A stretch of 64,000 nt of DNA from Promethearchaeota archaeon (GCA_016840085.1 JAEOTA010000051.1:68548-132547), one strand, 5' to 3'; positions 1 through 64,000 are shown, numbered from the stretch's first letter. The notes: a model not told the origin generated them from the sequence alone. Made by a program: numbers and translations.

Positions 1-84
1 AAATCTGGAAGTGAGTTAGCTAATCTAATTCTAAGAATTGACAGAATTATTAGTTCAAAAGGTTCAAAACCAGGATTAGAATAA
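1..84 (+). CDS. 3' end of a CDS truncated by the window edge (KSGSELANLILRIDRIISSKGSKPGLE*)
   Basis: Open frame from base 1 to TAA at 82-84, followed by a T-rich tract. Confidence 0.5.
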   Translation, partial: KSGSELANLILRIDRIISSKGSKPGLE

Positions 85-88
85 TATA

Positions 89-110
89 ATTTTTTTTATT
101 TTTTATTTTT
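89..110 (+). terminator. Oligo-T archaeal terminator-like tract
   Basis: T-rich run directly after the stop at 84. Confidence 0.4.
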
Positions 111-261
111 ATAATCTATTAAAATGAAGAGATTCTCTACAATCTGTAAAAAATGCTTTCTCTATAATTAGTTAACATTAAAAAATTTGAAAAATTTTCT
201 TATTACACATTCATTTTTATTTTAAATTGATTTCACAGATAAAAATTCGAAAATATATATT

Positions 262-2136
262 ATGGAAGTTATCGATCAAGAAAATCTAAAGAAATTATAC
301 GATCTAAGGAATGAAAATGTATTAAAGATCGTAAAGGAATTTGTTAGTATATGTAAACCCTCTAAAGTTACAGTTATAACAGATTTAAAAGAGGACATCG
401 ATTATTGCCGACTTAGAGCCATTGAAATCGGTGAGGAAATAGAATTAGCTACTGAAGGCCACACTACCCATTTTGATGGATTTTTCTCAATGTCTAACCA
501 TGATCAAGCAAGAGATAAGGAACATACGAAAGTCTTAGTACCAAGAGGACATTATAGACCTCCCGCTATAAATACAATTGATAGAGAAAAAGGCCTTGAG
601 GAGATTTTAGAAATTATGGAGGGATGTATGGAGGGTCATGAGTGCATAGTTCGGTTTTTTTGTTTAGGACCTAAAAACTCTAAATTTTCTATCCTAGCAC
701 TTCAACTCACAGATTCTTTTTATGTAGCTCATTCAGAAGACCTGCTTTACCGATCTGGATACGAAGAGTTTAAAAAATTAGATGGATCTAATGACTTTTT
801 CTATTTTATCCATTCTTCCGGGGAATTAATAGGAGACATACCAGTTACAAAAAATCTTGACGATAGAAGAATTTACATTGATTTTGTAGAAAATCGTGTG
901 TTATCTGTAAATAATCAATATGCTGGAAATAGTCTTGGATTAAAGAAATTGGCATTAAGGCTAGCAATTTATAAATCTAATAATGAAGATTGGTTAACAG
1001 AACATTATTTTATCCTAGGAGTACACCCTAAAGAAAAGAATAGAGTCTCATATTTCTGTGGAGCATTTCCAAGTGCATGTGGCAAAACAAGCACAGCCAT
1101 GTTACCAGGTCAGACGATAGTTGGAGATGATATTGCTTATCTTAGGGTATGGGAAGATGGATATGCTCATGCAGTAAACATAGAAAGAGGAATTTTTGGT
1201 ATCATCAAAGATGTGAACGCTAAGGATGATCCAGTAATATTTGAAGCATTAACAACACCAAGAGAAACTATATTTAGTAACATTTTGATAGTGGAGGAAT
1301 TACCTTATTGGATTGGTGATGGAAGACCAATCCCAGAAATAGGCATAAATTATTCAGGAGAATGGTATAAAGGGAAGAAAGATAAGAATAATAAAGAAAT
1401 TCCTCATGCACACCCTAATGCTCGTTATACTATTCGTATGGAAGAATTAGATAATGTTGATCCAAATTTACACAATCCAAATGGAGTACCGATATTAGGG
1501 ATATTTTATGGTGGGCGGGATAGTGATACAATGCCACCTATACTTGAAAGCTTAAGTTGGGAACATGGAGTTTTCTTGGGTGCTTCAATTGAATCTGAAA
1601 CCACTTCTGCTACTCTTGGTGCTGAGGGGGTGAGAAATGCTAATCCAATGTCTAATTTAGATTTTCTCGTCATAAGTTTGGGAAAATACCTTAAAAATCA
1701 TCTTAAATTTGGCACTAAATTAAAATTCTCTCCAAAAGTTTTTGCTACTAATTATTTTCTTAAAAATAAAGATGGAAAATATTTGAATGGAATTTTAGAT
1801 AAGTTATGTTGGGTAATTTGGTCAGAGGGTCGAACTCAAAATGATTTTGAGGCTATAAAAACACCTATTGGCTATATACCAAAATACTTAGACTTAAAGA
1901 CTTTGTTTAAACAATATCTTGATAAAGATTATACAGAAAAAGATTATGTCGAACAGTTTTCTATAAGAATAAATAATATTTTAGAAAAATTAGACCGAAT
2001 TGAGGTTATTTATAAAAAAGAAAAAGATGTTCCGACATTTTTCTGGAATATTTTTAATAATCAGAGGATTAGTTTAAAAAATTTGAAGAAGGTGTATGGC
2101 ATGGCAGAAATCTCACCAATACTATTAGAAAAATAG
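262..2136 (+). CDS. pckG: Phosphoenolpyruvate carboxykinase (GTP)
   Basis: YAGNSLGLKKLALR, GAFPSACGKTS P-loop, VGDDIAY, AHPNARY and FYGGRD motifs. Confidence 0.95.
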   Translation: MEVIDQENLKKLYDLRNENVLKIVKEFVSICKPSKVTVITDLKEDIDYCRLRAIEIGEEIELATEGHTTHFDGFFSMSNHDQARDKEHTKVLVPRGHYRPPAINTIDREKGLEEILEIMEGCMEGHECIVRFFCLGPKNSKFSILALQLTDSFYVAHSEDLLYRSGYEEFKKLDGSNDFFYFIHSSGELIGDIPVTKNLDDRRIYIDFVENRVLSVNNQYAGNSLGLKKLALRLAIYKSNNEDWLTEHYFILGVHPKEKNRVSYFCGAFPSACGKTSTAMLPGQTIVGDDIAYLRVWEDGYAHAVNIERGIFGIIKDVNAKDDPVIFEALTTPRETIFSNILIVEELPYWIGDGRPIPEIGINYSGEWYKGKKDKNNKEIPHAHPNARYTIRMEELDNVDPNLHNPNGVPILGIFYGGRDSDTMPPILESLSWEHGVFLGASIESETTSATLGAEGVRNANPMSNLDFLVISLGKYLKNHLKFGTKLKFSPKVFATNYFLKNKDGKYLNGILDKLCWVIWSEGRTQNDFEAIKTPIGYIPKYLDLKTLFKQYLDKDYTEKDYVEQFSIRINNILEKLDRIEVIYKKEKDVPTFFWNIFNNQRISLKNLKKVYGMAEISPILLEK

Positions 2137-2155
2137 AATATCTTAAAAAATTTAA

Positions 2156-2836
2156 CTAAACCAAATATTTTAGCCCAGATTTTACCTTATATGTTTTACT
2201 AACTCTATCAAGCTCAATAAACCGTTTTATCTCAAGGTTATTTAAGAAATTACGAATTTCAACCTTATCTTTATTCAACTCTTCTCCTAATCCTTTAACA
2301 TCATTTTCATAAGTACGAAGAATTTGAAGTAATGAGGAATATTCTTCATATATTACATTTACTAAATGTGTGATTGATTCTTTAATATTTAAGCCTGTTT
2401 CTGTGCTTGTTGGAAACATTTTGGTGTCTTCTGGCAAATAATTCTGTGTCCGTATTACTTCTGGAGGACGAGCACCCTCAATATCTTGTTTATTAGCTAA
2501 AAAAACTATTGGGATCCCTGAGGGCAATAACTTCCGGATTGAATTCAAAATCATAATTGCGCTATCGTCTTTTTCAGGATGAATTGCATCAAAAATAAAA
2601 ATTATCCCATCGCTCCCACTTGTTACAATATTTCGCATAACAGAAAATCTTAAAAGACCCGGAGTTCCAAATAAAAATACATCAAAACCATTTAGCTTAA
2701 TACTACCTAAATCCATCGCAACTGTATAATACTTTTCATCTTTACCTTTTGCTTCTACATTTAACGCATTCGAATCCAAGTGTTTAATATAACTCGATTT
2801 ACCACACTGTAATGGTCCGGAAACGACGATTTTTAT
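2156..2836 (-). CDS. MglA/Arf-like small GTPase with C-terminal winged-helix-like extension; probable ATA start
   Basis: Frame extends upstream of the 2779 TTG to IKIVVSGPLQCGKSS (P-loop); FGTPG and NKQD motifs; GGTGA 6 nt before ATA at 2836. Confidence 0.85.
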   Translation of the reverse strand: MKIVVSGPLQCGKSSYIKHLDSNALNVEAKGKDEKYYTVAMDLGSIKLNGFDVFLFGTPGLLRFSVMRNIVTSGSDGIIFIFDAIHPEKDDSAIMILNSIRKLLPSGIPIVFLANKQDIEGARPPEVIRTQNYLPEDTKMFPTSTETGLNIKESITHLVNVIYEEYSSLLQILRTYENDVKGLGEELNKDKVEIRNFLNNLEIKRFIELDRVSKTYKVKSGLKYLV

Positions 2837-3098
2837 TGTGAGTCACCAAAATTTTAATAACTACTTAGATTTTACTTATTTTATTTATATACTAAAATAA
2901 TACCTTGGTATTAATTATAATTTTTTTATTATCTTTTTAATAGTTATCATGTGGTTTAAGTATTAAAATCTTTAATTCATTTTCAATTTTTTGTAGGATT
3001 ATAATTTAAAAATTTAAAAAAAAATTAGATTGGGTAGACTAATCCTTTAGAATAAGATATTGAGTATTTTATTGTAAATTTAATTGTATTTAAAATAT

Positions 3099-4229
3099 TT
3101 ACTTTAGCCCGAATCCTTCTGCTCTTTTTGATTTTCTTTTACTAAAGCTAATTATCTGAGCTAACATTTTTGATTTCTCTACAGAACTATTTAACTCATG
3201 TGGTTCTACAATATATCCTTTATTTAAAGCAAGATTATAGATTTCTTGTCCCATTTTTGTACGAATCATGACAGTTGTATGATCTTTCTGCGAACCCAGC
3301 CCCCCAAAAGAAATATCTGCAAAATAATTTGAGAAATTTTCACAAACTCTACATGCATGTCTCATAATATCTTGAAGTTCAGAGAATTCTATGGTTATAG
3401 GCACATCCTTATCTCTAAGATTAATTATCAGATTATCCTTTATATTTAACTTTTCAATATCATTAAAAGCAAATTTGAACCTTTCTTCAATTCTCGCCCT
3501 TGCAACATCATCAAATTTAAAATTTTCATAGCAAAATAAACCTAAAGTATATTCAACAATATGAGCAGGGATAATATTGAGTTCTTGCATTTTTCTAATC
3601 GAGTGAATCTGACAAGGAACTCCAACTACGGCAATTTTCATATAATCAGAAAATACGATTTTTTTCAATTCGGAAATAGTTGATACAAATGTATTATATT
3701 TTCCTAATTCGGGAATTGGTCCTTTTGATTGATAATAAGTACCAGCAGCTTCAAGAATTTCCTCCTTGTTTTTCGCAAAAAAAGGAATTCTCTGAAATGA
3801 ATTAATTCTTTTTGAAATAAGAGCACCATTAATCAAATTATTATCTAAAAGAGCAATTAAGATAGCTGTAACCACTCCTCCGTCTGTAGCTACTTCCCTT
3901 ATTTTTGAACTTTTTGCTTGGGCTGAAACTATTTTAGACCAGTGCCCGATTGGGGGTTTGAAATTATATTTTTTGTTTAATTCACTATTTAATTCGAAAG
4001 TTTCAGGGCATATCAGATAACAAATCCCACAATGTAAGCAATTTTCTTCATTTGAATAATGTGGGGGACCATCCTCAGTCATTTCAATTGCACCAATATC
4101 TGCTGCTGAACAAAAACTAACACATCCTCCACATTCTCCACATATATCCCTTTCATGAACTTCCTTGATGAGATCCTCGAAGGATTTAGGTAACTCTTCA
4201 TTTACATTTAATAGATGATTATCAGTCAT
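3099..4229 (-). CDS. Coenzyme F420 hydrogenase/dehydrogenase beta subunit (FrhB/FpoF-like) with N-terminal 2x[4Fe-4S]
   Basis: CGECGGCVSFC and CLHCGICYLICP; DGGVVTA, VGVPCQ, LGLFC, CRVC and ADISFG motifs. Confidence 0.9.
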   Translation of the reverse strand: MTDNHLLNVNEELPKSFEDLIKEVHERDICGECGGCVSFCSAADIGAIEMTEDGPPHYSNEENCLHCGICYLICPETFELNSELNKKYNFKPPIGHWSKIVSAQAKSSKIREVATDGGVVTAILIALLDNNLINGALISKRINSFQRIPFFAKNKEEILEAAGTYYQSKGPIPELGKYNTFVSTISELKKIVFSDYMKIAVVGVPCQIHSIRKMQELNIIPAHIVEYTLGLFCYENFKFDDVARARIEERFKFAFNDIEKLNIKDNLIINLRDKDVPITIEFSELQDIMRHACRVCENFSNYFADISFGGLGSQKDHTTVMIRTKMGQEIYNLALNKGYIVEPHELNSSVEKSKMLAQIISFSKRKSKRAEGFGLK

Positions 4230-4591
4230 AATTTTCCTTTCTGTTTTCTTTCCTTTAGTTAACTAATAATTTTCAAACATTTTTTAATGTTATAATTTTT
4301 ATGAAAAAAACTATATTGAAATGATATAAATCGTTTATTTTTTTTCAGTTTAGTATAGAATTTTGAACTTTTTTTCCCAATTTAATATTAGATTTTTATT
4401 ATACCATTTTTACAATAATATCTCTTAATCTGCAGATTTCCTAATATTTCGAATTTATATTCATTATTGATAATTTAAAAAGTCATAATATTTCTAAATC
4501 AATACTTTTTTCTTACTCATTTATCATTTTAATAAAAAAAAGTGTCGCAAATTTTTAAAAAAGTTACTAAAATCTGAAACAGTAAAAAATC

Positions 4592-4616
4592 TTTAAATAT
4601 TAAGATCGATCTTAAT
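4592..4616 (+). promoter_or_regulatory. TATA-like TTTAAATA adjoining a perfect 18-bp palindrome (candidate operator) upstream of hdrC
   Basis: ATTAAGATCGATCTTAAT at 4599-4616 is its own reverse complement. Confidence 0.5.
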
Positions 4617-4748
4617 TATAATATTGAAAAAGATTATTGTATTCCTTAAAAATATAATAAACACATTATTAAAATTGTTAATATTTATAAAATAAGAAAA
4701 GCAGAATCTTAAATATATTAAATTAATTAAAAAAAGGCTTAAGCAATT

Positions 4749-5252
4749 ATGCAGATGGTCGATTTTGAATTTCGAAATGAAATATTTAAAGAAGACTTTT
4801 CATTGAATTATTGTTATCAGTGTGGAACTTGTTCTAGTTCATGCCCTGTAGCATTTATTACTAGTGGTGATTATAATCCTCGTAAAATTATTGAAGAATC
4901 CCTTTTAGGTTTTAAGGATTTATTGATAAAAGATCAGAAACCGAATGTATGGTTGTGTTGTACGTGCCAGATGTGTGTAGAAGAATGTCCACAAAACGTC
5001 ATTTTAACAGACATTTTTGAGAAGATTAAGAATAAAATCGTTCAATTAGGGGAACCATATCCTGAAGCTTTTAAAGTGCAAGCAAAAGCAGTAATAGAAA
5101 ATGCTTTAGCAATTTCCCTTACACCATCAATCACACGAAGAAGAGAACAATTGGGATTACCCAATATCGAGTCTGCAGATATTAATGAAATAAAGAAATT
5201 ATTGGGAGCTACAGATTTTGAAAAGAAAATTAAACTTAATGGTGGTAAATAA
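4749..5252 (+). CDS. hdrC: Heterodisulfide reductase subunit C
   Basis: CYQCGTCSSSCP and WLCCTCQMCVEECP; precedes hdrB. Confidence 0.92.
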   Translation: MQMVDFEFRNEIFKEDFSLNYCYQCGTCSSSCPVAFITSGDYNPRKIIEESLLGFKDLLIKDQKPNVWLCCTCQMCVEECPQNVILTDIFEKIKNKIVQLGEPYPEAFKVQAKAVIENALAISLTPSITRRREQLGLPNIESADINEIKKLLGATDFEKKIKLNGGK

Positions 5253-5257
5253 GTAAA

Positions 5258-6127
5258 ATGTCTTATAATTATTTTTTAGGTTGTGTAATTCCTGGAAGAC
5301 TTCCATTTTTAGAAGCTTCAGCGCGAAAAGCTTTTGACAAAATTGGTGTTAAAGTTGGAGATCAAGCTAAATGTTCATGTTGTCCGGATCCTACAGGAGT
5401 AGCACAATTAGATCATGAAAGTTTTTTAGTTTTAGGTGCAAGAAATTTATGTCTTTTTGAAGAAAGTAATAATAATGTGTTGAGTTTATGTTCTGGATGT
5501 ACAGAGACCCTTAAAACCGTTAAATTTATCTTAGATAAAGATAAAGAAAAGAAGAAAGATATTAATTCGAAATTAAAACTAGTAGGAAAGAATTATAAGG
5601 GAGATGTTGAGATAAAGCATTTTGCCCAAGTTTTATATGAAAATCTTAATAAAATCAAAGAAAAGGTCAAAAAACCTTTAAAAGATTTAAAAGTCGCGGG
5701 TCATCCTGGTTGCCATTATCTTCGTCCATCTGAAATAATGAATTGGGATGATCCACTTAATCCTGAAACATTAGATATGTTAATTGAAGCGATTGGAGCA
5801 GATCCTATAGATTATAGCTTAAAGAACGATTGCTGTGGAAATCCATTAGATAAATCTGATAAAGATATCTCTCTCAGTATGTTAGAAAGTAAACTCAAAA
5901 GTATGAAAGAAGCAGGAACAGACTGTATTGCAGTTGTTTGTCCCGCTTGTTATCAACAATTTGATTTTAATCAGAGGGAAGTAAATAAAAAGAAAAATAC
6001 GAACTATAATTTTCCAGTTTTCTATATAACTGAATTGATTGCTGTAGCATTAGGAATAGATACAGAAGAACTTGGATTAAACTTCCATAGGATTAAGGTT
6101 AACAATATTTTAGAAAAAATTGCTTGA
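5258..6127 (+). CDS. hdrB: Heterodisulfide reductase subunit B
   Basis: Two CCG-type domains (FLGC...SCCP...CSGC; HPGCH...CCG...CPAC). Confidence 0.93.
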   Translation: MSYNYFLGCVIPGRLPFLEASARKAFDKIGVKVGDQAKCSCCPDPTGVAQLDHESFLVLGARNLCLFEESNNNVLSLCSGCTETLKTVKFILDKDKEKKKDINSKLKLVGKNYKGDVEIKHFAQVLYENLNKIKEKVKKPLKDLKVAGHPGCHYLRPSEIMNWDDPLNPETLDMLIEAIGADPIDYSLKNDCCGNPLDKSDKDISLSMLESKLKSMKEAGTDCIAVVCPACYQQFDFNQREVNKKKNTNYNFPVFYITELIAVALGIDTEELGLNFHRIKVNNILEKIA

Positions 6128-6150
6128 AATAGCAGAAAAGGTGTTTTTAT

Positions 6151-7446
6151 ATGGATGAAAATTCAAAAAGTGTAATGATTATAGGAGGAGGAATAGCAGG
6201 GATTCAGGCATCTTTAGATTTAGCTGAAAGAGGTTTAATAGTTGAATTAATTGAAAAAAATGCATGTATTGGAGGAAGAATGGCTCAACTTGATAAAACT
6301 TTTCCCACAAATGATTGTGCTATTTGTATTTTAGCACCAAAACTTGCAGAATGTTTTCGACATCCTAATATTAATTTACACACTTTATCAGAAGTAAAAA
6401 GTTTATCAGGTCAAGCAGGTAATTTCAAAGCGAAGCTATTAAAGAAAGCAAGGTATGTAAAAGAAGATGAATGTATCAATTGTGGTCAGTGTATAGAAAA
6501 ATGTCCAATGAGAGTAGATGACGAATTTGACATGAACTTGAGAAAACGTAGAGCGATTTATATAGATTATGTTCAAGGAGTTCCCTCAATAGTGACGATT
6601 GATAGGGAAAATTGTCTATTCTTCACAAAACAGGCTTGCAGAATCTGTGAAAAAGTATGCGAAAGAGAAGCAATAGATTTTGAGCAACAAGATGAAGAAA
6701 TTGAATTAAATATTGGATCAATCATCGTAGCAACTGGATATGATATCTTTAATCCAAAATCCATTGAATCATTAGGGTATAGTAGATATCCAAATGTAAT
6801 AACTGCTTTAGAATTTGAACGATTAATTTGTGCGTCAGGACCTTTGGGCGGTCATTTGATGAGACCATCGGATAAAAAAGAACCTAAGAAACTTGCTTTT
6901 ATTAATTGTGTAGGATCAAGAGATATAAAAAACAATCCATATTGTTCATCTTGCTGTTGCATGTATACCACAAAAGAAGCTATGATTGCTTATGAGCATG
7001 ATAATGAAATAGAAACTTCAATATTTTATATTGATCTTAGAGCCGCCGGTAAAGGTTTCCGAGAATATATTCAAAGAGGAAATGATGCATATGCCATTAG
7101 TTATATTAAAGGAAAAGTAGCTAAAATATTAGAAGACGATCAAAGAAATCCTCTCATTATTTATGAAGATATTAATACCTCACAAGTTAAACAACTTAAT
7201 TTTGATTTAGTTATTTTAGCTACTACTATGGTACCTAAAAAAGATGCCGTTGAATTAGCAAAATTATTAGGAATTGAACTAAATGAATATAACTTTTATA
7301 AGGGAAACTATTTCCATCCACAAAAATCATCTAAAGAAGGAATATTTCTCTGTGGGGCTTGTAGAGACCCAATGGATATTCCTAATTCAGTAATCGATGC
7401 AAGTGGAGCAGCTGCTAAAGCTGCAGAAATAGTAATGAGGGATTAA
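6151..7446 (+). CDS. hdrA: HdrA-like flavoprotein, first part of a split polyferredoxin HdrA
   Basis: GGGIAG FAD motif, LDKTFPTNDCAIC, ferredoxin insert, CVGSRD...YCSSCCC. Confidence 0.9.
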   Translation: MDENSKSVMIIGGGIAGIQASLDLAERGLIVELIEKNACIGGRMAQLDKTFPTNDCAICILAPKLAECFRHPNINLHTLSEVKSLSGQAGNFKAKLLKKARYVKEDECINCGQCIEKCPMRVDDEFDMNLRKRRAIYIDYVQGVPSIVTIDRENCLFFTKQACRICEKVCEREAIDFEQQDEEIELNIGSIIVATGYDIFNPKSIESLGYSRYPNVITALEFERLICASGPLGGHLMRPSDKKEPKKLAFINCVGSRDIKNNPYCSSCCCMYTTKEAMIAYEHDNEIETSIFYIDLRAAGKGFREYIQRGNDAYAISYIKGKVAKILEDDQRNPLIIYEDINTSQVKQLNFDLVILATTMVPKKDAVELAKLLGIELNEYNFYKGNYFHPQKSSKEGIFLCGACRDPMDIPNSVIDASGAAAKAAEIVMRD

Positions 7447-7449
7447 AAA

Positions 7450-9117
7450 ATGTCAGATAATGAAATAAGAATTGGAGTTTTTATTTGCCATTGTGGTACA
7501 AATATAGGCGGCGTTTTAGATATATCTAGTTTAACTGATTACGCTAAAACATTACCAAATGTAGTTTATGCTGCTGCTAATCTATATACCTGTTCAGAAG
7601 TTGGATTAAACGAAATCAGAGAGAATATAAAGGAACATAATTTAAATCGTGTTATGGTAGCATCCTGTTCTCCACGAACACATGAACCTTTATTTAGAGC
7701 AACCTGCCAAGAAGCGGGTTTAAATCCTTATCTATTTGAAATGGTTAACATTCGAGATCAAGATTCTTGGGTTCATATGAAAGAACCAGAAAAAGGCACT
7801 GAAAAGGCTAAAGATCTTATTAGAATGGGTGTGTATAAAGCAGCTCTGTTAGAGCCATTAGAAAAAGTACAAGTTGGTGTAACCCCTTCTGCTTTAGTTA
7901 TTGGCGGGGGTATTGCTGGAATGAATGCCGCATTGACTTTAGCAAACCAAAATTTTGAAGTAAATTTAATAGAAAAAGATTCTGAATTAGGAGGATTAAT
8001 CAGACATTTAAACAAAGTATTTCCTACTAATGAAGATGCTTCCAATTTATTAGAAATACGAAATTTAGTTCAAAGTCATAAGAAAATAAATGTATATACA
8101 TCTGCTATTTTAGAGAAGATTGAAGGTTATGTAGGGAACTATAAAGTGAATATTAAACAAAATAATAATATCATAGAATTTGATGCGGGTGTAATTATTG
8201 TTGCTACTGGAGCAATCCCTTTATCGCCAGATGGTTATTATGATTATAATGGAAAAAATATAATTAGTCAATTAGAATTAGAGGAATTACTAAAAGAAAA
8301 TAAAGTTAATGCAAATAATGTTGTCATGATTCAGTGTGTGGGATGTAGAAATGAAGAGCGGAAATACTGTTCAAATATATGTTGTATGACCGCTCTTAAA
8401 AATGGAATGTTAATTAAGGAACAAAATCCCGATGCACATATTAATATAATTTTTCGAGATATACAAACTCAGGGGGTTACTTATGAGGAGTATTATAGAA
8501 AAGCAAGAGAGATGGGCATTTTATTTATAAAATATTTACCTGAAAAACCTCCAATCATTAAGAAAGATCATATTGAAGTTTATAATGAATTTATGAATCA
8601 AGTAATTGGATTACCTTATGATCTTATTGTCTTATCAATGCCTCTTATTGCCAATGAAGATTCAGAACAGTTAGCTAAAATGTTAAAAGTTCCATTAGGA
8701 GAGAATAAGTTCTTTTTAGAAGCTCATGTGAAATTACGACCTGTCGATTTTGCTACCGATGGTGTATTTTTATGTGGTTCTGCTCATTGGCCAGCAGATA
8801 TATCAGAATCAATATCACAATCTAATGCAGCAGCTTCAAGAGCAAGTACAATAATATCTAAGAACATGCTTGAAGTAGAAGGATCAACAGCAGAAATTAA
8901 TACAGATTTATGTGTGGGTTGTGAAGCATGTATTAAAATTTGCCCCTATAGAGCAATATCTAAAGATGAGGAGACTGATATTGTAGTCGTTAATAAGGTG
9001 ATGTGTAAGGGCTGTGGTGTATGCGGTGCTAGCTGTCCCCAAAATGCTATTATTATTCACCATTTCACAAGCGATCAAATTATGGCAGAAATTATGACTT
9101 ATGGAGGTGGAGTATAA
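7450..9117 (+). CDS. hdrA: HdrA-like flavoprotein, second part
   Basis: IGVFICHCGTNIG, ASCSPRTHE, GGGIAG, FLEAHVKLRP, C-terminal 2x[4Fe-4S]. Confidence 0.9.
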   Translation: MSDNEIRIGVFICHCGTNIGGVLDISSLTDYAKTLPNVVYAAANLYTCSEVGLNEIRENIKEHNLNRVMVASCSPRTHEPLFRATCQEAGLNPYLFEMVNIRDQDSWVHMKEPEKGTEKAKDLIRMGVYKAALLEPLEKVQVGVTPSALVIGGGIAGMNAALTLANQNFEVNLIEKDSELGGLIRHLNKVFPTNEDASNLLEIRNLVQSHKKINVYTSAILEKIEGYVGNYKVNIKQNNNIIEFDAGVIIVATGAIPLSPDGYYDYNGKNIISQLELEELLKENKVNANNVVMIQCVGCRNEERKYCSNICCMTALKNGMLIKEQNPDAHINIIFRDIQTQGVTYEEYYRKAREMGILFIKYLPEKPPIIKKDHIEVYNEFMNQVIGLPYDLIVLSMPLIANEDSEQLAKMLKVPLGENKFFLEAHVKLRPVDFATDGVFLCGSAHWPADISESISQSNAAASRASTIISKNMLEVEGSTAEINTDLCVGCEACIKICPYRAISKDEETDIVVVNKVMCKGCGVCGASCPQNAIIIHHFTSDQIMAEIMTYGGGV

Positions 9118-9888
9118 ATGGCATTTGAGCCAAAAATATTAGGATTTTTATGTAATTGGTGTTCATATGCGGGAGCAGATTTAGCTGGTGTCAGTCGAAT
9201 CCAATATCCAACTAATATCCGGGTTATTCGAGTCATGTGTTCAGGGAGAGTTGATCCTGTGTTTATAGCTGAAGCATTTATACAGGGTATTGATGGAGTG
9301 CTTGTTTTGGGATGTCATTTAGGAGATTGTCATTATATAAGTGGAAATTATGAAGCAGAATTAAAAATGAAAATGTTAAGTAAATTACTATCTGTAATAG
9401 ATTTCTCTGATCGATTAAATCTTGATTGGGTTTCGGCTTCAGAAGGAAATAGATTTGCTCAAATTGTAGGCGATTTCACTGAACAGATACGTAAATTAGG
9501 TCCATCTCCTGTTAAAGATAAAAAACATAAAAAAAACATCATTGATAATCTCAATGCCATAAAATACACTTTGTGTGATTCACGATTAAGAGCTCTAGTT
9601 GCTAGGCAAAGAGAATTAACAACAGAAGGAAATGTCTATGGTGACATAATACCGACGGAGGAATTTGAGATGATACTTAATGACGCTATTGAAAACGAAT
9701 TTGTGCGTCATATAATTTTAGAGAAAATAAAGAATAAAGGTAAATCTGTCCCTGATATAGCAAAAGAAATTAAAATTGAACCTCATAAGGTTTTACAGCA
9801 TATTGTAACTCTAAGGGCTCGTGGTTTAGTTGATGTTGACCAAATAAATGAAGAAATTCCTACATTTATTTCAATTAAGGTGGATTAA
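9118..9888 (+). CDS. mvhD: MvhD [2Fe-2S] subunit with C-terminal winged-HTH-like extension
   Basis: FLCNWCSYAGAD, RVMCSGR, GCHLGDCHY, WVSASEG; tail SVPDIAKEIKIEPHKVLQHIVTLRARGLV. Confidence 0.9.
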   Translation: MAFEPKILGFLCNWCSYAGADLAGVSRIQYPTNIRVIRVMCSGRVDPVFIAEAFIQGIDGVLVLGCHLGDCHYISGNYEAELKMKMLSKLLSVIDFSDRLNLDWVSASEGNRFAQIVGDFTEQIRKLGPSPVKDKKHKKNIIDNLNAIKYTLCDSRLRALVARQRELTTEGNVYGDIIPTEEFEMILNDAIENEFVRHIILEKIKNKGKSVPDIAKEIKIEPHKVLQHIVTLRARGLVDVDQINEEIPTFISIKVD

Positions 9889-9890
9889 GA

Positions 9891-12800
9891 ATGGATAAGG
9901 TTGGTTCAGTTTTAGTTGTCGGTGGTGGAATAGCTGGCATTCAAGCCTCAATGGATCTAGCAGATTCGGGATACAAAGTATATTTAGTTGAATCTTCAAT
10001 GAGTATTGGAGGTGTAATGTCTCAATTAGATAAGACATTTCCTACTAATGATTGTGCTATATGTATACTTGCCCCTAAGTTAGTAGCTGCAGGACGACAT
10101 GAAAACATTACATTATTAATTAATACTTCTGTTGAAAAAGTCGAAGGAAAACCAGGTAACTTTTCTGTTGAATTAAAACAAAAAACTCTATTATTGGATC
10201 AAGAAAAATGTACAGGATGCGGTGTTTGTGCTAAAGAGTGTCCTGTAGAAGCAATAGACTTTTTTAATGAAGGTTTATCAAATCGGGCTGCGATATCAGT
10301 AAAATTTCCGCAAGCAGTTCCCTTAGTTTTTTCAATTGATCAAGATTTATGTATTGGTTGTGGTTTTTGTAAGGGTGTTTGTAAAGCTAAGGCAATAGAT
10401 TACACTCTTGAGGATAAGATCACTAATTTAAATGTCGGAGCAATAATCTTGTCACCCGGTTTTGATGAATATGATCCAAAACTTACACAGCAATTTGGCA
10501 ATGGAAAATATTTGAATGTAGTAACAAGTATAGAATTTGAGCGAATATTAAGCGCAAGTGGCCCTCATTCCGGACTTATTCTTAGGCCCTCAGATGGGAT
10601 AATTCCAAGAAAGATTGCTTTCCTACAATGTGTCGGCTCCAGAGATAAGAAGTATGGTGCAGAATATTGTTCATCGGTTTGTTGTATGTATACAGCAAAA
10701 GAGGCTGTAATCGCTAAAGAACATATGGACATCATTGAACCAACAATTTTCTCAATGGATATAAGAGCCGTTGGAAAAGATTTCGATAAATATATAGAAC
10801 GAGCTCAAAATGAGTACGGTGTGAGATACATTCGAAGTAGAATATCAAATATTAAGGAATATAATGACACAAAAGATTTAATACTTTATTTTGAAAATGA
10901 AGATGGAATAGTAGTTAATGAGGTTTTTAATTTAGTAGTTCTAGCAGTAGGAGCATTACCAAACCATAGTACAAAAACCTTAGCAAAAAAATTAAATATA
11001 GAATTGAATGAGTATGATTTTTGTAAGACAATGCCATTTTCTCCGATAGAAACATCGAGAGAAGGTATTTACGTATGTGGCATGTTCTCAGAGCCCAAAG
11101 ATATCCCAGAGACAGTAGTAGAAGCGAGTGCCGCTGCAGGAGCTGTAAATGTGCTTTTATCAGATGTTAGAAACACTTTAATAACAGAAAAAAAGTTACC
11201 AAAAGAGATTGATGTTAGTGGGGAACCACCACGAATTGGAGTTTTTATTTGTCATTGTGGCATTAATATTGGTGGAGTTGTAAACGTTCCTGAGGTTGTT
11301 GAATATGCAAATCAATTACCAGATGTTGTTTATGCTGAAAGAAATTTATACACTTGCTCCGCTGATACACAAACGAATATAAAAGAAAAAATTAAAGAAC
11401 ATAATTTAAATAGAGTAATAGTTGCTTCATGTACACCAAGAACCCATGAACCCTTGTTTCAAGCAACCATAAGAGAGGCTGGATTGAATAAATATCTATT
11501 TGATCTAGCAAACATTCGAGACCAATGCTCATGGGTACATATGCATGAACCTGAAGAAGCTACAGAAAAGGCCAAAGATCTTGTACGAATGGCTGTAGCA
11601 AAATCTCGTCAACTAGTTCCTTTGCAAGAGCAACAAGTAGAAGTTATACATAAAGGATTAGTAATTGGAGGGGGAGTTGCAGGAATGAGTGCGGCCTTAA
11701 ATTTAGCTGATCAAGGTTTTGAAGTATTCTTAGTTGAGAAGAACGATAAATTGGGGGGTTTTTCTAATAATATTTATCAAACAATAGAAAATTATGATGT
11801 TCAAGAACTTCTCAATAATTTAATTGAGAAAGTTAATAATCATAAGCTTATTAATGTGTTTCTCAACGCTAAAATAAATTCTATTGGAGGATATGTTTGT
11901 AATTTTACGACCAAGATTGCTTATGGCGTGGAAAAACAAACTAAAGAAGTTAAACACGGAATTATAATAGTCGCAACAGGTGCGTCTGAATATCATCCAA
12001 AAGACGGAGAATATCTTTTTAGTAAAGATGAAAGAGTTATTTTGCAATCTGAACTAGAAAAAACTCTTTTTACCGATGAAGATAAAATAAAAAAATTAAA
12101 ATCTATAGTTATGATACAATGTGTTGGTTCAAGGAATGAAGAACATCCTTATTGTAGTAGAATATGCTGTATTGAAGCCATTAAAAATGCATTAAAAGCA
12201 AAAGAAATCAATCCGAACCTTAATATCACTATTTTATATAGAGATATTAGAACCTATGGATTTAAAGAAAAATACTATAATTTAGCTAGAGAGAAAGGAA
12301 TCTTATTTATCAGATTCAATGAAGATAAGCCACCAGAAGTGAATATTGAAAATGAAACATTAGTCGTAAGCTTAAATAAACCTGATATTGGAAATATTAA
12401 TATAGAAACAAATTTAGTGGCTTTAAGTGCTGGTATAGTAGCTGATGGAGAATCAAATGAAAGTTTAGCGAAGATGCTAAAAGTTCCTATAAATGAAGAT
12501 AATTTCTTTTTAGAAGCTCATGTTAAACTAAGACCTTCAGATTTTGCAACTGATGGAATCTTTTTATGTGGTACAGCTCGTGGAACTGCCACAATTAGTG
12601 AAATTATTGCTCAAGCAATGTCAGCTGCTTCTAGAGCGACAACGATTTTATCTAAAGATATTTTAGTGACTGAAGGTATTATTGCTAAAGTTGATCCCGC
12701 TTTATGCATTGGATGTAATAGATGTGCTGAAGTGTGTAATTATGGTGCAGTTGGTGTAAAATATGAGGAAGGTCTAATGGTTTCTGAAGTAAATCCTTTA

Positions 12801-13352
12801 CTTTGTAAAGGTTGTGGAGATTGCGCAGCTGAATGTCCCGCAGAGGCTATAACATTGAGTCATTTTGGACGTATTCAAATTGAACCTATGATAACAGAAG
12901 CCGCTAAAATTGAAATTTCTGATGGGCAACCTAAAATTGTGGCGTTTCTCTGTAATTGGTGTAGTTACGCTGGCGCAGATTTAGCTGGTGTGAGTCGTTA
13001 TCAATATCCTCCAAATATAAGAACTATACGAGTTATGTGTTCTGGTGGCATTCCTAAAAGTTTTATATATCAAGCCTTTTTAAATGGCGCTGATGGTGTC
13101 TTCATTGGTGGATGTCATCTTGGCGATTGCCACTATATTGCTGGAAATCAGGATACTTTAAGAAGAACTAATGAAATTGAAAAAACACTAGGATCTCTCG
13201 GTATTCATCCAGAAAGATTTCTGCGAAAGTGGATTTCTGCGAGTGAAGGAAAGCTTTTCGCTCAAACTATTACTGAGTTTACCGAAAAAGTGAAAGAATT
13301 AGGTCCTATTGAAAATGATTATAAAAAAAAAGAGGTAATAATAACAAAATAA
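9891..13352 (+). CDS. hdrA: Large HdrA with two FAD modules fused to C-terminal MvhD
   Basis: Two GGGxAG motifs, several ferredoxin motifs, C-terminal FLCNWCSY...GCHLGDCHY. Confidence 0.92.
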   Translation: MDKVGSVLVVGGGIAGIQASMDLADSGYKVYLVESSMSIGGVMSQLDKTFPTNDCAICILAPKLVAAGRHENITLLINTSVEKVEGKPGNFSVELKQKTLLLDQEKCTGCGVCAKECPVEAIDFFNEGLSNRAAISVKFPQAVPLVFSIDQDLCIGCGFCKGVCKAKAIDYTLEDKITNLNVGAIILSPGFDEYDPKLTQQFGNGKYLNVVTSIEFERILSASGPHSGLILRPSDGIIPRKIAFLQCVGSRDKKYGAEYCSSVCCMYTAKEAVIAKEHMDIIEPTIFSMDIRAVGKDFDKYIERAQNEYGVRYIRSRISNIKEYNDTKDLILYFENEDGIVVNEVFNLVVLAVGALPNHSTKTLAKKLNIELNEYDFCKTMPFSPIETSREGIYVCGMFSEPKDIPETVVEASAAAGAVNVLLSDVRNTLITEKKLPKEIDVSGEPPRIGVFICHCGINIGGVVNVPEVVEYANQLPDVVYAERNLYTCSADTQTNIKEKIKEHNLNRVIVASCTPRTHEPLFQATIREAGLNKYLFDLANIRDQCSWVHMHEPEEATEKAKDLVRMAVAKSRQLVPLQEQQVEVIHKGLVIGGGVAGMSAALNLADQGFEVFLVEKNDKLGGFSNNIYQTIENYDVQELLNNLIEKVNNHKLINVFLNAKINSIGGYVCNFTTKIAYGVEKQTKEVKHGIIIVATGASEYHPKDGEYLFSKDERVILQSELEKTLFTDEDKIKKLKSIVMIQCVGSRNEEHPYCSRICCIEAIKNALKAKEINPNLNITILYRDIRTYGFKEKYYNLAREKGILFIRFNEDKPPEVNIENETLVVSLNKPDIGNINIETNLVALSAGIVADGESNESLAKMLKVPINEDNFFLEAHVKLRPSDFATDGIFLCGTARGTATISEIIAQAMSAASRATTILSKDILVTEGIIAKVDPALCIGCNRCAEVCNYGAVGVKYEEGLMVSEVNPLLCKGCGDCAAECPAEAITLSHFGRIQIEPMITEAAKIEISDGQPKIVAFLCNWCSYAGADLAGVSRYQYPPNIRTIRVMCSGGIPKSFIYQAFLNGADGVFIGGCHLGDCHYIAGNQDTLRRTNEIEKTLGSLGIHPERFLRKWISASEGKLFAQTITEFTEKVKELGPIENDYKKKEVIITK

Positions 13353-13388
13353 TTATTTTATCAAGTTCAAAAATTAGGAGTTTTTTAA

Positions 13389-14087
13389 ATGATAATTACT
13401 AAACAAAAAGATATTGAAGAAATTTATGATATGATCAAACCGTATTCGAAACTTTTAGTTGCAGGGTGTGATGGTTGTTGTCAACCTCCACGTTCTATTA
13501 ATGAAGCCAAAGTTCTAGCACAGATGCTCGAATTGAAAGCAAGGAGTGAAGGCAAAGAATTAAAGTGGAGAGCTATCACTGTTTTAAGGCAGTGTGATGA
13601 TAGGATTGCAGCTACAACAATAAGACCATTTGTTGAAGAATATGATGCAATTGTCTCATTGGCATGTGGTTTAGGAGTGGGTATGTTGAATAGAATATTC
13701 CCTAATATTCTAACTTTTCCAGCACAAGACAGTATGTTTGGAGGTGCAGAGATTAACGGAGAAAATTATTTTGCCGAATATTGTGAGACTTGCGGTGAAT
13801 GTTTATTAGGAGTTACAGGTGGCATTTGTCCTATGGCTGGTTGTGCTAAAAACTTGAGTAATGGCCCTTGTGGTGGTCAAGTTGAAGGCAAGTGTGAAGT
13901 AGGAGGGTATATACATGATTGTGCGTGGGTAAAAATATGGGAACGACTAAAGAAATTTAATAGGCTTGATTTATTCACAAAATATAGACCTCCACGGAAT
14001 TATCAATTATGGTCAAGTCCACGATTTATTCATATCTATGAATCTATTTCAAATGAGGTAGAATCCAAAAAGGAGGAAGAAGCATAG
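13389..14087 (+). CDS. metV: Methylene-tetrahydrofolate reductase small subunit MetV
   Basis: CETCGECLLGVTGGICPMAGCAKNLSNGPCGG...KCEV...CAW signature; precedes metF. Confidence 0.9.
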   Translation: MIITKQKDIEEIYDMIKPYSKLLVAGCDGCCQPPRSINEAKVLAQMLELKARSEGKELKWRAITVLRQCDDRIAATTIRPFVEEYDAIVSLACGLGVGMLNRIFPNILTFPAQDSMFGGAEINGENYFAEYCETCGECLLGVTGGICPMAGCAKNLSNGPCGGQVEGKCEVGGYIHDCAWVKIWERLKKFNRLDLFTKYRPPRNYQLWSSPRFIHIYESISNEVESKKEEEA

Positions 14088-14088
14088 A

Positions 14089-15021
14089 ATGGCTAATAGA
14101 CCCGCATTTAGTAATTTAGTAAAAACAATTAGAGAAGGGAAGTTTGTATTCACTGGTGAATTAGAACCTGAGAAGGATTTTGATTTAAGCCATGTGCTTC
14201 ATTCTGCAGAAGAAATGAAAAAAACTGGAAAAATAGTTGCTGCTAATGTCACCGATGGACCACAAGGAGATGCTTACACATGTTCAATGGTTCCTTGCTA
14301 TTTAGTTCAAGAAAAAGTTGGACTAGAAGCTATCTGGCAGATGACCGTTAGAGATAGAAATCGAATTGCTTTATTTGGTGATATCTTGGGTGGAGCAATT
14401 CTCGGGCTTAAAAATTTACTTGCTTTAACCGGTGATCATTCTGCTCTTGGCGATCATAAAAATGCTAGACCTGTATATGATTTAGATTCTACTCAATTGA
14501 TAGACCTTGTTTCGAAGATGGTTGATGAAGGAACAGATCTAGAAGGAAATGAAATAGGAGGTGGAAAACTTGAAATAAACGTGGGGTGTGCTGCAAATCC
14601 GAATTCAAACCCACGAGAACCTGAAATTTTAAAAGTTGGTAGAAAAGTAGAAGTAGGCGCAGATTTCATTCAAACTCAAACTTCATTTGATATTGACGAT
14701 GCTAAAGAATTTTTAAAAGAATTAGAGAGATTCAATATTCCGGTCTTACTTGGTTTATTCCCTATTAAAAATTATGGAATTGCGTGGTACTTTAATGAAT
14801 ATATCCCAGGTGTTTCAGTTCCTAAGAATTTTCTAGATTCTTTAAAAGCAACCAAAAAGATTAAAGACAAAAAAGAGAAATACGCTAAAATTGACGAAAT
14901 AAATTTAGGATTTTTTGAGCCATTTATCAAAGAAATTAAGAAAACTACCAAAGCTGCTGGTATTCACTGCATGGCAGTTCACTATGAAAGATTGTTTAAT
15001 CCACTCCTCAAAGATTTCTAA
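14089..15021 (+). CDS. metF: Methylene-tetrahydrofolate reductase MetF
   Basis: GELEP, ANVTD, TVRDRNR, LALTGDH, GADFIQTQ and GIHCM motifs. Confidence 0.92.
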   Translation: MANRPAFSNLVKTIREGKFVFTGELEPEKDFDLSHVLHSAEEMKKTGKIVAANVTDGPQGDAYTCSMVPCYLVQEKVGLEAIWQMTVRDRNRIALFGDILGGAILGLKNLLALTGDHSALGDHKNARPVYDLDSTQLIDLVSKMVDEGTDLEGNEIGGGKLEINVGCAANPNSNPREPEILKVGRKVEVGADFIQTQTSFDIDDAKEFLKELERFNIPVLLGLFPIKNYGIAWYFNEYIPGVSVPKNFLDSLKATKKIKDKKEKYAKIDEINLGFFEPFIKEIKKTTKAAGIHCMAVHYERLFNPLLKDF

Positions 15022-15105
15022 TATTAAATATAAAAAATTAATAAAATTTGATTTTTTGAAAATTAAATTAAATTTTTTTATAAATTAAGAAAAAAAACAA
15101 GAGGG

Positions 15106-15579
15106 TTGATAATGAAAAACCTTGATGAAAAAGATAAAAGAATACTTGAAATGCTTCTTGAGGATTCAAGACGACCATATCATGAGATAGCAGCAGACCC
15201 AAAGGTAAAATTATCTGAATCTACTGTAAGAAAAAGAGTTATCAAGCTACAAGACGAAGGCGTAATTGAGAAATTTACTGTAAAGATCTGTCGCGAAGAT
15301 GAAAGATGTATTATTGCTTTCATTACCCTTATTCCAAAAACCCTAGCTGAGACAAAAGAATTATTGAGAGAAGCACAAATCCTTCCTCAATGTGAAGAAG
15401 TGTATTTCCTCGCCGGAGAATGTGGAGTTTTAGTAAAGGTTAATATTCCAGAAATAGTTGAATTAGATGCATTAATAGAGTCATTTCGTGCTCGAGCCGA
15501 TGTAAAAAGTGTTGAGAGGGTATGTGTCGTTTTAAGACCTATAAAAACTGTTTCACAATCTGAAAGTCGAATTTTATAA
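15106..15579 (+). CDS. Lrp/AsnC family transcriptional regulator
   Basis: LDEKDKRIL..L..DSR...LSESTVRKRVIKL HTH plus a RAM-like domain. Confidence 0.9.
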   Translation: MIMKNLDEKDKRILEMLLEDSRRPYHEIAADPKVKLSESTVRKRVIKLQDEGVIEKFTVKICREDERCIIAFITLIPKTLAETKELLREAQILPQCEEVYFLAGECGVLVKVNIPEIVELDALIESFRARADVKSVERVCVVLRPIKTVSQSESRIL

Positions 15580-15673
15580 TATTCTATTCTAACTATCTCT
15601 ATGATAAATTAAAGTAGGTATATTTAAAAAGAAAATAATTAAGGTAATTGATCAGAAAATCATCTAAAACAAG

Positions 15674-16264
15674 TTATTTTTTCATAGCATTTGTAAAGAC
15701 CATCTCATCACTGATTACATGCCAAGTTCTCCAACCATTTGCGATTTTTTCTTTAGCTTCTTTTATGAACGCATTATAGCCAATCTCACGACATCTTTTC
15801 AAATTTTCACAAGTATTTTTACTATATCTCGTGCAAATCATTTTAGTCATTTGTCCAGGATCAGCCATAGGTACTGGAGCAGATTTCTCATGAGAGCATG
15901 GCATTTCTGTCGTAGGATCGTAATCTTCACATTCAGCACAAGTCCAGTATCCTTTAGATTTGACACATTTCGCTATACCGCAAAATTGAGCAGCAAATCC
16001 TCCTGTAAAACATCCAGGACACTTTCCTCTATCAGCTTTTTCAATATATTGATTCAATGTTTCCAAAGTCATTTTTATCTCATTAGGATTTAATCCAATA
16101 GCCATACTGTTATCTATTAAGTTTCCTCCTTCCCAAATACTCTTAAGTTTTCTTGCTGCTTCTAAACCTTCTCCAGTATATGTATCGCATCCTAAACAAA
16201 TAATCCCACAAGGAGCGAGTATGCCTCTTTCTTCTTCTTTAACATCTTTTAATTCTAATTTCAA
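15674..16264 (-). CDS. DUF3795-like Cys-rich protein
   Basis: APCGIICLGC, CPGC, CGIAKCV, CAEC, and NLKRCREIG motifs. Confidence 0.75.
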   Translation of the reverse strand: MKLELKDVKEEERGILAPCGIICLGCDTYTGEGLEAARKLKSIWEGGNLIDNSMAIGLNPNEIKMTLETLNQYIEKADRGKCPGCFTGGFAAQFCGIAKCVKSKGYWTCAECEDYDPTTEMPCSHEKSAPVPMADPGQMTKMICTRYSKNTCENLKRCREIGYNAFIKEAKEKIANGWRTWHVISDEMVFTNAMKK

Positions 16265-16502
16265 ATTTCATCCACCAAATTTTTTATTCATACCTTGAAT
16301 AATACATTAAACCATACTTTTTTTATAAACACATAGTCTCTAATAAATTCAATTTGAAAGCATTTTTTAATAAAAATATATCTTTTATATCAGTTTTTTT
16401 ATATTGCAAAATATCATTAAATCTGTTAATTCAGAAAATTTAATTATAAAATAATTAGATCCAATATAATTACTAAATAAAATAGATTGAATTGGAACAA
16501 GT

Positions 16503-17411
16503 ATGAAATTAGTATGCGACAATGTTTATGTAGTTAAACCTTATGATCCTCATGCTGATGATTGTTGTGTTTATATGATTGATACAAAAAGTGAGGATGG
16601 TTTAGTATTAATTGATGTTGGGCTTAATATAGAACCAATTCAAGTTATTGAGAAAGAAGGTTTTTATTTAAAGGATATAAAACATTGTCTTATAACTCAT
16701 GGTCATTTGGACCATTTTGGTGCTTGTTTTAAATTAAAAAAATTCAATGCGAATATCAATTTTTACGCACATGAACTTGATGCTGACCAAATTGAGCAAA
16801 AACCAACCGGCCAATATATTGAACAATATTATGGAGATTACAAATATCAACCTGTTAAATTAGCAAAAAGAATTAAGTCTGATAATGAAATTCTAAAATT
16901 CGGGAAATCTCAATTCCAATGTATTCACATTCCAGGACATACTCCAGGATCAGTAGCTTATCTTCTTGAAATAAGGAAAAAAAAGATTCTTTTTGGTGGA
17001 GATCTTCCTGGTGTAGTTTTAAATTTTCGTGGCGATAATTTAGAAGAGTATCTCAAATCAATGCAAAAACTACTCCATTTCAATATCGATATACTATGCG
17101 AAGGACATGAAGATATTATAGAACCAGCAAAAAAAGTGAAGAAATTTATTAAAAAATACATGAACCTTAATGAAATGCTTAATTTATTTTTGGAAGAACC
17201 TAATAATATGGAAATTTTGCTTGATTTAACGTTTATATCATGTGAACTCGAATTTTTTGATAATGCCCTTGATTTTTGTAATTACTTATTAGAAATTGAA
17301 CCTGATAATGTTAATGGTCAAGAGTTATTAAAAAAAATTTTAAAGCAAAATCCTCAAAAAATTGATTGGATTAAAAGTCTCATTAATGAGAGCATTAAAA
17401 AAGAAAAATAA
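16503..17411 (+). CDS. Metallo-beta-lactamase-fold hydrolase with TPR-like tail
   Basis: THGHLDH, PGHTPGS, FGGD and EGH motifs. Confidence 0.88.
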   Translation: MKLVCDNVYVVKPYDPHADDCCVYMIDTKSEDGLVLIDVGLNIEPIQVIEKEGFYLKDIKHCLITHGHLDHFGACFKLKKFNANINFYAHELDADQIEQKPTGQYIEQYYGDYKYQPVKLAKRIKSDNEILKFGKSQFQCIHIPGHTPGSVAYLLEIRKKKILFGGDLPGVVLNFRGDNLEEYLKSMQKLLHFNIDILCEGHEDIIEPAKKVKKFIKKYMNLNEMLNLFLEEPNNMEILLDLTFISCELEFFDNALDFCNYLLEIEPDNVNGQELLKKILKQNPQKIDWIKSLINESIKKEK

Positions 17412-17443
17412 TTGCTTCTATCTAAAGATAATTTTATACTATA

Positions 17444-17599
17444 AGTGAAATTTTTGAGGATTACGAAAAATTGAAAACTCAGGAAGAACTTCATGATGAT
17501 GCCTACATAAAGAATTTCCAAGCTATATTAAAAATGGGACTGGATAATTGGGTAAGAAAAGGAAAACGTTATTGGTTTGGAAGCGATCTAGACAACTAA
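17444..17599 (+). pseudogene. Orphan 3' end of a probable DUF3795-like gene
   Basis: Hand translation SEIFEDYEKLKTQEELHDDAYIKNFQAILKMGLDNWVRKGKRYWFGSDLDN* with no 5' part. Confidence 0.5.
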
Positions 17600-17607
17600 C
17601 TTTCTAA

Positions 17608-18201
17608 TTAATTAACAGCCGAAAGTAATTTGTATTTGTAATATTTACCTAAAATTAATCTTAAGATGTCTTCAAAACATTCTAGGATTCCATTTCCGTT
17701 GATTGCTGCTGTATATCTTGAATCCACGTTTTTATATTTATGATACTCAATTTCTCTTAAAAATTCGGTAGGATTAAATTTATCCAATAAATCTTGTTTA
17801 TTAAAAGCCAGTATAATCGGTATATCCTCAATAGATTCTTGGAAATATGTGAAAAGTTCTTTCCATGATGCTAAATTTCGACTATAAACTTCTTTATGAG
17901 AATCCAATACAAATATTATACCATCAACTGCCCGTAAAGTAATTGGTCTGGTTATAATATAAAAATCTTGACCGGTTGTAGTATAAATATGAATTTTAAG
18001 GCGCCATTCTTCATTTTGAAATGTAACGGTTCCATAATCAAAAAATAACGTCCTATTTACAGTACTCTCGATGCTATATAGATCCTCCCCCTTACCTAAA
18101 TGGGAAAATAACGCCTTGATTGATGTCGTCTTGCCTGAAAAAGCGGGTCCAAAATATACAATTTTTATGCTAATAGTCTTATCAACAAAATCTACTATCA
18201 T
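17608..18201 (-). CDS. MglA-like small GTPase
   Basis: KIVYFGPAFSGKTT, RTLFFDY, YTTTGQ, VDGIIFVLDS and NKQD motifs. Confidence 0.9.
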   Translation of the reverse strand: MIVDFVDKTISIKIVYFGPAFSGKTTSIKALFSHLGKGEDLYSIESTVNRTLFFDYGTVTFQNEEWRLKIHIYTTTGQDFYIITRPITLRAVDGIIFVLDSHKEVYSRNLASWKELFTYFQESIEDIPIILAFNKQDLLDKFNPTEFLREIEYHKYKNVDSRYTAAINGNGILECFEDILRLILGKYYKYKLLSAVN

Positions 18202-18373
18202 ATTGATTAATTTAAACCTAGATTTTTAAAAGGCAATGTTTTAGAGAAATTAGTCATAAAAATGAGATCAAAATTTAAATATTTTTGTACTCTAAATATT
18301 ATCCATTTCAGTAAGGTTAATATGTGGATAATGGAGAAAAATCTGTAATTCTAACGTTTGAGGAGTTTTATAT

Positions 18374-18810
18374 TTAATTTTCCCTTTTAAAATTTGGAAA
18401 TATATATACAACGAGCACATTAAATAAAAGTAATATTGGAATTGAAATTACAATTGGCATAAGATTGTCCCTTTCTGAGTTAAGTATTAGCGCTTCTGGA
18501 ATTGAGATAATTAAGGGGATTACCTTATTAATTATTCCCACAATAATAATCTTCTTTTTTGATACTTTTTCTTGAAGAAACCTGAAGACGTAGTAAACAA
18601 CAACAATTTGAAATATATAAAATTGAACATAATATCTCAATGGAGATAGATATCTGAAAGAGTAATAAGTTGAATATTCCTAAATCATTGCTGTTATAGA
18701 ATTAGGATCAGGACCTAAATCTATATGATATCCATAAGGTGCTAAAAAAACTATTATGATTAATTAAATTCCTAAAATGATTATTACAAATTTTTTTTAT
18801 CAAATACCAT
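18374..18810 (-). pseudogene. Decayed membrane protein gene
   Basis: ATG at 18810, frameshift near the run at 18791-18798, in-frame TAA (18764-18766) and TAG (18680-18682) upstream of the residual ORF. Confidence 0.65.
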
Positions 18811-18906
18811 GTTTATGATTCCTACTTTCTAAGTAAGGGCAATTTATTCAACTAACTTTCAATTTAAGGAAATTTGAATTATATTAGATAAGAATTTTTG
18901 AAAAAT

Positions 18907-19284
18907 TCATTTCAAAACGGCGCGAGCCTTGTCTAAGTTGTCAACTCCGATCACTATTCTGTTATTCTCAGCAAAATATATTAAATCAATATTAACGCCA
19001 GCACTACCAATTTTACGAGCCATGTTTCCTCCTGTACCTGGTTTTCCCACAATATTGCCAATATCTATAACTAAAACGTCCCGTACAGCCCGTACTTCAT
19101 AACCAGCTTCTTCGAGTATGTAGCGAGTGGTAGTTTCCTCTTCCACGAGAATATGTATTATAGCTTCACCTTTCGAGGGAAATCCACATATTCCTTCCAT
19201 ATTAATGCCATTTTTGCCTAATAGTTCGCCCATATCAGCTAACTTACCTGGACGATTTTCCAAAACAACAGTTAAATCTTTCAT
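18907..19284 (-). CDS. Tandem ACT-domain protein
   Basis: LENRPGKLA..LGKNGINM and KPGTGG..ARKIGSAGVNIDLIY; GGAGG SD. Confidence 0.88.
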   Translation of the reverse strand: MKDLTVVLENRPGKLADMGELLGKNGINMEGICGFPSKGEAIIHILVEEETTTRYILEEAGYEVRAVRDVLVIDIGNIVGKPGTGGNMARKIGSAGVNIDLIYFAENNRIVIGVDNLDKARAVLK

Positions 19285-19506
19285 TATTTTATTCCTCCTA
19301 TTTTATTTTTTTTTAATGTTCAATACTAATTACTAACATTAAAGTAAAATTTATTTAATAATTATATTCTTATGGATTATTATGCTAAAATGTCTATTTT
19401 ACTAGGTAAATATTAAGCACATAATGCTGAATTAAGAAAATTTGAGACTCTTAATGATTTAAATCTATATCCCAATGAATTCAAGTAATCGTAGAATAGT
19501 TATTAG

Positions 19507-20220
19507 TTGGAATTAATTATGAATAAAGATAATATTAGAGATCATTGGAATTTAACTGCTTTAGAATATCAGAAAAAGCGTCAAATTTCATATAATGATA
19601 TTGAATATGCAGACGGATACGCAAAAGAATCTGAGCTTAACTTATTAGGTGATGTTAAGGGAAAGAAAGTGATTGAACTTGGATGTGGTGGTGCTGAAAA
19701 TTCTATAATACTTGCGAAACAAGGAGCTAAATGTACTGGAGTGGATTTATCCATTGAACAATTAAAATATGCCCGAAATTCAGCAGAAAAGCATGGCATT
19801 GATATTGAATTAATTGAAGGTGATTTTGAGAACCTATTTATGCTTGGTAATAAACGTTTTGACATTGCGTTATCTATATTCGCTTTAGATTGGGCGCAAG
19901 ACTTAAAGGTTGCTTTTAAAGAGGTTTACAGAATTTTAAGAGATAAAGGCATATTTGTTTTTAGTATGCAACATCCAACTTGGAATCTTTTAGGTGAGAA
20001 TCCATCGGAGCTTAAAATAACTGAAAATTATTTTAAAGAAATATGGGAATGGGAGGAATCAACAGGAATTCCTGTTAAAGTTCATGCTTCTAAAATTAGC
20101 GATATCATAAATCAGTTAATTCATACAGGCTTTAGTATAGAAAGAATGCTTGAACCTTCTTCAGATATAATAAAATTTGTACCCTCGACTATTATTTTTA
20201 AAGTAATAAGAAGATCATAA
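19507..20220 (+). CDS. Class I SAM-dependent methyltransferase
   Basis: VIELGCGGA, GVDLS and YRILRDKGIF motifs. Confidence 0.9.
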   Translation: MELIMNKDNIRDHWNLTALEYQKKRQISYNDIEYADGYAKESELNLLGDVKGKKVIELGCGGAENSIILAKQGAKCTGVDLSIEQLKYARNSAEKHGIDIELIEGDFENLFMLGNKRFDIALSIFALDWAQDLKVAFKEVYRILRDKGIFVFSMQHPTWNLLGENPSELKITENYFKEIWEWEESTGIPVKVHASKISDIINQLIHTGFSIERMLEPSSDIIKFVPSTIIFKVIRRS

Positions 20221-20227
20221 TCTAAAA

Positions 20228-20878
20228 ATGAAAAAGAAAGAAGATCAGATTAAAGAGATTAAAAAATATCGAAGGAAATATTATGATGACTATGCTGTGA
20301 ATTATGATAAAGAATGGTGGAATGATGAGGATGCATTTGATGAATTCAAGGGTTTTAAAAAATTGGTACATGTCCAACTTAATGAGATAGTTTTGGATAT
20401 TGCCACGGGGACAGGGACATTTTTGATAGAAATGGTGAAATCAGGTGGTATCGGTTACGGTATCGATCAATCCCCAAAGATGCTTGATCACTTAAAACAG
20501 AAAGTTATCCAATATAAATTAGAACATAGGATTAAGGATGTTCGAGTTGGGGTAGCAGATCAATTGCCTTATCGTGATCAGTTTTTTAACTGGGTAACAT
20601 GTATAGGAATGTTTGAATACTACCCTTTAGAATATATAAAACGGGTATTCGACGAAATTATAAGAGTGCTTAAACCTAGCGGAAAATGCTTTGTAGATAT
20701 TATTAATCCTTATAATATTAAAGTTGAAAAAATGACATGGGTCTTTAAATATAATTTAGATGATTTTGAGAGATTAATACAATCTTATGGTTTGAAAATT
20801 TTAATAAAAAATAAAGCAGGATATATGCTTCAATATCTCCTATCAAGAATAAACAGTAAAAAGACTGTATTAAATTAA
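20228..20878 (+). CDS. Class I SAM-dependent methyltransferase (UbiE-like)
   Basis: VLDIATGTG, GIDQSPKML and RVLKPSG motifs. Confidence 0.9.
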   Translation: MKKKEDQIKEIKKYRRKYYDDYAVNYDKEWWNDEDAFDEFKGFKKLVHVQLNEIVLDIATGTGTFLIEMVKSGGIGYGIDQSPKMLDHLKQKVIQYKLEHRIKDVRVGVADQLPYRDQFFNWVTCIGMFEYYPLEYIKRVFDEIIRVLKPSGKCFVDIINPYNIKVEKMTWVFKYNLDDFERLIQSYGLKILIKNKAGYMLQYLLSRINSKKTVLN

Positions 20879-20913
20879 AACTACACAATTAATAAAAATC
20901 TAAAATAATTTCC

Positions 20914-21858
20914 ATGCAAGTCCATATTAAGTTTCTTGAACCTAGCGATTTACGTGAAATTGTTAGGGGTTGGAATGTAGTGTTAATAAACGATAAATTA
21001 GATGAGAAAAAATTTAGTAGGATAGTTTTTGAAGATCCCAATTATGAAAAAGAGGGAAATCTAGTAGGAATTCAAGAAAATAGATTTGTTTCTTACGTAG
21101 GTGCTGTAGTTCGAGAAGGAATTAAAGGCAAAGATGGAAAGGGCCTTCCAAAACATAAAGACATAGGATATATCAAGTGTTCCTTCTCACTTGAGAATTA
21201 TCAAGATACAGAACAACAACTCTTCCACCAAGTGCTTAAGTATATAAAAAATAAAAAGAAAAAGAGGGTAATGGTTGGAGAGTATACTGGAGAATATTTT
21301 TTCCCCGGTATAGATGAAAGATATGTTAATGAACTTAATTTTTATCGAGATCAAGGATTTCAAGAAATTGATACTAATGAAGATTTAGTGCTTGATCTAA
21401 AGGATTATGAACCAACTGAATATCAAATTGGCAAATTAAAACATATAGGTTCACTAGGTATAAAAATTATACCATATGATCCAAAATATTTGGATTCACT
21501 GAGATTTCTTGTAAAAGATCTAAATTATCCACATTGGTTTCCAAAAGGTTGGGATATAAACTATGGGAAGAAAGGAAATCCGATAATTGCCATATTAAAT
21601 GATCAAGTTCTTGGGTGGGCAGAATTCTATCCGACTTATTATGTCCCAGATTCTAATATGGGTTCGTTTGGTCCTATTGCTGTGCTTAAAAAGTTTAGAA
21701 AAAAGGGTATTGGATCTTGCTTATTAATGGAAGCACTTCTGCAAATGAAAAAAAGAAAAGTTCCAAAAGTATATGCAGGTTGGGCGGAAACTCCTTTCTA
21801 TTTAAAAAACAGATGGAAAATTGTCCGAAAGTATATTGTTTTTGAAAAACAACTTTAA
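20914..21858 (+). CDS. Tandem GNAT acetyltransferase
   Basis: C-terminal FGPIAVLKKFRKKGIGSCL acetyl-CoA-binding motif; two-domain length. Confidence 0.85.
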   Translation: MQVHIKFLEPSDLREIVRGWNVVLINDKLDEKKFSRIVFEDPNYEKEGNLVGIQENRFVSYVGAVVREGIKGKDGKGLPKHKDIGYIKCSFSLENYQDTEQQLFHQVLKYIKNKKKKRVMVGEYTGEYFFPGIDERYVNELNFYRDQGFQEIDTNEDLVLDLKDYEPTEYQIGKLKHIGSLGIKIIPYDPKYLDSLRFLVKDLNYPHWFPKGWDINYGKKGNPIIAILNDQVLGWAEFYPTYYVPDSNMGSFGPIAVLKKFRKKGIGSCLLMEALLQMKKRKVPKVYAGWAETPFYLKNRWKIVRKYIVFEKQL

Positions 21859-22044
21859 AAACTAGAATTGAATCTAATGAGCTTAAAAACAACAGCAATA
21901 GCTTTATCATTGTTGAATAATGTAAATGCTTCCGTTTTTTCAAGACTTTTTGAAAAATCAAGTTTTAAATCAATTTAACAATTAATAATTTTTAGCAATT
22001 AATCAATAAGTAAATTTCTAAAGCTACATTGTTTCCAGTATAAA

Positions 22045-22545
22045 ATGATAGATCATCCTAAAGATGCATGGGAACGGTTTTTAGATGAATTCTATGAAAC
22101 TTTTTCTGTTATTGGAACGACACATTATAAAATCTTCATATGTGGTTCTTATGTTGGTAAGCATTTTGATAATTTAAAGGAGATAAAAAGTTTAATATCT
22201 GAAGAATCTGATAACTATCTTGCTTTTTTTGAATCAGATTTTCAGAAAACATATGAAGAAAATTATATTTTTAAATTTGATTTATTAGCAGACTTTTCTA
22301 ATGAGATAATAATGATAATCGAACATGATCGTGGAGGACATATTTTAGAAATGGGAATAATACTTGCAATAAGAGAATATTTAGATAAAACTTATACTTT
22401 TGTCTTAAGGGATGCACCAATTACATTAATGTTAACAAGAGGAGGTCTTCTTTCACCATTTTTCAGAGAGGGAGAGAATTTATTTTATTTTAACAATATT
22501 GATGATTTAAGATCTAAAATTTTAGAACATTTAGGTTTTACGTAA
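22045..22545 (+). CDS. Nucleoside deoxyribosyltransferase/TIR-like flavodoxin-fold protein
   Basis: KIFICGS...LADFSNEIIMIIE..GGHILEMG pattern. Confidence 0.5.
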   Translation: MIDHPKDAWERFLDEFYETFSVIGTTHYKIFICGSYVGKHFDNLKEIKSLISEESDNYLAFFESDFQKTYEENYIFKFDLLADFSNEIIMIIEHDRGGHILEMGIILAIREYLDKTYTFVLRDAPITLMLTRGGLLSPFFREGENLFYFNNIDDLRSKILEHLGFT

Positions 22546-22596
22546 TTATATAGATAAATTAGAAAATGAAAATATTAATTTAATTTTCAAGAACTA

Positions 22597-22938
22597 TTAA
22601 GTTAATTTCTTAAAAAGATCCTGAAATTTAGATTTTATTTTAGTTAATCCTAATTTCTGAAGTAAATTCAATGATCTTTCATTTAGAGAATAAAATGAAC
22701 GAAATTCATTGCGTTTATATTCCTTCTTTTTTTCATTCTTGACTAAATTATGATCTTTAAGATATTTTAAATGATGATCTAATTGATTTGGTTTTGTTAA
22801 CGGTAGTAATTCTTTCAATTGAGTAAAAGATAAGGGCTTTTCGCTAGCAAATAGAGTAAGCATAATTTTATATCTTGTTTTTTCAGTAATTATTTCTAAA
22901 TCTTTTCTAAGACTTTCAGATTCTTCAAATATTTGCAT
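22597..22938 (-). CDS. Winged-HTH (ArsR-like) regulator
   Basis: TRYKIMLTL...LSFTQLK...LDHHLKYLKDHNLV...FYSL. Confidence 0.85.
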   Translation of the reverse strand: MQIFEESESLRKDLEIITEKTRYKIMLTLFASEKPLSFTQLKELLPLTKPNQLDHHLKYLKDHNLVKNEKKKEYKRNEFRSFYSLNERSLNLLQKLGLTKIKSKFQDLFKKLT

Positions 22939-23158
22939 TTTTTACTACAACCTCAATATATATTTTTTCAAATTTGCTTTATCTCATTCTATAAATGGAA
23001 AAACAGATATTTAAATATTACTCAATTAGGATTGAGTCAATGATCATTATATTATTATAATATATAATGTTTATTTAAAGTATTAATTAATTTAAGAAAA
23101 TTACTTCTTCTGAAAAATAGCCATTAAAAATTAAAAATAGAATTTTAAAAACACTATT

Positions 23159-23236
23159 TTACATTATACTTTTGATTTTTTTGGCTAATTCCTTCGCTTC
23201 CTCATCGACGCTCTCGAGAATCTCAAAAATTTTCTC
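23159..23236 (-). pseudogene. Shortest 3' remnant of the anchor gene (copy 4)
   Basis: Translates EKIFEILESVDEEAKELAKKIKSIM*, matching the C-terminus of 38800-39141. Confidence 0.85.
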
Positions 23237-23275
23237 AATTATTTCAATAAGAAACTATTTCTATTATAAGATAAT

Positions 23276-23669
23276 TTATTTGATTTTGTGGGAGAGTTTA
23301 TGGACGATCCACCATTTATCATTGATTTTCATCAGGTTAAAAGTAATCAATATATCCAACTTCTTCACATTCAATTCTTAGTTTTGCCGCGGCATTATTC
23401 CCCGTTACATCAATATAATAAAATTCAGTAGTCCAAGCTAAGTTTTTGTTCACTTTTTCTGGATCATACCAAGATAAATACTCTGCTTTATCAACTATTC
23501 TCAGTTGTTTATTTTCATCAAATAGAAAAAACTTCCATTCATCATGCAAAATACTTTTATAAAGTTCTGGATCGCTTCTAACGTGACCCTCATGGTAATA
23601 ATCCATAATAGCCTTCTTTATAGAATTTTTTTCAGTTTCTTCAATATTTTCGGGTTGATTGCCTGACAT
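23276..23669 (-). pseudogene. NTF2-like (Lumazine_bd_2-like) protein, frameshifted near its 3' end
   Basis: YIDYF* continues as NLMKINDKWWIVHKLSHKIK* after removing one base at 23339-23342. Confidence 0.75.
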
Positions 23670-23826
23670 TATTTTTCATTTAATTTTATGATTTATCATT
23701 TTAAACAGGATTAATGATAAAAAAATAAAATAGTTTTTTTAACTTTTCTTACTAATTTTTTCATTTTTTTTTTTTAAAATGGAATATTATATATAACTAA
23801 ATATTAAACTGAAATAAATTATTATA

Positions 23827-24672
23827 ATGACAATTAAAAATAGGAAAAACACACACACATCTTCAAAAGATTTACGACCCATCGAAATAAGCACTAAACG
23901 AGCAAATAGATATAAGAAGGGCATGAAATTATCTAAAATTCCTGGAATAAAATATATTTTTAAACATATTTTTAGTCCAAAAAACTCTACTGGATCGCCA
24001 ATTCCAATAAATAAGTCTTTAGGAACTTATGAGAATCAAGTATTACCATTAGTGGTAACGGAATATTTCATTAAAAAAGCAAGCCATATTGTATTAATGG
24101 ATTGTCCCTGTCGAAAAGCTAATAAATGTGAAGATCACGACTATAAATTAGGATGCACTTGGTTGGGTAAGGCTGCTGCAAGGATTGAAGTCAAAAATTT
24201 TTCTGGTGCTCATCACGCTACTGTAGAGGAAGCACTAGAGCGGGAACGCTTGGCTTATGAAAATGGATTAGTACCTCATTTAGGTAGGCTCAGAGCAGAT
24301 TCTTGGAAATATGGTGTTCTACCTGATACTGGACATTTCATGAGTTTATGTCATTGCTGTTCCTGTTGTTGTATCCTAAGTACTATTAAATATGGTACAT
24401 CTGCAATAAGAAAAATCCTAAAGAGAATGGAGGGTGTAACCGTTAATATAAATAGGGATATATGTGTCGGCTGTGGAGAATGCTTTAAAGTCTGTATATA
24501 TGATGCAATGAAAATGATTGATGAAAAAGCAAAGATCGATCAAGATGCTTGCTTAGGTTGTGGACGCTGTGCTAGCACATGTCCAAATCAAGCTATCACT
24601 ATAATGATTGATGATTATAGCCGAATTGATGAATTGATTGCTCATATTGAAACTTATGTTGATGTTACCTAA
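23827..24672 (+). CDS. 4Fe-4S dicluster-binding protein
   Basis: CPCR, CHCCSCCC, CVGCGECFKVC and CLGCGRCASTCP motifs. Confidence 0.88.
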   Translation: MTIKNRKNTHTSSKDLRPIEISTKRANRYKKGMKLSKIPGIKYIFKHIFSPKNSTGSPIPINKSLGTYENQVLPLVVTEYFIKKASHIVLMDCPCRKANKCEDHDYKLGCTWLGKAAARIEVKNFSGAHHATVEEALERERLAYENGLVPHLGRLRADSWKYGVLPDTGHFMSLCHCCSCCCILSTIKYGTSAIRKILKRMEGVTVNINRDICVGCGECFKVCIYDAMKMIDEKAKIDQDACLGCGRCASTCPNQAITIMIDDYSRIDELIAHIETYVDVT

Positions 24673-24712
24673 TGTTAATATTGTTTTATTTTATTATTTA
24701 ATAATCTGTTAA

Positions 24713-24823
24713 AACTTAGAGATTTCCCAAAAACTAGACTTTTACTCTCACTACTAAAAATAAGTCTAAAATCCACTCGAGTTAATTACGAATTTGAAAA
24801 TCTTCTCAAAAATTTTAAAGAAA
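24713..24823 (+). repeat. Diverged direct repeat (gene-end remnant X), copy A
   Basis: Ungapped hand alignment to 31087-31197, roughly three-quarters identical. Confidence 0.7.
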
Positions 24824-24941
24824 GAAAAGATCCAAAAGTATATGCAGGTTGGGCGGAAACTCCTTTCTATTTAAAAAACGGATGGAAAATTGCCCGAAAG
24901 TATATTGTTTTTGAAAAACAACTGTAAAAACTAGAATTGAA
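24821..24941 (+). repeat. 121-bp direct duplicate of the GNAT gene 3' end (21752-21872)
   Basis: 4 mismatches in 121 bp by hand alignment; includes the stop codon and downstream bases. Confidence 0.92.
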
Positions 24942-25046
24942 CCTGGATCAAAGTTAATGGATTCAAATTCTCCTACGAACCTCTTTCACGAGAGCTTTTA
25001 TTAGATCTGCTTTAATAGAAAAATAAAAGAGATAATAAAAAAACAT

Positions 25047-26390
25047 TTATTTTAATTTTTTCTTTAAATATATTGCTGTTATCACACAAATAACACTAAT
25101 TAACAGTAATAAGGGATAACCAGGAATTACTGGTTCTCTTTTTTTAATGGTGTTTTCAACCCCATATTTCACCAAAACCATATCACCATTCTCCATCCCA
25201 AAACTATATGTGGTTCCCGAAAGATAAATGTTTTCTGACGAATCCACTGCCACTCCATTGCCCAATTCCTTAGAAGTCCCCCCCCATATGCGACTCCATT
25301 GCTGCACACCCGAGCTGCTATATTTCACCAAAACCATATCTGGTTCTCCTACATCGGAGTTTGTTGTATATCCTGTAATATAAATATCATCAGATGAACT
25401 CACAGTAACCCCATGACTTTCATCAGAATAAATTCCACCCCATATACGACTCCATTGCAGCCCACCAGAACTGTTATATTTCACCAGCACCATATCATTT
25501 TCTCCCACCACAACACTGTATGTATCTCCCGCAAGATAAACATTGTCAAACGAATCTATTGCCACTCCGAAACCAACATCCCAATCACGCCCTCCCCATA
25601 TACGACTCCATTGCAGGTCACCAGAGCTGTTATATTTCACCAGAACCATATCTTCAACCCACGGCTCGTAAAAAACTGTTTCTCCCGCAAGATAAACATT
25701 GTCTGACGAATCTACTGCCACCCCATGGCCCTCATCATATCCGCCGAAGCCCCATGTCTTATTCCATTGCAGCCCACCAGAACTGTTATATTTCAAAAGA
25801 ATTACATCCTTACCTCCTACACCGTAACTCGATGTGTATCCTGTAACATAGACATTGTCTGATGAATCTACTGCCACTCCAAACGCAATATCATTTTCAG
25901 TTCCACCCCATGTACGATTCCATTGTTGTACACCAGAACTGTCATATTTTATCAAAACCAGATCAGTTCCTCCTGCCCCGAAACTATATGTGGTTCCCGA
26001 AAGATAAATGTTTTCTGACGAATCCACTGCCACTCCATGCCCATTATCATGATAACTTCCACCCCATGTACGATTCCATTGCTGTACACCAGAACTGTTA
26101 TATTTTACCAGAACCAGATCAGTTCCTCCTGCTCCGAAACCATATGCTTCTCCCGCAAGATATACATTATCTAATGAATCCACAGCAATTCCATTGCCAC
26201 GATCCTCAAAACGCCCACCCCATGTGCGATACCAATCAACTTCAAAAGAATTACTGGCAGATGAAGAGCTTCTAATATTCCTGCTAGCCTTAGCATCTTG
26301 TTCATTAAAAAGTGTGTTTGTCTCTTGGAATATGAGACTAAAATACAAGATAGAAATAAATACTATTATAGAATATTTTTTTTTTTTCAT
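25047..26390 (-). CDS. SBBP-repeat seven-bladed beta-propeller surface protein with Loki-CTERM-like anchor
   Basis: Signal peptide, seven 52-aa WxRTWGG...GVAVDSSDNVY repeats, C-terminal IPGY-TM-basic tail. Confidence 0.88.
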   Translation of the reverse strand: MKKKKYSIIVFISILYFSLIFQETNTLFNEQDAKASRNIRSSSSASNSFEVDWYRTWGGRFEDRGNGIAVDSLDNVYLAGEAYGFGAGGTDLVLVKYNSSGVQQWNRTWGGSYHDNGHGVAVDSSENIYLSGTTYSFGAGGTDLVLIKYDSSGVQQWNRTWGGTENDIAFGVAVDSSDNVYVTGYTSSYGVGGKDVILLKYNSSGGLQWNKTWGFGGYDEGHGVAVDSSDNVYLAGETVFYEPWVEDMVLVKYNSSGDLQWSRIWGGRDWDVGFGVAIDSFDNVYLAGDTYSVVVGENDMVLVKYNSSGGLQWSRIWGGIYSDESHGVTVSSSDDIYITGYTTNSDVGEPDMVLVKYSSSGVQQWSRIWGGTSKELGNGVAVDSSENIYLSGTTYSFGMENGDMVLVKYGVENTIKKREPVIPGYPLLLLISVICVITAIYLKKKLK

Positions 26391-26647
26391 TTTTTTTCTT
26401 TAATGTATATTTTTGGATTTAAAAATTTGTAATTAAATTTCAGATATAAACTTTATACTAAAATACAATATACGTAAAAGAACAACCATTTCCTTTATAT
26501 CCATACTAATAATCTACAACTCTATTCTGCAATAAATTATTTTAAATACATTTGCAGAACTTGATAAAAAAATATAATAAAATAATTGAGCAAGCCGGAA
26601 AAAATTTAATTCAACACACCTTATAATGAGATTAGTCATGTCCCAAA

Positions 26648-26815
26648 TTATAGTAATTGTTCCTTAATTTTTTTGGCTAATTCCTTCGCTTCCTCATCGA
26701 CGCTTTCGAGAATCTTAAATAATTCCTCAGGAGTAACAAGTAACGCCGCATCAAGCAGCTTTTGAAGTTCAATGACCATGTTAATCCATTTCTTCTTCTG
26801 AAGATTGAAAATTAC
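26648..26815 (-). pseudogene. 3' remnant of the anchor gene (copy 3)
   Basis: VIFNLQKKKWINMVIELQKLLDAALLVTPEELFKILESVDEEAKELAKKIKEQLL* aligns to the C-terminal half of 38800-39141. Confidence 0.9.
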
Positions 26816-26831
26816 TTAATAAAATTCTTTA

Positions 26832-29800
26832 TTATTCTCTTAAAATCTCAGTGTATAATTTATTGATAAAAATGTTGAATTCTCCACTAGAAAATTTGAC
26901 ATTTAGTAAAGGAGTTAATAAAGCAGGTACAAAGCTCTCATTTTCATAAACAGGAACAATTTTTAATAAGCCTTTTTTTCGGAGTTGGAATGCCGCTTGC
27001 CATTCATCATTCACTGCTTTAGAGTTTAAAGCATTTTCAGAACAGAAAAGCACAAATACATTACATTCCTTAAGAGTTCTCTCCATATATTCAACGATAT
27101 TCTCTCCACTATCTACTTCCCAATACAATACTTTATTGATTTCAGGATATTTTTCTAAACTCTTTACAACCTTAGGTAATTGAAAATACTCTGAATCCAA
27201 AGTAGAATAACTTAAAAAAACATTAAACTCCTTAAATATTTCAGGTATAAATTCTAGACTAGGTACTACTTCGAATACAACTGATTTAGTGCTCGAGAAA
27301 TACTCTGCAATTATCTCTTTATTATGAATCATCTTCTGAATTACACCCTCAATTAACTTTTCATCTTTAATGCCACTGCTCTCAATTATTTCAGCAAGTT
27401 GTAATCGCGAAAATTTCTTCCCTAAATTTATAATTGTCTTTTTGAGTGAATTAATAAAATTCAATTCTGATTTTTTACATTCTTTTATTTTTTCTTCAAG
27501 ATCGAGTACTAAGTCCTCTATTTCATGAACCTGAGCCTTCTCTTTAAGCTCAATTAAATTCATTAATGCAGTCTCGAACTTGTTTTCAAGAATTATATCA
27601 CCAATTTCTAACATTTTTTTCTGTATTTTATTCTGGAGTTTAAGCTTCTTTTTATTTATTTTCTCTTTCTTTTCTTCTTCAGTTATAGATGCTTTTTTCC
27701 TCCATGCTATTACTCCTGTTACAATAACAACAGTAATTATGCTAACAACAATAATGATAATAATAATATCAATTGGCAAACCTTTTCTTGGTAAGGTAAC
27801 GCCTATGTTTTCATTAAATTGATTACCTGCACAATCAATTTCTTCGTATGCTTTATCATTGTATCGTAAATCATTCTTAGATATAATGTTATAGTTAGAT
27901 TCATTAAGAAATATTCCAATTTGATTATAACTGACTGTATTATTTGTTATATTATTATAATGACTATTATCTAAATGAATCCCGTAAAGATTATTATGAT
28001 TAATTGTCTCTTCATTATTTTCTATGTCAATATTATCGCTATTAATAAGTACAATCCCACTCCTCCCATTTTGATTAATTAAATTCTCTGTTATATCGAT
28101 GTCTTGACAATTAACTAAAGTAATTCCATTAGCATTATTATAGGAACAATTATTATTGTTAATTACACCATTCGAAACACTATTCAATTTAATACTTGCG
28201 TCATAAATACCATTACTGGCTTCATAAAACATAGAATTTCTAATGATAAAATATGCATCAGAATTTTGAATCTCAATACAATTGCTAGAATCTTGTCCAC
28301 CTATTTTAATATGTTCAATAATATATGGATCACCTGAAATTCCAGAACCAGAACACCAGCCCTTTAAGACTGCTTCTGCCCATGTATAATCTCCATTCCC
28401 TAAATCATCAATAATTATCGGATCTAAAGTCCAATAGTCATACTCCTTTTCAATAGACACAGATTGGAAACCAATCTTTCCGAATGTATCATTCGCACAG
28501 AATGTGAGAATTATTGGACCAATTCCTTTTTTATCCCATTCTCTTTGATCAATTACACCTGTAAACTCGTTAAAAGTAATATTAGTTAAACCATTGTCTA
28601 TCGTATACCACATAGAATCTAAATTAGATTCATTAATGGAAATGTTAAAACTTGGTGCTATAATTCCAAAGATTTCATTAAAACTTGGAGAATTAATCAT
28701 AATATAGGGATTCAAGTCGTCTCCGTCATCCCAAATTGGTAAATAATCCTTACTCTTTGCGGTTCCACTTATAGGATATGGAAAATCCCCAATCCCATCA
28801 TCATTAGAATCTCTTGCTTCAGAGCCTAATTCTGTGTAGTTGTCCCAATAATTTCCGATTAAACTATTATTCCAATTATTATTACTTCCGTCGTCTTGAA
28901 CATGTAATCCATTTCCAATAAAATAATTATTATAAAATAAATTATACCTATTAGCAACATTCGTTATATATACGCCTTTCTGAGAATTTCCGGTTACATT
29001 ATTATTATAAAATGTGTTATTTCCATTTCCATAATCTTCTGTTTTATCTATTTCAATTCCATTAGCTTTATTATTATAAATTTCATTTTTTAAGAATATC
29101 GAATCATTTACATTATCTTCAAAATAGATTCCATTTAAATCATTATTTTTTGCCTTATTCCTCGAAACAGAGAGATTTTTATTTCTAAAAAATTCAAAAC
29201 CATTATCCTTGTTGAACATAACTTTATTCTCTGTAATATTACTTTGTTCAATCCCGCATAAATAAATTCCAACATGAGTATTATTAAAAGCTGTGTTGTT
29301 AATGATATTACTGAAATCAAGGTTGTAGATAAATATTCCATAAGAATTATTATTCAATATATTATTTTTAATAGTGATATTATCGTAAAGTCCTGTTCCC
29401 CAATTATCTAAATAAATACCATGCCCTTTGTTCATTGAACAATTATTATTAAGTATTAATCCATTAGTCACATTAAATAGTGTGAATCCTGCACCATACA
29501 TCCCAATTCCCGAATTATAGTTAGTACAATTCTCAACTTCAAAATATTCTCTTGTATTTTCAATATAAATGCAACTTCCTGAATCACCAGCATCTATTTT
29601 CAAATTTTTAATAAGATATGGATCTGAGAGTTTTCCTAAACCAGTACACCACCACTTTACTAAAGCTGTCTGAGACCAATTTAAACCATTTATTCCATTA
29701 CCATCAATGTGTATTTTTTCCCCATTATGGATAGGATTTTCGAAAATAGGTTTAGTGTCATTAGCTTTTGCGGTTCCTGGAATAGTATAATTAATATCAC

Positions 29801-30917
29801 CAATACCATCAAAAGGTGTTGTATCTACTCCTCCTCCATTAGTATAATCATCCCAAAAATTTCCAATAATGCCATTATCCCATTTATTATCATTTCCATT
29901 GTCATTAGCGTGTGCAATAATATTTCCAAAAAATGAATTATTATAGAGTATATTATCTTTACATTCAACACTCGATAGAGACACACCTGTTTGGGTATTA
30001 TTATGCACGATATTACCTGTAAATGTAGTGTTAAAAGTATCTTCAAAGCTAGCACCAATTGTATTGTTAAATAAGAAATTTCCTACCATTGTATTGTTAT
30101 TATTTGAGTATGACGGGGTAAAATCATCGGAATTAATACCTATATTACTATTTGTTGCATCATTTAGTAATATCCTATTATAACTAGCACTAGAAACGTA
30201 AATTCCATCATCTTCATTGTTAGTTAGGGTATTTCCGAAAACAGTGTTGTTATTACATTTATAACCTATTATAATCCCATATCCCTTATGATGAAGATTA
30301 TTTACATAATTTCCAATAATAGAATTATTTTCTGAAGAATCTTCTAGCCAAATTCCCGCATGAGGACCTGAAAACTTGTCATTTTTAACGTAATTTTCTA
30401 CAATAGTGTTATTATAACTTGATTGAAGATGAATCCCTAAATGATTATTCGAACAATTGTTATTAATTATTTGAGAATTATTAACGTTCTCTAAATCAAT
30501 TCCTCCTAACTGATAATTATAATCAGTTTGATTAAAAAATATACAATTTTTAATGGTAAAGGGAACATTAGAGTCTCGAACTGTAAGGCAACTATATAAC
30601 CCATTTCCGTCTATCGTGACATTTTCGATAATATAAGGATCTCCCCAAGTTCCAGCTCCCTTACACCAATCTTCTTGAACTGCTGTTGCCCATGTATAAT
30701 CCCCGGTACCATCATTATCATCAATCACAAATGGGTTAAGAATCCAAGATGCTGATTCACTTAGATTCTCTTTAGTTTGATTAATTGAATTGGGATATCT
30801 AATATATTCATCATCAAATTTAAAATTTTGAAAGAACAAAAATATGATAAAAACTAATAGGATTAATGATATCACTTTTTTTCTTTTAATTCTAATAGCT
30901 TGGGATAAAATACTCAT
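26832..30917 (-). CDS. Membrane receptor-like protein: NosD/right-handed beta-helix ectodomain, TM helix, PCI-like winged helix, TIR domain
   Basis: Three WCxGxG...DPYII blocks each followed by NN-GI beta-helix repeats; TM IIIIIIVVSIITVVIVTGVIAW; FNVFLSYS...VFVLFCSENALNSKAVNDEW TIR motif. Confidence 0.88.
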   Translation of the reverse strand: MSILSQAIRIKRKKVISLILLVFIIFLFFQNFKFDDEYIRYPNSINQTKENLSESASWILNPFVIDDNDGTGDYTWATAVQEDWCKGAGTWGDPYIIENVTIDGNGLYSCLTVRDSNVPFTIKNCIFFNQTDYNYQLGGIDLENVNNSQIINNNCSNNHLGIHLQSSYNNTIVENYVKNDKFSGPHAGIWLEDSSENNSIIGNYVNNLHHKGYGIIIGYKCNNNTVFGNTLTNNEDDGIYVSSASYNRILLNDATNSNIGINSDDFTPSYSNNNNTMVGNFLFNNTIGASFEDTFNTTFTGNIVHNNTQTGVSLSSVECKDNILYNNSFFGNIIAHANDNGNDNKWDNGIIGNFWDDYTNGGGVDTTPFDGIGDINYTIPGTAKANDTKPIFENPIHNGEKIHIDGNGINGLNWSQTALVKWWCTGLGKLSDPYLIKNLKIDAGDSGSCIYIENTREYFEVENCTNYNSGIGMYGAGFTLFNVTNGLILNNNCSMNKGHGIYLDNWGTGLYDNITIKNNILNNNSYGIFIYNLDFSNIINNTAFNNTHVGIYLCGIEQSNITENKVMFNKDNGFEFFRNKNLSVSRNKAKNNDLNGIYFEDNVNDSIFLKNEIYNNKANGIEIDKTEDYGNGNNTFYNNNVTGNSQKGVYITNVANRYNLFYNNYFIGNGLHVQDDGSNNNWNNSLIGNYWDNYTELGSEARDSNDDGIGDFPYPISGTAKSKDYLPIWDDGDDLNPYIMINSPSFNEIFGIIAPSFNISINESNLDSMWYTIDNGLTNITFNEFTGVIDQREWDKKGIGPIILTFCANDTFGKIGFQSVSIEKEYDYWTLDPIIIDDLGNGDYTWAEAVLKGWCSGSGISGDPYIIEHIKIGGQDSSNCIEIQNSDAYFIIRNSMFYEASNGIYDASIKLNSVSNGVINNNNCSYNNANGITLVNCQDIDITENLINQNGRSGIVLINSDNIDIENNEETINHNNLYGIHLDNSHYNNITNNTVSYNQIGIFLNESNYNIISKNDLRYNDKAYEEIDCAGNQFNENIGVTLPRKGLPIDIIIIIIVVSIITVVIVTGVIAWRKKASITEEEKKEKINKKKLKLQNKIQKKMLEIGDIILENKFETALMNLIELKEKAQVHEIEDLVLDLEEKIKECKKSELNFINSLKKTIINLGKKFSRLQLAEIIESSGIKDEKLIEGVIQKMIHNKEIIAEYFSSTKSVVFEVVPSLEFIPEIFKEFNVFLSYSTLDSEYFQLPKVVKSLEKYPEINKVLYWEVDSGENIVEYMERTLKECNVFVLFCSENALNSKAVNDEWQAAFQLRKKGLLKIVPVYENESFVPALLTPLLNVKFSSGEFNIFINKLYTEILRE

Positions 30918-31086
30918 TTTACACTTTTCAATTGTTTAAATTAGTAAGGTGTATCTACCTCTATTAAATCATATATATGTCAATTGAATATATAAATATA
31001 AATTTCACAAATTTGTCAATCTAATTGGGAATCAATTTAATTCAATATGCTTACGCTAATATTAGAGAAATATTATTAGCAGAAAC

Positions 31087-31197
31087 AACTTGGAGATTTC
31101 CTAAAAAATGAACTTCTAATCCCACTATTAAGAAAAAACTTAAAACCCGAACCAGATAATTACGAATTCAAAAATCCTATAATAAAATTTAAAGAAA
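31087..31197 (+). repeat. Diverged direct repeat (gene-end remnant X), copy B
   Basis: Aligns to 24713-24823; reads LGDFLKNELLIPLLRKNLKPEPDNYEFKN. Confidence 0.7.
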
Positions 31198-31216
31198 AAT
31201 GTAAAAAAAACCCAGA

Positions 31217-31524
31217 TTATAATAAACCTTTTATCTTTTTCGCTAACTCCTGAGCATCCGCATCGGAACTCTCAAGAATCTTAAATAACTCCTTAGGTGC
31301 GACAATTAATGCCGCATCAATGAGTTTCTGAAGTCCAATTACCGTGTTAATCCGCTCATTCTTCTGAAGGTGGAAAATCACACTCCCCAATTGATTTTTG
31401 AGCAAACCACGCTCAGATTCTAACGCCACACGTAACAGCGCGGGACATACCTCCTTTATTGTCTCTCTACTTACATGCTGGGCATGTTCATACATCTCCG
31501 CCCTTTGAGCCTCTGTTAGCCCTA
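31217..31524 (-). pseudogene. 5'-truncated copy of the anchor gene (copy 2)
   Basis: Homology to 38800-39141 starts at codon 13 (GLTE) and runs to the stop; the first 12 codons and upstream region are absent. Confidence 0.88.
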
Positions 31525-31619
31525 AATCGCCGAAGTTTATAGATTTGGATTTGTTAAGAATAATGATTTTTCAATTTGTTATAGGAACGGAAATGTAAAA
31601 AAAAAATTTTAAAAAGATC

Positions 31620-32138
31620 TTATATTGCCCATTTAACCCATTTTCTATAAGTATTTTCTGCCTTATTCATAGCTTTTGTTAATTTTTTTGTCTTTTTCTG
31701 ATTTTCCTTATCTTCTCTATCACTAATTGAATCAATTTCTTTTTTTAAGGCATTTGTGACAAGTTGAGCCATAAACGATACAAAAGCTCTCTTTCTTGAA
31801 AGCTTTTTAATTGGATCCTTAAATTCACGATGACTTGTCACTTCTAACATACACCCACCAGCACGTATTATTCCGGTCATCCCAGGTACTGAAACATCCT
31901 TCATAGATATATAAACTATTTTTATTGTCTTATCTTTTTGGGGCACATTAAACGCTATTCCATTAGGAGTCACAAGAAAATGTGTAAACCAGTACTTAAC
32001 TTTTACTTTACCAAATGTTAAAGTGGGTGTTCTTATTTCGCATCTACCATATCCACTATAGATTACTTGTTCATCTTCAGGAATAATAGAAGTAAGATTA
32101 CTAAAATCTATGGGAACATACATGTTTGGATTACTCAT
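31620..32138 (-). CDS. Hypothetical protein, possibly PH-like fold
   Basis: 172-aa ORF with GGTGA SD; IPEDEQVIYS...HFLVTPNGI motif resembles 34484-34897. Confidence 0.7.
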   Translation of the reverse strand: MSNPNMYVPIDFSNLTSIIPEDEQVIYSGYGRCEIRTPTLTFGKVKVKYWFTHFLVTPNGIAFNVPQKDKTIKIVYISMKDVSVPGMTGIIRAGGCMLEVTSHREFKDPIKKLSRKRAFVSFMAQLVTNALKKEIDSISDREDKENQKKTKKLTKAMNKAENTYRKWVKWAI

Positions 32139-32502
32139 AACATCACCTTATTTTTTATTTATTTTATATTTTAAAATTATTAGTAGAATTCTATTTTCTT
32201 CTCGAAGGAGTGAAATTTTGTCTAGTAATAGAGTTATAATACATCTTATATAAATATAAAAGATCCTGTGTTTCACAACGGAAAAAAGATTAAGTAGTAA
32301 TTTATTAGATTACGTAGTTATTTATTTTTTTTATTTTTATAGGGTAATTTGTTAGAAAAGTTTAAGATATGAAAGAAGAAAGGATCTTTTTTCTGCAGTA
32401 TATCTGGTTGAAATTGAGATATAATTAACCTTTATTTGTAATCTTTATATATAATCTAAATTAATATTTATTTGAAAAAAAGACAAAAATATATGATTTA
32501 TT

Positions 32503-34092
32503 ATGAAAGAAATTTTTTCAAGAAAGATTATTATTTTCATTTTGTTGGCAGGCTTCTTTTTGATTTTGATATCTATTACTTTAATAACAGTAAATAGCAA
32601 TTTAAAAATTAATGCACAGAACTTTAATGAAAATAACTCTATTAATTTGGAGAATTTCGATAAATTGCAATGTTCAGACTCTGCGGGTCTTTATCATGAT
32701 GATCATGCAGAACTGCATGGTTATGCTGATCAATATGTTACTTGGAGTTTTTCAACCGTCCCTTCTCAAATTATTAATGTATGGGCGATGGATGCATTTC
32801 AATATTCTTTATGGATTGCAGGACAAAGTGCATCGGGATATCTCCTTTCAACTGACTCTAGTGATACTGGAACCTTTAATGTCCCCGGAGGTAATACTTG
32901 GTATATTATTTTTTGGAATGATGAAATTGGTAGTGAATATACAGTTGTGACTTATAATGCAAATTTTGTAGGTGATAGTCGCCCTCCAGCAATAGAGATA
33001 ATAATACCTTCGTCATCATCTAATTATCAAACTGGTTCTGACCACATTATAGAGTGGTCAACTCAAGGATCAGTTGGGAATCTTAAAATTGAACTATTTA
33101 AAGGTAGTTCATTATATACAACAATCCATTCTAGTACTGCCAATGATGGTCAAGAGACATGGATAGTCCCTGGAACTTGCCCTGAAGCGTCTGATTATAG
33201 AATAAAAATTACAGATACTTCAGATCCAAATGTATATGATTATAGTTCTTATTTTACTATAATTGAAGTAAAATCAATAACTATTTTAGAACCCATAAAT
33301 ACTTCTATAGTTGTTCCAAAGACAAATCAAACAATTCTTTGGGAAAGTACAGGCTCAATTGATGAGGTAAAAATTGAACTTTATAAAGGAACTGAACTAT
33401 TAAAAGAACTTTCATCTAAAACTGAAAATGATGGTTCATTTTCATGGGTTCCATTATATTATGAAACGGATGGATACAGTTGGAATGTAATTCCTAGGGG
33501 AACGGATTATAGGATTAAAATAAAGGATGTTTACTCTAGTGTAAACTGTTTTAGTGAATATTTTGAAATTACAAATGTAAAATCTCTAACTGTATTTGAA
33601 CCTAATAGTTCTTCATCCTATAAACATGGTGAAATAATGACGATCAAATGGGAGACAGATACACCATGTGAAACTCTTGATATAAAAGTATATCATAAAC
33701 CTCAAGGTAGTTCTGATGCTGATAAGGTGTCAACTATTCCTTCAGTTCCAAATATTGGATATTATAATTGGACTATCCCCATTGATTTACCTCATGGTAA
33801 TTATTATCTTGTGATAGAAGCAACGGATAACAGTGTCCTTGAATTTAGTGAACATTTTACAATACAGTCTTCTTCCAGTGATATTAGTATTGGATATGAC
33901 CTTGTGTTTGTTATCATAGTTATATCGTTGATTTCTATAATCATAATTATTAAAAAGTCGAATATAAAAATTAAACTAAAATTCTCGAATAAATTCAAAG
34001 ATTTAGTTATTCATACAAAATTCGATAACATGATGAGATATAATCATATTGTAAATTATATTCTTTTGGGTGCTAATACTGAAGATTCCTGA
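32503..34092 (+). CDS. Ser/Thr-rich surface protein with tandem Ig-like (Kre9/GPI-anchored-like) domains and a C-terminal TM anchor
   Basis: N-terminal TM; three IxW...IELxKG...NDG...W...YRIKI repeats; IGY-TM-KK tail. Confidence 0.8.
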   Translation: MKEIFSRKIIIFILLAGFFLILISITLITVNSNLKINAQNFNENNSINLENFDKLQCSDSAGLYHDDHAELHGYADQYVTWSFSTVPSQIINVWAMDAFQYSLWIAGQSASGYLLSTDSSDTGTFNVPGGNTWYIIFWNDEIGSEYTVVTYNANFVGDSRPPAIEIIIPSSSSNYQTGSDHIIEWSTQGSVGNLKIELFKGSSLYTTIHSSTANDGQETWIVPGTCPEASDYRIKITDTSDPNVYDYSSYFTIIEVKSITILEPINTSIVVPKTNQTILWESTGSIDEVKIELYKGTELLKELSSKTENDGSFSWVPLYYETDGYSWNVIPRGTDYRIKIKDVYSSVNCFSEYFEITNVKSLTVFEPNSSSSYKHGEIMTIKWETDTPCETLDIKVYHKPQGSSDADKVSTIPSVPNIGYYNWTIPIDLPHGNYYLVIEATDNSVLEFSEHFTIQSSSSDISIGYDLVFVIIVISLISIIIIIKKSNIKIKLKFSNKFKDLVIHTKFDNMMRYNHIVNYILLGANTEDS

Positions 34093-34897
34093 TTCAAAAG
34101 ATGAAAAGTTTTATTTCAAATTAGGTAAGGAATTGTTTGATAAACGTAAATTCAAGGAATCAATTAAAAAATTTGACAAAGCACTAAGATTAAATCAAAA
34201 TCCTGGGCTTTGCTACTATTATAAAGGTCTAGCTTTGATTATGATTTCTAAATATGAGAATTCAATTCCTCTTTTTGATAACGCATTAGAATTAATTCCA
34301 TTGGATCCAGAAATTCTTATTGGAAAAAGCATTGCATTAATGAATTTAAATAAGTATGAAGAATCGATAGAATTATGTTATCAAGCATTAAAAATACAAC
34401 CAAATAAATATTAGCTTGAAGCTGCACAAATAAATGAATATTTTAAAAAATTTGAAAAGGCATTAGATTGTATTAAAAAGTATTTGATTTATAATCCGAA
34501 TAATGATTGGACAGACCATATTAAACATGCTATAAGAGATGGAATAAAGTTTGGAAATAATTATTATATACCTATAACAAGATCACTTTTGTTATCTAGT
34601 GTTCCCTTTGAAGATACTATTATTTATACTACTCGAATTGAAATCAAAACATTAAATCGAAATATACTCACTGACGCTATAATTACAAATAATGGACTAA
34701 TTACAATTGTTCCGTATTCAGTAAATAATTATATAGGTTGGGATAATGTTTCTTTTAGAATTAATAATTCATTTAAATTTTCAGGATTCAATTGTAAATT
34801 GCATAGGGTTCCACATTATGAATCAAAGAAGCAATTTAAGACACGTTCTAAAAACTTTAAAGCAACAATTTATCAATTGCGAAATAAATTTTTTTAA
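34070..34897 (+). pseudogene. TPR protein with C-terminal domain, interrupted by one in-frame TAG (34412-34414)
   Basis: ORFs 34070 and 34484 share a frame; read-through gives KY*LEAAQINEYFKKFEKALDCIKKYLIYNPNN, a further TPR. Confidence 0.8.
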
Positions 34898-34957
34898 TTA
34901 AAATATATACCAAAAATTGTTAGATATGAATTAAAGAATTATTTGGTGAAATAGGAT

Positions 34958-35678
34958 TTGTCAAATAAGAATATTTATAGACGAAAAATTTTAAGTATGT
35001 TAAAATGTATTAGGTGTGGTTCTGTTAAAAAATTATATGCATATACACACAAAGAAACAATGATAACTTCTTCCAAAAGTACTCGACGCTATTATTCTCA
35101 AGAAAGTATGACTTGGACTCAAGAATTTCCAGTATGCTCTAAATGTCTTGAAGAATTTAAGATTTGGAAAAAAAAAACAAGTTTATAATGTGATTTTTGG
35201 GCTTCTTTTTATTCCTCTTTGGATATTTATAATATTGAATATAATTAATTTTATGGCTGAATCTCTCTCAGACACTCCTAATTATTTCCTAAGAATCGGT
35301 GTAGCTTTAATTGAAATTTTACCTTTTGTAATATTATTAATTATAACTAATAATTTCTTTAAAAAATATAAAAAGAAAAAAGAAAATTTATCTAATTATA
35401 TAGATATTAAATTTGGATATCCTAAAATTAGACCTGAGAACTCAGAAACATGGTATCCTTTTAAAGAATGGGCAGAATCAGTAATAAAATTAAGAGTAGC
35501 AGAAGGTACTATTGATCCGAGTAACATATTAAAAGTTTTAAATAAAACACAACCAAGTAAACCTAAATTAGATACCTATGAAGATAAGAATAGAAATTAT
35601 AAAAAATGCCCGAAGTGCGGTAATATTGTGAATTTAACTACAAGTAAAATCTGTGAAGTTTGTGGATATGAATTTTAG
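34958..35678 (+). pseudogene. Zn-ribbon / 2-TM / Zn-ribbon protein split by a frameshift in an A10 run
   Basis: Removing one A from 35168-35177 fuses the two ORFs (EEFKIWKKKQVYNVIF); CxxC pairs at both ends. Confidence 0.78.
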
Positions 35679-36129
35679 AGGTTGTCAATCTCCTTAGTAT
35701 TCTGATCCCAGTGGTTCTGACCGCCAATTTTGGGCTGATATTGAAGGTTATTGGACTAATATGGATCAACAGCATACATAGACTCATTCCATGCGACCTA
35801 GTGTACCATCCAGCTCTGCCAAGAAATACTTTGATACTGTTGAACACAACCTAAATCAAGCAGTATATTATTGCGCTACTGTTTTAAATTATATCTTGAA
35901 CATGGCAGGATATACTGATTGCGATTGTGGTTTAAGTTCAGGACAGAATCCTAATCCACCATTACCAGATGGCGTAAAAGATAAAACGGCTGTAGCTGAA
36001 GGACTTAAATCATCATTGAAAGAATTTTAAGGGCTGTTTTTCTTTAATTTTATGGGTCTCATGGCCACCGCAATTACGTTTGCTCTGCTTAACAAGGTTG
36101 AGGTCATAGAAGAGTTTATCCCGTTATAA
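35671..36129 (+). pseudogene. Decayed 3' part of a membrane-anchored protein gene
   Basis: Single frame with TAG (35695), TAG (35779) and TAA (36028), ending in a hydrophobic segment GLFFFNFMGLMATAITFALL. Confidence 0.65.
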
Positions 36130-36182
36130 AAAAGTTCTAAAGGTTTTTCATTTTTTTTATCCCACTTTTTGGTTTAAATTTT

Positions 36183-36569
36183 CTAATCCATAGATTCTTT
36201 AATGCGATTACCCGTGAGATATAAGTCCATTAAATTTGGTAAAGTTTCGAGCCCTTTAATCTCTGAAATGGGATTACCTCCATGATTTCCATCTCCAAAC
36301 CATAGAAACTCTAAATTCCCAAGATTATCTAAAACTTCGATTTCAGAAATATGATTTCCACTGAGATTTAAGAACTTCAAACTTGTAAGATTTTCAAATT
36401 TATGAATACAATTACCCTTAAGATGAAAAATATCAACATTCTTTAATTTTCCTAACCCTTTAATTTCCGAAAGCTTATTGGAAGTAAGGTCAGTGAGGTC
36501 TACTCTCTTATCATGAACAAAAAATTTTTTTCCATGAATAACAACATATTCCGCTAAATTTTCCTCCAT
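36183..36569 (-). CDS. Short SDS22-like leucine-rich repeat protein (possibly truncated)
   Basis: LNLSGNHISEIEVLDNL and ISEIKGLETLPNL repeats. Confidence 0.75.
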   Translation of the reverse strand: MEENLAEYVVIHGKKFFVHDKRVDLTDLTSNKLSEIKGLGKLKNVDIFHLKGNCIHKFENLTSLKFLNLSGNHISEIEVLDNLGNLEFLWFGDGNHGGNPISEIKGLETLPNLMDLYLTGNRIKESMD

Positions 36570-36723
36570 TATCCCAAAGAAATCTATATCATTTTTTACT
36601 TTATAAATTTAATGACCGTGATTACTTAGAAAAAGGCTTTAGGAACTTTAACTGTCTTTAGATTTAAATACAATTATAATATTAATTATATTAAAAAAGA
36701 CAAAAAATATTATAATCAACCTA

Positions 36724-38742
36724 ATGGAAGAATTTTTTAGAATTAAGCAGCAAAAGAAAGTAAGAAATTGTTGGAATTGCGGCGAACCAGTTAAAATCGA
36801 AGATTTGACAAGAAATTTGAGAGTTAGGGATATTAAAATCTTTGGGGAACAGATGTGGTTAGATGAAGAATCAGCAATCTATTGCAAAGAATGTTATAAA
36901 AAATTGAAGAATTATAAGGGTATTAATGGTAAGGAAATAAAAATATTAGATATTCTTCAAAAATCAATAGGAAGAGAAATAGAAATTCGCTCAAAATTAA
37001 GAGGATATGAAGATAATGGTTTTGTAGCTGAAAAAAACCATGTCACAAAATTAGAAATTAATAATGTCCATTTAACCGTTATCCCTAAGGAGATTTTCTC
37101 ACTTCCTTTCCTTGACACTCTTATTATATCCATTGATTGTGTAGAAAAGCTGCAAGAATCTATTGAAATGCTACAATTACTTAAAAATTTAAAATTATTT
37201 GCTAAACAATTCAATATTTTACCTGAAATGATTTGTACTTTGAAATATCTTGAATCACTTGAAATCTTGTCAAATAAATTAACTCATCTTCCAAATTCTT
37301 TTGGTAATTTGAGATTATTAAAGAATTTAATTTTAAGATGTAAATTAGATACTCTTCCTGACTCATTTGGAAATCTTAAATCATTAAAAGTATTGAATTT
37401 ACTTAATAATAATTTAGAGGAGCTTCCAGAAACTTTTGGAGATCTTAAATTACTAATCGATTTAAATCTACAAAATAATTATTTGAAAAAGCTTCCAGAC
37501 TCTTTTGGGGATCTTAAATCATTAATAAAATTAAATTTACAAAGTAATCTTATAAAGGAGCTTCCAGAATCATTTGGAGATCTTCAATCATTAGTAGATT
37601 TGAATTTACGAAGTAATAGTCTGAAAGAGCTGCCTGACTCTTTTGGAAATCTAAAAAATTTAGAAAGATTAAATTTAGAGAGGAATCATTTAAGAACTTT
37701 ACCAAAATTATTTGGGAATTTAAAATCTCTTGTTGAATTAAATCTTTCCGAGACTCCATTAGAAAAGCTTCCAGAATCTTTTGGTTTATTAAATGCACTG
37801 AAAGAATTAGGATTAGGAAATTGTGAAAAAATTTCGTTTCCTAAATCTTTTGGAAAACTCAAATCCATTGAAACTATAGGCTTATCTCGTATAGGTGAGA
37901 GTGGACTTAAAGCATTAATAAAAGTTAAGCCCTTAAAGAAACTTTATTTATCTAATATAACAGTTGATACGCTTCCAGAAAATTTTTCGAAATTAGAATA
38001 CCTTGAAGAATTAGAAATAGGAGGACTACTAAAAATCCTTCCTGAGTCATTTGGTTATCTTCGGTCGCTCAAAAAACTTAGGCTTTATAAGTTACCATTA
38101 AATTGCTTACCAGAATCTTTTTCCAAATTACATAACCTTGATACTCTATATATTCTCGCCTGCAAGTTAAAGAAACTTCCGAATACAATTGGTAATCTTA
38201 AAAAACTTAAAATTTTAGACTTAAACCAAAATGAACTGACTCTTCTTCCAGAATCAGTTGGAGATCTAGAATCACTGGTAGATTTAAATTTATCAAATAA
38301 TAATATAAATCAACTCCCATTTTCACTAAAAAATCTTCAATCCCTCATGAGTCTAAATTTATCAGGTAATAGGCTATCTAGCATCCCAGAAAGTGTAAAA
38401 AATCTTAAAAAATTAGCGTATTTATACTTCTATAATAAAAAAGCATCGAATATAGAGATCTTAAAAAATTTGAAAAACTTAAAGGGATTATACATTAGCG
38501 GGATTGAACTTCATGAAATAACTATAAAAGATATTCCTAATACCATAGAGAATTTAGTAATTGGAGCAACTGACGCAAATAACCATGAAGAATTTAGAAA
38601 GCAGTTAGGTTTTTTATTTGGTAAGAATTCTTTTAAAGAAATAACCTTAAAAGATATTCCTGAAAAGCTGAAATTTATACAAATCGGATCATATGAAATT
38701 GAGACAGAAACATTAAAAGCTTTAATTTTATATGAGCTTTAA
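36724..38742 (+). CDS. Leucine-rich repeat protein with N-terminal Zn ribbon
   Basis: CWNC...CKEC followed by many 23-aa LPESFGxLKSLxxLNLxxN repeats. Confidence 0.92.
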   Translation: MEEFFRIKQQKKVRNCWNCGEPVKIEDLTRNLRVRDIKIFGEQMWLDEESAIYCKECYKKLKNYKGINGKEIKILDILQKSIGREIEIRSKLRGYEDNGFVAEKNHVTKLEINNVHLTVIPKEIFSLPFLDTLIISIDCVEKLQESIEMLQLLKNLKLFAKQFNILPEMICTLKYLESLEILSNKLTHLPNSFGNLRLLKNLILRCKLDTLPDSFGNLKSLKVLNLLNNNLEELPETFGDLKLLIDLNLQNNYLKKLPDSFGDLKSLIKLNLQSNLIKELPESFGDLQSLVDLNLRSNSLKELPDSFGNLKNLERLNLERNHLRTLPKLFGNLKSLVELNLSETPLEKLPESFGLLNALKELGLGNCEKISFPKSFGKLKSIETIGLSRIGESGLKALIKVKPLKKLYLSNITVDTLPENFSKLEYLEELEIGGLLKILPESFGYLRSLKKLRLYKLPLNCLPESFSKLHNLDTLYILACKLKKLPNTIGNLKKLKILDLNQNELTLLPESVGDLESLVDLNLSNNNINQLPFSLKNLQSLMSLNLSGNRLSSIPESVKNLKKLAYLYFYNKKASNIEILKNLKNLKGLYISGIELHEITIKDIPNTIENLVIGATDANNHEEFRKQLGFLFGKNSFKEITLKDIPEKLKFIQIGSYEIETETLKALILYEL

Positions 38743-38799
38743 ATGAACTATGATGAAATCAAATAACTTTCAAGATATAAGAGAAAACTATGTAAACAA

Positions 38800-39141
38800 C
38801 TATAATATACTTTTTATTTTTCTCGCTAACTCCTGAGCATCCGCATCCGAACTCTCAAGAATCTTGAACAGTTCCTCAGGGGCGACTATCAACGCCGCAT
38901 CAATGAGCTTCTGAAGTCCAATTACCGTATTGATTCTTTCATTCTTCTGGAGGTGGAAAATCACATTCCCTAACTGATTCTTTAGCAACCCACGCTCAGA
39001 ATCCAACGCCACACGCAAAAGCGCAGGACACACCTCATCTAAGGTCTCCCTCCCTACATGCCGCGCGAATTCATACATCTCCGCCCTCTGAGTCTCTGTT
39101 AGCCCTACAACCTTTTCCTCTATTTTGGTTAATGGTTCCAT
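38800..39141 (-). CDS. Small alpha-helical hypothetical protein; intact anchor gene of the repeat series
   Basis: 113-aa ORF with purine-rich upstream; GC-rich (30 of 60 bases at 38821-38880); three partial copies downstream. Confidence 0.85.
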   Translation of the reverse strand: MEPLTKIEEKVVGLTETQRAEMYEFARHVGRETLDEVCPALLRVALDSERGLLKNQLGNVIFHLQKNERINTVIGLQKLIDAALIVAPEELFKILESSDADAQELARKIKSIL

Positions 39142-39841
39142 TTTCCTTTCTCACATCCCACTTTTTTGATTTTTTTCATTACTTTTTTGATTTTTTTTTA
39201 CCAATTCTAATAATTATTACCTTCATATTTAAATGAATCGGGCAAAAAATCGTACTTAAAAGTGCGAAATCCGTCAAAAAATCCATAATATAACTTTTCG
39301 ATTCTAGGTAATGACTGAAAAAGTGAAAAAGGGATTCTATTACTAATTTTTGAAATTTAGATCTTGATTTGTAAGTTAAGATTACAGGACGAAAAGACAA
39401 TATTGACAGAAAATTATGGGAATTCAGTGGGGTGAGTCATTTTTCCGGAACTTTTTTGTATTAAACGATCGAAATCAGTAATATTTCCCTCATTTATTTT
39501 TGGGTCTCATACAAAAGATAATGAATATCTATTCAAACCAGTAAAAAACACCAGATAGAATCGCCAAAGCCCTTATTGGTGACCGCTTTCCTCAAAAAAC
39601 TCAAGGTCAATACACAAAATGAAAAATTATTATCAATTTTCATTACTAGAAACCACCATTTTTTCTCATTTTATATTTAAAGACTTGATCTAATTTATTA
39701 TTATAATCACGCATTTTTATCGGAATGATGCTAATTGATGATCGTGTCACTACAACATAATGATCGAAAAACATCATAATTTATATACAATTATTAATTA
39801 TAGTTATTTGAAAAACTAAAAGTAAATGTGAGGGTTTAAGA

Positions 39842-40111
39842 ATGGTCATGAAAAATGCTGAAGAAAAAGTAGAAAACGTGATGGGGTATTATAAAGACAT
39901 TCGAGAATGCTTAACGGGGTTATATGATATTATCAATATTAATTTTAATGAAAAAGATATCTATCATCAAGCAGGTATGGATAATTTAATAACACTTCAT
40001 AATAGTATTTTGGAAATATTAAGAACTTCATTTACTCCTCGTGAGATTAGAATTCGATTACGAGAGTTAGAATTTGACGAAAAGGAAGCAGAAGAAGTCT
40101 TTCCCCTATAA
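39842..40111 (+). CDS. Hypothetical protein
   Basis: 89-aa ORF with GAGG upstream. Confidence 0.7.
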   Translation: MVMKNAEEKVENVMGYYKDIRECLTGLYDIININFNEKDIYHQAGMDNLITLHNSILEILRTSFTPREIRIRLRELEFDEKEAEEVFPL

Positions 40112-40237
40112 TTATGTTTACAATTTACAATATTTATTGTTTATTGTATACTTTTATAATTTTAATAGTTAAATAGTTTCATTAATTTCAAAACTTAAGG
40201 AATAGAATTAAAATTAAAAAATGAAATAATTAAAAAA

Positions 40238-40903
40238 ATGACTGTAATAACTACAAAAAAGCCTTTTGAAGAAGTCCTAGAGGCTTTAAAAAAGGTCAAA
40301 AAGATTGGAATAGTCTCATGTGGTAGTTGCGCGGCTTTGTGTCAAACTGGTGGAACTGAAGGGGCAAAGGAGATGGCAGAAAAGTTGGAGAAAGAGGGTT
40401 TTGAGATAGTGTTCTCCATTGTTCCAGAAGAAGTTTGTGATCAAAGAGTAATGAAACAGGATTTTAGGAAAATTGAGGAGGATTTACATAAAATTGATGC
40501 GATTTTAAGCTTAAGCTGTGGAGTGGGTATAGCTAGCCTGAATGAAGTGTTAGCAAAAAAATTTCCTCATCTTCCTGTGTTTATTTCTAATAATACAGAA
40601 TTTATAGGGATGACCGAAAGAATTGGTCGTTTCTATATGAGATGTCGTGGATGCGGTCAATGTTTATTAAATGAGACAGGAGGAATTTGTCCAGTCACAA
40701 CGTGTGCTAAATCACTTATGAATGGTCCATGTGGCGGAATGGTTGATGGTAAATGTGAAGTTGGGAACTATGAAAAAGATTGTGGTTGGGTTCTTATATA
40801 TAACCGCTTAAAAGAATTAGGTAGGTTAGATTTATTTAGTATATTGAGGGATCCAATTGATTGGAGTGAATCGGGTCATCAACGAGAAGTAGTGTGGAGG
40901 TAG
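40238..40903 (+). CDS. metV: MetV paralog
   Basis: CRGCGQCLLNETGGICPVTTCAKSLMNGPCGG...KCEV signature. Confidence 0.9.
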   Translation: MTVITTKKPFEEVLEALKKVKKIGIVSCGSCAALCQTGGTEGAKEMAEKLEKEGFEIVFSIVPEEVCDQRVMKQDFRKIEEDLHKIDAILSLSCGVGIASLNEVLAKKFPHLPVFISNNTEFIGMTERIGRFYMRCRGCGQCLLNETGGICPVTTCAKSLMNGPCGGMVDGKCEVGNYEKDCGWVLIYNRLKELGRLDLFSILRDPIDWSESGHQREVVWR

Positions 40904-40910
40904 AGCTAGA

Positions 40911-41843
40911 TTGGCAGAAAAAAAGGTTTATTCAAAATTAGGTGAAATGCTTGCGAAGGGAGAATTCATTTTAACAGGAGAACTTGAACCAGAGAAAACA
41001 TGTGATTTATCACATACAGTTCAAGAAGCTAAAGAAATGGCTCCTTATGTGGTCGCTGCGAATGTTACTGACAGTCCTCTTGGTATAGTTACGATTAATA
41101 GTATGGCTGCGTCTCACATCATCCAAAAAGAAGCAGGATTAGAAGTGATTTGGCAACTTACAGTACGAGACGTGAATAAATTAGGTATTGCAGGAATGAT
41201 AATGGGGGGTCATGCATTAGGATTGCGAAATATTTTATCACTTACTGGTGATCATACTGCCCTTGGAGATATGCCTGAGACGAAACCTGTGTTTGATCTT
41301 GATTCAGCAACCTTAGTTAAATTAATAAGAGAAATGGTTGATAGAGGCTCAATTAATGGGCATGAAATTGAACATCCTCCAACCCTTCATGTTGGTGCTG
41401 CTGCAAATCCAAATTCAGATCCTATGGAGGCAGAAACCTTAAAGATAGGAAGGAAAGCAGAGGCTGGCTGTGAATTTATACAGACTCAGGTCGTTTATGA
41501 TTTAGACAAAACTATTGAATTTCTAAGTGAAATTAAAAAGTATAATGTTCCTGTGCTATTAGGAATTTTCCCCATGAAGAGTTATGGCATCGCAAAAGGT
41601 TTTGATACATTTGTTCCTGGCGTAGATGTTCCAAAAGACATCTTAGCAAAATGGAAAAATATCAAAACTGAATTTAAGGACAATAAGGCAGAGCAAAAAA
41701 GAATGTACGACCAAGCTAATTATGAGTTCTTTAAACCGTTTATTTCTGAGCTTAAAAAAAAGGGGCTTTTAGCAGGTGTACATTGTATGGCAGTTCATTA
41801 TCCACGAATCTTTCCCAAATTAATGGAAGTTATCAAGGCTTAA
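40911..41843 (+). CDS. metF: MetF paralog
   Basis: GELEP, ANVTD, LSLTGDH, FIQTQ and GVHCM motifs. Confidence 0.92.
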   Translation: MAEKKVYSKLGEMLAKGEFILTGELEPEKTCDLSHTVQEAKEMAPYVVAANVTDSPLGIVTINSMAASHIIQKEAGLEVIWQLTVRDVNKLGIAGMIMGGHALGLRNILSLTGDHTALGDMPETKPVFDLDSATLVKLIREMVDRGSINGHEIEHPPTLHVGAAANPNSDPMEAETLKIGRKAEAGCEFIQTQVVYDLDKTIEFLSEIKKYNVPVLLGIFPMKSYGIAKGFDTFVPGVDVPKDILAKWKNIKTEFKDNKAEQKRMYDQANYEFFKPFISELKKKGLLAGVHCMAVHYPRIFPKLMEVIKA

Positions 41844-41954
41844 ACTGATTAGGTAGAACTAATTCATAAAAAAATTTATTCTTTTATTTTCTTTTTAATT
41901 AAAAAAGTTCAAATTACTAAGATTAACATTTCATAAATTATTGTATTTATATTT

Positions 41955-43021
41955 TTAACCGAAGGATATTCCTCCAGATTTTGTTATTAAACTCCAATCT
42001 TCCCAAACATAACTAGTATCGATCATAGTAGGAGAATTGCAGCTGTCGCATTTTTCTGTATCTTTTAAATATTGTTGAAATCGTGGTAGATTTATGGCTT
42101 TTTTAACAGAAACTTCTCGCAAATTTGCTATTGGGTTATCTAATCTTAGGCAATCTTCTATATCGCCATTAGAATTGACAAACATGAAGACTTTCCTGGC
42201 GTGGCATCGATAAGGTTTTTTCCCTCCAATAAAATGTTTCAAATACATTTCTGAATTTAATATATGAGAGCCATTATTTTTTGATTCCAAAATTCTTGAA
42301 AAAGCATCGCTTATTTCTTGCTCAGTTGCGGAAAGTTGTCCTTTTTCATCTACATCCCCCGTTGAATAATGACGTATTGTATTTATCACATTAAAAGCTA
42401 TGGGAACTTCTAATTTATCCCCGAGTGCAATCATCTCATCAACGCGATGAATGTTATATTTACTAATAGAAAAACTAAATTGTAAAGAGATAAGAGGATA
42501 GTTATTTTTAATTAAATCAACGGATTCCATTATTTTGTCATATAATCCGGGTAAAACTCTAATATTATCATGTTCTTCTTGTATAGGGGAATCAAGAGAC
42601 ATAAGAATAAGGTCAAGGTCATCCCCAAATTCGGAGATTCGTTTAGGAATAAGAAAACCGTTGGTTACCATTCCTATAAAAGCATAGTCAGCTTCATGCT
42701 TAGCGAATTTGATAATGTCTGTAATGTCACGACGAAGTGTAGGTTCACCCCCCAAAGAAGAGTTATAAAAAAACCTGCCTTTCTAGCTTCCAAATAAATA
42801 CGTTTAATTTCTTCTAGTGTTAATTAATTTTTAACTGAATTATCTTTCCAAAGACAAGACTCACAGTCACAATTACATCGTAATGTAGTAAGGAAATGAA
42901 AAATGAATGGTTTACCTCCACTGTCTTTCGCTTTTTTTGCGGCTATCGCTAATCTGGCAAATAATTTATTTTTTTGCCGTATTAATTCTTTATCTGTTTT
43001 TTTTTGTTCCATAGATGTCAT
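41955..43021 (-). pseudogene. Radical SAM protein with two lesions
   Basis: CNCDCESC motif; TAA at 42824-42826 in KN*LTLEEI; a G6 run one base short of WGGEP at 42748-42753. Confidence 0.85.
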
Positions 43022-43032
43022 TTATTTAAAAA

Positions 43033-44121
43033 TTATATTTTGATAATTTTACCGACTTTCAAATCAGTATAGGCTTCTTTGAAAGTCTCCTTAAAAGCAC
43101 GTATACTCTCCATGCTGCTATCATGGGGAGAAAGCGATACAATCTTAGGATTTCTAGCCTTAAGGTAATTTAATGCATACTCTCTGTCATCTTTATGCCA
43201 TGGTTCCCAGGGTGGTCTTCTTGTCATAATAAACTTATATATAGGCAATCCAGACCAAGTGTTATCCTCACCAGGGAATTTTGGGATAGGTAAGTGTAAT
43301 CCCCCAATAATACCATAAATGGGAGTATCAAATAAAGCCTCAACGCGGTCTATTATATTTTGGATTCCTTGATGGCCACAGCCGACAACTACCACTATGC
43401 CTTTCCCCTCTATATTAAATGCTAAAGCTTGTTCGAATGTTGGTCCTGCGAAAAACATAGGGCTCTGAATTGATCCTATAGAAGCAACACCATTTGCGAT
43501 GACCCCGGGATCTTTCATTTGGCTTACTATAGCAGTTGGATGGTTCATTGGAACAGGCGTAAATGCTTTCACATGGCTTAAATCTTGCTGTGTTCCTGAA
43601 AGTGAGAAGGTTTTATTTCTAACCCATTTAGCACCTCCTACATGGTCACCATGCAAATGAGAAATGAAAATATAGTTAAAATCGTCTAGAGCGATTCCTA
43701 AAGCTTCCATGTTTCTTAGAAGTGGGGATGGATGTTCATTTTTAGAATTTAAGCCTGTATCAAATAAGATACCAATATCGTCAGCTTTAATGTAATAAGA
43801 AACACCATTTTCAGTTAAAAAATTACCTTCAGCATGATAATCAATAAGGGGAATTATCTCCAAATGTTTAATAGCACCCATATCATCTAATTTTGTTAGC
43901 TTAGTATTGGACCACTCTTTCTTGGCAAGTTGTCTATTCCTTTCATATTTTTTATTCAATACTACAAGGGTGAAGAGAGGTAAAGAAAAGTCAAATATAT
44001 GTTCCAAATCATCAGGAGATAGTTTTTTACCCTCAAGGAGTTTTAATATGCTTCCCCTATCTCGTTTAAACGGAAATTCTTTAAGCAATTTCTTAATCTC
44101 ATCTAAATTCATCACATTCAA
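43033..44121 (-). CDS. MBL-fold metallohydrolase (COG1237-like)
   Basis: ENGVS, LFDTG, SHLHGDHVGG, GCGHQG and GGLH motifs. Confidence 0.85.
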   Translation of the reverse strand: MNVMNLDEIKKLLKEFPFKRDRGSILKLLEGKKLSPDDLEHIFDFSLPLFTLVVLNKKYERNRQLAKKEWSNTKLTKLDDMGAIKHLEIIPLIDYHAEGNFLTENGVSYYIKADDIGILFDTGLNSKNEHPSPLLRNMEALGIALDDFNYIFISHLHGDHVGGAKWVRNKTFSLSGTQQDLSHVKAFTPVPMNHPTAIVSQMKDPGVIANGVASIGSIQSPMFFAGPTFEQALAFNIEGKGIVVVVGCGHQGIQNIIDRVEALFDTPIYGIIGGLHLPIPKFPGEDNTWSGLPIYKFIMTRRPPWEPWHKDDREYALNYLKARNPKIVSLSPHDSSMESIRAFKETFKEAYTDLKVGKIIKI

Positions 44122-44285
44122 TTTAAAAACCAGAAATTATTTTTTTAAAATTAATTAGAATAATTAATGTATCTATAAATTAAGTAATTTTTTTCAATTT
44201 TAGTTTTATTTTATATCTTATTATAATTTCCATTTCTGAAAATAGAAATGATAATAGATATAGAATTATTATTTGGAGGTATTAA

Positions 44286-44996
44286 ATGAGTTCTAGAGAA
44301 GAAGAACATATAATGGGAGGAGGAAAAATAAGGAGTATTATTTTAGGCTTAAATGATGGCTTGATTTCAACATTCACATTATTAGTAGGAGTTGCAGCAG
44401 CAACTATAGCTACTCTAGGAAGTAATGCAATTGTAATATTAACAGGATTAGCGGCAATGGTTTCAGGAGCGATAAGTATGGGGCTAGGTGAATATATTTC
44501 TAGTAAATCTGAATATAATTACATTAAAAATGAATTAAAAAAGGAAAGAGCAGAGATTGAGCTTTTTCCTGAAGAAGAAAAAGAGGAAGTTAGGGAAATT
44601 TTCGAAAAAATGGGACTTAAAGGTGAATTACTTAATTCATGTGTAGATACTATTACTTCAAATAAACAGGTATGGTTTGATTTTTTATCAAAAAGTGAAT
44701 TAGGTTTAGAAGAACCAGAAAATCCTATTTTGGGAGCAATCTTGACATTTCTCTCCTTTATCTTTGGTTCATTTTTATCACTATTTCCCTACTTTTTTAA
44801 TATAGGTTTAATTTCTTTAGTTTTATCCTCGGTAGTCTCATTTTTAATGTTATTCGTTGGTGGAGTTTTAAAGACCAAAATTACTGGAGAAAATAAAATT
44901 AGGAGTGGCCTTGAGATGGTTATAATAGGAATAGTAGCATTTCTAGCCTCTTATGGAATAGGAACTATTCTTGAACAATTAATAATTACTATATAA
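44286..44996 (+). CDS. VIT1/CCC1 family Fe/Mn transporter
   Basis: IILGLNDGLIS, GAISMGLGEYISSKSE and ExEEV motifs. Confidence 0.92.
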   Translation: MSSREEEHIMGGGKIRSIILGLNDGLISTFTLLVGVAAATIATLGSNAIVILTGLAAMVSGAISMGLGEYISSKSEYNYIKNELKKERAEIELFPEEEKEEVREIFEKMGLKGELLNSCVDTITSNKQVWFDFLSKSELGLEEPENPILGAILTFLSFIFGSFLSLFPYFFNIGLISLVLSSVVSFLMLFVGGVLKTKITGENKIRSGLEMVIIGIVAFLASYGIGTILEQLIITI

Positions 44997-45019
44997 ATAG
45001 AAGTCTGAAATTATTTTTT

Positions 45020-45586
45020 TTATATTTCTTTAAAAAATTTCTGAGTATGATCGCACACGGGACAAACTAGAGGAGCCTCCTCAAATTCAACATTTCCACA
45101 AATTTGACAAACATAAATTTTCTGTTTATCGATTTTTTGATTTTTCTCAAGTTGTTTTAAATATTTTTTAAACAAATTAGCATGTACTTTTTCTGCTTTT
45201 CTTGCTAACATAAAAGATAACTCAGCGACTTCATTTTCTTCTTTTTTTGCATTCTTTACGAAATCTTTATACATTTGTTTAGTTTCATATGTTTCACCTT
45301 TGATAGCATCTATTAGATTTGATTTTGTGTCTTTAACAGTTTTCTTTAAGGCTTCCTCATTCACATCGACGAAATTTTCAATCTTAATTTCAACACCAGT
45401 TAGAAGTGTAAGTGCTTTCATATGATTTTTAATATGAACTGCTTCTGCAGTTGAAATAGCCTCGAATAAATGCGCAATCTCAGGGTAATTTTCATCATAT
45501 GCTTTTTCAGCAAAGAATTTATACTTTGCTTTGGCAGTACTCTCTCCCATAATCGCTTCCTTCAAGTTTTCGATAACAATTGACAT
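45020..45586 (-). CDS. rbr: Rubrerythrin
   Basis: GESTA, AEAVH, GETYE, AEKVH and C-terminal CQICG...CPVC. Confidence 0.92.
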   Translation of the reverse strand: MSIVIENLKEAIMGESTAKAKYKFFAEKAYDENYPEIAHLFEAISTAEAVHIKNHMKALTLLTGVEIKIENFVDVNEEALKKTVKDTKSNLIDAIKGETYETKQMYKDFVKNAKKEENEVAELSFMLARKAEKVHANLFKKYLKQLEKNQKIDKQKIYVCQICGNVEFEEAPLVCPVCDHTQKFFKEI

Positions 45587-45720
45587 TTTTTTGAGATAAT
45601 CTTTTTTACTCTATTTATTTCCTAAAAAGATATATAAAATTTATATCATTTTGATTTAAAATAGAAATTAAGAATTAATTAGTATAAATCTACTCCTTAT
45701 CTTTACTTTTTTATCTACTT

Positions 45721-46746
45721 TTAACTATAGTATAAAATTTTTCCATTTTTTTCAACAGACTTTACTAAGTCTTGATTTTCAAGGAAAAAAAGATGACCAA
45801 GTACTTCGGAAAGTGCTAGAAATGAATTCATATCATCCAAATCTCCAAAATGTATTTGGGAGATTTTTAAGGGCGTTAACGGATTATTTTTAATTACTCT
45901 TGATATCTCTGCCAACCTATTTTTATGGTGTTCTTTGATTTCCGAAATGCGTTTATGAGGATTGTATATAATTTCTTGATGTGCAGGAAAGATAATTTTA
46001 GGATTGAGTTTATCAATTCGATCCAATGAATTTAGATAATGTTTTAAAATATTATTAAAGTCATAACCTTCATATTGTTCTGTCAAAAATTTAGGAATAA
46101 TATAGTTTCCAATATGAGGAGTTATTCTCGAAAGTATATGATCTCCTGAGAAAAGAAACTTTTTTTTTGTATTAAAAACACAAATATGACCAAAACTATG
46201 TCCTGGTGTCCATATAACTTCTAAATCTTCTAAAATTCTATCACCATCATGTAAGATTATATCTGGCTTTTGATACTTACGAAATTTGGGCCAATAGCTA
46301 AAAAATTGTACTACTCTTTCAGCTTGCTTTTCGTTAAATCCATATTTTATCATTTGGAATGCTACTTTTTTAGCTTCTTGTTCTAACTCATTCAAATTTT
46401 GGCTTTCATTTTCCCATTTGAGTGTTTTGGAAGTAATATCATGCATCAATATTTTAAGATTTGGATTCTTTTGTTTTAAAGTTCCTGCTAATCCAACATG
46501 GTCAGAATGATTATGAGAAATAAAGCAGTAATCAATATCTTGAATAGTTAGACTAATATCATTAAGAGCTGAGAAAAATATTTTACCCCAATTACCCATA
46601 TCCAACCCTGAATCAAAAAGTACATTTTTTTCTTTAATGGTGAAAAGGTAAAGAGAAACATTTTTAACTGCCCAAGGAACATCTATTTTAATTTGATGAA
46701 CATCTTCAATTTGATTTACTTCGGAGTTAAACTTAACAGAATACAA
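45721..46746 (-). CDS. MBL-fold hydrolase with C-terminal winged helix
   Basis: SHNHSDHVG, TPGHSFGH, SGDH and PAH motifs. Confidence 0.88.
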   Translation of the reverse strand: MYSVKFNSEVNQIEDVHQIKIDVPWAVKNVSLYLFTIKEKNVLFDSGLDMGNWGKIFFSALNDISLTIQDIDYCFISHNHSDHVGLAGTLKQKNPNLKILMHDITSKTLKWENESQNLNELEQEAKKVAFQMIKYGFNEKQAERVVQFFSYWPKFRKYQKPDIILHDGDRILEDLEVIWTPGHSFGHICVFNTKKKFLFSGDHILSRITPHIGNYIIPKFLTEQYEGYDFNNILKHYLNSLDRIDKLNPKIIFPAHQEIIYNPHKRISEIKEHHKNRLAEISRVIKNNPLTPLKISQIHFGDLDDMNSFLALSEVLGHLFFLENQDLVKSVEKNGKILYYS

Positions 46747-46871
46747 GGTAAATAGGCTCTTTATTATGTTAAGATTAAAAATTAATCTGAGAATTTTTAG
46801 TTTTACATTTTTTAATTTAACTAATTTAAAATTAACTATTTGAAGAATAAATTAAACTTTATACTTTAAAT

Positions 46872-47672
46872 TTAAAAACTGGTCTTTTTCTGAAAAACTA
46901 AAATACCTATTAATATGAAAATAGTTGTATATACAACAACTATTAATAATCCACCCAATAGAGTAATTGGAATGGTCTCTGCACCGGCCCCAATCAATGA
47001 ACTATTATATAAGTTATCATTCAATCCATCCCCCAATACAGTAAGTTGAAGAAATATTTGTTTAGCCCAGTAAGGTGGTGTGAAGTATACAATAGGACTC
47101 TCAAATGGAAATAAACTTCCTGAGATAAAGATAAGTACCATAAAAATTAACAATGAAAAAGCATTCGCGATTTCTACTGTTTTTGATATGCTGGCGATTA
47201 TTATGCCTAAACCAACTGAAGAAATACCAAATAAAACTGCAACTAAAAATCCAAAAAATAAGGCTAAAGGATTTTCAAAATATAAACCTAAAATTGCATA
47301 CCCTATAATGAACATAATAGCGATTTGTAGTATTAAAAAAAGTGATTCTGACATTAACGATCCTAAGAACATGTTTTTTCTGCCAGTAGGCATAGTATCT
47401 AAGCGATCAAGCATTCCTGAATTTTTTTCTTGAGCAAACATGATTGCGGCATTCATCACCCCAATTCCAACGGCATATGTAATCATCCCAGGAAAGCCAT
47501 AATCAAATCCAGTTCGACCAGTAGGATCTTCTTCAGAGCCAAACATAAAGTAAAACATAACAGTAAACATAATCGGAAGTAGAAGTGAAAAAAAAGGATA
47601 TTGCCAATGTCGCAACTTATCTTTAAGATTTTTAATGGATATTTGAATAGCCTTATTTTCTAAAATGGTCAA
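46872..47672 (-). CDS. ABC-2 type permease
   Basis: About six TM helices, EKNSGMLDRL motif, adjacent ATPase. Confidence 0.88.
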   Translation of the reverse strand: MTILENKAIQISIKNLKDKLRHWQYPFFSLLLPIMFTVMFYFMFGSEEDPTGRTGFDYGFPGMITYAVGIGVMNAAIMFAQEKNSGMLDRLDTMPTGRKNMFLGSLMSESLFLILQIAIMFIIGYAILGLYFENPLALFFGFLVAVLFGISSVGLGIIIASISKTVEIANAFSLLIFMVLIFISGSLFPFESPIVYFTPPYWAKQIFLQLTVLGDGLNDNLYNSSLIGAGAETIPITLLGGLLIVVVYTTIFILIGILVFQKKTSF

Positions 47673-47673
47673 T

Positions 47674-48645
47674 TTAATCTCTCAACCTCCTTCCTGTTAA
47701 ATTTAAAAATACATCTTCAAGAGAGTTTTGTCTAAATTTCATATTTTCAACCTCATCAATATTTTCAATAAGTCCTTGTTGAAGAAGTTTTACAAGATTT
47801 TTTAATCCACCTTGAAAAGAAATTAAGAGTGTCTTTCTTTCCTTTCTACTAACTTCTTTCCAGTTTGCAACGAAAGGAATTTTTTCTATATTAACTTTCA
47901 CTAAATCAAGGTCTTCCTGCTCAATAAAGGATACCTCTAACACATTATCACTCCCATATTTCTCCTTTAGTTCTGTAGGCGTTCCTTGAGCAATTATTTT
48001 ACCATTATCTATTATTGCAATACGTTCACTTAGAGAATCAGCCTCAACCATATCATGGGTCATAAGAATGATTGTGATTTCCCTGTTTTTTAGATCTCGA
48101 ATAAAATCCCAAACTAGTCTTCTTGCTTGAGGATCAAGCCCAGCCGTAGGCTCATCAAGAAACAAAATCTGAGGATCAAACACTAGAGCCATTGCGAGAT
48201 TTAAACGACGTTGCATACCCCCTGAGAAATGTTTAGACCAATCTTTTCTTCCAGCTATTCCAAAATCCTCCAATAATTTTTTAGCTTTGTCTTTTGCTTC
48301 TTTACGAGGTATACCATGCATACCAGCTACAAATTCAACATTTTCTTCAGCTCTTAAAACCTCATATATTGTAATATTTTGAGGACATACCCCAATTGCT
48401 TTTACAATCTCTTTTTTTCCTTTTAAAATACTATGTCCATTGACTCTAGCATCACCAGAAGTGGGGGTTAACACAGTAGTTAACATGCGAACTAATGTTG
48501 TTTTTCCAGCACCATTAGGACCAAGAATGCTAAATAATTCTCCTTTTTTAATTTTCAAAGATACCCCATCTACAGCCTTAACTTCCTTAAAATGTTTTTT
48601 AAGATCTTTAATTTCAATAATAACAGAATTATTAGTCATACTCAT
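47674..48645 (-). CDS. ABC transporter ATP-binding protein (DrrA-like)
   Basis: GPNGAGKT, FSGGMQRR and LFLDEPTAGLD motifs. Confidence 0.95.
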   Translation of the reverse strand: MSMTNNSVIIEIKDLKKHFKEVKAVDGVSLKIKKGELFSILGPNGAGKTTLVRMLTTVLTPTSGDARVNGHSILKGKKEIVKAIGVCPQNITIYEVLRAEENVEFVAGMHGIPRKEAKDKAKKLLEDFGIAGRKDWSKHFSGGMQRRLNLAMALVFDPQILFLDEPTAGLDPQARRLVWDFIRDLKNREITIILMTHDMVEADSLSERIAIIDNGKIIAQGTPTELKEKYGSDNVLEVSFIEQEDLDLVKVNIEKIPFVANWKEVSRKERKTLLISFQGGLKNLVKLLQQGLIENIDEVENMKFRQNSLEDVFLNLTGRRLRD

Positions 48646-48973
48646 AATTTTAAAACCACATTAATTTTTATTATTAATTAATTAATTTATATAATTAATA
48701 AAATGGGAGTCCAAATTTTAAAAAATTTTTGAAATACCCCTCAATTAAGGTTTTTCTATTTATACTATATATTCTAGTTGCCATTTCATTATCATATCAT
48801 TCTTTTTATACAGATATATAAAATTATTCTAGTTAGAATAAATATTTATATGAAAATAATGAAGATGATGATTAATAAACGTCTTTTCACTCTAAATATA
48901 TACAATAACATTTTAAATAACTAATTCTATTATTCTAATTACATTATTTCAAAAAATAAAACCAATAAAAAAG

Positions 48974-50458
48974 ATGATCAATAAAATGGAAAGAGATTTA
49001 CAAAAAGATTTATCGAGAATACTTAAAAAAGAAAAGTTCCAAGCTAAGATAATAAGTTATATGTCCAAGGTTGGAAAACTGTTGCTTTTCATACTTCCTA
49101 TCGCGCTTGTAATTATAACTATACTTACATTATTTTACCCTCGTAGTTTCACGCTACCGATAATTTTTTATGCGATATTAGCTATCTATTTGTTCAATTC
49201 AGTAATGTTATTTTTAGGAGCAAATTCAACTGAATCCTCTCTTAAATTACGTTTAAATTTTGAAAGAAAAAGGGGGCGCCCTATAGACAGCCTTGATGGT
49301 TTTGATTTATTGGCAAACAATGTAAAGAGAGTTACCAATTTATTAAAAATAATTTCTCTGATTTGTTTAGTTGCGTTAGTATTATTTCTTATCATGTTAT
49401 TTCTTGAAGATCTTAATCTCGGATTTGCAGCGGCAGGTTTTTCTTTAGTAGGGTTCGGTTTAGCACTATTAATACGAAGTTTAAACCTAAATATTCATGA
49501 TGTCAATGGTCTTCAAGATTTCTACAAACCAACTACTCATCAAATATTTTTAGACAATTTTTTCGCAGAGATTTTATCAAACCATTTAGACCCGGTGACT
49601 TTTCTCAAATGGGATGAGTATTTAGCAGAATTAAATAACATCTTAACTCCTGAATTCATCCAAAAAGTAAAAGAGCAAGAAGCAGAAGAGTTGCCTATTA
49701 CTTTTGCTATTGAAAACTTACTATTTCTCTATTATTTAAAATTCCAAGAAGTATTATCAGAAGATCAACTAATCCGGGAGCTAAAAGAAATTATCAATGT
49801 AGATTCAGATAATTTCGATGTGGAGAAAGGTATATTTATGGAAGGAGCCTGGTATTTTTCTATAAATGATATCTATAAATTGTTTAATTACATAAAAAAA
49901 TTCAATCCTGGCTTTTTCAATATAATAGACAGATTACAATTAGAATTAGCTGATAATATTGAACGAGTGTCGAACGATCCGATATATATGGACTCTACAG
50001 CTCAAGAAGTTGTATATCTAAAATCAGAATTGAATATTTTTTGCTTCTTATATAACAATTCTCCAGAATCTAAAAAATATATTATAAAAGTAAATGCTCC
50101 TGGATTTGAACCTAATAAATTAAAACTTGATATTGAAGTTGAAGGACGAGGCTCTTTTATTATCCCTGATAAGAAAATACCCTTAATATCTTCTGAAGAG
50201 AGAGACCTAGCAGGAGTTTTATCAACAATGTTAGAAAATGGAGATACTACATGGTTAACTTTAGAACCAAGGGAAACTGGGGAACAAACGGTTCAGATAT
50301 TCTTATTAGATAAGGATGGAACAATTATCGAAGGAAAGACTCGTGTCGTGAAGGTTTCCAAAAATATTAAAGATTACATTAAAAAATTAAGTTCTATTGG
50401 CTCATTATTGGGTGGATTAGCTGTACCCTTAGCAAAGATTTTACCATCAATGCTTTAA
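48974..50458 (+). CDS. Hypothetical membrane protein (4 N-terminal TM)
   Basis: 494-aa ORF with four hydrophobic segments; T-rich tract after the stop. Confidence 0.8.
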   Translation: MINKMERDLQKDLSRILKKEKFQAKIISYMSKVGKLLLFILPIALVIITILTLFYPRSFTLPIIFYAILAIYLFNSVMLFLGANSTESSLKLRLNFERKRGRPIDSLDGFDLLANNVKRVTNLLKIISLICLVALVLFLIMLFLEDLNLGFAAAGFSLVGFGLALLIRSLNLNIHDVNGLQDFYKPTTHQIFLDNFFAEILSNHLDPVTFLKWDEYLAELNNILTPEFIQKVKEQEAEELPITFAIENLLFLYYLKFQEVLSEDQLIRELKEIINVDSDNFDVEKGIFMEGAWYFSINDIYKLFNYIKKFNPGFFNIIDRLQLELADNIERVSNDPIYMDSTAQEVVYLKSELNIFCFLYNNSPESKKYIIKVNAPGFEPNKLKLDIEVEGRGSFIIPDKKIPLISSEERDLAGVLSTMLENGDTTWLTLEPRETGEQTVQIFLLDKDGTIIEGKTRVVKVSKNIKDYIKKLSSIGSLLGGLAVPLAKILPSML

Positions 50459-50747
50459 TCTTTTTTATTTTTTTTTATACTTTACTCTTTTTTATTGATA
50501 ATACGATACAACATACCAGATTTTTTATTTTTCTATTTAGGACTTAGATGAAAACATCATTTTACAAGATTCTATATAACACCAAAATATGAATATTGAT
50601 GTAAATAAGTTTAAATATAATTAGTCGACTATTTATGTGATTTAACAATTTTGTTGAATTTGATCAAAAATTGAAATATTTTTACTTTTATAACAAAATT
50701 ATAAAATGATTTTTTATCAAAAATTCATGCTTAAATTGTGAGTAGAA

Positions 50748-52400
50748 TTGAAAAAATCAGAGCTTATTGAAGCAGAAGAAAATATAAATTGTAGGGAATT
50801 AGAAGATGAATTAAATAAATATAAAATTGAAAAATCTGCAATCTTAGAAAGCCTATTAGAGCATCTTGTTTATCAATCTAAAGATAACACAATTATATGG
50901 GTTAATAAAGCTGCAGCGGATTCTGTAAATTCTACGCCAGAACAATTAATTGGACTTAAATGTTATCAAGTTTGGAATAATCGAGAAGAACCTTGTGATG
51001 GTTGTCCCATAGTAAAATCGTTAAAATCTAATAAACCAGAAATTAATCAGATGACTACCCCTGATGGACGAGTATGGCATGTGGCAGGATATCCTATTAG
51101 GGATAAAAATAATAATATCATTGGAGTAGTTGAGGCTACCCTAGATATTACAGAGAAAACAACTGCGGAACAAAATGTAAAAGAACGTAGCGAACAATTA
51201 ACAGTTTTGAATAGAATAATCACACTTGGTAATGAATCCACGAATCTTCAAGAATTTTTAGAGAAATCTTATAATCAAGTTTTGGACTATGTAGTCTTCG
51301 ATAAAGGAGGAATTTATCTTTATGATAATGAGACCAAACATAACATTCTGGTGTATCATAAAAATGTCCATCCTGACTTTATAGCCGCAGTAGAAGATGT
51401 AGATATATCAAAAGGTCTCTTTAAAGAAGTATTTGATAAGAATAACCTCTTATATATAGATGATTTTTCAAAATTTATGGAGGGTTCAAAAGAATTGGGG
51501 GTATATTCCACCGTAATCGTTCCACTTCGTTCAAAAGATGAATATGCAGGAAGCCTTAATATAGGGGCTCCATATCATCAGACTCTCTCTCAAAATGAAT
51601 TAGAGTTATTGGTGGCAATCGGCAAGCAAATAGGAATCACTATTCGGAAATTTGAATCCGAAAAATTACTAAAGGAATCTGAAGAAAAATATCGAAAAGC
51701 TTATTATCAAGCGAACCTCTATAGGGATATTTTTGCTCATGACATAAACAATATACTCCAAAATATCCAATCTTCAGCTGAACTCAGTTCTCTTTATTTA
51801 AATAACCCCGAAAAATTACATACTTTAAAAGAATTATATGAAATTATTAGTGAACAAGTTCAAAGAGGAAGAAAATTAATTACAAACGTCAGAAAAATAA
51901 ATAAAATTGATGAATCTGAAGTTAAGATTGAAAAAATAGAAGTTTTTCGGACGTTAAATAAAGCAATTGAATTTCTCAAGAGTAGTTATCAAGCGAGAAC
52001 TATAGATATTAGCATAAATGCGTCAGAAAAAAAATTTTATGTTCTTGCAAACAATTTTTTAAGAGATGTATTTGAAAACATCTTGATAAATGCTGTAAGA
52101 CACAATAATAAATCCAAAATTGAAATAAGTATAGATATTAAAAATGATCTTCTTAAAAATAAGAATTATATCAAAATGGAATTCAAAGATAATGGGCTTG
52201 GTATTTCTGATTATCGAAAAAAAAGTATTTTTGAGAAAGGAACGAGGAAGGGTCAAAGTAGTGAGGGAATGGGTTTAGGATTATCACTAGTAAAGAAAAT
52301 AATCGATAGCTACCAAGGAAAGATTTGGGTTGATGATAAAGTCAAAGGAGATTATAAACAAGGTTGTAATTTTGTATTATTACTCCCAGAACCTATGTAA
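50748..52400 (+). CDS. PAS-GAF sensor histidine kinase
   Basis: PAS (WVNKAAA, CYQVW..PCDGCP), GAF, AHDINN H-box, N, G1 and G2 boxes (DNGLG, GMGLGL). Confidence 0.92.
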   Translation: MKKSELIEAEENINCRELEDELNKYKIEKSAILESLLEHLVYQSKDNTIIWVNKAAADSVNSTPEQLIGLKCYQVWNNREEPCDGCPIVKSLKSNKPEINQMTTPDGRVWHVAGYPIRDKNNNIIGVVEATLDITEKTTAEQNVKERSEQLTVLNRIITLGNESTNLQEFLEKSYNQVLDYVVFDKGGIYLYDNETKHNILVYHKNVHPDFIAAVEDVDISKGLFKEVFDKNNLLYIDDFSKFMEGSKELGVYSTVIVPLRSKDEYAGSLNIGAPYHQTLSQNELELLVAIGKQIGITIRKFESEKLLKESEEKYRKAYYQANLYRDIFAHDINNILQNIQSSAELSSLYLNNPEKLHTLKELYEIISEQVQRGRKLITNVRKINKIDESEVKIEKIEVFRTLNKAIEFLKSSYQARTIDISINASEKKFYVLANNFLRDVFENILINAVRHNNKSKIEISIDIKNDLLKNKNYIKMEFKDNGLGISDYRKKSIFEKGTRKGQSSEGMGLGLSLVKKIIDSYQGKIWVDDKVKGDYKQGCNFVLLLPEPM

Positions 52401-52539
52401 GGATTATTTTTCTCTTGCTAAATTACGCTTTTTAATCGATTTATTCTAAGTTCATATTGAACGCCTTCTATTTAATGAACTTAGTTTCATTTAAAATATT
52501 AATATAAACTTTAAAAGGGATATAGACAAAAATGAAATT

Positions 52540-54063
52540 ATGGAATCTTATGACTTAGTTGTAATAGGAAGTGGAGCGGGGTTAAATGTTCTAAATGTAG
52601 GCCTTCAAATGGGTATCAAGTGTGCTTTAATTGAAGATACAAAACTTGGTGCAACATGTTTAACTCGAGGCTGTATTCCTTCAAAAGTTTTAGTACATCC
52701 TGCTGATTTAATTCGAGAAGCGCAGCATTCAAGCAAGGTAGGAGTCCAATTTAACATTGAGAAAATTGATTGGGATTTAATATCAAAAAGGATGTGGTCA
52801 CAGATTGATGAGAGTAAACAAATTGAGGAAGGATTATCTCAGATACCTAATCTTACAATATATCGAGGTATTGGAGAATTTATCGGAGAATATGAAATGG
52901 AAGTAAAATCCATTGATGGAACTAAGGTCATTGGAAGATTTAAAGGAGAAAGATTTGTTATAGCGTCAGGGGCGCGTTCCTTAATTCCTCCTATTGAAGG
53001 TTTAGAAGAAACTGGATATATTACTAATAAAAGCTTTTTTGGAGAGAAATTTCCTAAAAAACCCTGGAAAAGTCTAATAATTATTGGAGGAGGTGTAATC
53101 GCAGCAGAATTTGCTCATATCTTTTCAGCATTGGGAACAGAAGTAACAATCATAGAGATGCTTCCTCGCTTAGTAGCAACAGAAGAACCTGAGATTAGTG
53201 AGCTTTTAGAAAAGAATTTTAAGAAATACATGAATGTTTATGTTAATTATAGAGCAATTAAAGTGAAACAGAAAAAGAACATGAAAGTCGTTATTGCCCA
53301 AAATATGAAAAATGGAAAAAAAATCGAGATTACTTCTGAAGAAATACTTTTGGCGGCTGGTCGACGTTCAAACGCTGATTTATTAAAAGTTGAAAAAACG
53401 GGTGTTGAAATGAATGAAAAAGGTTGGATAAAAACAAATGAATATTTAGAAACAACTAAAACAAATATCTGGTGTATTGGTGATGCCAATGGACTTTATC
53501 AATTTCGCCATAAAGCAAATTATGAGTCAGAAATTTGTGCCAATAATATATTTGGTCCTGAAGAAAATCGTAGATCGGTAGAGTATTCTTCTGTTCCATG
53601 GGCAATTTTTACATATCCTCAAATTGGACATGTGGGCTTAACTGAAGCAGAAGCTATTGATAAGGGTCATGAAATTTATGTTGCAAAGAAATATTACTCC
53701 TCCGTTGCAAAGGGATTTGCGATGGGTTACGAAGAGGGTGATGAAGATAATGGATTTTTCAAGATGATTGTTGACAAATCATATAGAATATTGGGTGCTC
53801 ATGTTATTGGTCCTAATGCTGCAATATTAGCCCAACCATTTGTATACTTAATGAATTCCGGTTTTACATGTACCTTACCTGAAGTTTCTGGTGAAAGTGA
53901 TATTACAAAACTAACAAGAGCTTGTCCTGAGGCAGGATCATTCATGCCAATATACCACTCTATGGTTATCCATCCATCTCTTAATGAAGTAACAGGATGG
54001 GCACTTGGCAACTTAAGACCGATAAATATTAAAATGGACCATCATGAACATCATCATGATTAG
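52540..54063 (+). CDS. Pyridine nucleotide-disulfide oxidoreductase (Lpd/mycothione reductase-like)
   Basis: IGSGAG, CLTRGCIPSK, GGGVIAAE, IGD and HPSLNE motifs. Confidence 0.9.
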   Translation: MESYDLVVIGSGAGLNVLNVGLQMGIKCALIEDTKLGATCLTRGCIPSKVLVHPADLIREAQHSSKVGVQFNIEKIDWDLISKRMWSQIDESKQIEEGLSQIPNLTIYRGIGEFIGEYEMEVKSIDGTKVIGRFKGERFVIASGARSLIPPIEGLEETGYITNKSFFGEKFPKKPWKSLIIIGGGVIAAEFAHIFSALGTEVTIIEMLPRLVATEEPEISELLEKNFKKYMNVYVNYRAIKVKQKKNMKVVIAQNMKNGKKIEITSEEILLAAGRRSNADLLKVEKTGVEMNEKGWIKTNEYLETTKTNIWCIGDANGLYQFRHKANYESEICANNIFGPEENRRSVEYSSVPWAIFTYPQIGHVGLTEAEAIDKGHEIYVAKKYYSSVAKGFAMGYEEGDEDNGFFKMIVDKSYRILGAHVIGPNAAILAQPFVYLMNSGFTCTLPEVSGESDITKLTRACPEAGSFMPIYHSMVIHPSLNEVTGWALGNLRPINIKMDHHEHHHD

Positions 54064-54074
54064 AAAAAGTAAAT

Positions 54075-54225
54075 CGAGAAATCTACTAATAGCAACATGG
54101 GATTAGGATTATCTTTTGTAAAAAAAAAGATCTCCATAATGGAAAGCTCTCGGCGGAAGATAAAGTAAAATTTGATCAAAATATTGGGAAATTATTTCGT
54201 ATAATTAATTCCTGAAGCTTTCTGA
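54075..54225 (+). pseudogene. Orphan 3' end of a histidine kinase
   Basis: MGLGLSFVKK / HNGKLSAEDKV / LIPEAF* across frameshifts, matching the C-terminus of 50748-52400. Confidence 0.75.
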
Positions 54226-54316
54226 TTCATATAATTCATTTTTTAAAATAATTAATGGTTCATCAAAATTTTAAAACCATCAATTTTATAGATTTCTAAA
54301 TCAATATTAATATCAG

Positions 54317-56275
54317 ATGGTTTTAAAAAAGAAAAACAATAGTAAAATTGGCAATATCGGACAGATTTTTACTCCAGATTATGTCGCAGAATTCATGGTT
54401 AAGAATATTTTAAAAATTATAGAAAACAATAGTTTAGACATTCAAAACTTAAAAGTATTGGAACCATCTGTAGGAAAAGGTATTTTTTTAAAGTTTCTAT
54501 TACAAAATAATTTTTCAGATATTATTGCTTACGAGATGGATACTAGTTTAAATGAGATTCTTGTGAATTCTTTTCCATCTGTTGAATTTAGATTTGATAA
54601 TTTTTTAGGTTCTGATATAAATGAAAAATTTGATATAATTATTGGAAATCCCCCATATTTAGGTCAGAATTATAATGCTGAAATTTTTCAGGATTATATT
54701 AAGCAATATCCTATATGCGCTAAATATTTTGTAGGAAATATGGACTTATTTTATTTTTTTATTCATTTAGGGATAGAAAAACTAAATCCTGGTGGAATTC
54801 TTTCATTCATCACTACTAATTATTGGATTACAAAATCTAAAAAGACAGGAATAAAATTATTGAAACCGCACATTTTAGATGAATGCTATTTACTTCAATA
54901 TAGCGATCTATCACATTTGAGACTATTTGAAGGAGCAAAAGGACAACATAATTGTATTTTTGTGTTACAGAAAAAAACGGAACAAGAAAAAATTCAAATG
55001 AGAAACAAAGAAATCGAAGTTATCCAATTATTAAGAGATAAGTTTTCTAATCAAACTAATGAATCATTTAATAAGAAAATCTTTAAGGAACTACTTTATA
55101 AAAATGATTCTAGTTTTATTAGAACATACAGATCAGCATTAACCAATAATGAACTTAAACAAGATCACAGCTGGAATTTAATGTATTCCAACGAAATTAA
55201 ACTTATTGTAGATAAAATTGAGGATTTTTGTAAAATCGATGGCAAACTTTCTCTATTAAAAGACTACTTTATTATACGTAATGGTATTATTCTGATAAAT
55301 GACGATATATTTGTTTTAAAAAAGGAAAAACAGGTAAAGGTTGAGAATAACGATTTTTATATACAAGTTAATGGAAAATTCATGAAATTGACTGAAATCG
55401 AAAAAAAGAGGCTTAAAAAGTTATATAAAAGCAAATCAATTAGGCCATATGGATATTCAAACGAAGATTATATAGGATATATAATTTATTTTAATAAAAA
55501 TGAATTTAAGACCAAATCTTCAAATATAAGAATTCAATTATATGAAAAGAAATACCCTACTCTTTTTAAATATTTAAAACAGTTTGAAACAGAACTGCGG
55601 AAGATATTAATCAATGCAAAAGAAAATCCTGAAGATTTTTATTTTCCTAGAAGAGGATCAGTTATTCGGAGCTTTGAGAAATCTACTAAAGAAAATTTAG
55701 TTGATCTCGAGCCCCTCTATGATAATGCCCAAAAAATATTCTTTAAATTTATTTCAAATCAGAATATTTTTGGTTATACTAATGCCCAGTATTATGCTAC
55801 ATCAGATACTTACTTTCTTTGGCCAAAATTTCCAGATAGTAAGATTGATTATTTAATTATTTTAGCTTATCTAAATTCTAAACTCTTGCGTTTTATATAT
55901 AATGCTAAAAATATTTCGATAAAAAGAAGTAAAACCAAATTAGAACAAGGTTTACCCATACCAAATATAAAAAATTTCAGCTCTGAAGAGAAAAAGAATA
56001 TTATAGAATTAATAAAAATACTTACCTCTTATCTAGTAAATAGTCAAATTTCTAATCAAAATAATTATGTAGAAAGAACTGTTCAAAAATTACGCCATTT
56101 GAGATATATATCTTCACAAGAAAATAGTCAATTCCAATCAAGATTTAGTAAAGCAGCAGAAAACCATAATAAAGGCATAATACAAATGATATTAGATACT
56201 TTGTTTTTTCAATTATTTGCTTTAGATGAAAACAAAATAGATTATTTATTAAAAAAATATTATAGGTCTTTGTAA
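54317..56275 (+). CDS. N6-adenine DNA methyltransferase (Eco57I/TaqI-like)
   Basis: GQIFTP, VLEPSVGKGIF motif I, IIGNPPY motif IV, C-terminal LAYLNSKL TRD-like region. Confidence 0.9.
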   Translation: MVLKKKNNSKIGNIGQIFTPDYVAEFMVKNILKIIENNSLDIQNLKVLEPSVGKGIFLKFLLQNNFSDIIAYEMDTSLNEILVNSFPSVEFRFDNFLGSDINEKFDIIIGNPPYLGQNYNAEIFQDYIKQYPICAKYFVGNMDLFYFFIHLGIEKLNPGGILSFITTNYWITKSKKTGIKLLKPHILDECYLLQYSDLSHLRLFEGAKGQHNCIFVLQKKTEQEKIQMRNKEIEVIQLLRDKFSNQTNESFNKKIFKELLYKNDSSFIRTYRSALTNNELKQDHSWNLMYSNEIKLIVDKIEDFCKIDGKLSLLKDYFIIRNGIILINDDIFVLKKEKQVKVENNDFYIQVNGKFMKLTEIEKKRLKKLYKSKSIRPYGYSNEDYIGYIIYFNKNEFKTKSSNIRIQLYEKKYPTLFKYLKQFETELRKILINAKENPEDFYFPRRGSVIRSFEKSTKENLVDLEPLYDNAQKIFFKFISNQNIFGYTNAQYYATSDTYFLWPKFPDSKIDYLIILAYLNSKLLRFIYNAKNISIKRSKTKLEQGLPIPNIKNFSSEEKKNIIELIKILTSYLVNSQISNQNNYVERTVQKLRHLRYISSQENSQFQSRFSKAAENHNKGIIQMILDTLFFQLFALDENKIDYLLKKYYRSL

Positions 56276-56320
56276 TCTCATTTTTCTTATACTTATCAGC
56301 TTAATTTTTAAAATCGATAA

Positions 56321-56376
56321 GTTTTTATAGATCCTTTAGTATATTTTAATTGACGATTGACAATCGAAGATTGACA
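56321..56376 (+). promoter_or_regulatory. TATA box with ATTGAC repeats and a palindrome; candidate heat-shock operator
   Basis: TTTTTATA at 56322-56329; ATTGAC at 56349, 56356 and 56370; palindrome CGATTG-A-CAATCG at 56354-56366. Confidence 0.6.
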
Positions 56377-56403
56377 AAAAACTTAAAATTAAGGTGGTAA
56401 ATT

Positions 56404-57012
56404 TTGAGGGATGATTTTGATGAATTTATTGATGATATTAAGAAATTTTTTAAAATAGATTCAGATATATTTGATGTGGATTTTTTATTTTTACCTGAAT
56501 CTGAAATGTATAAAGGAAAAATATTTAATGATAAAAAAGTTAAAGGATTTAAGATCTCATTTCATTACGAAACAGGAATGGATAAGCCTGAGATAAAAAT
56601 TGAAGGAAATATCGATGATAAAAAACTTCAAGATTATTTAAAAAATATAGATATTAGTAAATATCCAAAATTAAAGGATTTACTTGATATTTCCCATAAG
56701 AAAGAAATTGATGCTGGTGAGCTTTCATTAGAGTTTCATGAACAAAATAAAGATATTGATTTCTTAGAACCATACACAGAAATAATTGATTCTAATGATT
56801 CTTTAGAGATTGTATTTGAAATTCCTGGAATGGATAAAGATAATGTTAATATAAGTTTTAATAATGAAAAAAACGAGCTTATTTTTAATGCTGAAAATAA
56901 AAATCGTAAATATATGAAAAACATACCTTTACCTTTTAAATCTTCAAAAAAAGATGTTCAAATTGAAGTAAATAATGGTATAGCAAATATAAAGCTCAGT
57001 AAACATATATAA
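56404..57012 (+). CDS. Small heat shock protein (Hsp20)
   Basis: EPYTEII...FEIPGMDKDNV...KYMKNIPLP...NNGIANI alpha-crystallin pattern. Confidence 0.85.
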   Translation: MRDDFDEFIDDIKKFFKIDSDIFDVDFLFLPESEMYKGKIFNDKKVKGFKISFHYETGMDKPEIKIEGNIDDKKLQDYLKNIDISKYPKLKDLLDISHKKEIDAGELSLEFHEQNKDIDFLEPYTEIIDSNDSLEIVFEIPGMDKDNVNISFNNEKNELIFNAENKNRKYMKNIPLPFKSSKKDVQIEVNNGIANIKLSKHI

Positions 57013-57045
57013 TTATTATAATTAATAGAAGGTTGATAACTAGAT

Positions 57046-59271
57046 TTGAGTGGTATAACTAGAGAGTATAGAGGAAATGGAAGAAAAGTAAAAATTAAAG
57101 ATGCCTATAAAGGCGATGCTGGAAGAGGTAGAATTAGGATGGATCCTAATGTGATCGAGGAGATGAATCTTAGAACAGGTGATGTTATTGAAATTATTCA
57201 TCCAATAATTGGAAAGAAAACCGCTGCGTTATTATATCCTGGAAAAATAGAAGATACAGGAACTAATACAGTCAGGATAGATTCATCATTAAGGAGGAAT
57301 TTAAGTGCTTCTTTAGATGATATTGTAGAAATAAGAAAGATTGAGGCAAGTTTAGCTGATAGAATTACTTTTGCTGGAGTAGAAGAATCAGTTATATTAA
57401 GAAGGTCGGACCAGTTAGTTAGAATGTTAGAGAATCGTGTTATTACTAAAGAAGATATATTAAGTTTTAATGCTATGGGTCGTAGGATTGATTTTATCGT
57501 AATAGATTATTCACCTAAGGCAGCTGCTGTTAGGATTCATTTAGATACCAAAATTACGATTTCAGAAAAAACCCATAAAGAACTTATAGAATTGGAGGCA
57601 AGGAGAGTAACTTATGAAGATATTGGTGGATTGGAAGAAGAAATCCAAAAAATCCGTGAAATGATTGAATTACCAATTAGACATCCTGAATTGTTTAAAA
57701 GAATAGGAATTGAACCCCCTAAAGGTGTTTTACTTCATGGTCCTCCTGGTACAGGAAAAACACTACTAGCTAGAGCAGTTGCATATGAAACTGAAGCTCA
57801 TTTCATAACAATTAGTGGACCGGAGATTATGAGCAAATTTTATGGTCAAAGTGAAGAAAATCTTAGAAAAGTATTTGAAGAAGCTAAAGAGATGGCTCCT
57901 TCAATAATTTTTATTGATGAATTGGATTCAATCGCACCGAAAAGAGGGGAGGTCACTGGTGAAGTAGAAAGAAGGGTTGTGGCTCAATTACTTTCATTAT
58001 TAGATGGGTTAGAAGGCAGAGGTGAAATTATTGTCATTGGTGCTACAAATCGAGTTAATGATATTGATCCTGCACTGAGACGACCTGGAAGATTTGATCG
58101 TGAAATCGAATTAGGAGTTCCAGACACAGACGGACGATATGAAATTTTATTAATTCATACTCGTGGAATGCCGTTGTACAGCGATGTAAATCTTCGGTTA
58201 ATGGCTGAAAAGACTCATGGATTTGTTGGAGCAGATGTTGAAGCATTAGCAAAAGAATCCGCAATGTTAGCAATAAGAGAAATTTTACCAAAAATAAATT
58301 TAGATAAACCAATTCCTCCAGAAATATTAGGAGATCTTCAAATTAAAATGAAAAATTTTGAAACAGCCTTAAATGGCATTGAACCTTCAGCATTAAGAGA
58401 AGTATTAATTAGTCAACCTACTGAGACTTGGGATGATATCGGTGGTCTGAAAGAAGCTAAACAGCAATTGAAAGAAATTATTGAATGGCCATTAAAGTTT
58501 CCTCAGTTGTACAACCATCTAAACTCGAAACCTCCAAATGGAATTTTACTTTTTGGTCCCCCTGGAACAGGAAAGACTTTATTAGCAAAAGCTTTAGCTC
58601 ATGAAAGTGAGGTTAATTTTATATCAGTTAAAGGACCCGAATTCCTATCAAAATGGGTTGGTGAAAGTGAAAAAGCAGTAAGAGAAACATTTCGAAAAGC
58701 TAGAGCCGCATCTCCTTGTATCATTTTCTTTGATGAAATTGATGCGATAGCAGGAATAAGAGGTAGATTTGCCAGTTCTCAAGTAACGGAACAAGTTGTG
58801 TCGCAATTATTGACAGAAATGGATGGATTAGAAGGATTAAAAGATGTTATTTTACTTGCTGCTACAAATAGATCAGATATGCTTGATCCTGCTTTACTAC
58901 GTTCTGGGAGATTTGGCAGACATATTGAAATTCCTATGCCAGATAAAGATACACGTAAAGAAATATTTAAAATTCATCTTAAAATTAAACCAATAGCTAA
59001 AGATGTAAATATAGCTCAAATGGCACAAGTTCTAGAAGGATATACTGGTGCAGATATCCAGGCAATCTGTGAAGAAGCTACTCTCTTAACAATTCGTAAA
59101 GCTGTTAATGATACAAACATCAATACTCAGGATGCTGACTCCGTTAAAGGTGTAAAAATTTCAAAAGCGGAGTTCGATGAAGCAATTGAAAAAATTTTAA
59201 AATCAGCTGATAAAGCTAAGATATCACATGAAAGATATTCTAAAGAACCTTCAGAAGATTTATACCGTTAG
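57046..59271 (+). CDS. cdc48: Cdc48/VAT AAA+ ATPase
   Basis: N domain, two GPPGTGKT Walker A motifs, DE Walker B motifs, RPGRFD, C-terminal LYR (HbYX). Confidence 0.97.
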
Positions 59272-59319
59272 AGGGCTTTTACTGTATAAATATGAACAAA
59301 ATAATGAATAAAAAAGGGA

Positions 59320-60114
59320 GTGATTATATTGGAATTAGAAGGACAAGAAGGAAGGAATATATTTCTTAGTTTAGATAATTTACTTGAAATATTAGGAAAT
59401 CCCACAAGAAGAATTATTTTATCAAAATTAGCGAAGATTCCTTTGGGTGCTTCTGAATTAGCAGCTTCATTTGGTAAAAAGATTTCAAGACAAGCTATTC
59501 ACAGCCAGCTCAAGATGCTTTCTGATTCTGGAATAATTGAAAGTTTCGGTGATGATCCAAGAAATATTAAATATCGTCTTAAGAGTAATCTTTCTTTAAG
59601 AATTAATATCACTCCAGATTATTACAATATAAATTATAATATTGTAAAAGTTGATGAAACTCGAGAAAATTTGGAGTTTAAGAATACAGGTTTTGACTTG
59701 GACTATCAAAAACTTAGGACCACAAATAAGAAATTCAGGTTTTTAGGTGAAAAAATAAAAATAATAGAACAAAACCTTAGGAATTTAGAGGAAGAAAGAA
59801 ATGAATTAATACATAGTAAGGAATGTTTCATTGTAGAGTTAAAAAATGTGATGACTGAACAATATGAAGATACTTTTAGTACAAAAGAACAACCAAATTT
59901 GGAAAAAGAAATTTTTTATACTCTTTTCTACGATCCTGTAAAATATTTTAAAAGAATAAATATTGATAAATTACTTGATGATATGTTCTTCTCAGAAATG
60001 GGCCCTATTAGACGAGATCAACATAAAGTTTCTATAAGACATTTATTACGAGACTTATCTAATTTAATGGATTTCTTACGAGAGGACGAGGATGATTGGT
60101 TTTTTGAGATTTAA
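59320..60114 (+). CDS. ArsR-type HTH plus coiled-coil regulator (Phr/HSR1-like heat shock regulator)
   Basis: LEILGNPTRRIILSKL...ISRQAIHSQLKML; lies in the hsp20-cdc48 operon. Confidence 0.8.
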   Translation: MIILELEGQEGRNIFLSLDNLLEILGNPTRRIILSKLAKIPLGASELAASFGKKISRQAIHSQLKMLSDSGIIESFGDDPRNIKYRLKSNLSLRINITPDYYNINYNIVKVDETRENLEFKNTGFDLDYQKLRTTNKKFRFLGEKIKIIEQNLRNLEEERNELIHSKECFIVELKNVMTEQYEDTFSTKEQPNLEKEIFYTLFYDPVKYFKRINIDKLLDDMFFSEMGPIRRDQHKVSIRHLLRDLSNLMDFLREDEDDWFFEI

Positions 60115-60167
60115 TTGCTCATATTTTAATTTTAATATTAAATAATTACCCTATTATCGGACGAATA

Positions 60168-60668
60168 ATGAATCTTCAAGAATTAAAAAATAAAATGCCT
60201 AAGATATTTGAAAAAGTTAAAAAAGACGTAAAGAAAGTGTATGGCCGACATCGAGCAGGTTTAAGTTTAGGAATTGTTGAAATGGGCATGTATCGAGGAG
60301 GGTTTATAGGGGGTATGCATTTCCATCCTGGAACAGATATTGTTATGAACAAAACCCCTTTAGAAATAATCCTTAAAGAACAACCATACGAAATTGTTTG
60401 GGCTTATACATATCATATTCTGTTACATGAATATATTCATTCTTTAGGCGTTATGGATGAACAACAATGCAGAGTCATCACTCTTAAAATTAGCGAAGAG
60501 ATTTTCAAGGAAGCTGATCATCCTACAATAAGCCTAGCTAGGAATGGAATCGGTACTTATTTTCCAAATTTACATTTAATCTATGCTCCTCCCGATCTTC
60601 AACATGAAAAGATTCCAATAGAATATATATATAATTTTGATAGGGAAAGTTATGATTATTATTCATGA
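60168..60668 (+). CDS. Putative zinc metallopeptidase
   Basis: LLHEYIHSLG HExxH motif. Confidence 0.75.
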   Translation: MNLQELKNKMPKIFEKVKKDVKKVYGRHRAGLSLGIVEMGMYRGGFIGGMHFHPGTDIVMNKTPLEIILKEQPYEIVWAYTYHILLHEYIHSLGVMDEQQCRVITLKISEEIFKEADHPTISLARNGIGTYFPNLHLIYAPPDLQHEKIPIEYIYNFDRESYDYYS

Positions 60669-60760
60669 ATACTCCCAAAAGTAAATATAAAAGCAATATA
60701 TAGACATATTCTTATAATTATAGAAGATATTACCCTAATAAGAAAGTAAATTTCGAATTT

Positions 60761-61141
60761 TTAAACATTTAAAGATTTCGAAATATTTGCGCATTCATTA
60801 AGAGTAGTTACTAATTTATTATGAGTAAATGGCTTATCCAAGAATTCTATTGCCCCATAAAGATATACTTTCTCTTTAACTGTTCTATCCGCACTTGCAA
60901 ATATGATTTTTGAATTACTATCAAGTTCTAAAATTTCTTTTAAAGCATCAATACCATTTTTGATTGGCATTCTATAATCTAAAATAATGATGTCTGGTTT
61001 TTCAGAAAAAGATTTGAACATATCTATCGCTTCATTCCCGTTATTTGCAATGCCTATTAATTGAAATCCGGACATCTCTAAAAGTAATTCATACAATCTT
61101 TGAAGATCTCTGTCATCCTCAGCTATAAAAACCTTTGTTAT
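60761..61141 (-). CDS. Stand-alone response regulator receiver; probable ATA start
   Basis: Upstream extension TKVFIAEDD supplies the acidic pocket; DYRMP, SAD and KPF motifs; GGAGG 9 nt before ATA at 61141. Confidence 0.88.
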   Translation of the reverse strand: MTKVFIAEDDRDLQRLYELLLEMSGFQLIGIANNGNEAIDMFKSFSEKPDIIILDYRMPIKNGIDALKEILELDSNSKIIFASADRTVKEKVYLYGAIEFLDKPFTHNKLVTTLNECANISKSLNV

Positions 61142-61480
61142 TGTAGAACGCCTCCAGCATTAGTAATTCATACAAAGCCCCAAGAATAAATTACTAATAC
61201 TATATACTTGATTTGAATATATTCTTATTTTTAATCTAAAATTATACAATTCTGCAAACCATCAACAGAAAAACTCATATTTATGTTTATGTATTTACAA
61301 AACTGTATTTAACTTAGCTACTAAGGATTTTCTTGTCTTAGTTATATATTTTGATTTATTAATAGAAAGTTTATTTTTAATTAGATATTTACAAAATTAG
61401 AGAAAATCATTTTTAATGAGCATTTTTTTAAGTCTTAAAATAAAATTTAATACAACTAATTATAAGGTAGCTGATAAAAA

Positions 61481-62554
61481 ATCTCGGAATCTTCATCAGA
61501 TAATATTGTTCAAGAAGAAGAAAAAGAAGAAATCGAAAAAGATCTAGAAATCACTCCAGAACAGTTAATACTTAAATGGAAATTTCAAAATGTTGATAAA
61601 AAACTTGTTTATGATATAGAAAAATGCATAGGATGTTCATTATGTAAATTAATATGCCCAACTGAAGCAATTGAGCTTGGACCAATTCCGGAAATCGCCC
61701 AAAAAATACTAGAAGACAGCAATCCAAAAATATTGATTGATTATGAAAAATGTTGTTATTGTATGTTATGTGCTGTTGTTTGCCCTAATGACGCATTTCA
61801 TGAGAATATCAAACCAGAAGAACAAATTGATTTGGACGAATACCCCTCAGTTGGCAAATTTTATAAAATTGATCTTGATAAATGTATCGAGGATCCCAAA
61901 AACGAAGTTTGTCAACTTTGTCTAACTGTTAGAGAGAGAAACCAAGTGAAAGCATATTTTAGAATTCAAAAAGAATGCCCTACTCAATGTTTTTATATTG
62001 AATCCCCTATAAAGGGAGAAGTAATTATAAAAAAAAATATGCTTCATAAATGTGATCCCCAAGGTTGTAAAGCTTGTGTCTATATCTGCCCTACAGAATC
62101 TTTTTTCATTCCAGAAAGGGCAGAGGATGTGAAAAAATTTGGAAAAATAGCATGTAAAGAAGATGAGTGCTTTTACTGCGGAGCCTGTGAAAACTCATGT
62201 CCAGATGATTTAATAATTGTTAAAAGAAAAGAAATTGAAATTAATGACCCTAAAAAACCTGGTAATTATCCTTGGATTAAAGGATGGATAAAAAATATTA
62301 AAGAAATCTTAAGAAAAAGATTAATTTATGAAAAAGAACAAATTAAAATTCCACTCATAGAAGAAGAGATTAAAAAAGTAAAAAAGAAAATTGAAGAAAA
62401 GATACCTCAATTATCTAAAGAAGATAAAATGAAATTAAATGAATTAAATGAAAAAATCCAAGAATTTCTAAGGTCCTCTAAAATTAGGTATTGGATAAAG
62501 GATAAGAAAACAGATAAAATTGTAAAAGAATTAAATAAATTTTTAAATAAATAA
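61481..62554 (+). CDS. Polyferredoxin (FwdF-like); probable ATC start
   Basis: Frame is open from 61478 and includes CIGCSLCKLICP upstream of the predicted TTG; several CxxCxxCxxxCP motifs. Confidence 0.8.
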   Translation: MSESSSDNIVQEEEKEEIEKDLEITPEQLILKWKFQNVDKKLVYDIEKCIGCSLCKLICPTEAIELGPIPEIAQKILEDSNPKILIDYEKCCYCMLCAVVCPNDAFHENIKPEEQIDLDEYPSVGKFYKIDLDKCIEDPKNEVCQLCLTVRERNQVKAYFRIQKECPTQCFYIESPIKGEVIIKKNMLHKCDPQGCKACVYICPTESFFIPERAEDVKKFGKIACKEDECFYCGACENSCPDDLIIVKRKEIEINDPKKPGNYPWIKGWIKNIKEILRKRLIYEKEQIKIPLIEEEIKKVKKKIEEKIPQLSKEDKMKLNELNEKIQEFLRSSKIRYWIKDKKTDKIVKELNKFLNK

Positions 62555-62897
62555 ATTTAAGTTTATTCTTGACTTTAATTAGTTCTCCTTATATTAATTG
62601 ATCTCTAAGAAATAAAAAGAATCACCAATCATTGGTGCAAAGAAAACCTCTTTAAAGACTATCTTAAAAATATTAATAAAAATAATTAATTACAATTTGA
62701 CTCTTTTATGTATTCAAATGAATAACTCTAATTTGGAGTTAAATAGATATATATTATAAAAGATTTGGTAATTTAGATCTTAAATCTAGATAATATTACT
62801 AATTTAACGTATTTATCATAAGAGTATGACGTTTTTGTCTCTCTGTTTAAATGAATTTTACTATATTAAGAATTTACAGTTAATATAACTTCAGAAT

Positions 62898-64000
62898 TTA
62901 TTTTTTCATTTTAAAAACTACAACAGCAAGTGCTAAAAATAAAAAGGTTAATAGTAGCATGATTAGAAAATCCATGAAAAACATATCTAAACCAAAGCCA
63001 TTAATCATGATTGCTCTGCTAATTCTTATCGAATATGTCATGGGAATAAAATATGAAATATATTGAAATACTTCTGGAAATGAATTTATAGGAAAAATAA
63101 ATCCTGAGAAGAACATTGAAGGAATTAAGAGCAATGGGATGAATTGAAATGCTTGCAGCTCGTTTTGGGCAAAAGAAGAAGCAAAAATACCTAGCCCAAC
63201 ACAGGACATTGCATAGATAAAGAGGACAAAAAATAACAATAGAATATTACCAACAATATGGATTTGGAAGAGAAGTACTGAAATTGCTAGCAAAAGTGCA
63301 CTTTGGACTAATGCTATTAACGAGTTCCCCAATAAATACCCTATCATTATTTCCGATTTGGAAGTGGATGTCACCTTAACTCTATACAAAGTTCCCGTCA
63401 ATCGTTCCTTAGTAAGACCCCCAGTAACCGTTAAAATCATGAATAAAAAGAGTGCAAAACTGAGAATTCCTGGTCCAAGAGAATCAATTGGTCTTAAATT
63501 TGGATCCCCCGCAATATAGATGAGGTTTAATTCTAAATGAGATTCTTCTCCTGATATCTCATTTATCACTGTTCCAATAACTTCTGAGATTGCTCCTATT
63601 ACGGAGCTTATCGTCTGTGGATCGCTTCCATCTATATATGTTGATATTTGGATATAATTTGAAATATTCACCATATCCTCCGTAAAGTTTATAGGAATTA
63701 CGATTAGTGCATAATAATCGTTTCCTCCATAGATATGTGGAATTTCTTTTGAAAGATTAAATGTTTTTAAATTCAGTAATTTGACATCCACTCTATCGTC
63801 TTCCTCAAGGGATCTTATGAATATTTCAGAGAATTTGGTGTCATTTATCCCCATATAAGGTATACCCTCTCCACCTTCATCAAAATTAACAATCTTAATG
63901 GGTACATGTCTAACAGGTTGTCCAAAAGCATATCCAAAAAGAACCATCATAAAGATAGGCATCATAATGAGTAATCCTACTGTCCGTCTATCATGTAATA
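62898..64000 (-). CDS. ABC-2 type permease (5' end beyond the window)
   Basis: Multiple TM helices, DGSDP, KERLTGTL and FSGFIFP motifs. Confidence 0.88.
   Translation of the reverse strand, partial: LHDRRTVGLLIMMPIFMMVLFGYAFGQPVRHVPIKIVNFDEGGEGIPYMGINDTKFSEIFIRSLEEDDRVDVKLLNLKTFNLSKEIPHIYGGNDYYALIVIPINFTEDMVNISNYIQISTYIDGSDPQTISSVIGAISEVIGTVINEISGEESHLELNLIYIAGDPNLRPIDSLGPGILSFALFLFMILTVTGGLTKERLTGTLYRVKVTSTSKSEIMIGYLLGNSLIALVQSALLLAISVLLFQIHIVGNILLLFFVLFIYAMSCVGLGIFASSFAQNELQAFQFIPLLLIPSMFFSGFIFPINSFPEVFQYISYFIPMTYSIRISRAIMINGFGLDMFFMDFLIMLLLTFLFLALAVVVFKMKK

Follow-up and report, generated by a model that had tools for sequence, protein, structure and literature searches.

How did one short archaeal gene come to be followed by several of its own tails, each behind different cargo? 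The question is raised by a locus in the window (the whole 64,000-nt stretch of Promethearchaeota DNA that we analyzed). A preliminary description of this DNA had proposed repeated single-crossover integration, giving an integron-like, age-ordered array without a fixed att site.

The anchor gene and its downstream remnants

The intact gene (38800-39141, minus strand), which we call the anchor, encodes an all-helical protein of 113 amino acids that has no match in Pfam, PHROG or NCBIfam. Its GC content is about 43-46%, versus 29.5% for the genome. Downstream of it, on the same strand, are three 3' remnants that shorten with distance, as the preliminary description had reported. We recovered all three with nhmmer, using a DNA profile built from 25 intact orthologues. 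Remnant 1 (31217-31525, minus strand) corresponds to anchor nt 34-341, or codons 12-113 (E = 1.5e-86); it is 87% identical to the intact copy at the amino acid level, and its frame remains open. Remnant 2 (26648-26815, minus strand; anchor nt 178-341, about codons 57-113; E = 2.1e-34) is 67% identical and has a single stop at its 5' edge. Remnant 3 (23159-23237, minus strand; anchor nt about 262-341, the last ~26 codons; E = 2.4e-10) is 88-91% identical to remnant 2. These repeats, of 78-308 nt, are gene fragments. Every remnant keeps the stop codon, homology in each copy ends at the stop codon or just beyond it, and the 5' breakpoints are unequal. SSDADAQELA is found in the intact copy and in remnant 1, and SVDEEAKELA in remnants 2 and 3, so the proximal and distal allele pairs are as first read. 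Each remnant begins shortly after the stop codon of a minus-strand cargo gene, as had also been noticed; the measured gaps are 94, 16 and 99 nt.

Non-coding post-anchor sequence (31070-31216, minus strand, with in-frame stops) was displaced along with remnant 1, and it recurs at 24696-24823. Remnant 1 and its 70-nt downstream DNA are collinear with the intact anchor and the DNA that follows it in G067, a sister genome (83% across 379 nt that include the gene tail), so we consider remnant 1 to be the displaced old tail.

The upstream side of the anchor (39142-40111, plus strand), which comprises a spacer of 700 nt and, at 39842-40111, a divergent gene for 89 aa, is syntenic across all of the relatives examined. 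The far flank of the variable region is a conserved gene for a Ras/Arf-like small GTPase (17608-18201, minus strand). The span from the anchor to the GTPase gene is 20.6 kb here, versus 2.9-10.9 kb in seven relatives. We found no remnant of the 89-aa gene in this genome, and no further copy of the anchor in the rest of the genome: anchor sequence is confined to this locus.

Cargo, and recurrence of the scar

The cargo blocks between copies (7.3, 4.4 and 3.4 kb) are unrelated and have no gene in common, and domain annotation agrees with the contents given in the preliminary description. Block A (31526-38799, both strands), between the intact gene and remnant 1, encodes LRR proteins of 672 aa (plus) and 128 aa (minus), a 79-aa protein, a zinc-ribbon protein of 176 aa, a 137-aa protein, a TPR protein of 114 aa, a Kre9/Ig protein of 529 aa, and a 172-aa protein (minus). 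Other species have the LRR-128 and 79-aa genes in their anchor arrays as well. Block B (26816-31069, minus strand) holds one gene, at 26832-30917, for a 1361-aa protein with a beta-helix (NosD) and a C-terminal TIR domain. Block C (23238-26647, both strands) is a mosaic of an SBBP propeller gene (25047-26390, minus), post-anchor-like DNA (24696-24828), a 4Fe-4S (Fer4) gene (23827-24672, plus), and a lumazine-binding/NTF2-like gene (23337-23669, minus). It also contains the last 128 nt of a GNAT gene (24817-24944, plus strand; 95% identical), which adjoins the post-anchor-like DNA. The source of this fragment, the GNAT gene at 20914-21858 (plus), lies beyond remnant 3 in a region of genome-specific cargo (18202-23158), together with an ArsR HTH gene, a 166-aa gene, two methyltransferases, and an ACT-domain gene. 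No member of this distal cargo was found at the anchor loci of relatives. Cargo genes lie on either strand, each with its own upstream spacer (48-150 nt).

The NTF2 unit of block C and the one that follows the intact anchor of G067 share 95% identity and have the same junction. The Fer4 gene has a pS of just 0.14 relative to another species (G001), versus 0.58-0.73 for core genes. This indicates that cargo moves between species; judging from synonymous divergence, at least this one gene has moved recently.

Among 54 congeneric genomes, 37 have a full-length anchor, and each of these 37 has just one. Co-oriented 3' remnants lie downstream, behind differing cargo, in at least 13 genomes. This is the pattern that the preliminary description had predicted (a single intact copy per genome, variable cargo, and 3' remnants). 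It had also named two patterns that would speak against it, and we saw neither: copies of the anchor are not scattered like those of an IS or MITE, and cargo is not shared wholesale among relatives. The 5' ends of the remnants fall at profile nt 34, 47, 137, 164, 169, 177, 178, 185, 206, 209, 220, 236, 257, 260, 264, 267, 297, 297, 298, and 305. In one genome (G041), four remnants are spaced 0.5-1.1 kb apart, with one ordinary gene ahead of each.

The same scar is found at other genes. Across the genome there are 24 pairs of an intact gene and a downstream 3' fragment, versus 5 to 8 of each of the other geometries, and the cargo of these pairs is diverse. The 22 different duplicated segments had no k-mer in common above the control level. 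Given 24 such pairs, with no common motif, the scar is a general habit and not a dedicated integron-like machine, so we do not retain the integron-like label.

Proposed origin of the array

We propose that the array is probably a stack of insertion-duplication scars, which arose through homologous recombination together with a single illegitimate join, with no dedicated recombinase. How the DNA recombined, in what form it came in, and in which sequence the events took place, we infer as follows. DNA imported from a related Lokiarchaeia lineage would begin inside the anchor and extend into the donor's own downstream genes. It would recombine with the resident anchor via the common 3' part, and its other end would be sealed by an illegitimate, microhomology-type join. 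This join might be made first, to give a circle that then integrates by one crossover (Campbell type); it might be made later, as second-end capture; or a second homologous crossover, within a remnant that was already in the donor, might take its place. The product would be an intact hybrid gene, new cargo, and the old tail shifted downstream. Repeats of the process would stack the cargo blocks, roughly newest first.

The data may fit all three variants (a circle that enters by single crossover, invasion by one end followed by microhomology capture, or double crossover via a donor remnant). Of the original claim of repeated single-crossover integration, integrase-free recombination via the 3' part of the anchor is the best-supported part; a single crossover is indistinguishable from the other two routes. 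Similarly, we keep the age order only in its rough form. The GNAT remnant shows an insertion from the opposite side, and the Fer4 gene has no anchor remnant beside it within block C, so the stack is not simply ordered by age.

The lack of a remnant beside Fer4 also counts against our main reading, as does the undamaged state of the neighboring cargo ORF at 20 of 20 junctions examined. Also, the alleles of donor and recipient are 13-16% divergent, the longest stretch of identity between alleles of different species has a median of only 15 nt, and the genome encodes MutS. In bacterial models, such divergence, short identity runs and MutS strongly depress homologous recombination, so these observations count against the homologous step. 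Microhomology is present at both of the joints that could be dissected, the remaining junctions having no known pre-insertion sequence: there is an A/G-rich run at the joint between the GNAT remnant and the post-anchor-like DNA, and ATT / AAGATT at the joint of a nested remnant in G067.

Another explanation is serial site-specific integration, with the 3' end of the anchor as the att site and with a recombinase that was either carried by the elements and lost or supplied by the host in trans. An intact target with displaced 3' partials is the classical signature of such integration at tRNA genes, tmRNA genes, and some protein genes; newer elements drive older ones outward, as in tycheposons; and the low dN/dS of the copies would be expected equally. 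The bunching of remnant starts at nt 164-185, a point against our main reading since purely random fragment ends do not predict it, also fits. We nevertheless consider this explanation unlikely. The window's ORFs that we tested contained no recombinase or transposase domain, in agreement with the preliminary description. Searches of the 54 genomes for tyrosine (PF00589) and serine (PF00239) recombinases gave no match near any of the about 37 anchors, although a recombinase of an unknown family may be involved, and Pfam annotation of the cargo, at this locus and in six relatives, showed no integrase or remnant of one. This genome has two matches to PF00589, one in a XerA-like gene and the other in a broken integrase, neither of them on the contig of the array.

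Features of the DNA also speak against site-specific integration. Remnant 5' ends spread over nt 34-305, with no fixed att core or crossover position, in line with the preliminary description. When the tails of the four copies were folded as DNA, on both strands, the z-scores lay between -2.25 and +1.96 and there was no common or conserved hairpin. About twenty other genes are targets without a common motif. (We also found no tRNA genes within the window, and no terminal inverted repeats bracketing the blocks.) Some cassettes are as small as 0.5-1.1 kb, with a single gene of metabolic or unknown type, and the ORFs that adjoin the junctions are unrelated to one another.

Turning to the origin of the copies, the intact copy and remnant 1 differ mostly at synonymous positions (pS 0.48, dN/dS 0.08), much as the intact anchor and its G067 orthologue do (dN/dS 0.07). 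We therefore regard the copies as alleles of separate lineages, which diverged under purifying selection, and not as local duplicates. Informative sites of the intact copy and remnant 1 swap partner near nt 141-153 (14:5, then 1:11); this signal is weak (permutation p = 0.037), and beyond nt 234 the pattern becomes mixed. Local tandem duplication, with later divergence and unequal loss of the duplicated cargo, is very unlikely. A duplication that started inside the anchor would give an intact gene, cargo, and a 3' fragment, and ~130 nt of post-anchor sequence is indeed repeated. But it is contradicted by the dN/dS result, which reflects divergence as working genes under selection, unlike a silent local copy; the pooled values for the genome-wide pairs (pS 0.44, pN/pS 0.23) point the same way. 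The lack of common genes among cargo blocks, and a Fer4 gene that is far nearer to another species' copy than core genes are, also argue against it.

It is just as improbable that the remnants are silent tail cassettes, similar to pilS or vls, that vary the C-terminus of the anchor by gene conversion. They are partials without a 5' end or promoter, near an expressed gene, with alternative C-terminal alleles, and conversion could account for the mixed sites after nt 234. However, kilobases of unrelated, species-variable cargo separate the copies; the remnants decay, by acquiring stops, by shortening, and by a rise in AT content above that of the intact copy (seen in 16 of 22 gene/remnant pairs across the genome); the tail of the anchor is under purifying, not diversifying, selection; and the same scars lie behind about twenty unrelated genes. 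Finally, it is hardly credible that strain variants of the locus were concatenated during assembly: the genome is a MAG with 7.6% contamination, and for remnants 1 and 2 the junctions were found only in this assembly and were absent from the metagenome contigs that we searched, but the array is inside a contig of >130 kb whose flanks are syntenic with relatives, the copies (73-87% identical) are too unlike to mislead an assembler, at least 13 independently assembled genomes have the same architecture, and the NTF2/remnant-3 junction matches G067, from a different assembly, base for base.

Known systems and the choice of anchor

If stacking of insertion-duplication scars is correct, then this is natural, recurrent, integrase-free gene gain between lineages that have diverged to the species level, with up to four scars at one gene. 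Our literature search found no paper that describes such integrase-free arrays of gene-tail scars. The array most resembles Campbell-type insertion-duplication ("pop-in"), in which circular DNA is inserted by a single homologous crossover and which is a gene-targeting tool in archaea and bacteria. Both show an intact copy and a 5'-truncated copy as direct repeats around an insert, as do the 24 pairs genome-wide. Host homologous recombination suffices for the Campbell type and would suffice here; in both, any gene fragment can be the arm (here, 22 segments without a common k-mer, with unrelated cargo), and the direct repeats permit later loop-out. However, the Campbell type is known mainly from the laboratory or from plasmid integration, whereas the process here would be natural, across 13-16% divergence, and with a putative circle.

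Homology-facilitated illegitimate recombination was reportedly described in naturally transformable bacteria by de Vries & Wackernagel and by Prudhomme et al., both in 2002. Like the process proposed here, it brings in foreign DNA through a homologous anchor and one illegitimate microhomology join and needs no recombinase; here microhomology is seen at the two junctions that could be dissected. It usually deletes recipient DNA beside the anchor, without duplicating the anchor's tail, and is described for bacteria, not archaea. Our array, in contrast, consists of duplicated tails in an archaeon. (The term is used in PMC3410848.)

Integrons also have a fixed platform gene, behind which come small cassettes that are unrelated to one another and promiscuously shared, the most recent lying closest to the platform. 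But there is no IntI, attI, or folded attC here, and the "site" is the tail of whichever gene is used. Integron cassettes are mostly promoterless, co-oriented, and served by the platform's promoter, whereas the cargo here is in both orientations with its own upstream regions. Insertion sequences, MITEs and transposons are dispersed and multicopy with terminal repeats and short target duplications, in contrast to copies at a single locus without bracketing inverted repeats.

Phages 21 and e14 integrate into the 3' end of icd. Like the islands at tRNA and tmRNA genes, including tycheposons, they leave an intact target, cargo, and partial 3' direct repeats, with older elements pushed inward and a hotspot of accessory genes. 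The tycheposons of Prochlorococcus accrete serially and site-specifically at tRNA/tmRNA genes (bioRxiv 10.1101/2020.12.28.424599). Elements of this type have their own integrases and a constant att core, about 40 nt long, whereas we see no integrase near an anchor (54 genomes), breakpoints over 270 nt, and many protein-coding targets. Integrase-poor transfer hotspots, which recombination in the core genes on either side maintains (Oliveira et al. 2017, PMC5635113), and replacement flexible islands (PMC4033161) are also alike in that a variable island between core genes turns over by homologous recombination and not by the enzymes of mobile elements. In those accounts, double crossovers in both flanks swap cargo without a scar; here, the process is additive and each event leaves a displaced gene tail.

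Why this gene? It is well conserved and unusually GC-rich for so AT-rich a genome, which provides homology that recombination between species can use, and it borders variable DNA in every lineage, so nearly any import across its tail adds genes. This conserved, GC-rich homology and standing border with variable DNA are probably why it is the hottest site. That the anchor is a recombination hotspot is indicated by its divergence, because its pS between sister genomes is 0.46, versus only 0.13-0.20 for the adjacent MTHFR genes.

The anchor gene, its remnants, and their cargo

The array is built on an intact gene for a protein of 113 amino acids (38800-39141, minus strand), the anchor, and has three partial copies downstream of it in the same orientation. 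Remnant 1 (31217-31525, minus strand) covers codons 12-113 with 87% amino acid identity and an open frame, and it lies 94 nt behind a co-oriented gene; remnant 2 (26648-26815, minus strand) covers approximately codons 57-113; and remnant 3 (23159-23237, minus strand) retains the last 26 or so codons. Twenty-five intact orthologues were combined into a DNA profile, which recovered the three remnants with E-values of 1.5e-86, 2.1e-34, and 2.4e-10, respectively. In a four-way alignment, the similarity of each copy stops at or just past the stop codon, and the starting point is different in each. The profile search and the alignment thus bear out the preliminary description, which had claimed an intact gene and three co-oriented 3' copies with differing 5' breakpoints. 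It had also claimed that the copies shorten with distance, and they do (308, 168, and 79 nt). The same trend is seen in two congeneric genomes, G041 (136, 132, 45, and 37 nt) and G046 (178 and 75 nt); the remnants of a third, G001, do not shorten with distance. There is no further copy of the anchor in this archaeon's own genome (4.68 Mb in 89 contigs). The tail of the anchor is exceptionally GC-rich (46%, versus a median of 29% and a 90th percentile of 37% for gene tails), and across the genome the AT content is higher in the remnant than in the intact copy for 16 of 22 gene/remnant pairs.

The cargo that had been described for the three blocks agrees with the Pfam annotation. Block A, between the anchor and remnant 1 (7.3 kb), contains LRR, TPR, and Kre9/Ig-like genes. 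Block B, between remnants 1 and 2 (4.4 kb), contains a single gene (26832-30917, minus strand). Its product, a beta-helix protein of 1361 amino acids, has a TIR domain at the C-terminus (PF13676, E = 4e-14) in addition to six NosD/beta-helix stretches. Block C, between remnants 2 and 3 (3.4 kb), contains SBBP propeller, 4Fe-4S, and lumazine-binding/NTF2-like genes.

Flanking the variable region on one side are the anchor, a spacer of 700 nt, a divergent gene for a protein of 89 amino acids (the partner gene), and an MTHFR gene pair; the far flank has a Ras/Arf-like GTPase (17608-18201), an AsnC regulator, and another MTHFR pair. Synteny with relatives holds for both flanks. The distance from the anchor's stop codon to the GTPase is 20.6 kb in the window, versus 2.9-10.9 kb in seven relatives. 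The MTHFR pairs (13389-15021 and 40238-41843), each a methylenetetrahydrofolate-reductase gene with a C-terminal-domain partner, are paralogous (roughly 40-50% amino acid identity) and enclose the whole variable region.

We surveyed 54 genomes of the genus. The full-length anchor is present in 37 of them, once in each. At least 13 genomes have 3' remnants downstream on the same strand and contig as the anchor, and the survey found no upstream or inverted remnants. This is the pattern that the preliminary description had predicted (one intact copy per genome, followed by variable cargo and 3' remnants); neither of two contrary outcomes that it had named, a genome-wide scatter of copies and identical cargo among distant relatives, occurred. 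When the DNA profile was run on 25 fetched anchor loci, 15 had remnants, nearly all of which reach the stop codon. Their 5' ends lie at profile nt 34, 47, 137, 164, 169, 177, 178, 185, 206, 209, 220, 236, 257, 260, 264, 267, 297, 297, 298, and 305. G041 has an intact anchor and four remnants at a spacing of 0.5-1.1 kb, with a single gene before each (unknown, radical SAM, unknown, and MarR-GNAT).

Two pieces are atypical: G001 has an internal piece (nt 86-236; 5877-6026 of the oriented anchor locus L041), and G002 has a 5' fragment (nt 1-112; L038 13690-13801) 10 kb downstream of the intact gene. Simple insertion-duplication at a 3' end does not account for these. In G008, a 3' fragment of the partner gene (L040 1656-1778; codons 47-87, 59% identity) lies about 0.7 kb downstream of the intact partner, so the partner gene can also be a landing pad. 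In the archaeon's own genome we did not find a remnant of the partner gene.

Divergence of the copies and movement of cargo

The intact anchor and remnant 1 have 32.5 synonymous and 14.5 non-synonymous differences (pS 0.48, dN/dS 0.08). The dN/dS between the intact anchor and its orthologue in the closest genome, its sister G067, is similar (0.07), so both copies diverged as working genes; local duplication with subsequent decay is thereby excluded. These substitutions mark the anchor copies as alleles of different lineages. Between the sister genomes, pS is 0.46 for the anchor (L044:8484-8825 in G067), 0.26 for the partner gene, and 0.13-0.20 for the adjacent MTHFR genes, as expected if the anchor's sequence was repeatedly replaced. 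Remnant 1 and the next 70 nt are collinear with the intact anchor of G067 and the DNA downstream of it (83% identity), so remnant 1 is the displaced former tail.

We took the positions that distinguish remnant 1 from the intact copy and asked which of the two matches the sister allele there. The intact copy matches it at nt 49-141 (14:5) and remnant 1 matches it at nt 153-213 (11:1). The best single break has a permutation p of 0.037 and the pattern is mixed past nt 234, so the sites agree only weakly with a reciprocal crossover.

In G001, a gene immediately downstream of the intact anchor matches the 4Fe-4S gene of block C (23806-24677) with 94% DNA identity. The pS between the two is 0.14, versus 0.58-0.73 for five core genes, which indicates that cargo has been transferred between species. 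The NTF2 unit (the lumazine-binding/NTF2-like gene and its surroundings, 23219-23744) and its junction with remnant 3 have a counterpart directly behind the intact anchor of G067, with 95% identity. Here the pS is 0.07, against a background of 0.13-0.26; vertical descent is compatible with this value, and the match could be due to common ancestry or to transfer. The anchor arrays of G006, G041, G047, and G049 also contain two genes of block A, the LRR-128 gene and the 79-aa gene.

The array had been read as age-ordered, and it is more complex than a simple stack. A GNAT gene (20914-21858, plus strand) has a second copy of its final 128 nt 3 kb downstream (24817-24944, plus strand; 95% identity), and the gene and this displaced 3' end enclose remnant 3 of the anchor, the 4Fe-4S gene, and the NTF2 gene. 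The GNAT remnant joins DNA that resembles the non-coding sequence after the anchor at an A/G-rich microhomology. This is the same kind of scar on a convergent gene, so DNA came in from the opposite side too. Also, the 4Fe-4S gene has no adjoining anchor remnant. We rejected the possibility that the post-anchor repeat is a coding piece of the convergent GNAT gene because both copies have in-frame stops. Downstream of the NTF2 unit, G067 has a nested remnant in which anchor nt 262-282 are fused via an ATT microhomology to nt 172-334. This could be the trace of a circle that arose by illegitimate loop-out and later re-integrated, but a microhomology-mediated deletion that joined two older remnants is an equally good explanation, so we do not accept the former as the sole reading.

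Dedicated enzymes, sites, and scars elsewhere in the genome

A tRNA or tmRNA gene as the target is ruled out, as we found none in the window. A tyrosine or serine recombinase is unlikely as the agent. As had been claimed, none of the ORFs that we searched with Pfam along the 64 kb has a recombinase or transposase domain. Across the 54 genomes, no Phage_integrase match is near an anchor; the matches are a XerA-like gene (about 311-320 amino acids) on other contigs and a few unrelated integrases. Resolvase-type serine recombinases are present in 5 of the 54 genomes and never on an anchor contig. Nor is there a conserved gene adjoining the junctions: the ORFs at 19 junctions are mutually unrelated except for one orthologous pair. 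There is no common att-like motif among 22 duplicated segments, and the remnants have no common hairpin fold, so attC-like hairpins are rejected as well.

We then compared the genome to itself, considering direct repeats of at least 60 nt that are 0.2-30 kb apart. In 24 pairs, an intact ORF has its own 3' end repeated as a same-strand fragment downstream (a scar). Other geometries were rarer (3' fragments upstream, 5 pairs; 5' fragments upstream, 7; 5' fragments downstream, 8, most of them artefacts). Examples of scars are C73:649-5095, C82:74012-83735, C56:6038-9849, C85:91055-96294, and C69:69034-70109 (contig:positions). The inserts are 0.56-16 kb, and they contain diverse genes with no gene in common. 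Two of the genes bear two remnants each. For scar copies across the genome, the pooled pS is 0.44 and pN/pS is 0.23. No motif in the duplicated segments exceeds the control level, so the anchor is the most heavily used of about twenty landing sites rather than a special att site, in line with the earlier claim that a fixed att site is lacking. At the C69 site, relatives have different cargo at the same position. Tests for an empty site at C69 and at the C5 site did not recover a clean one: C69 varies across relatives, and at C5 we did not find the downstream flank next to the gene in G067.

Proposed insertion-duplication and its implications

We propose that integrase-free insertion-duplication is the most economical account of the array. 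Homologous recombination in the 3' part of the gene would link incoming related DNA with the resident gene; the other side would be closed by one illegitimate join, or by a second crossover in a remnant already present in the donor; and the old tail of the resident gene would be displaced. We did not find Ku in the genome, so illegitimate joins would be microhomology-mediated. The shortening of remnants with distance would reflect survivorship: long and similar remnants would recombine with the intact gene and delete the intervening DNA, so the old remnants that survive would be short and diverged.

Several observations count against insertion-duplication. The donor and recipient alleles are 13-16% diverged, and the identical runs between them are short (median 15 nt). 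The genome has a MutS gene, so missing mismatch repair is rejected as a cause of promiscuous recombination. The remnants' 5' ends cluster at nt 164-185, and the neighbouring cargo ORF is spared at 20 of 20 junctions. We also searched for the window's junctions in independent assemblies: no metagenome contig contained them, and among genome contigs only G067 matched.

The array has the same architecture as tycheposons, which integrate serially at tRNA genes (bioRxiv 10.1101/2020.12.28.424599). It was previously called integron-like, but the features that define integrons and site-specific systems were absent when we tested the array for them. It works like Campbell-type pop-in or homology-facilitated illegitimate recombination. 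A literature search turned up no account of scars of this kind in archaea, Asgard or otherwise.

A wider reading, which we consider rather unlikely, is that Lokiarchaeia have an emergent, enzyme-free counterpart of the integron, with the tails of conserved genes as genus-wide landing pads for accessory genes. A block that is bracketed by a gene tail and a remnant may carry two homology arms to one conserved gene. It may then loop out, travel, and enter any related genome via ordinary recombination. The accessory genes in circulation would be TIR, LRR, TPR, propeller, and redox genes. Under this reading, selection alone may not account for the strong preference for 3' ends and intergenic joins, and a putative lineage-specific factor, such as breaks coupled to transcription termination, might contribute.

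Asgard genomes have few integrases or transposases, yet they have big variable regions, and the scars point to recombination between lineages that differ by 13-16% as one of the main ways in which genes are gained. How Asgard archaea gain and shuffle accessory genes bears on the way in which the archaeal ancestor of eukaryotes may have built up a large mosaic gene repertoire. Because the scar is readable, gene flow can be measured by sequence alone: each scar records an import, a donor allele, and an approximate order. Scars are also an annotation trap, because the truncated "paralogues" get called genes. They mark sites that tolerate insertions, which could serve genetic tools in cultured Lokiarchaeia.

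The anchor protein had no match in Pfam, PHROGs, NCBIfam, ESM Atlas, a PDB sequence profile search, or Foldseek against PDB. Its AlphaFold model is confident (pLDDT 86.9) and has seven helices. With VIA-align, nearly all of the model's best structural matches are death-fold domains (the DEDs of PEA-15 and caspase-8, the CARDs of MAVS and Apaf-1, and the PYD of NLRP6), with Z of 5-5.8 over helices 2-7, which are weak scores for a helical bundle. That the anchor encodes a stand-alone death-fold-like protein in an Asgard archaeon, beside TIR and LRR cargo, is only a lead from this model.

The spacer next to the anchor (39142-39841) contains 5 GATC (2 expected), 3 TGATC (0.6 expected), and 4 TGAYYG (0.6 expected). 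The window also encodes an Eco57I-type restriction-modification methylase with a TaqI-like specificity domain (54317-56275, plus strand).
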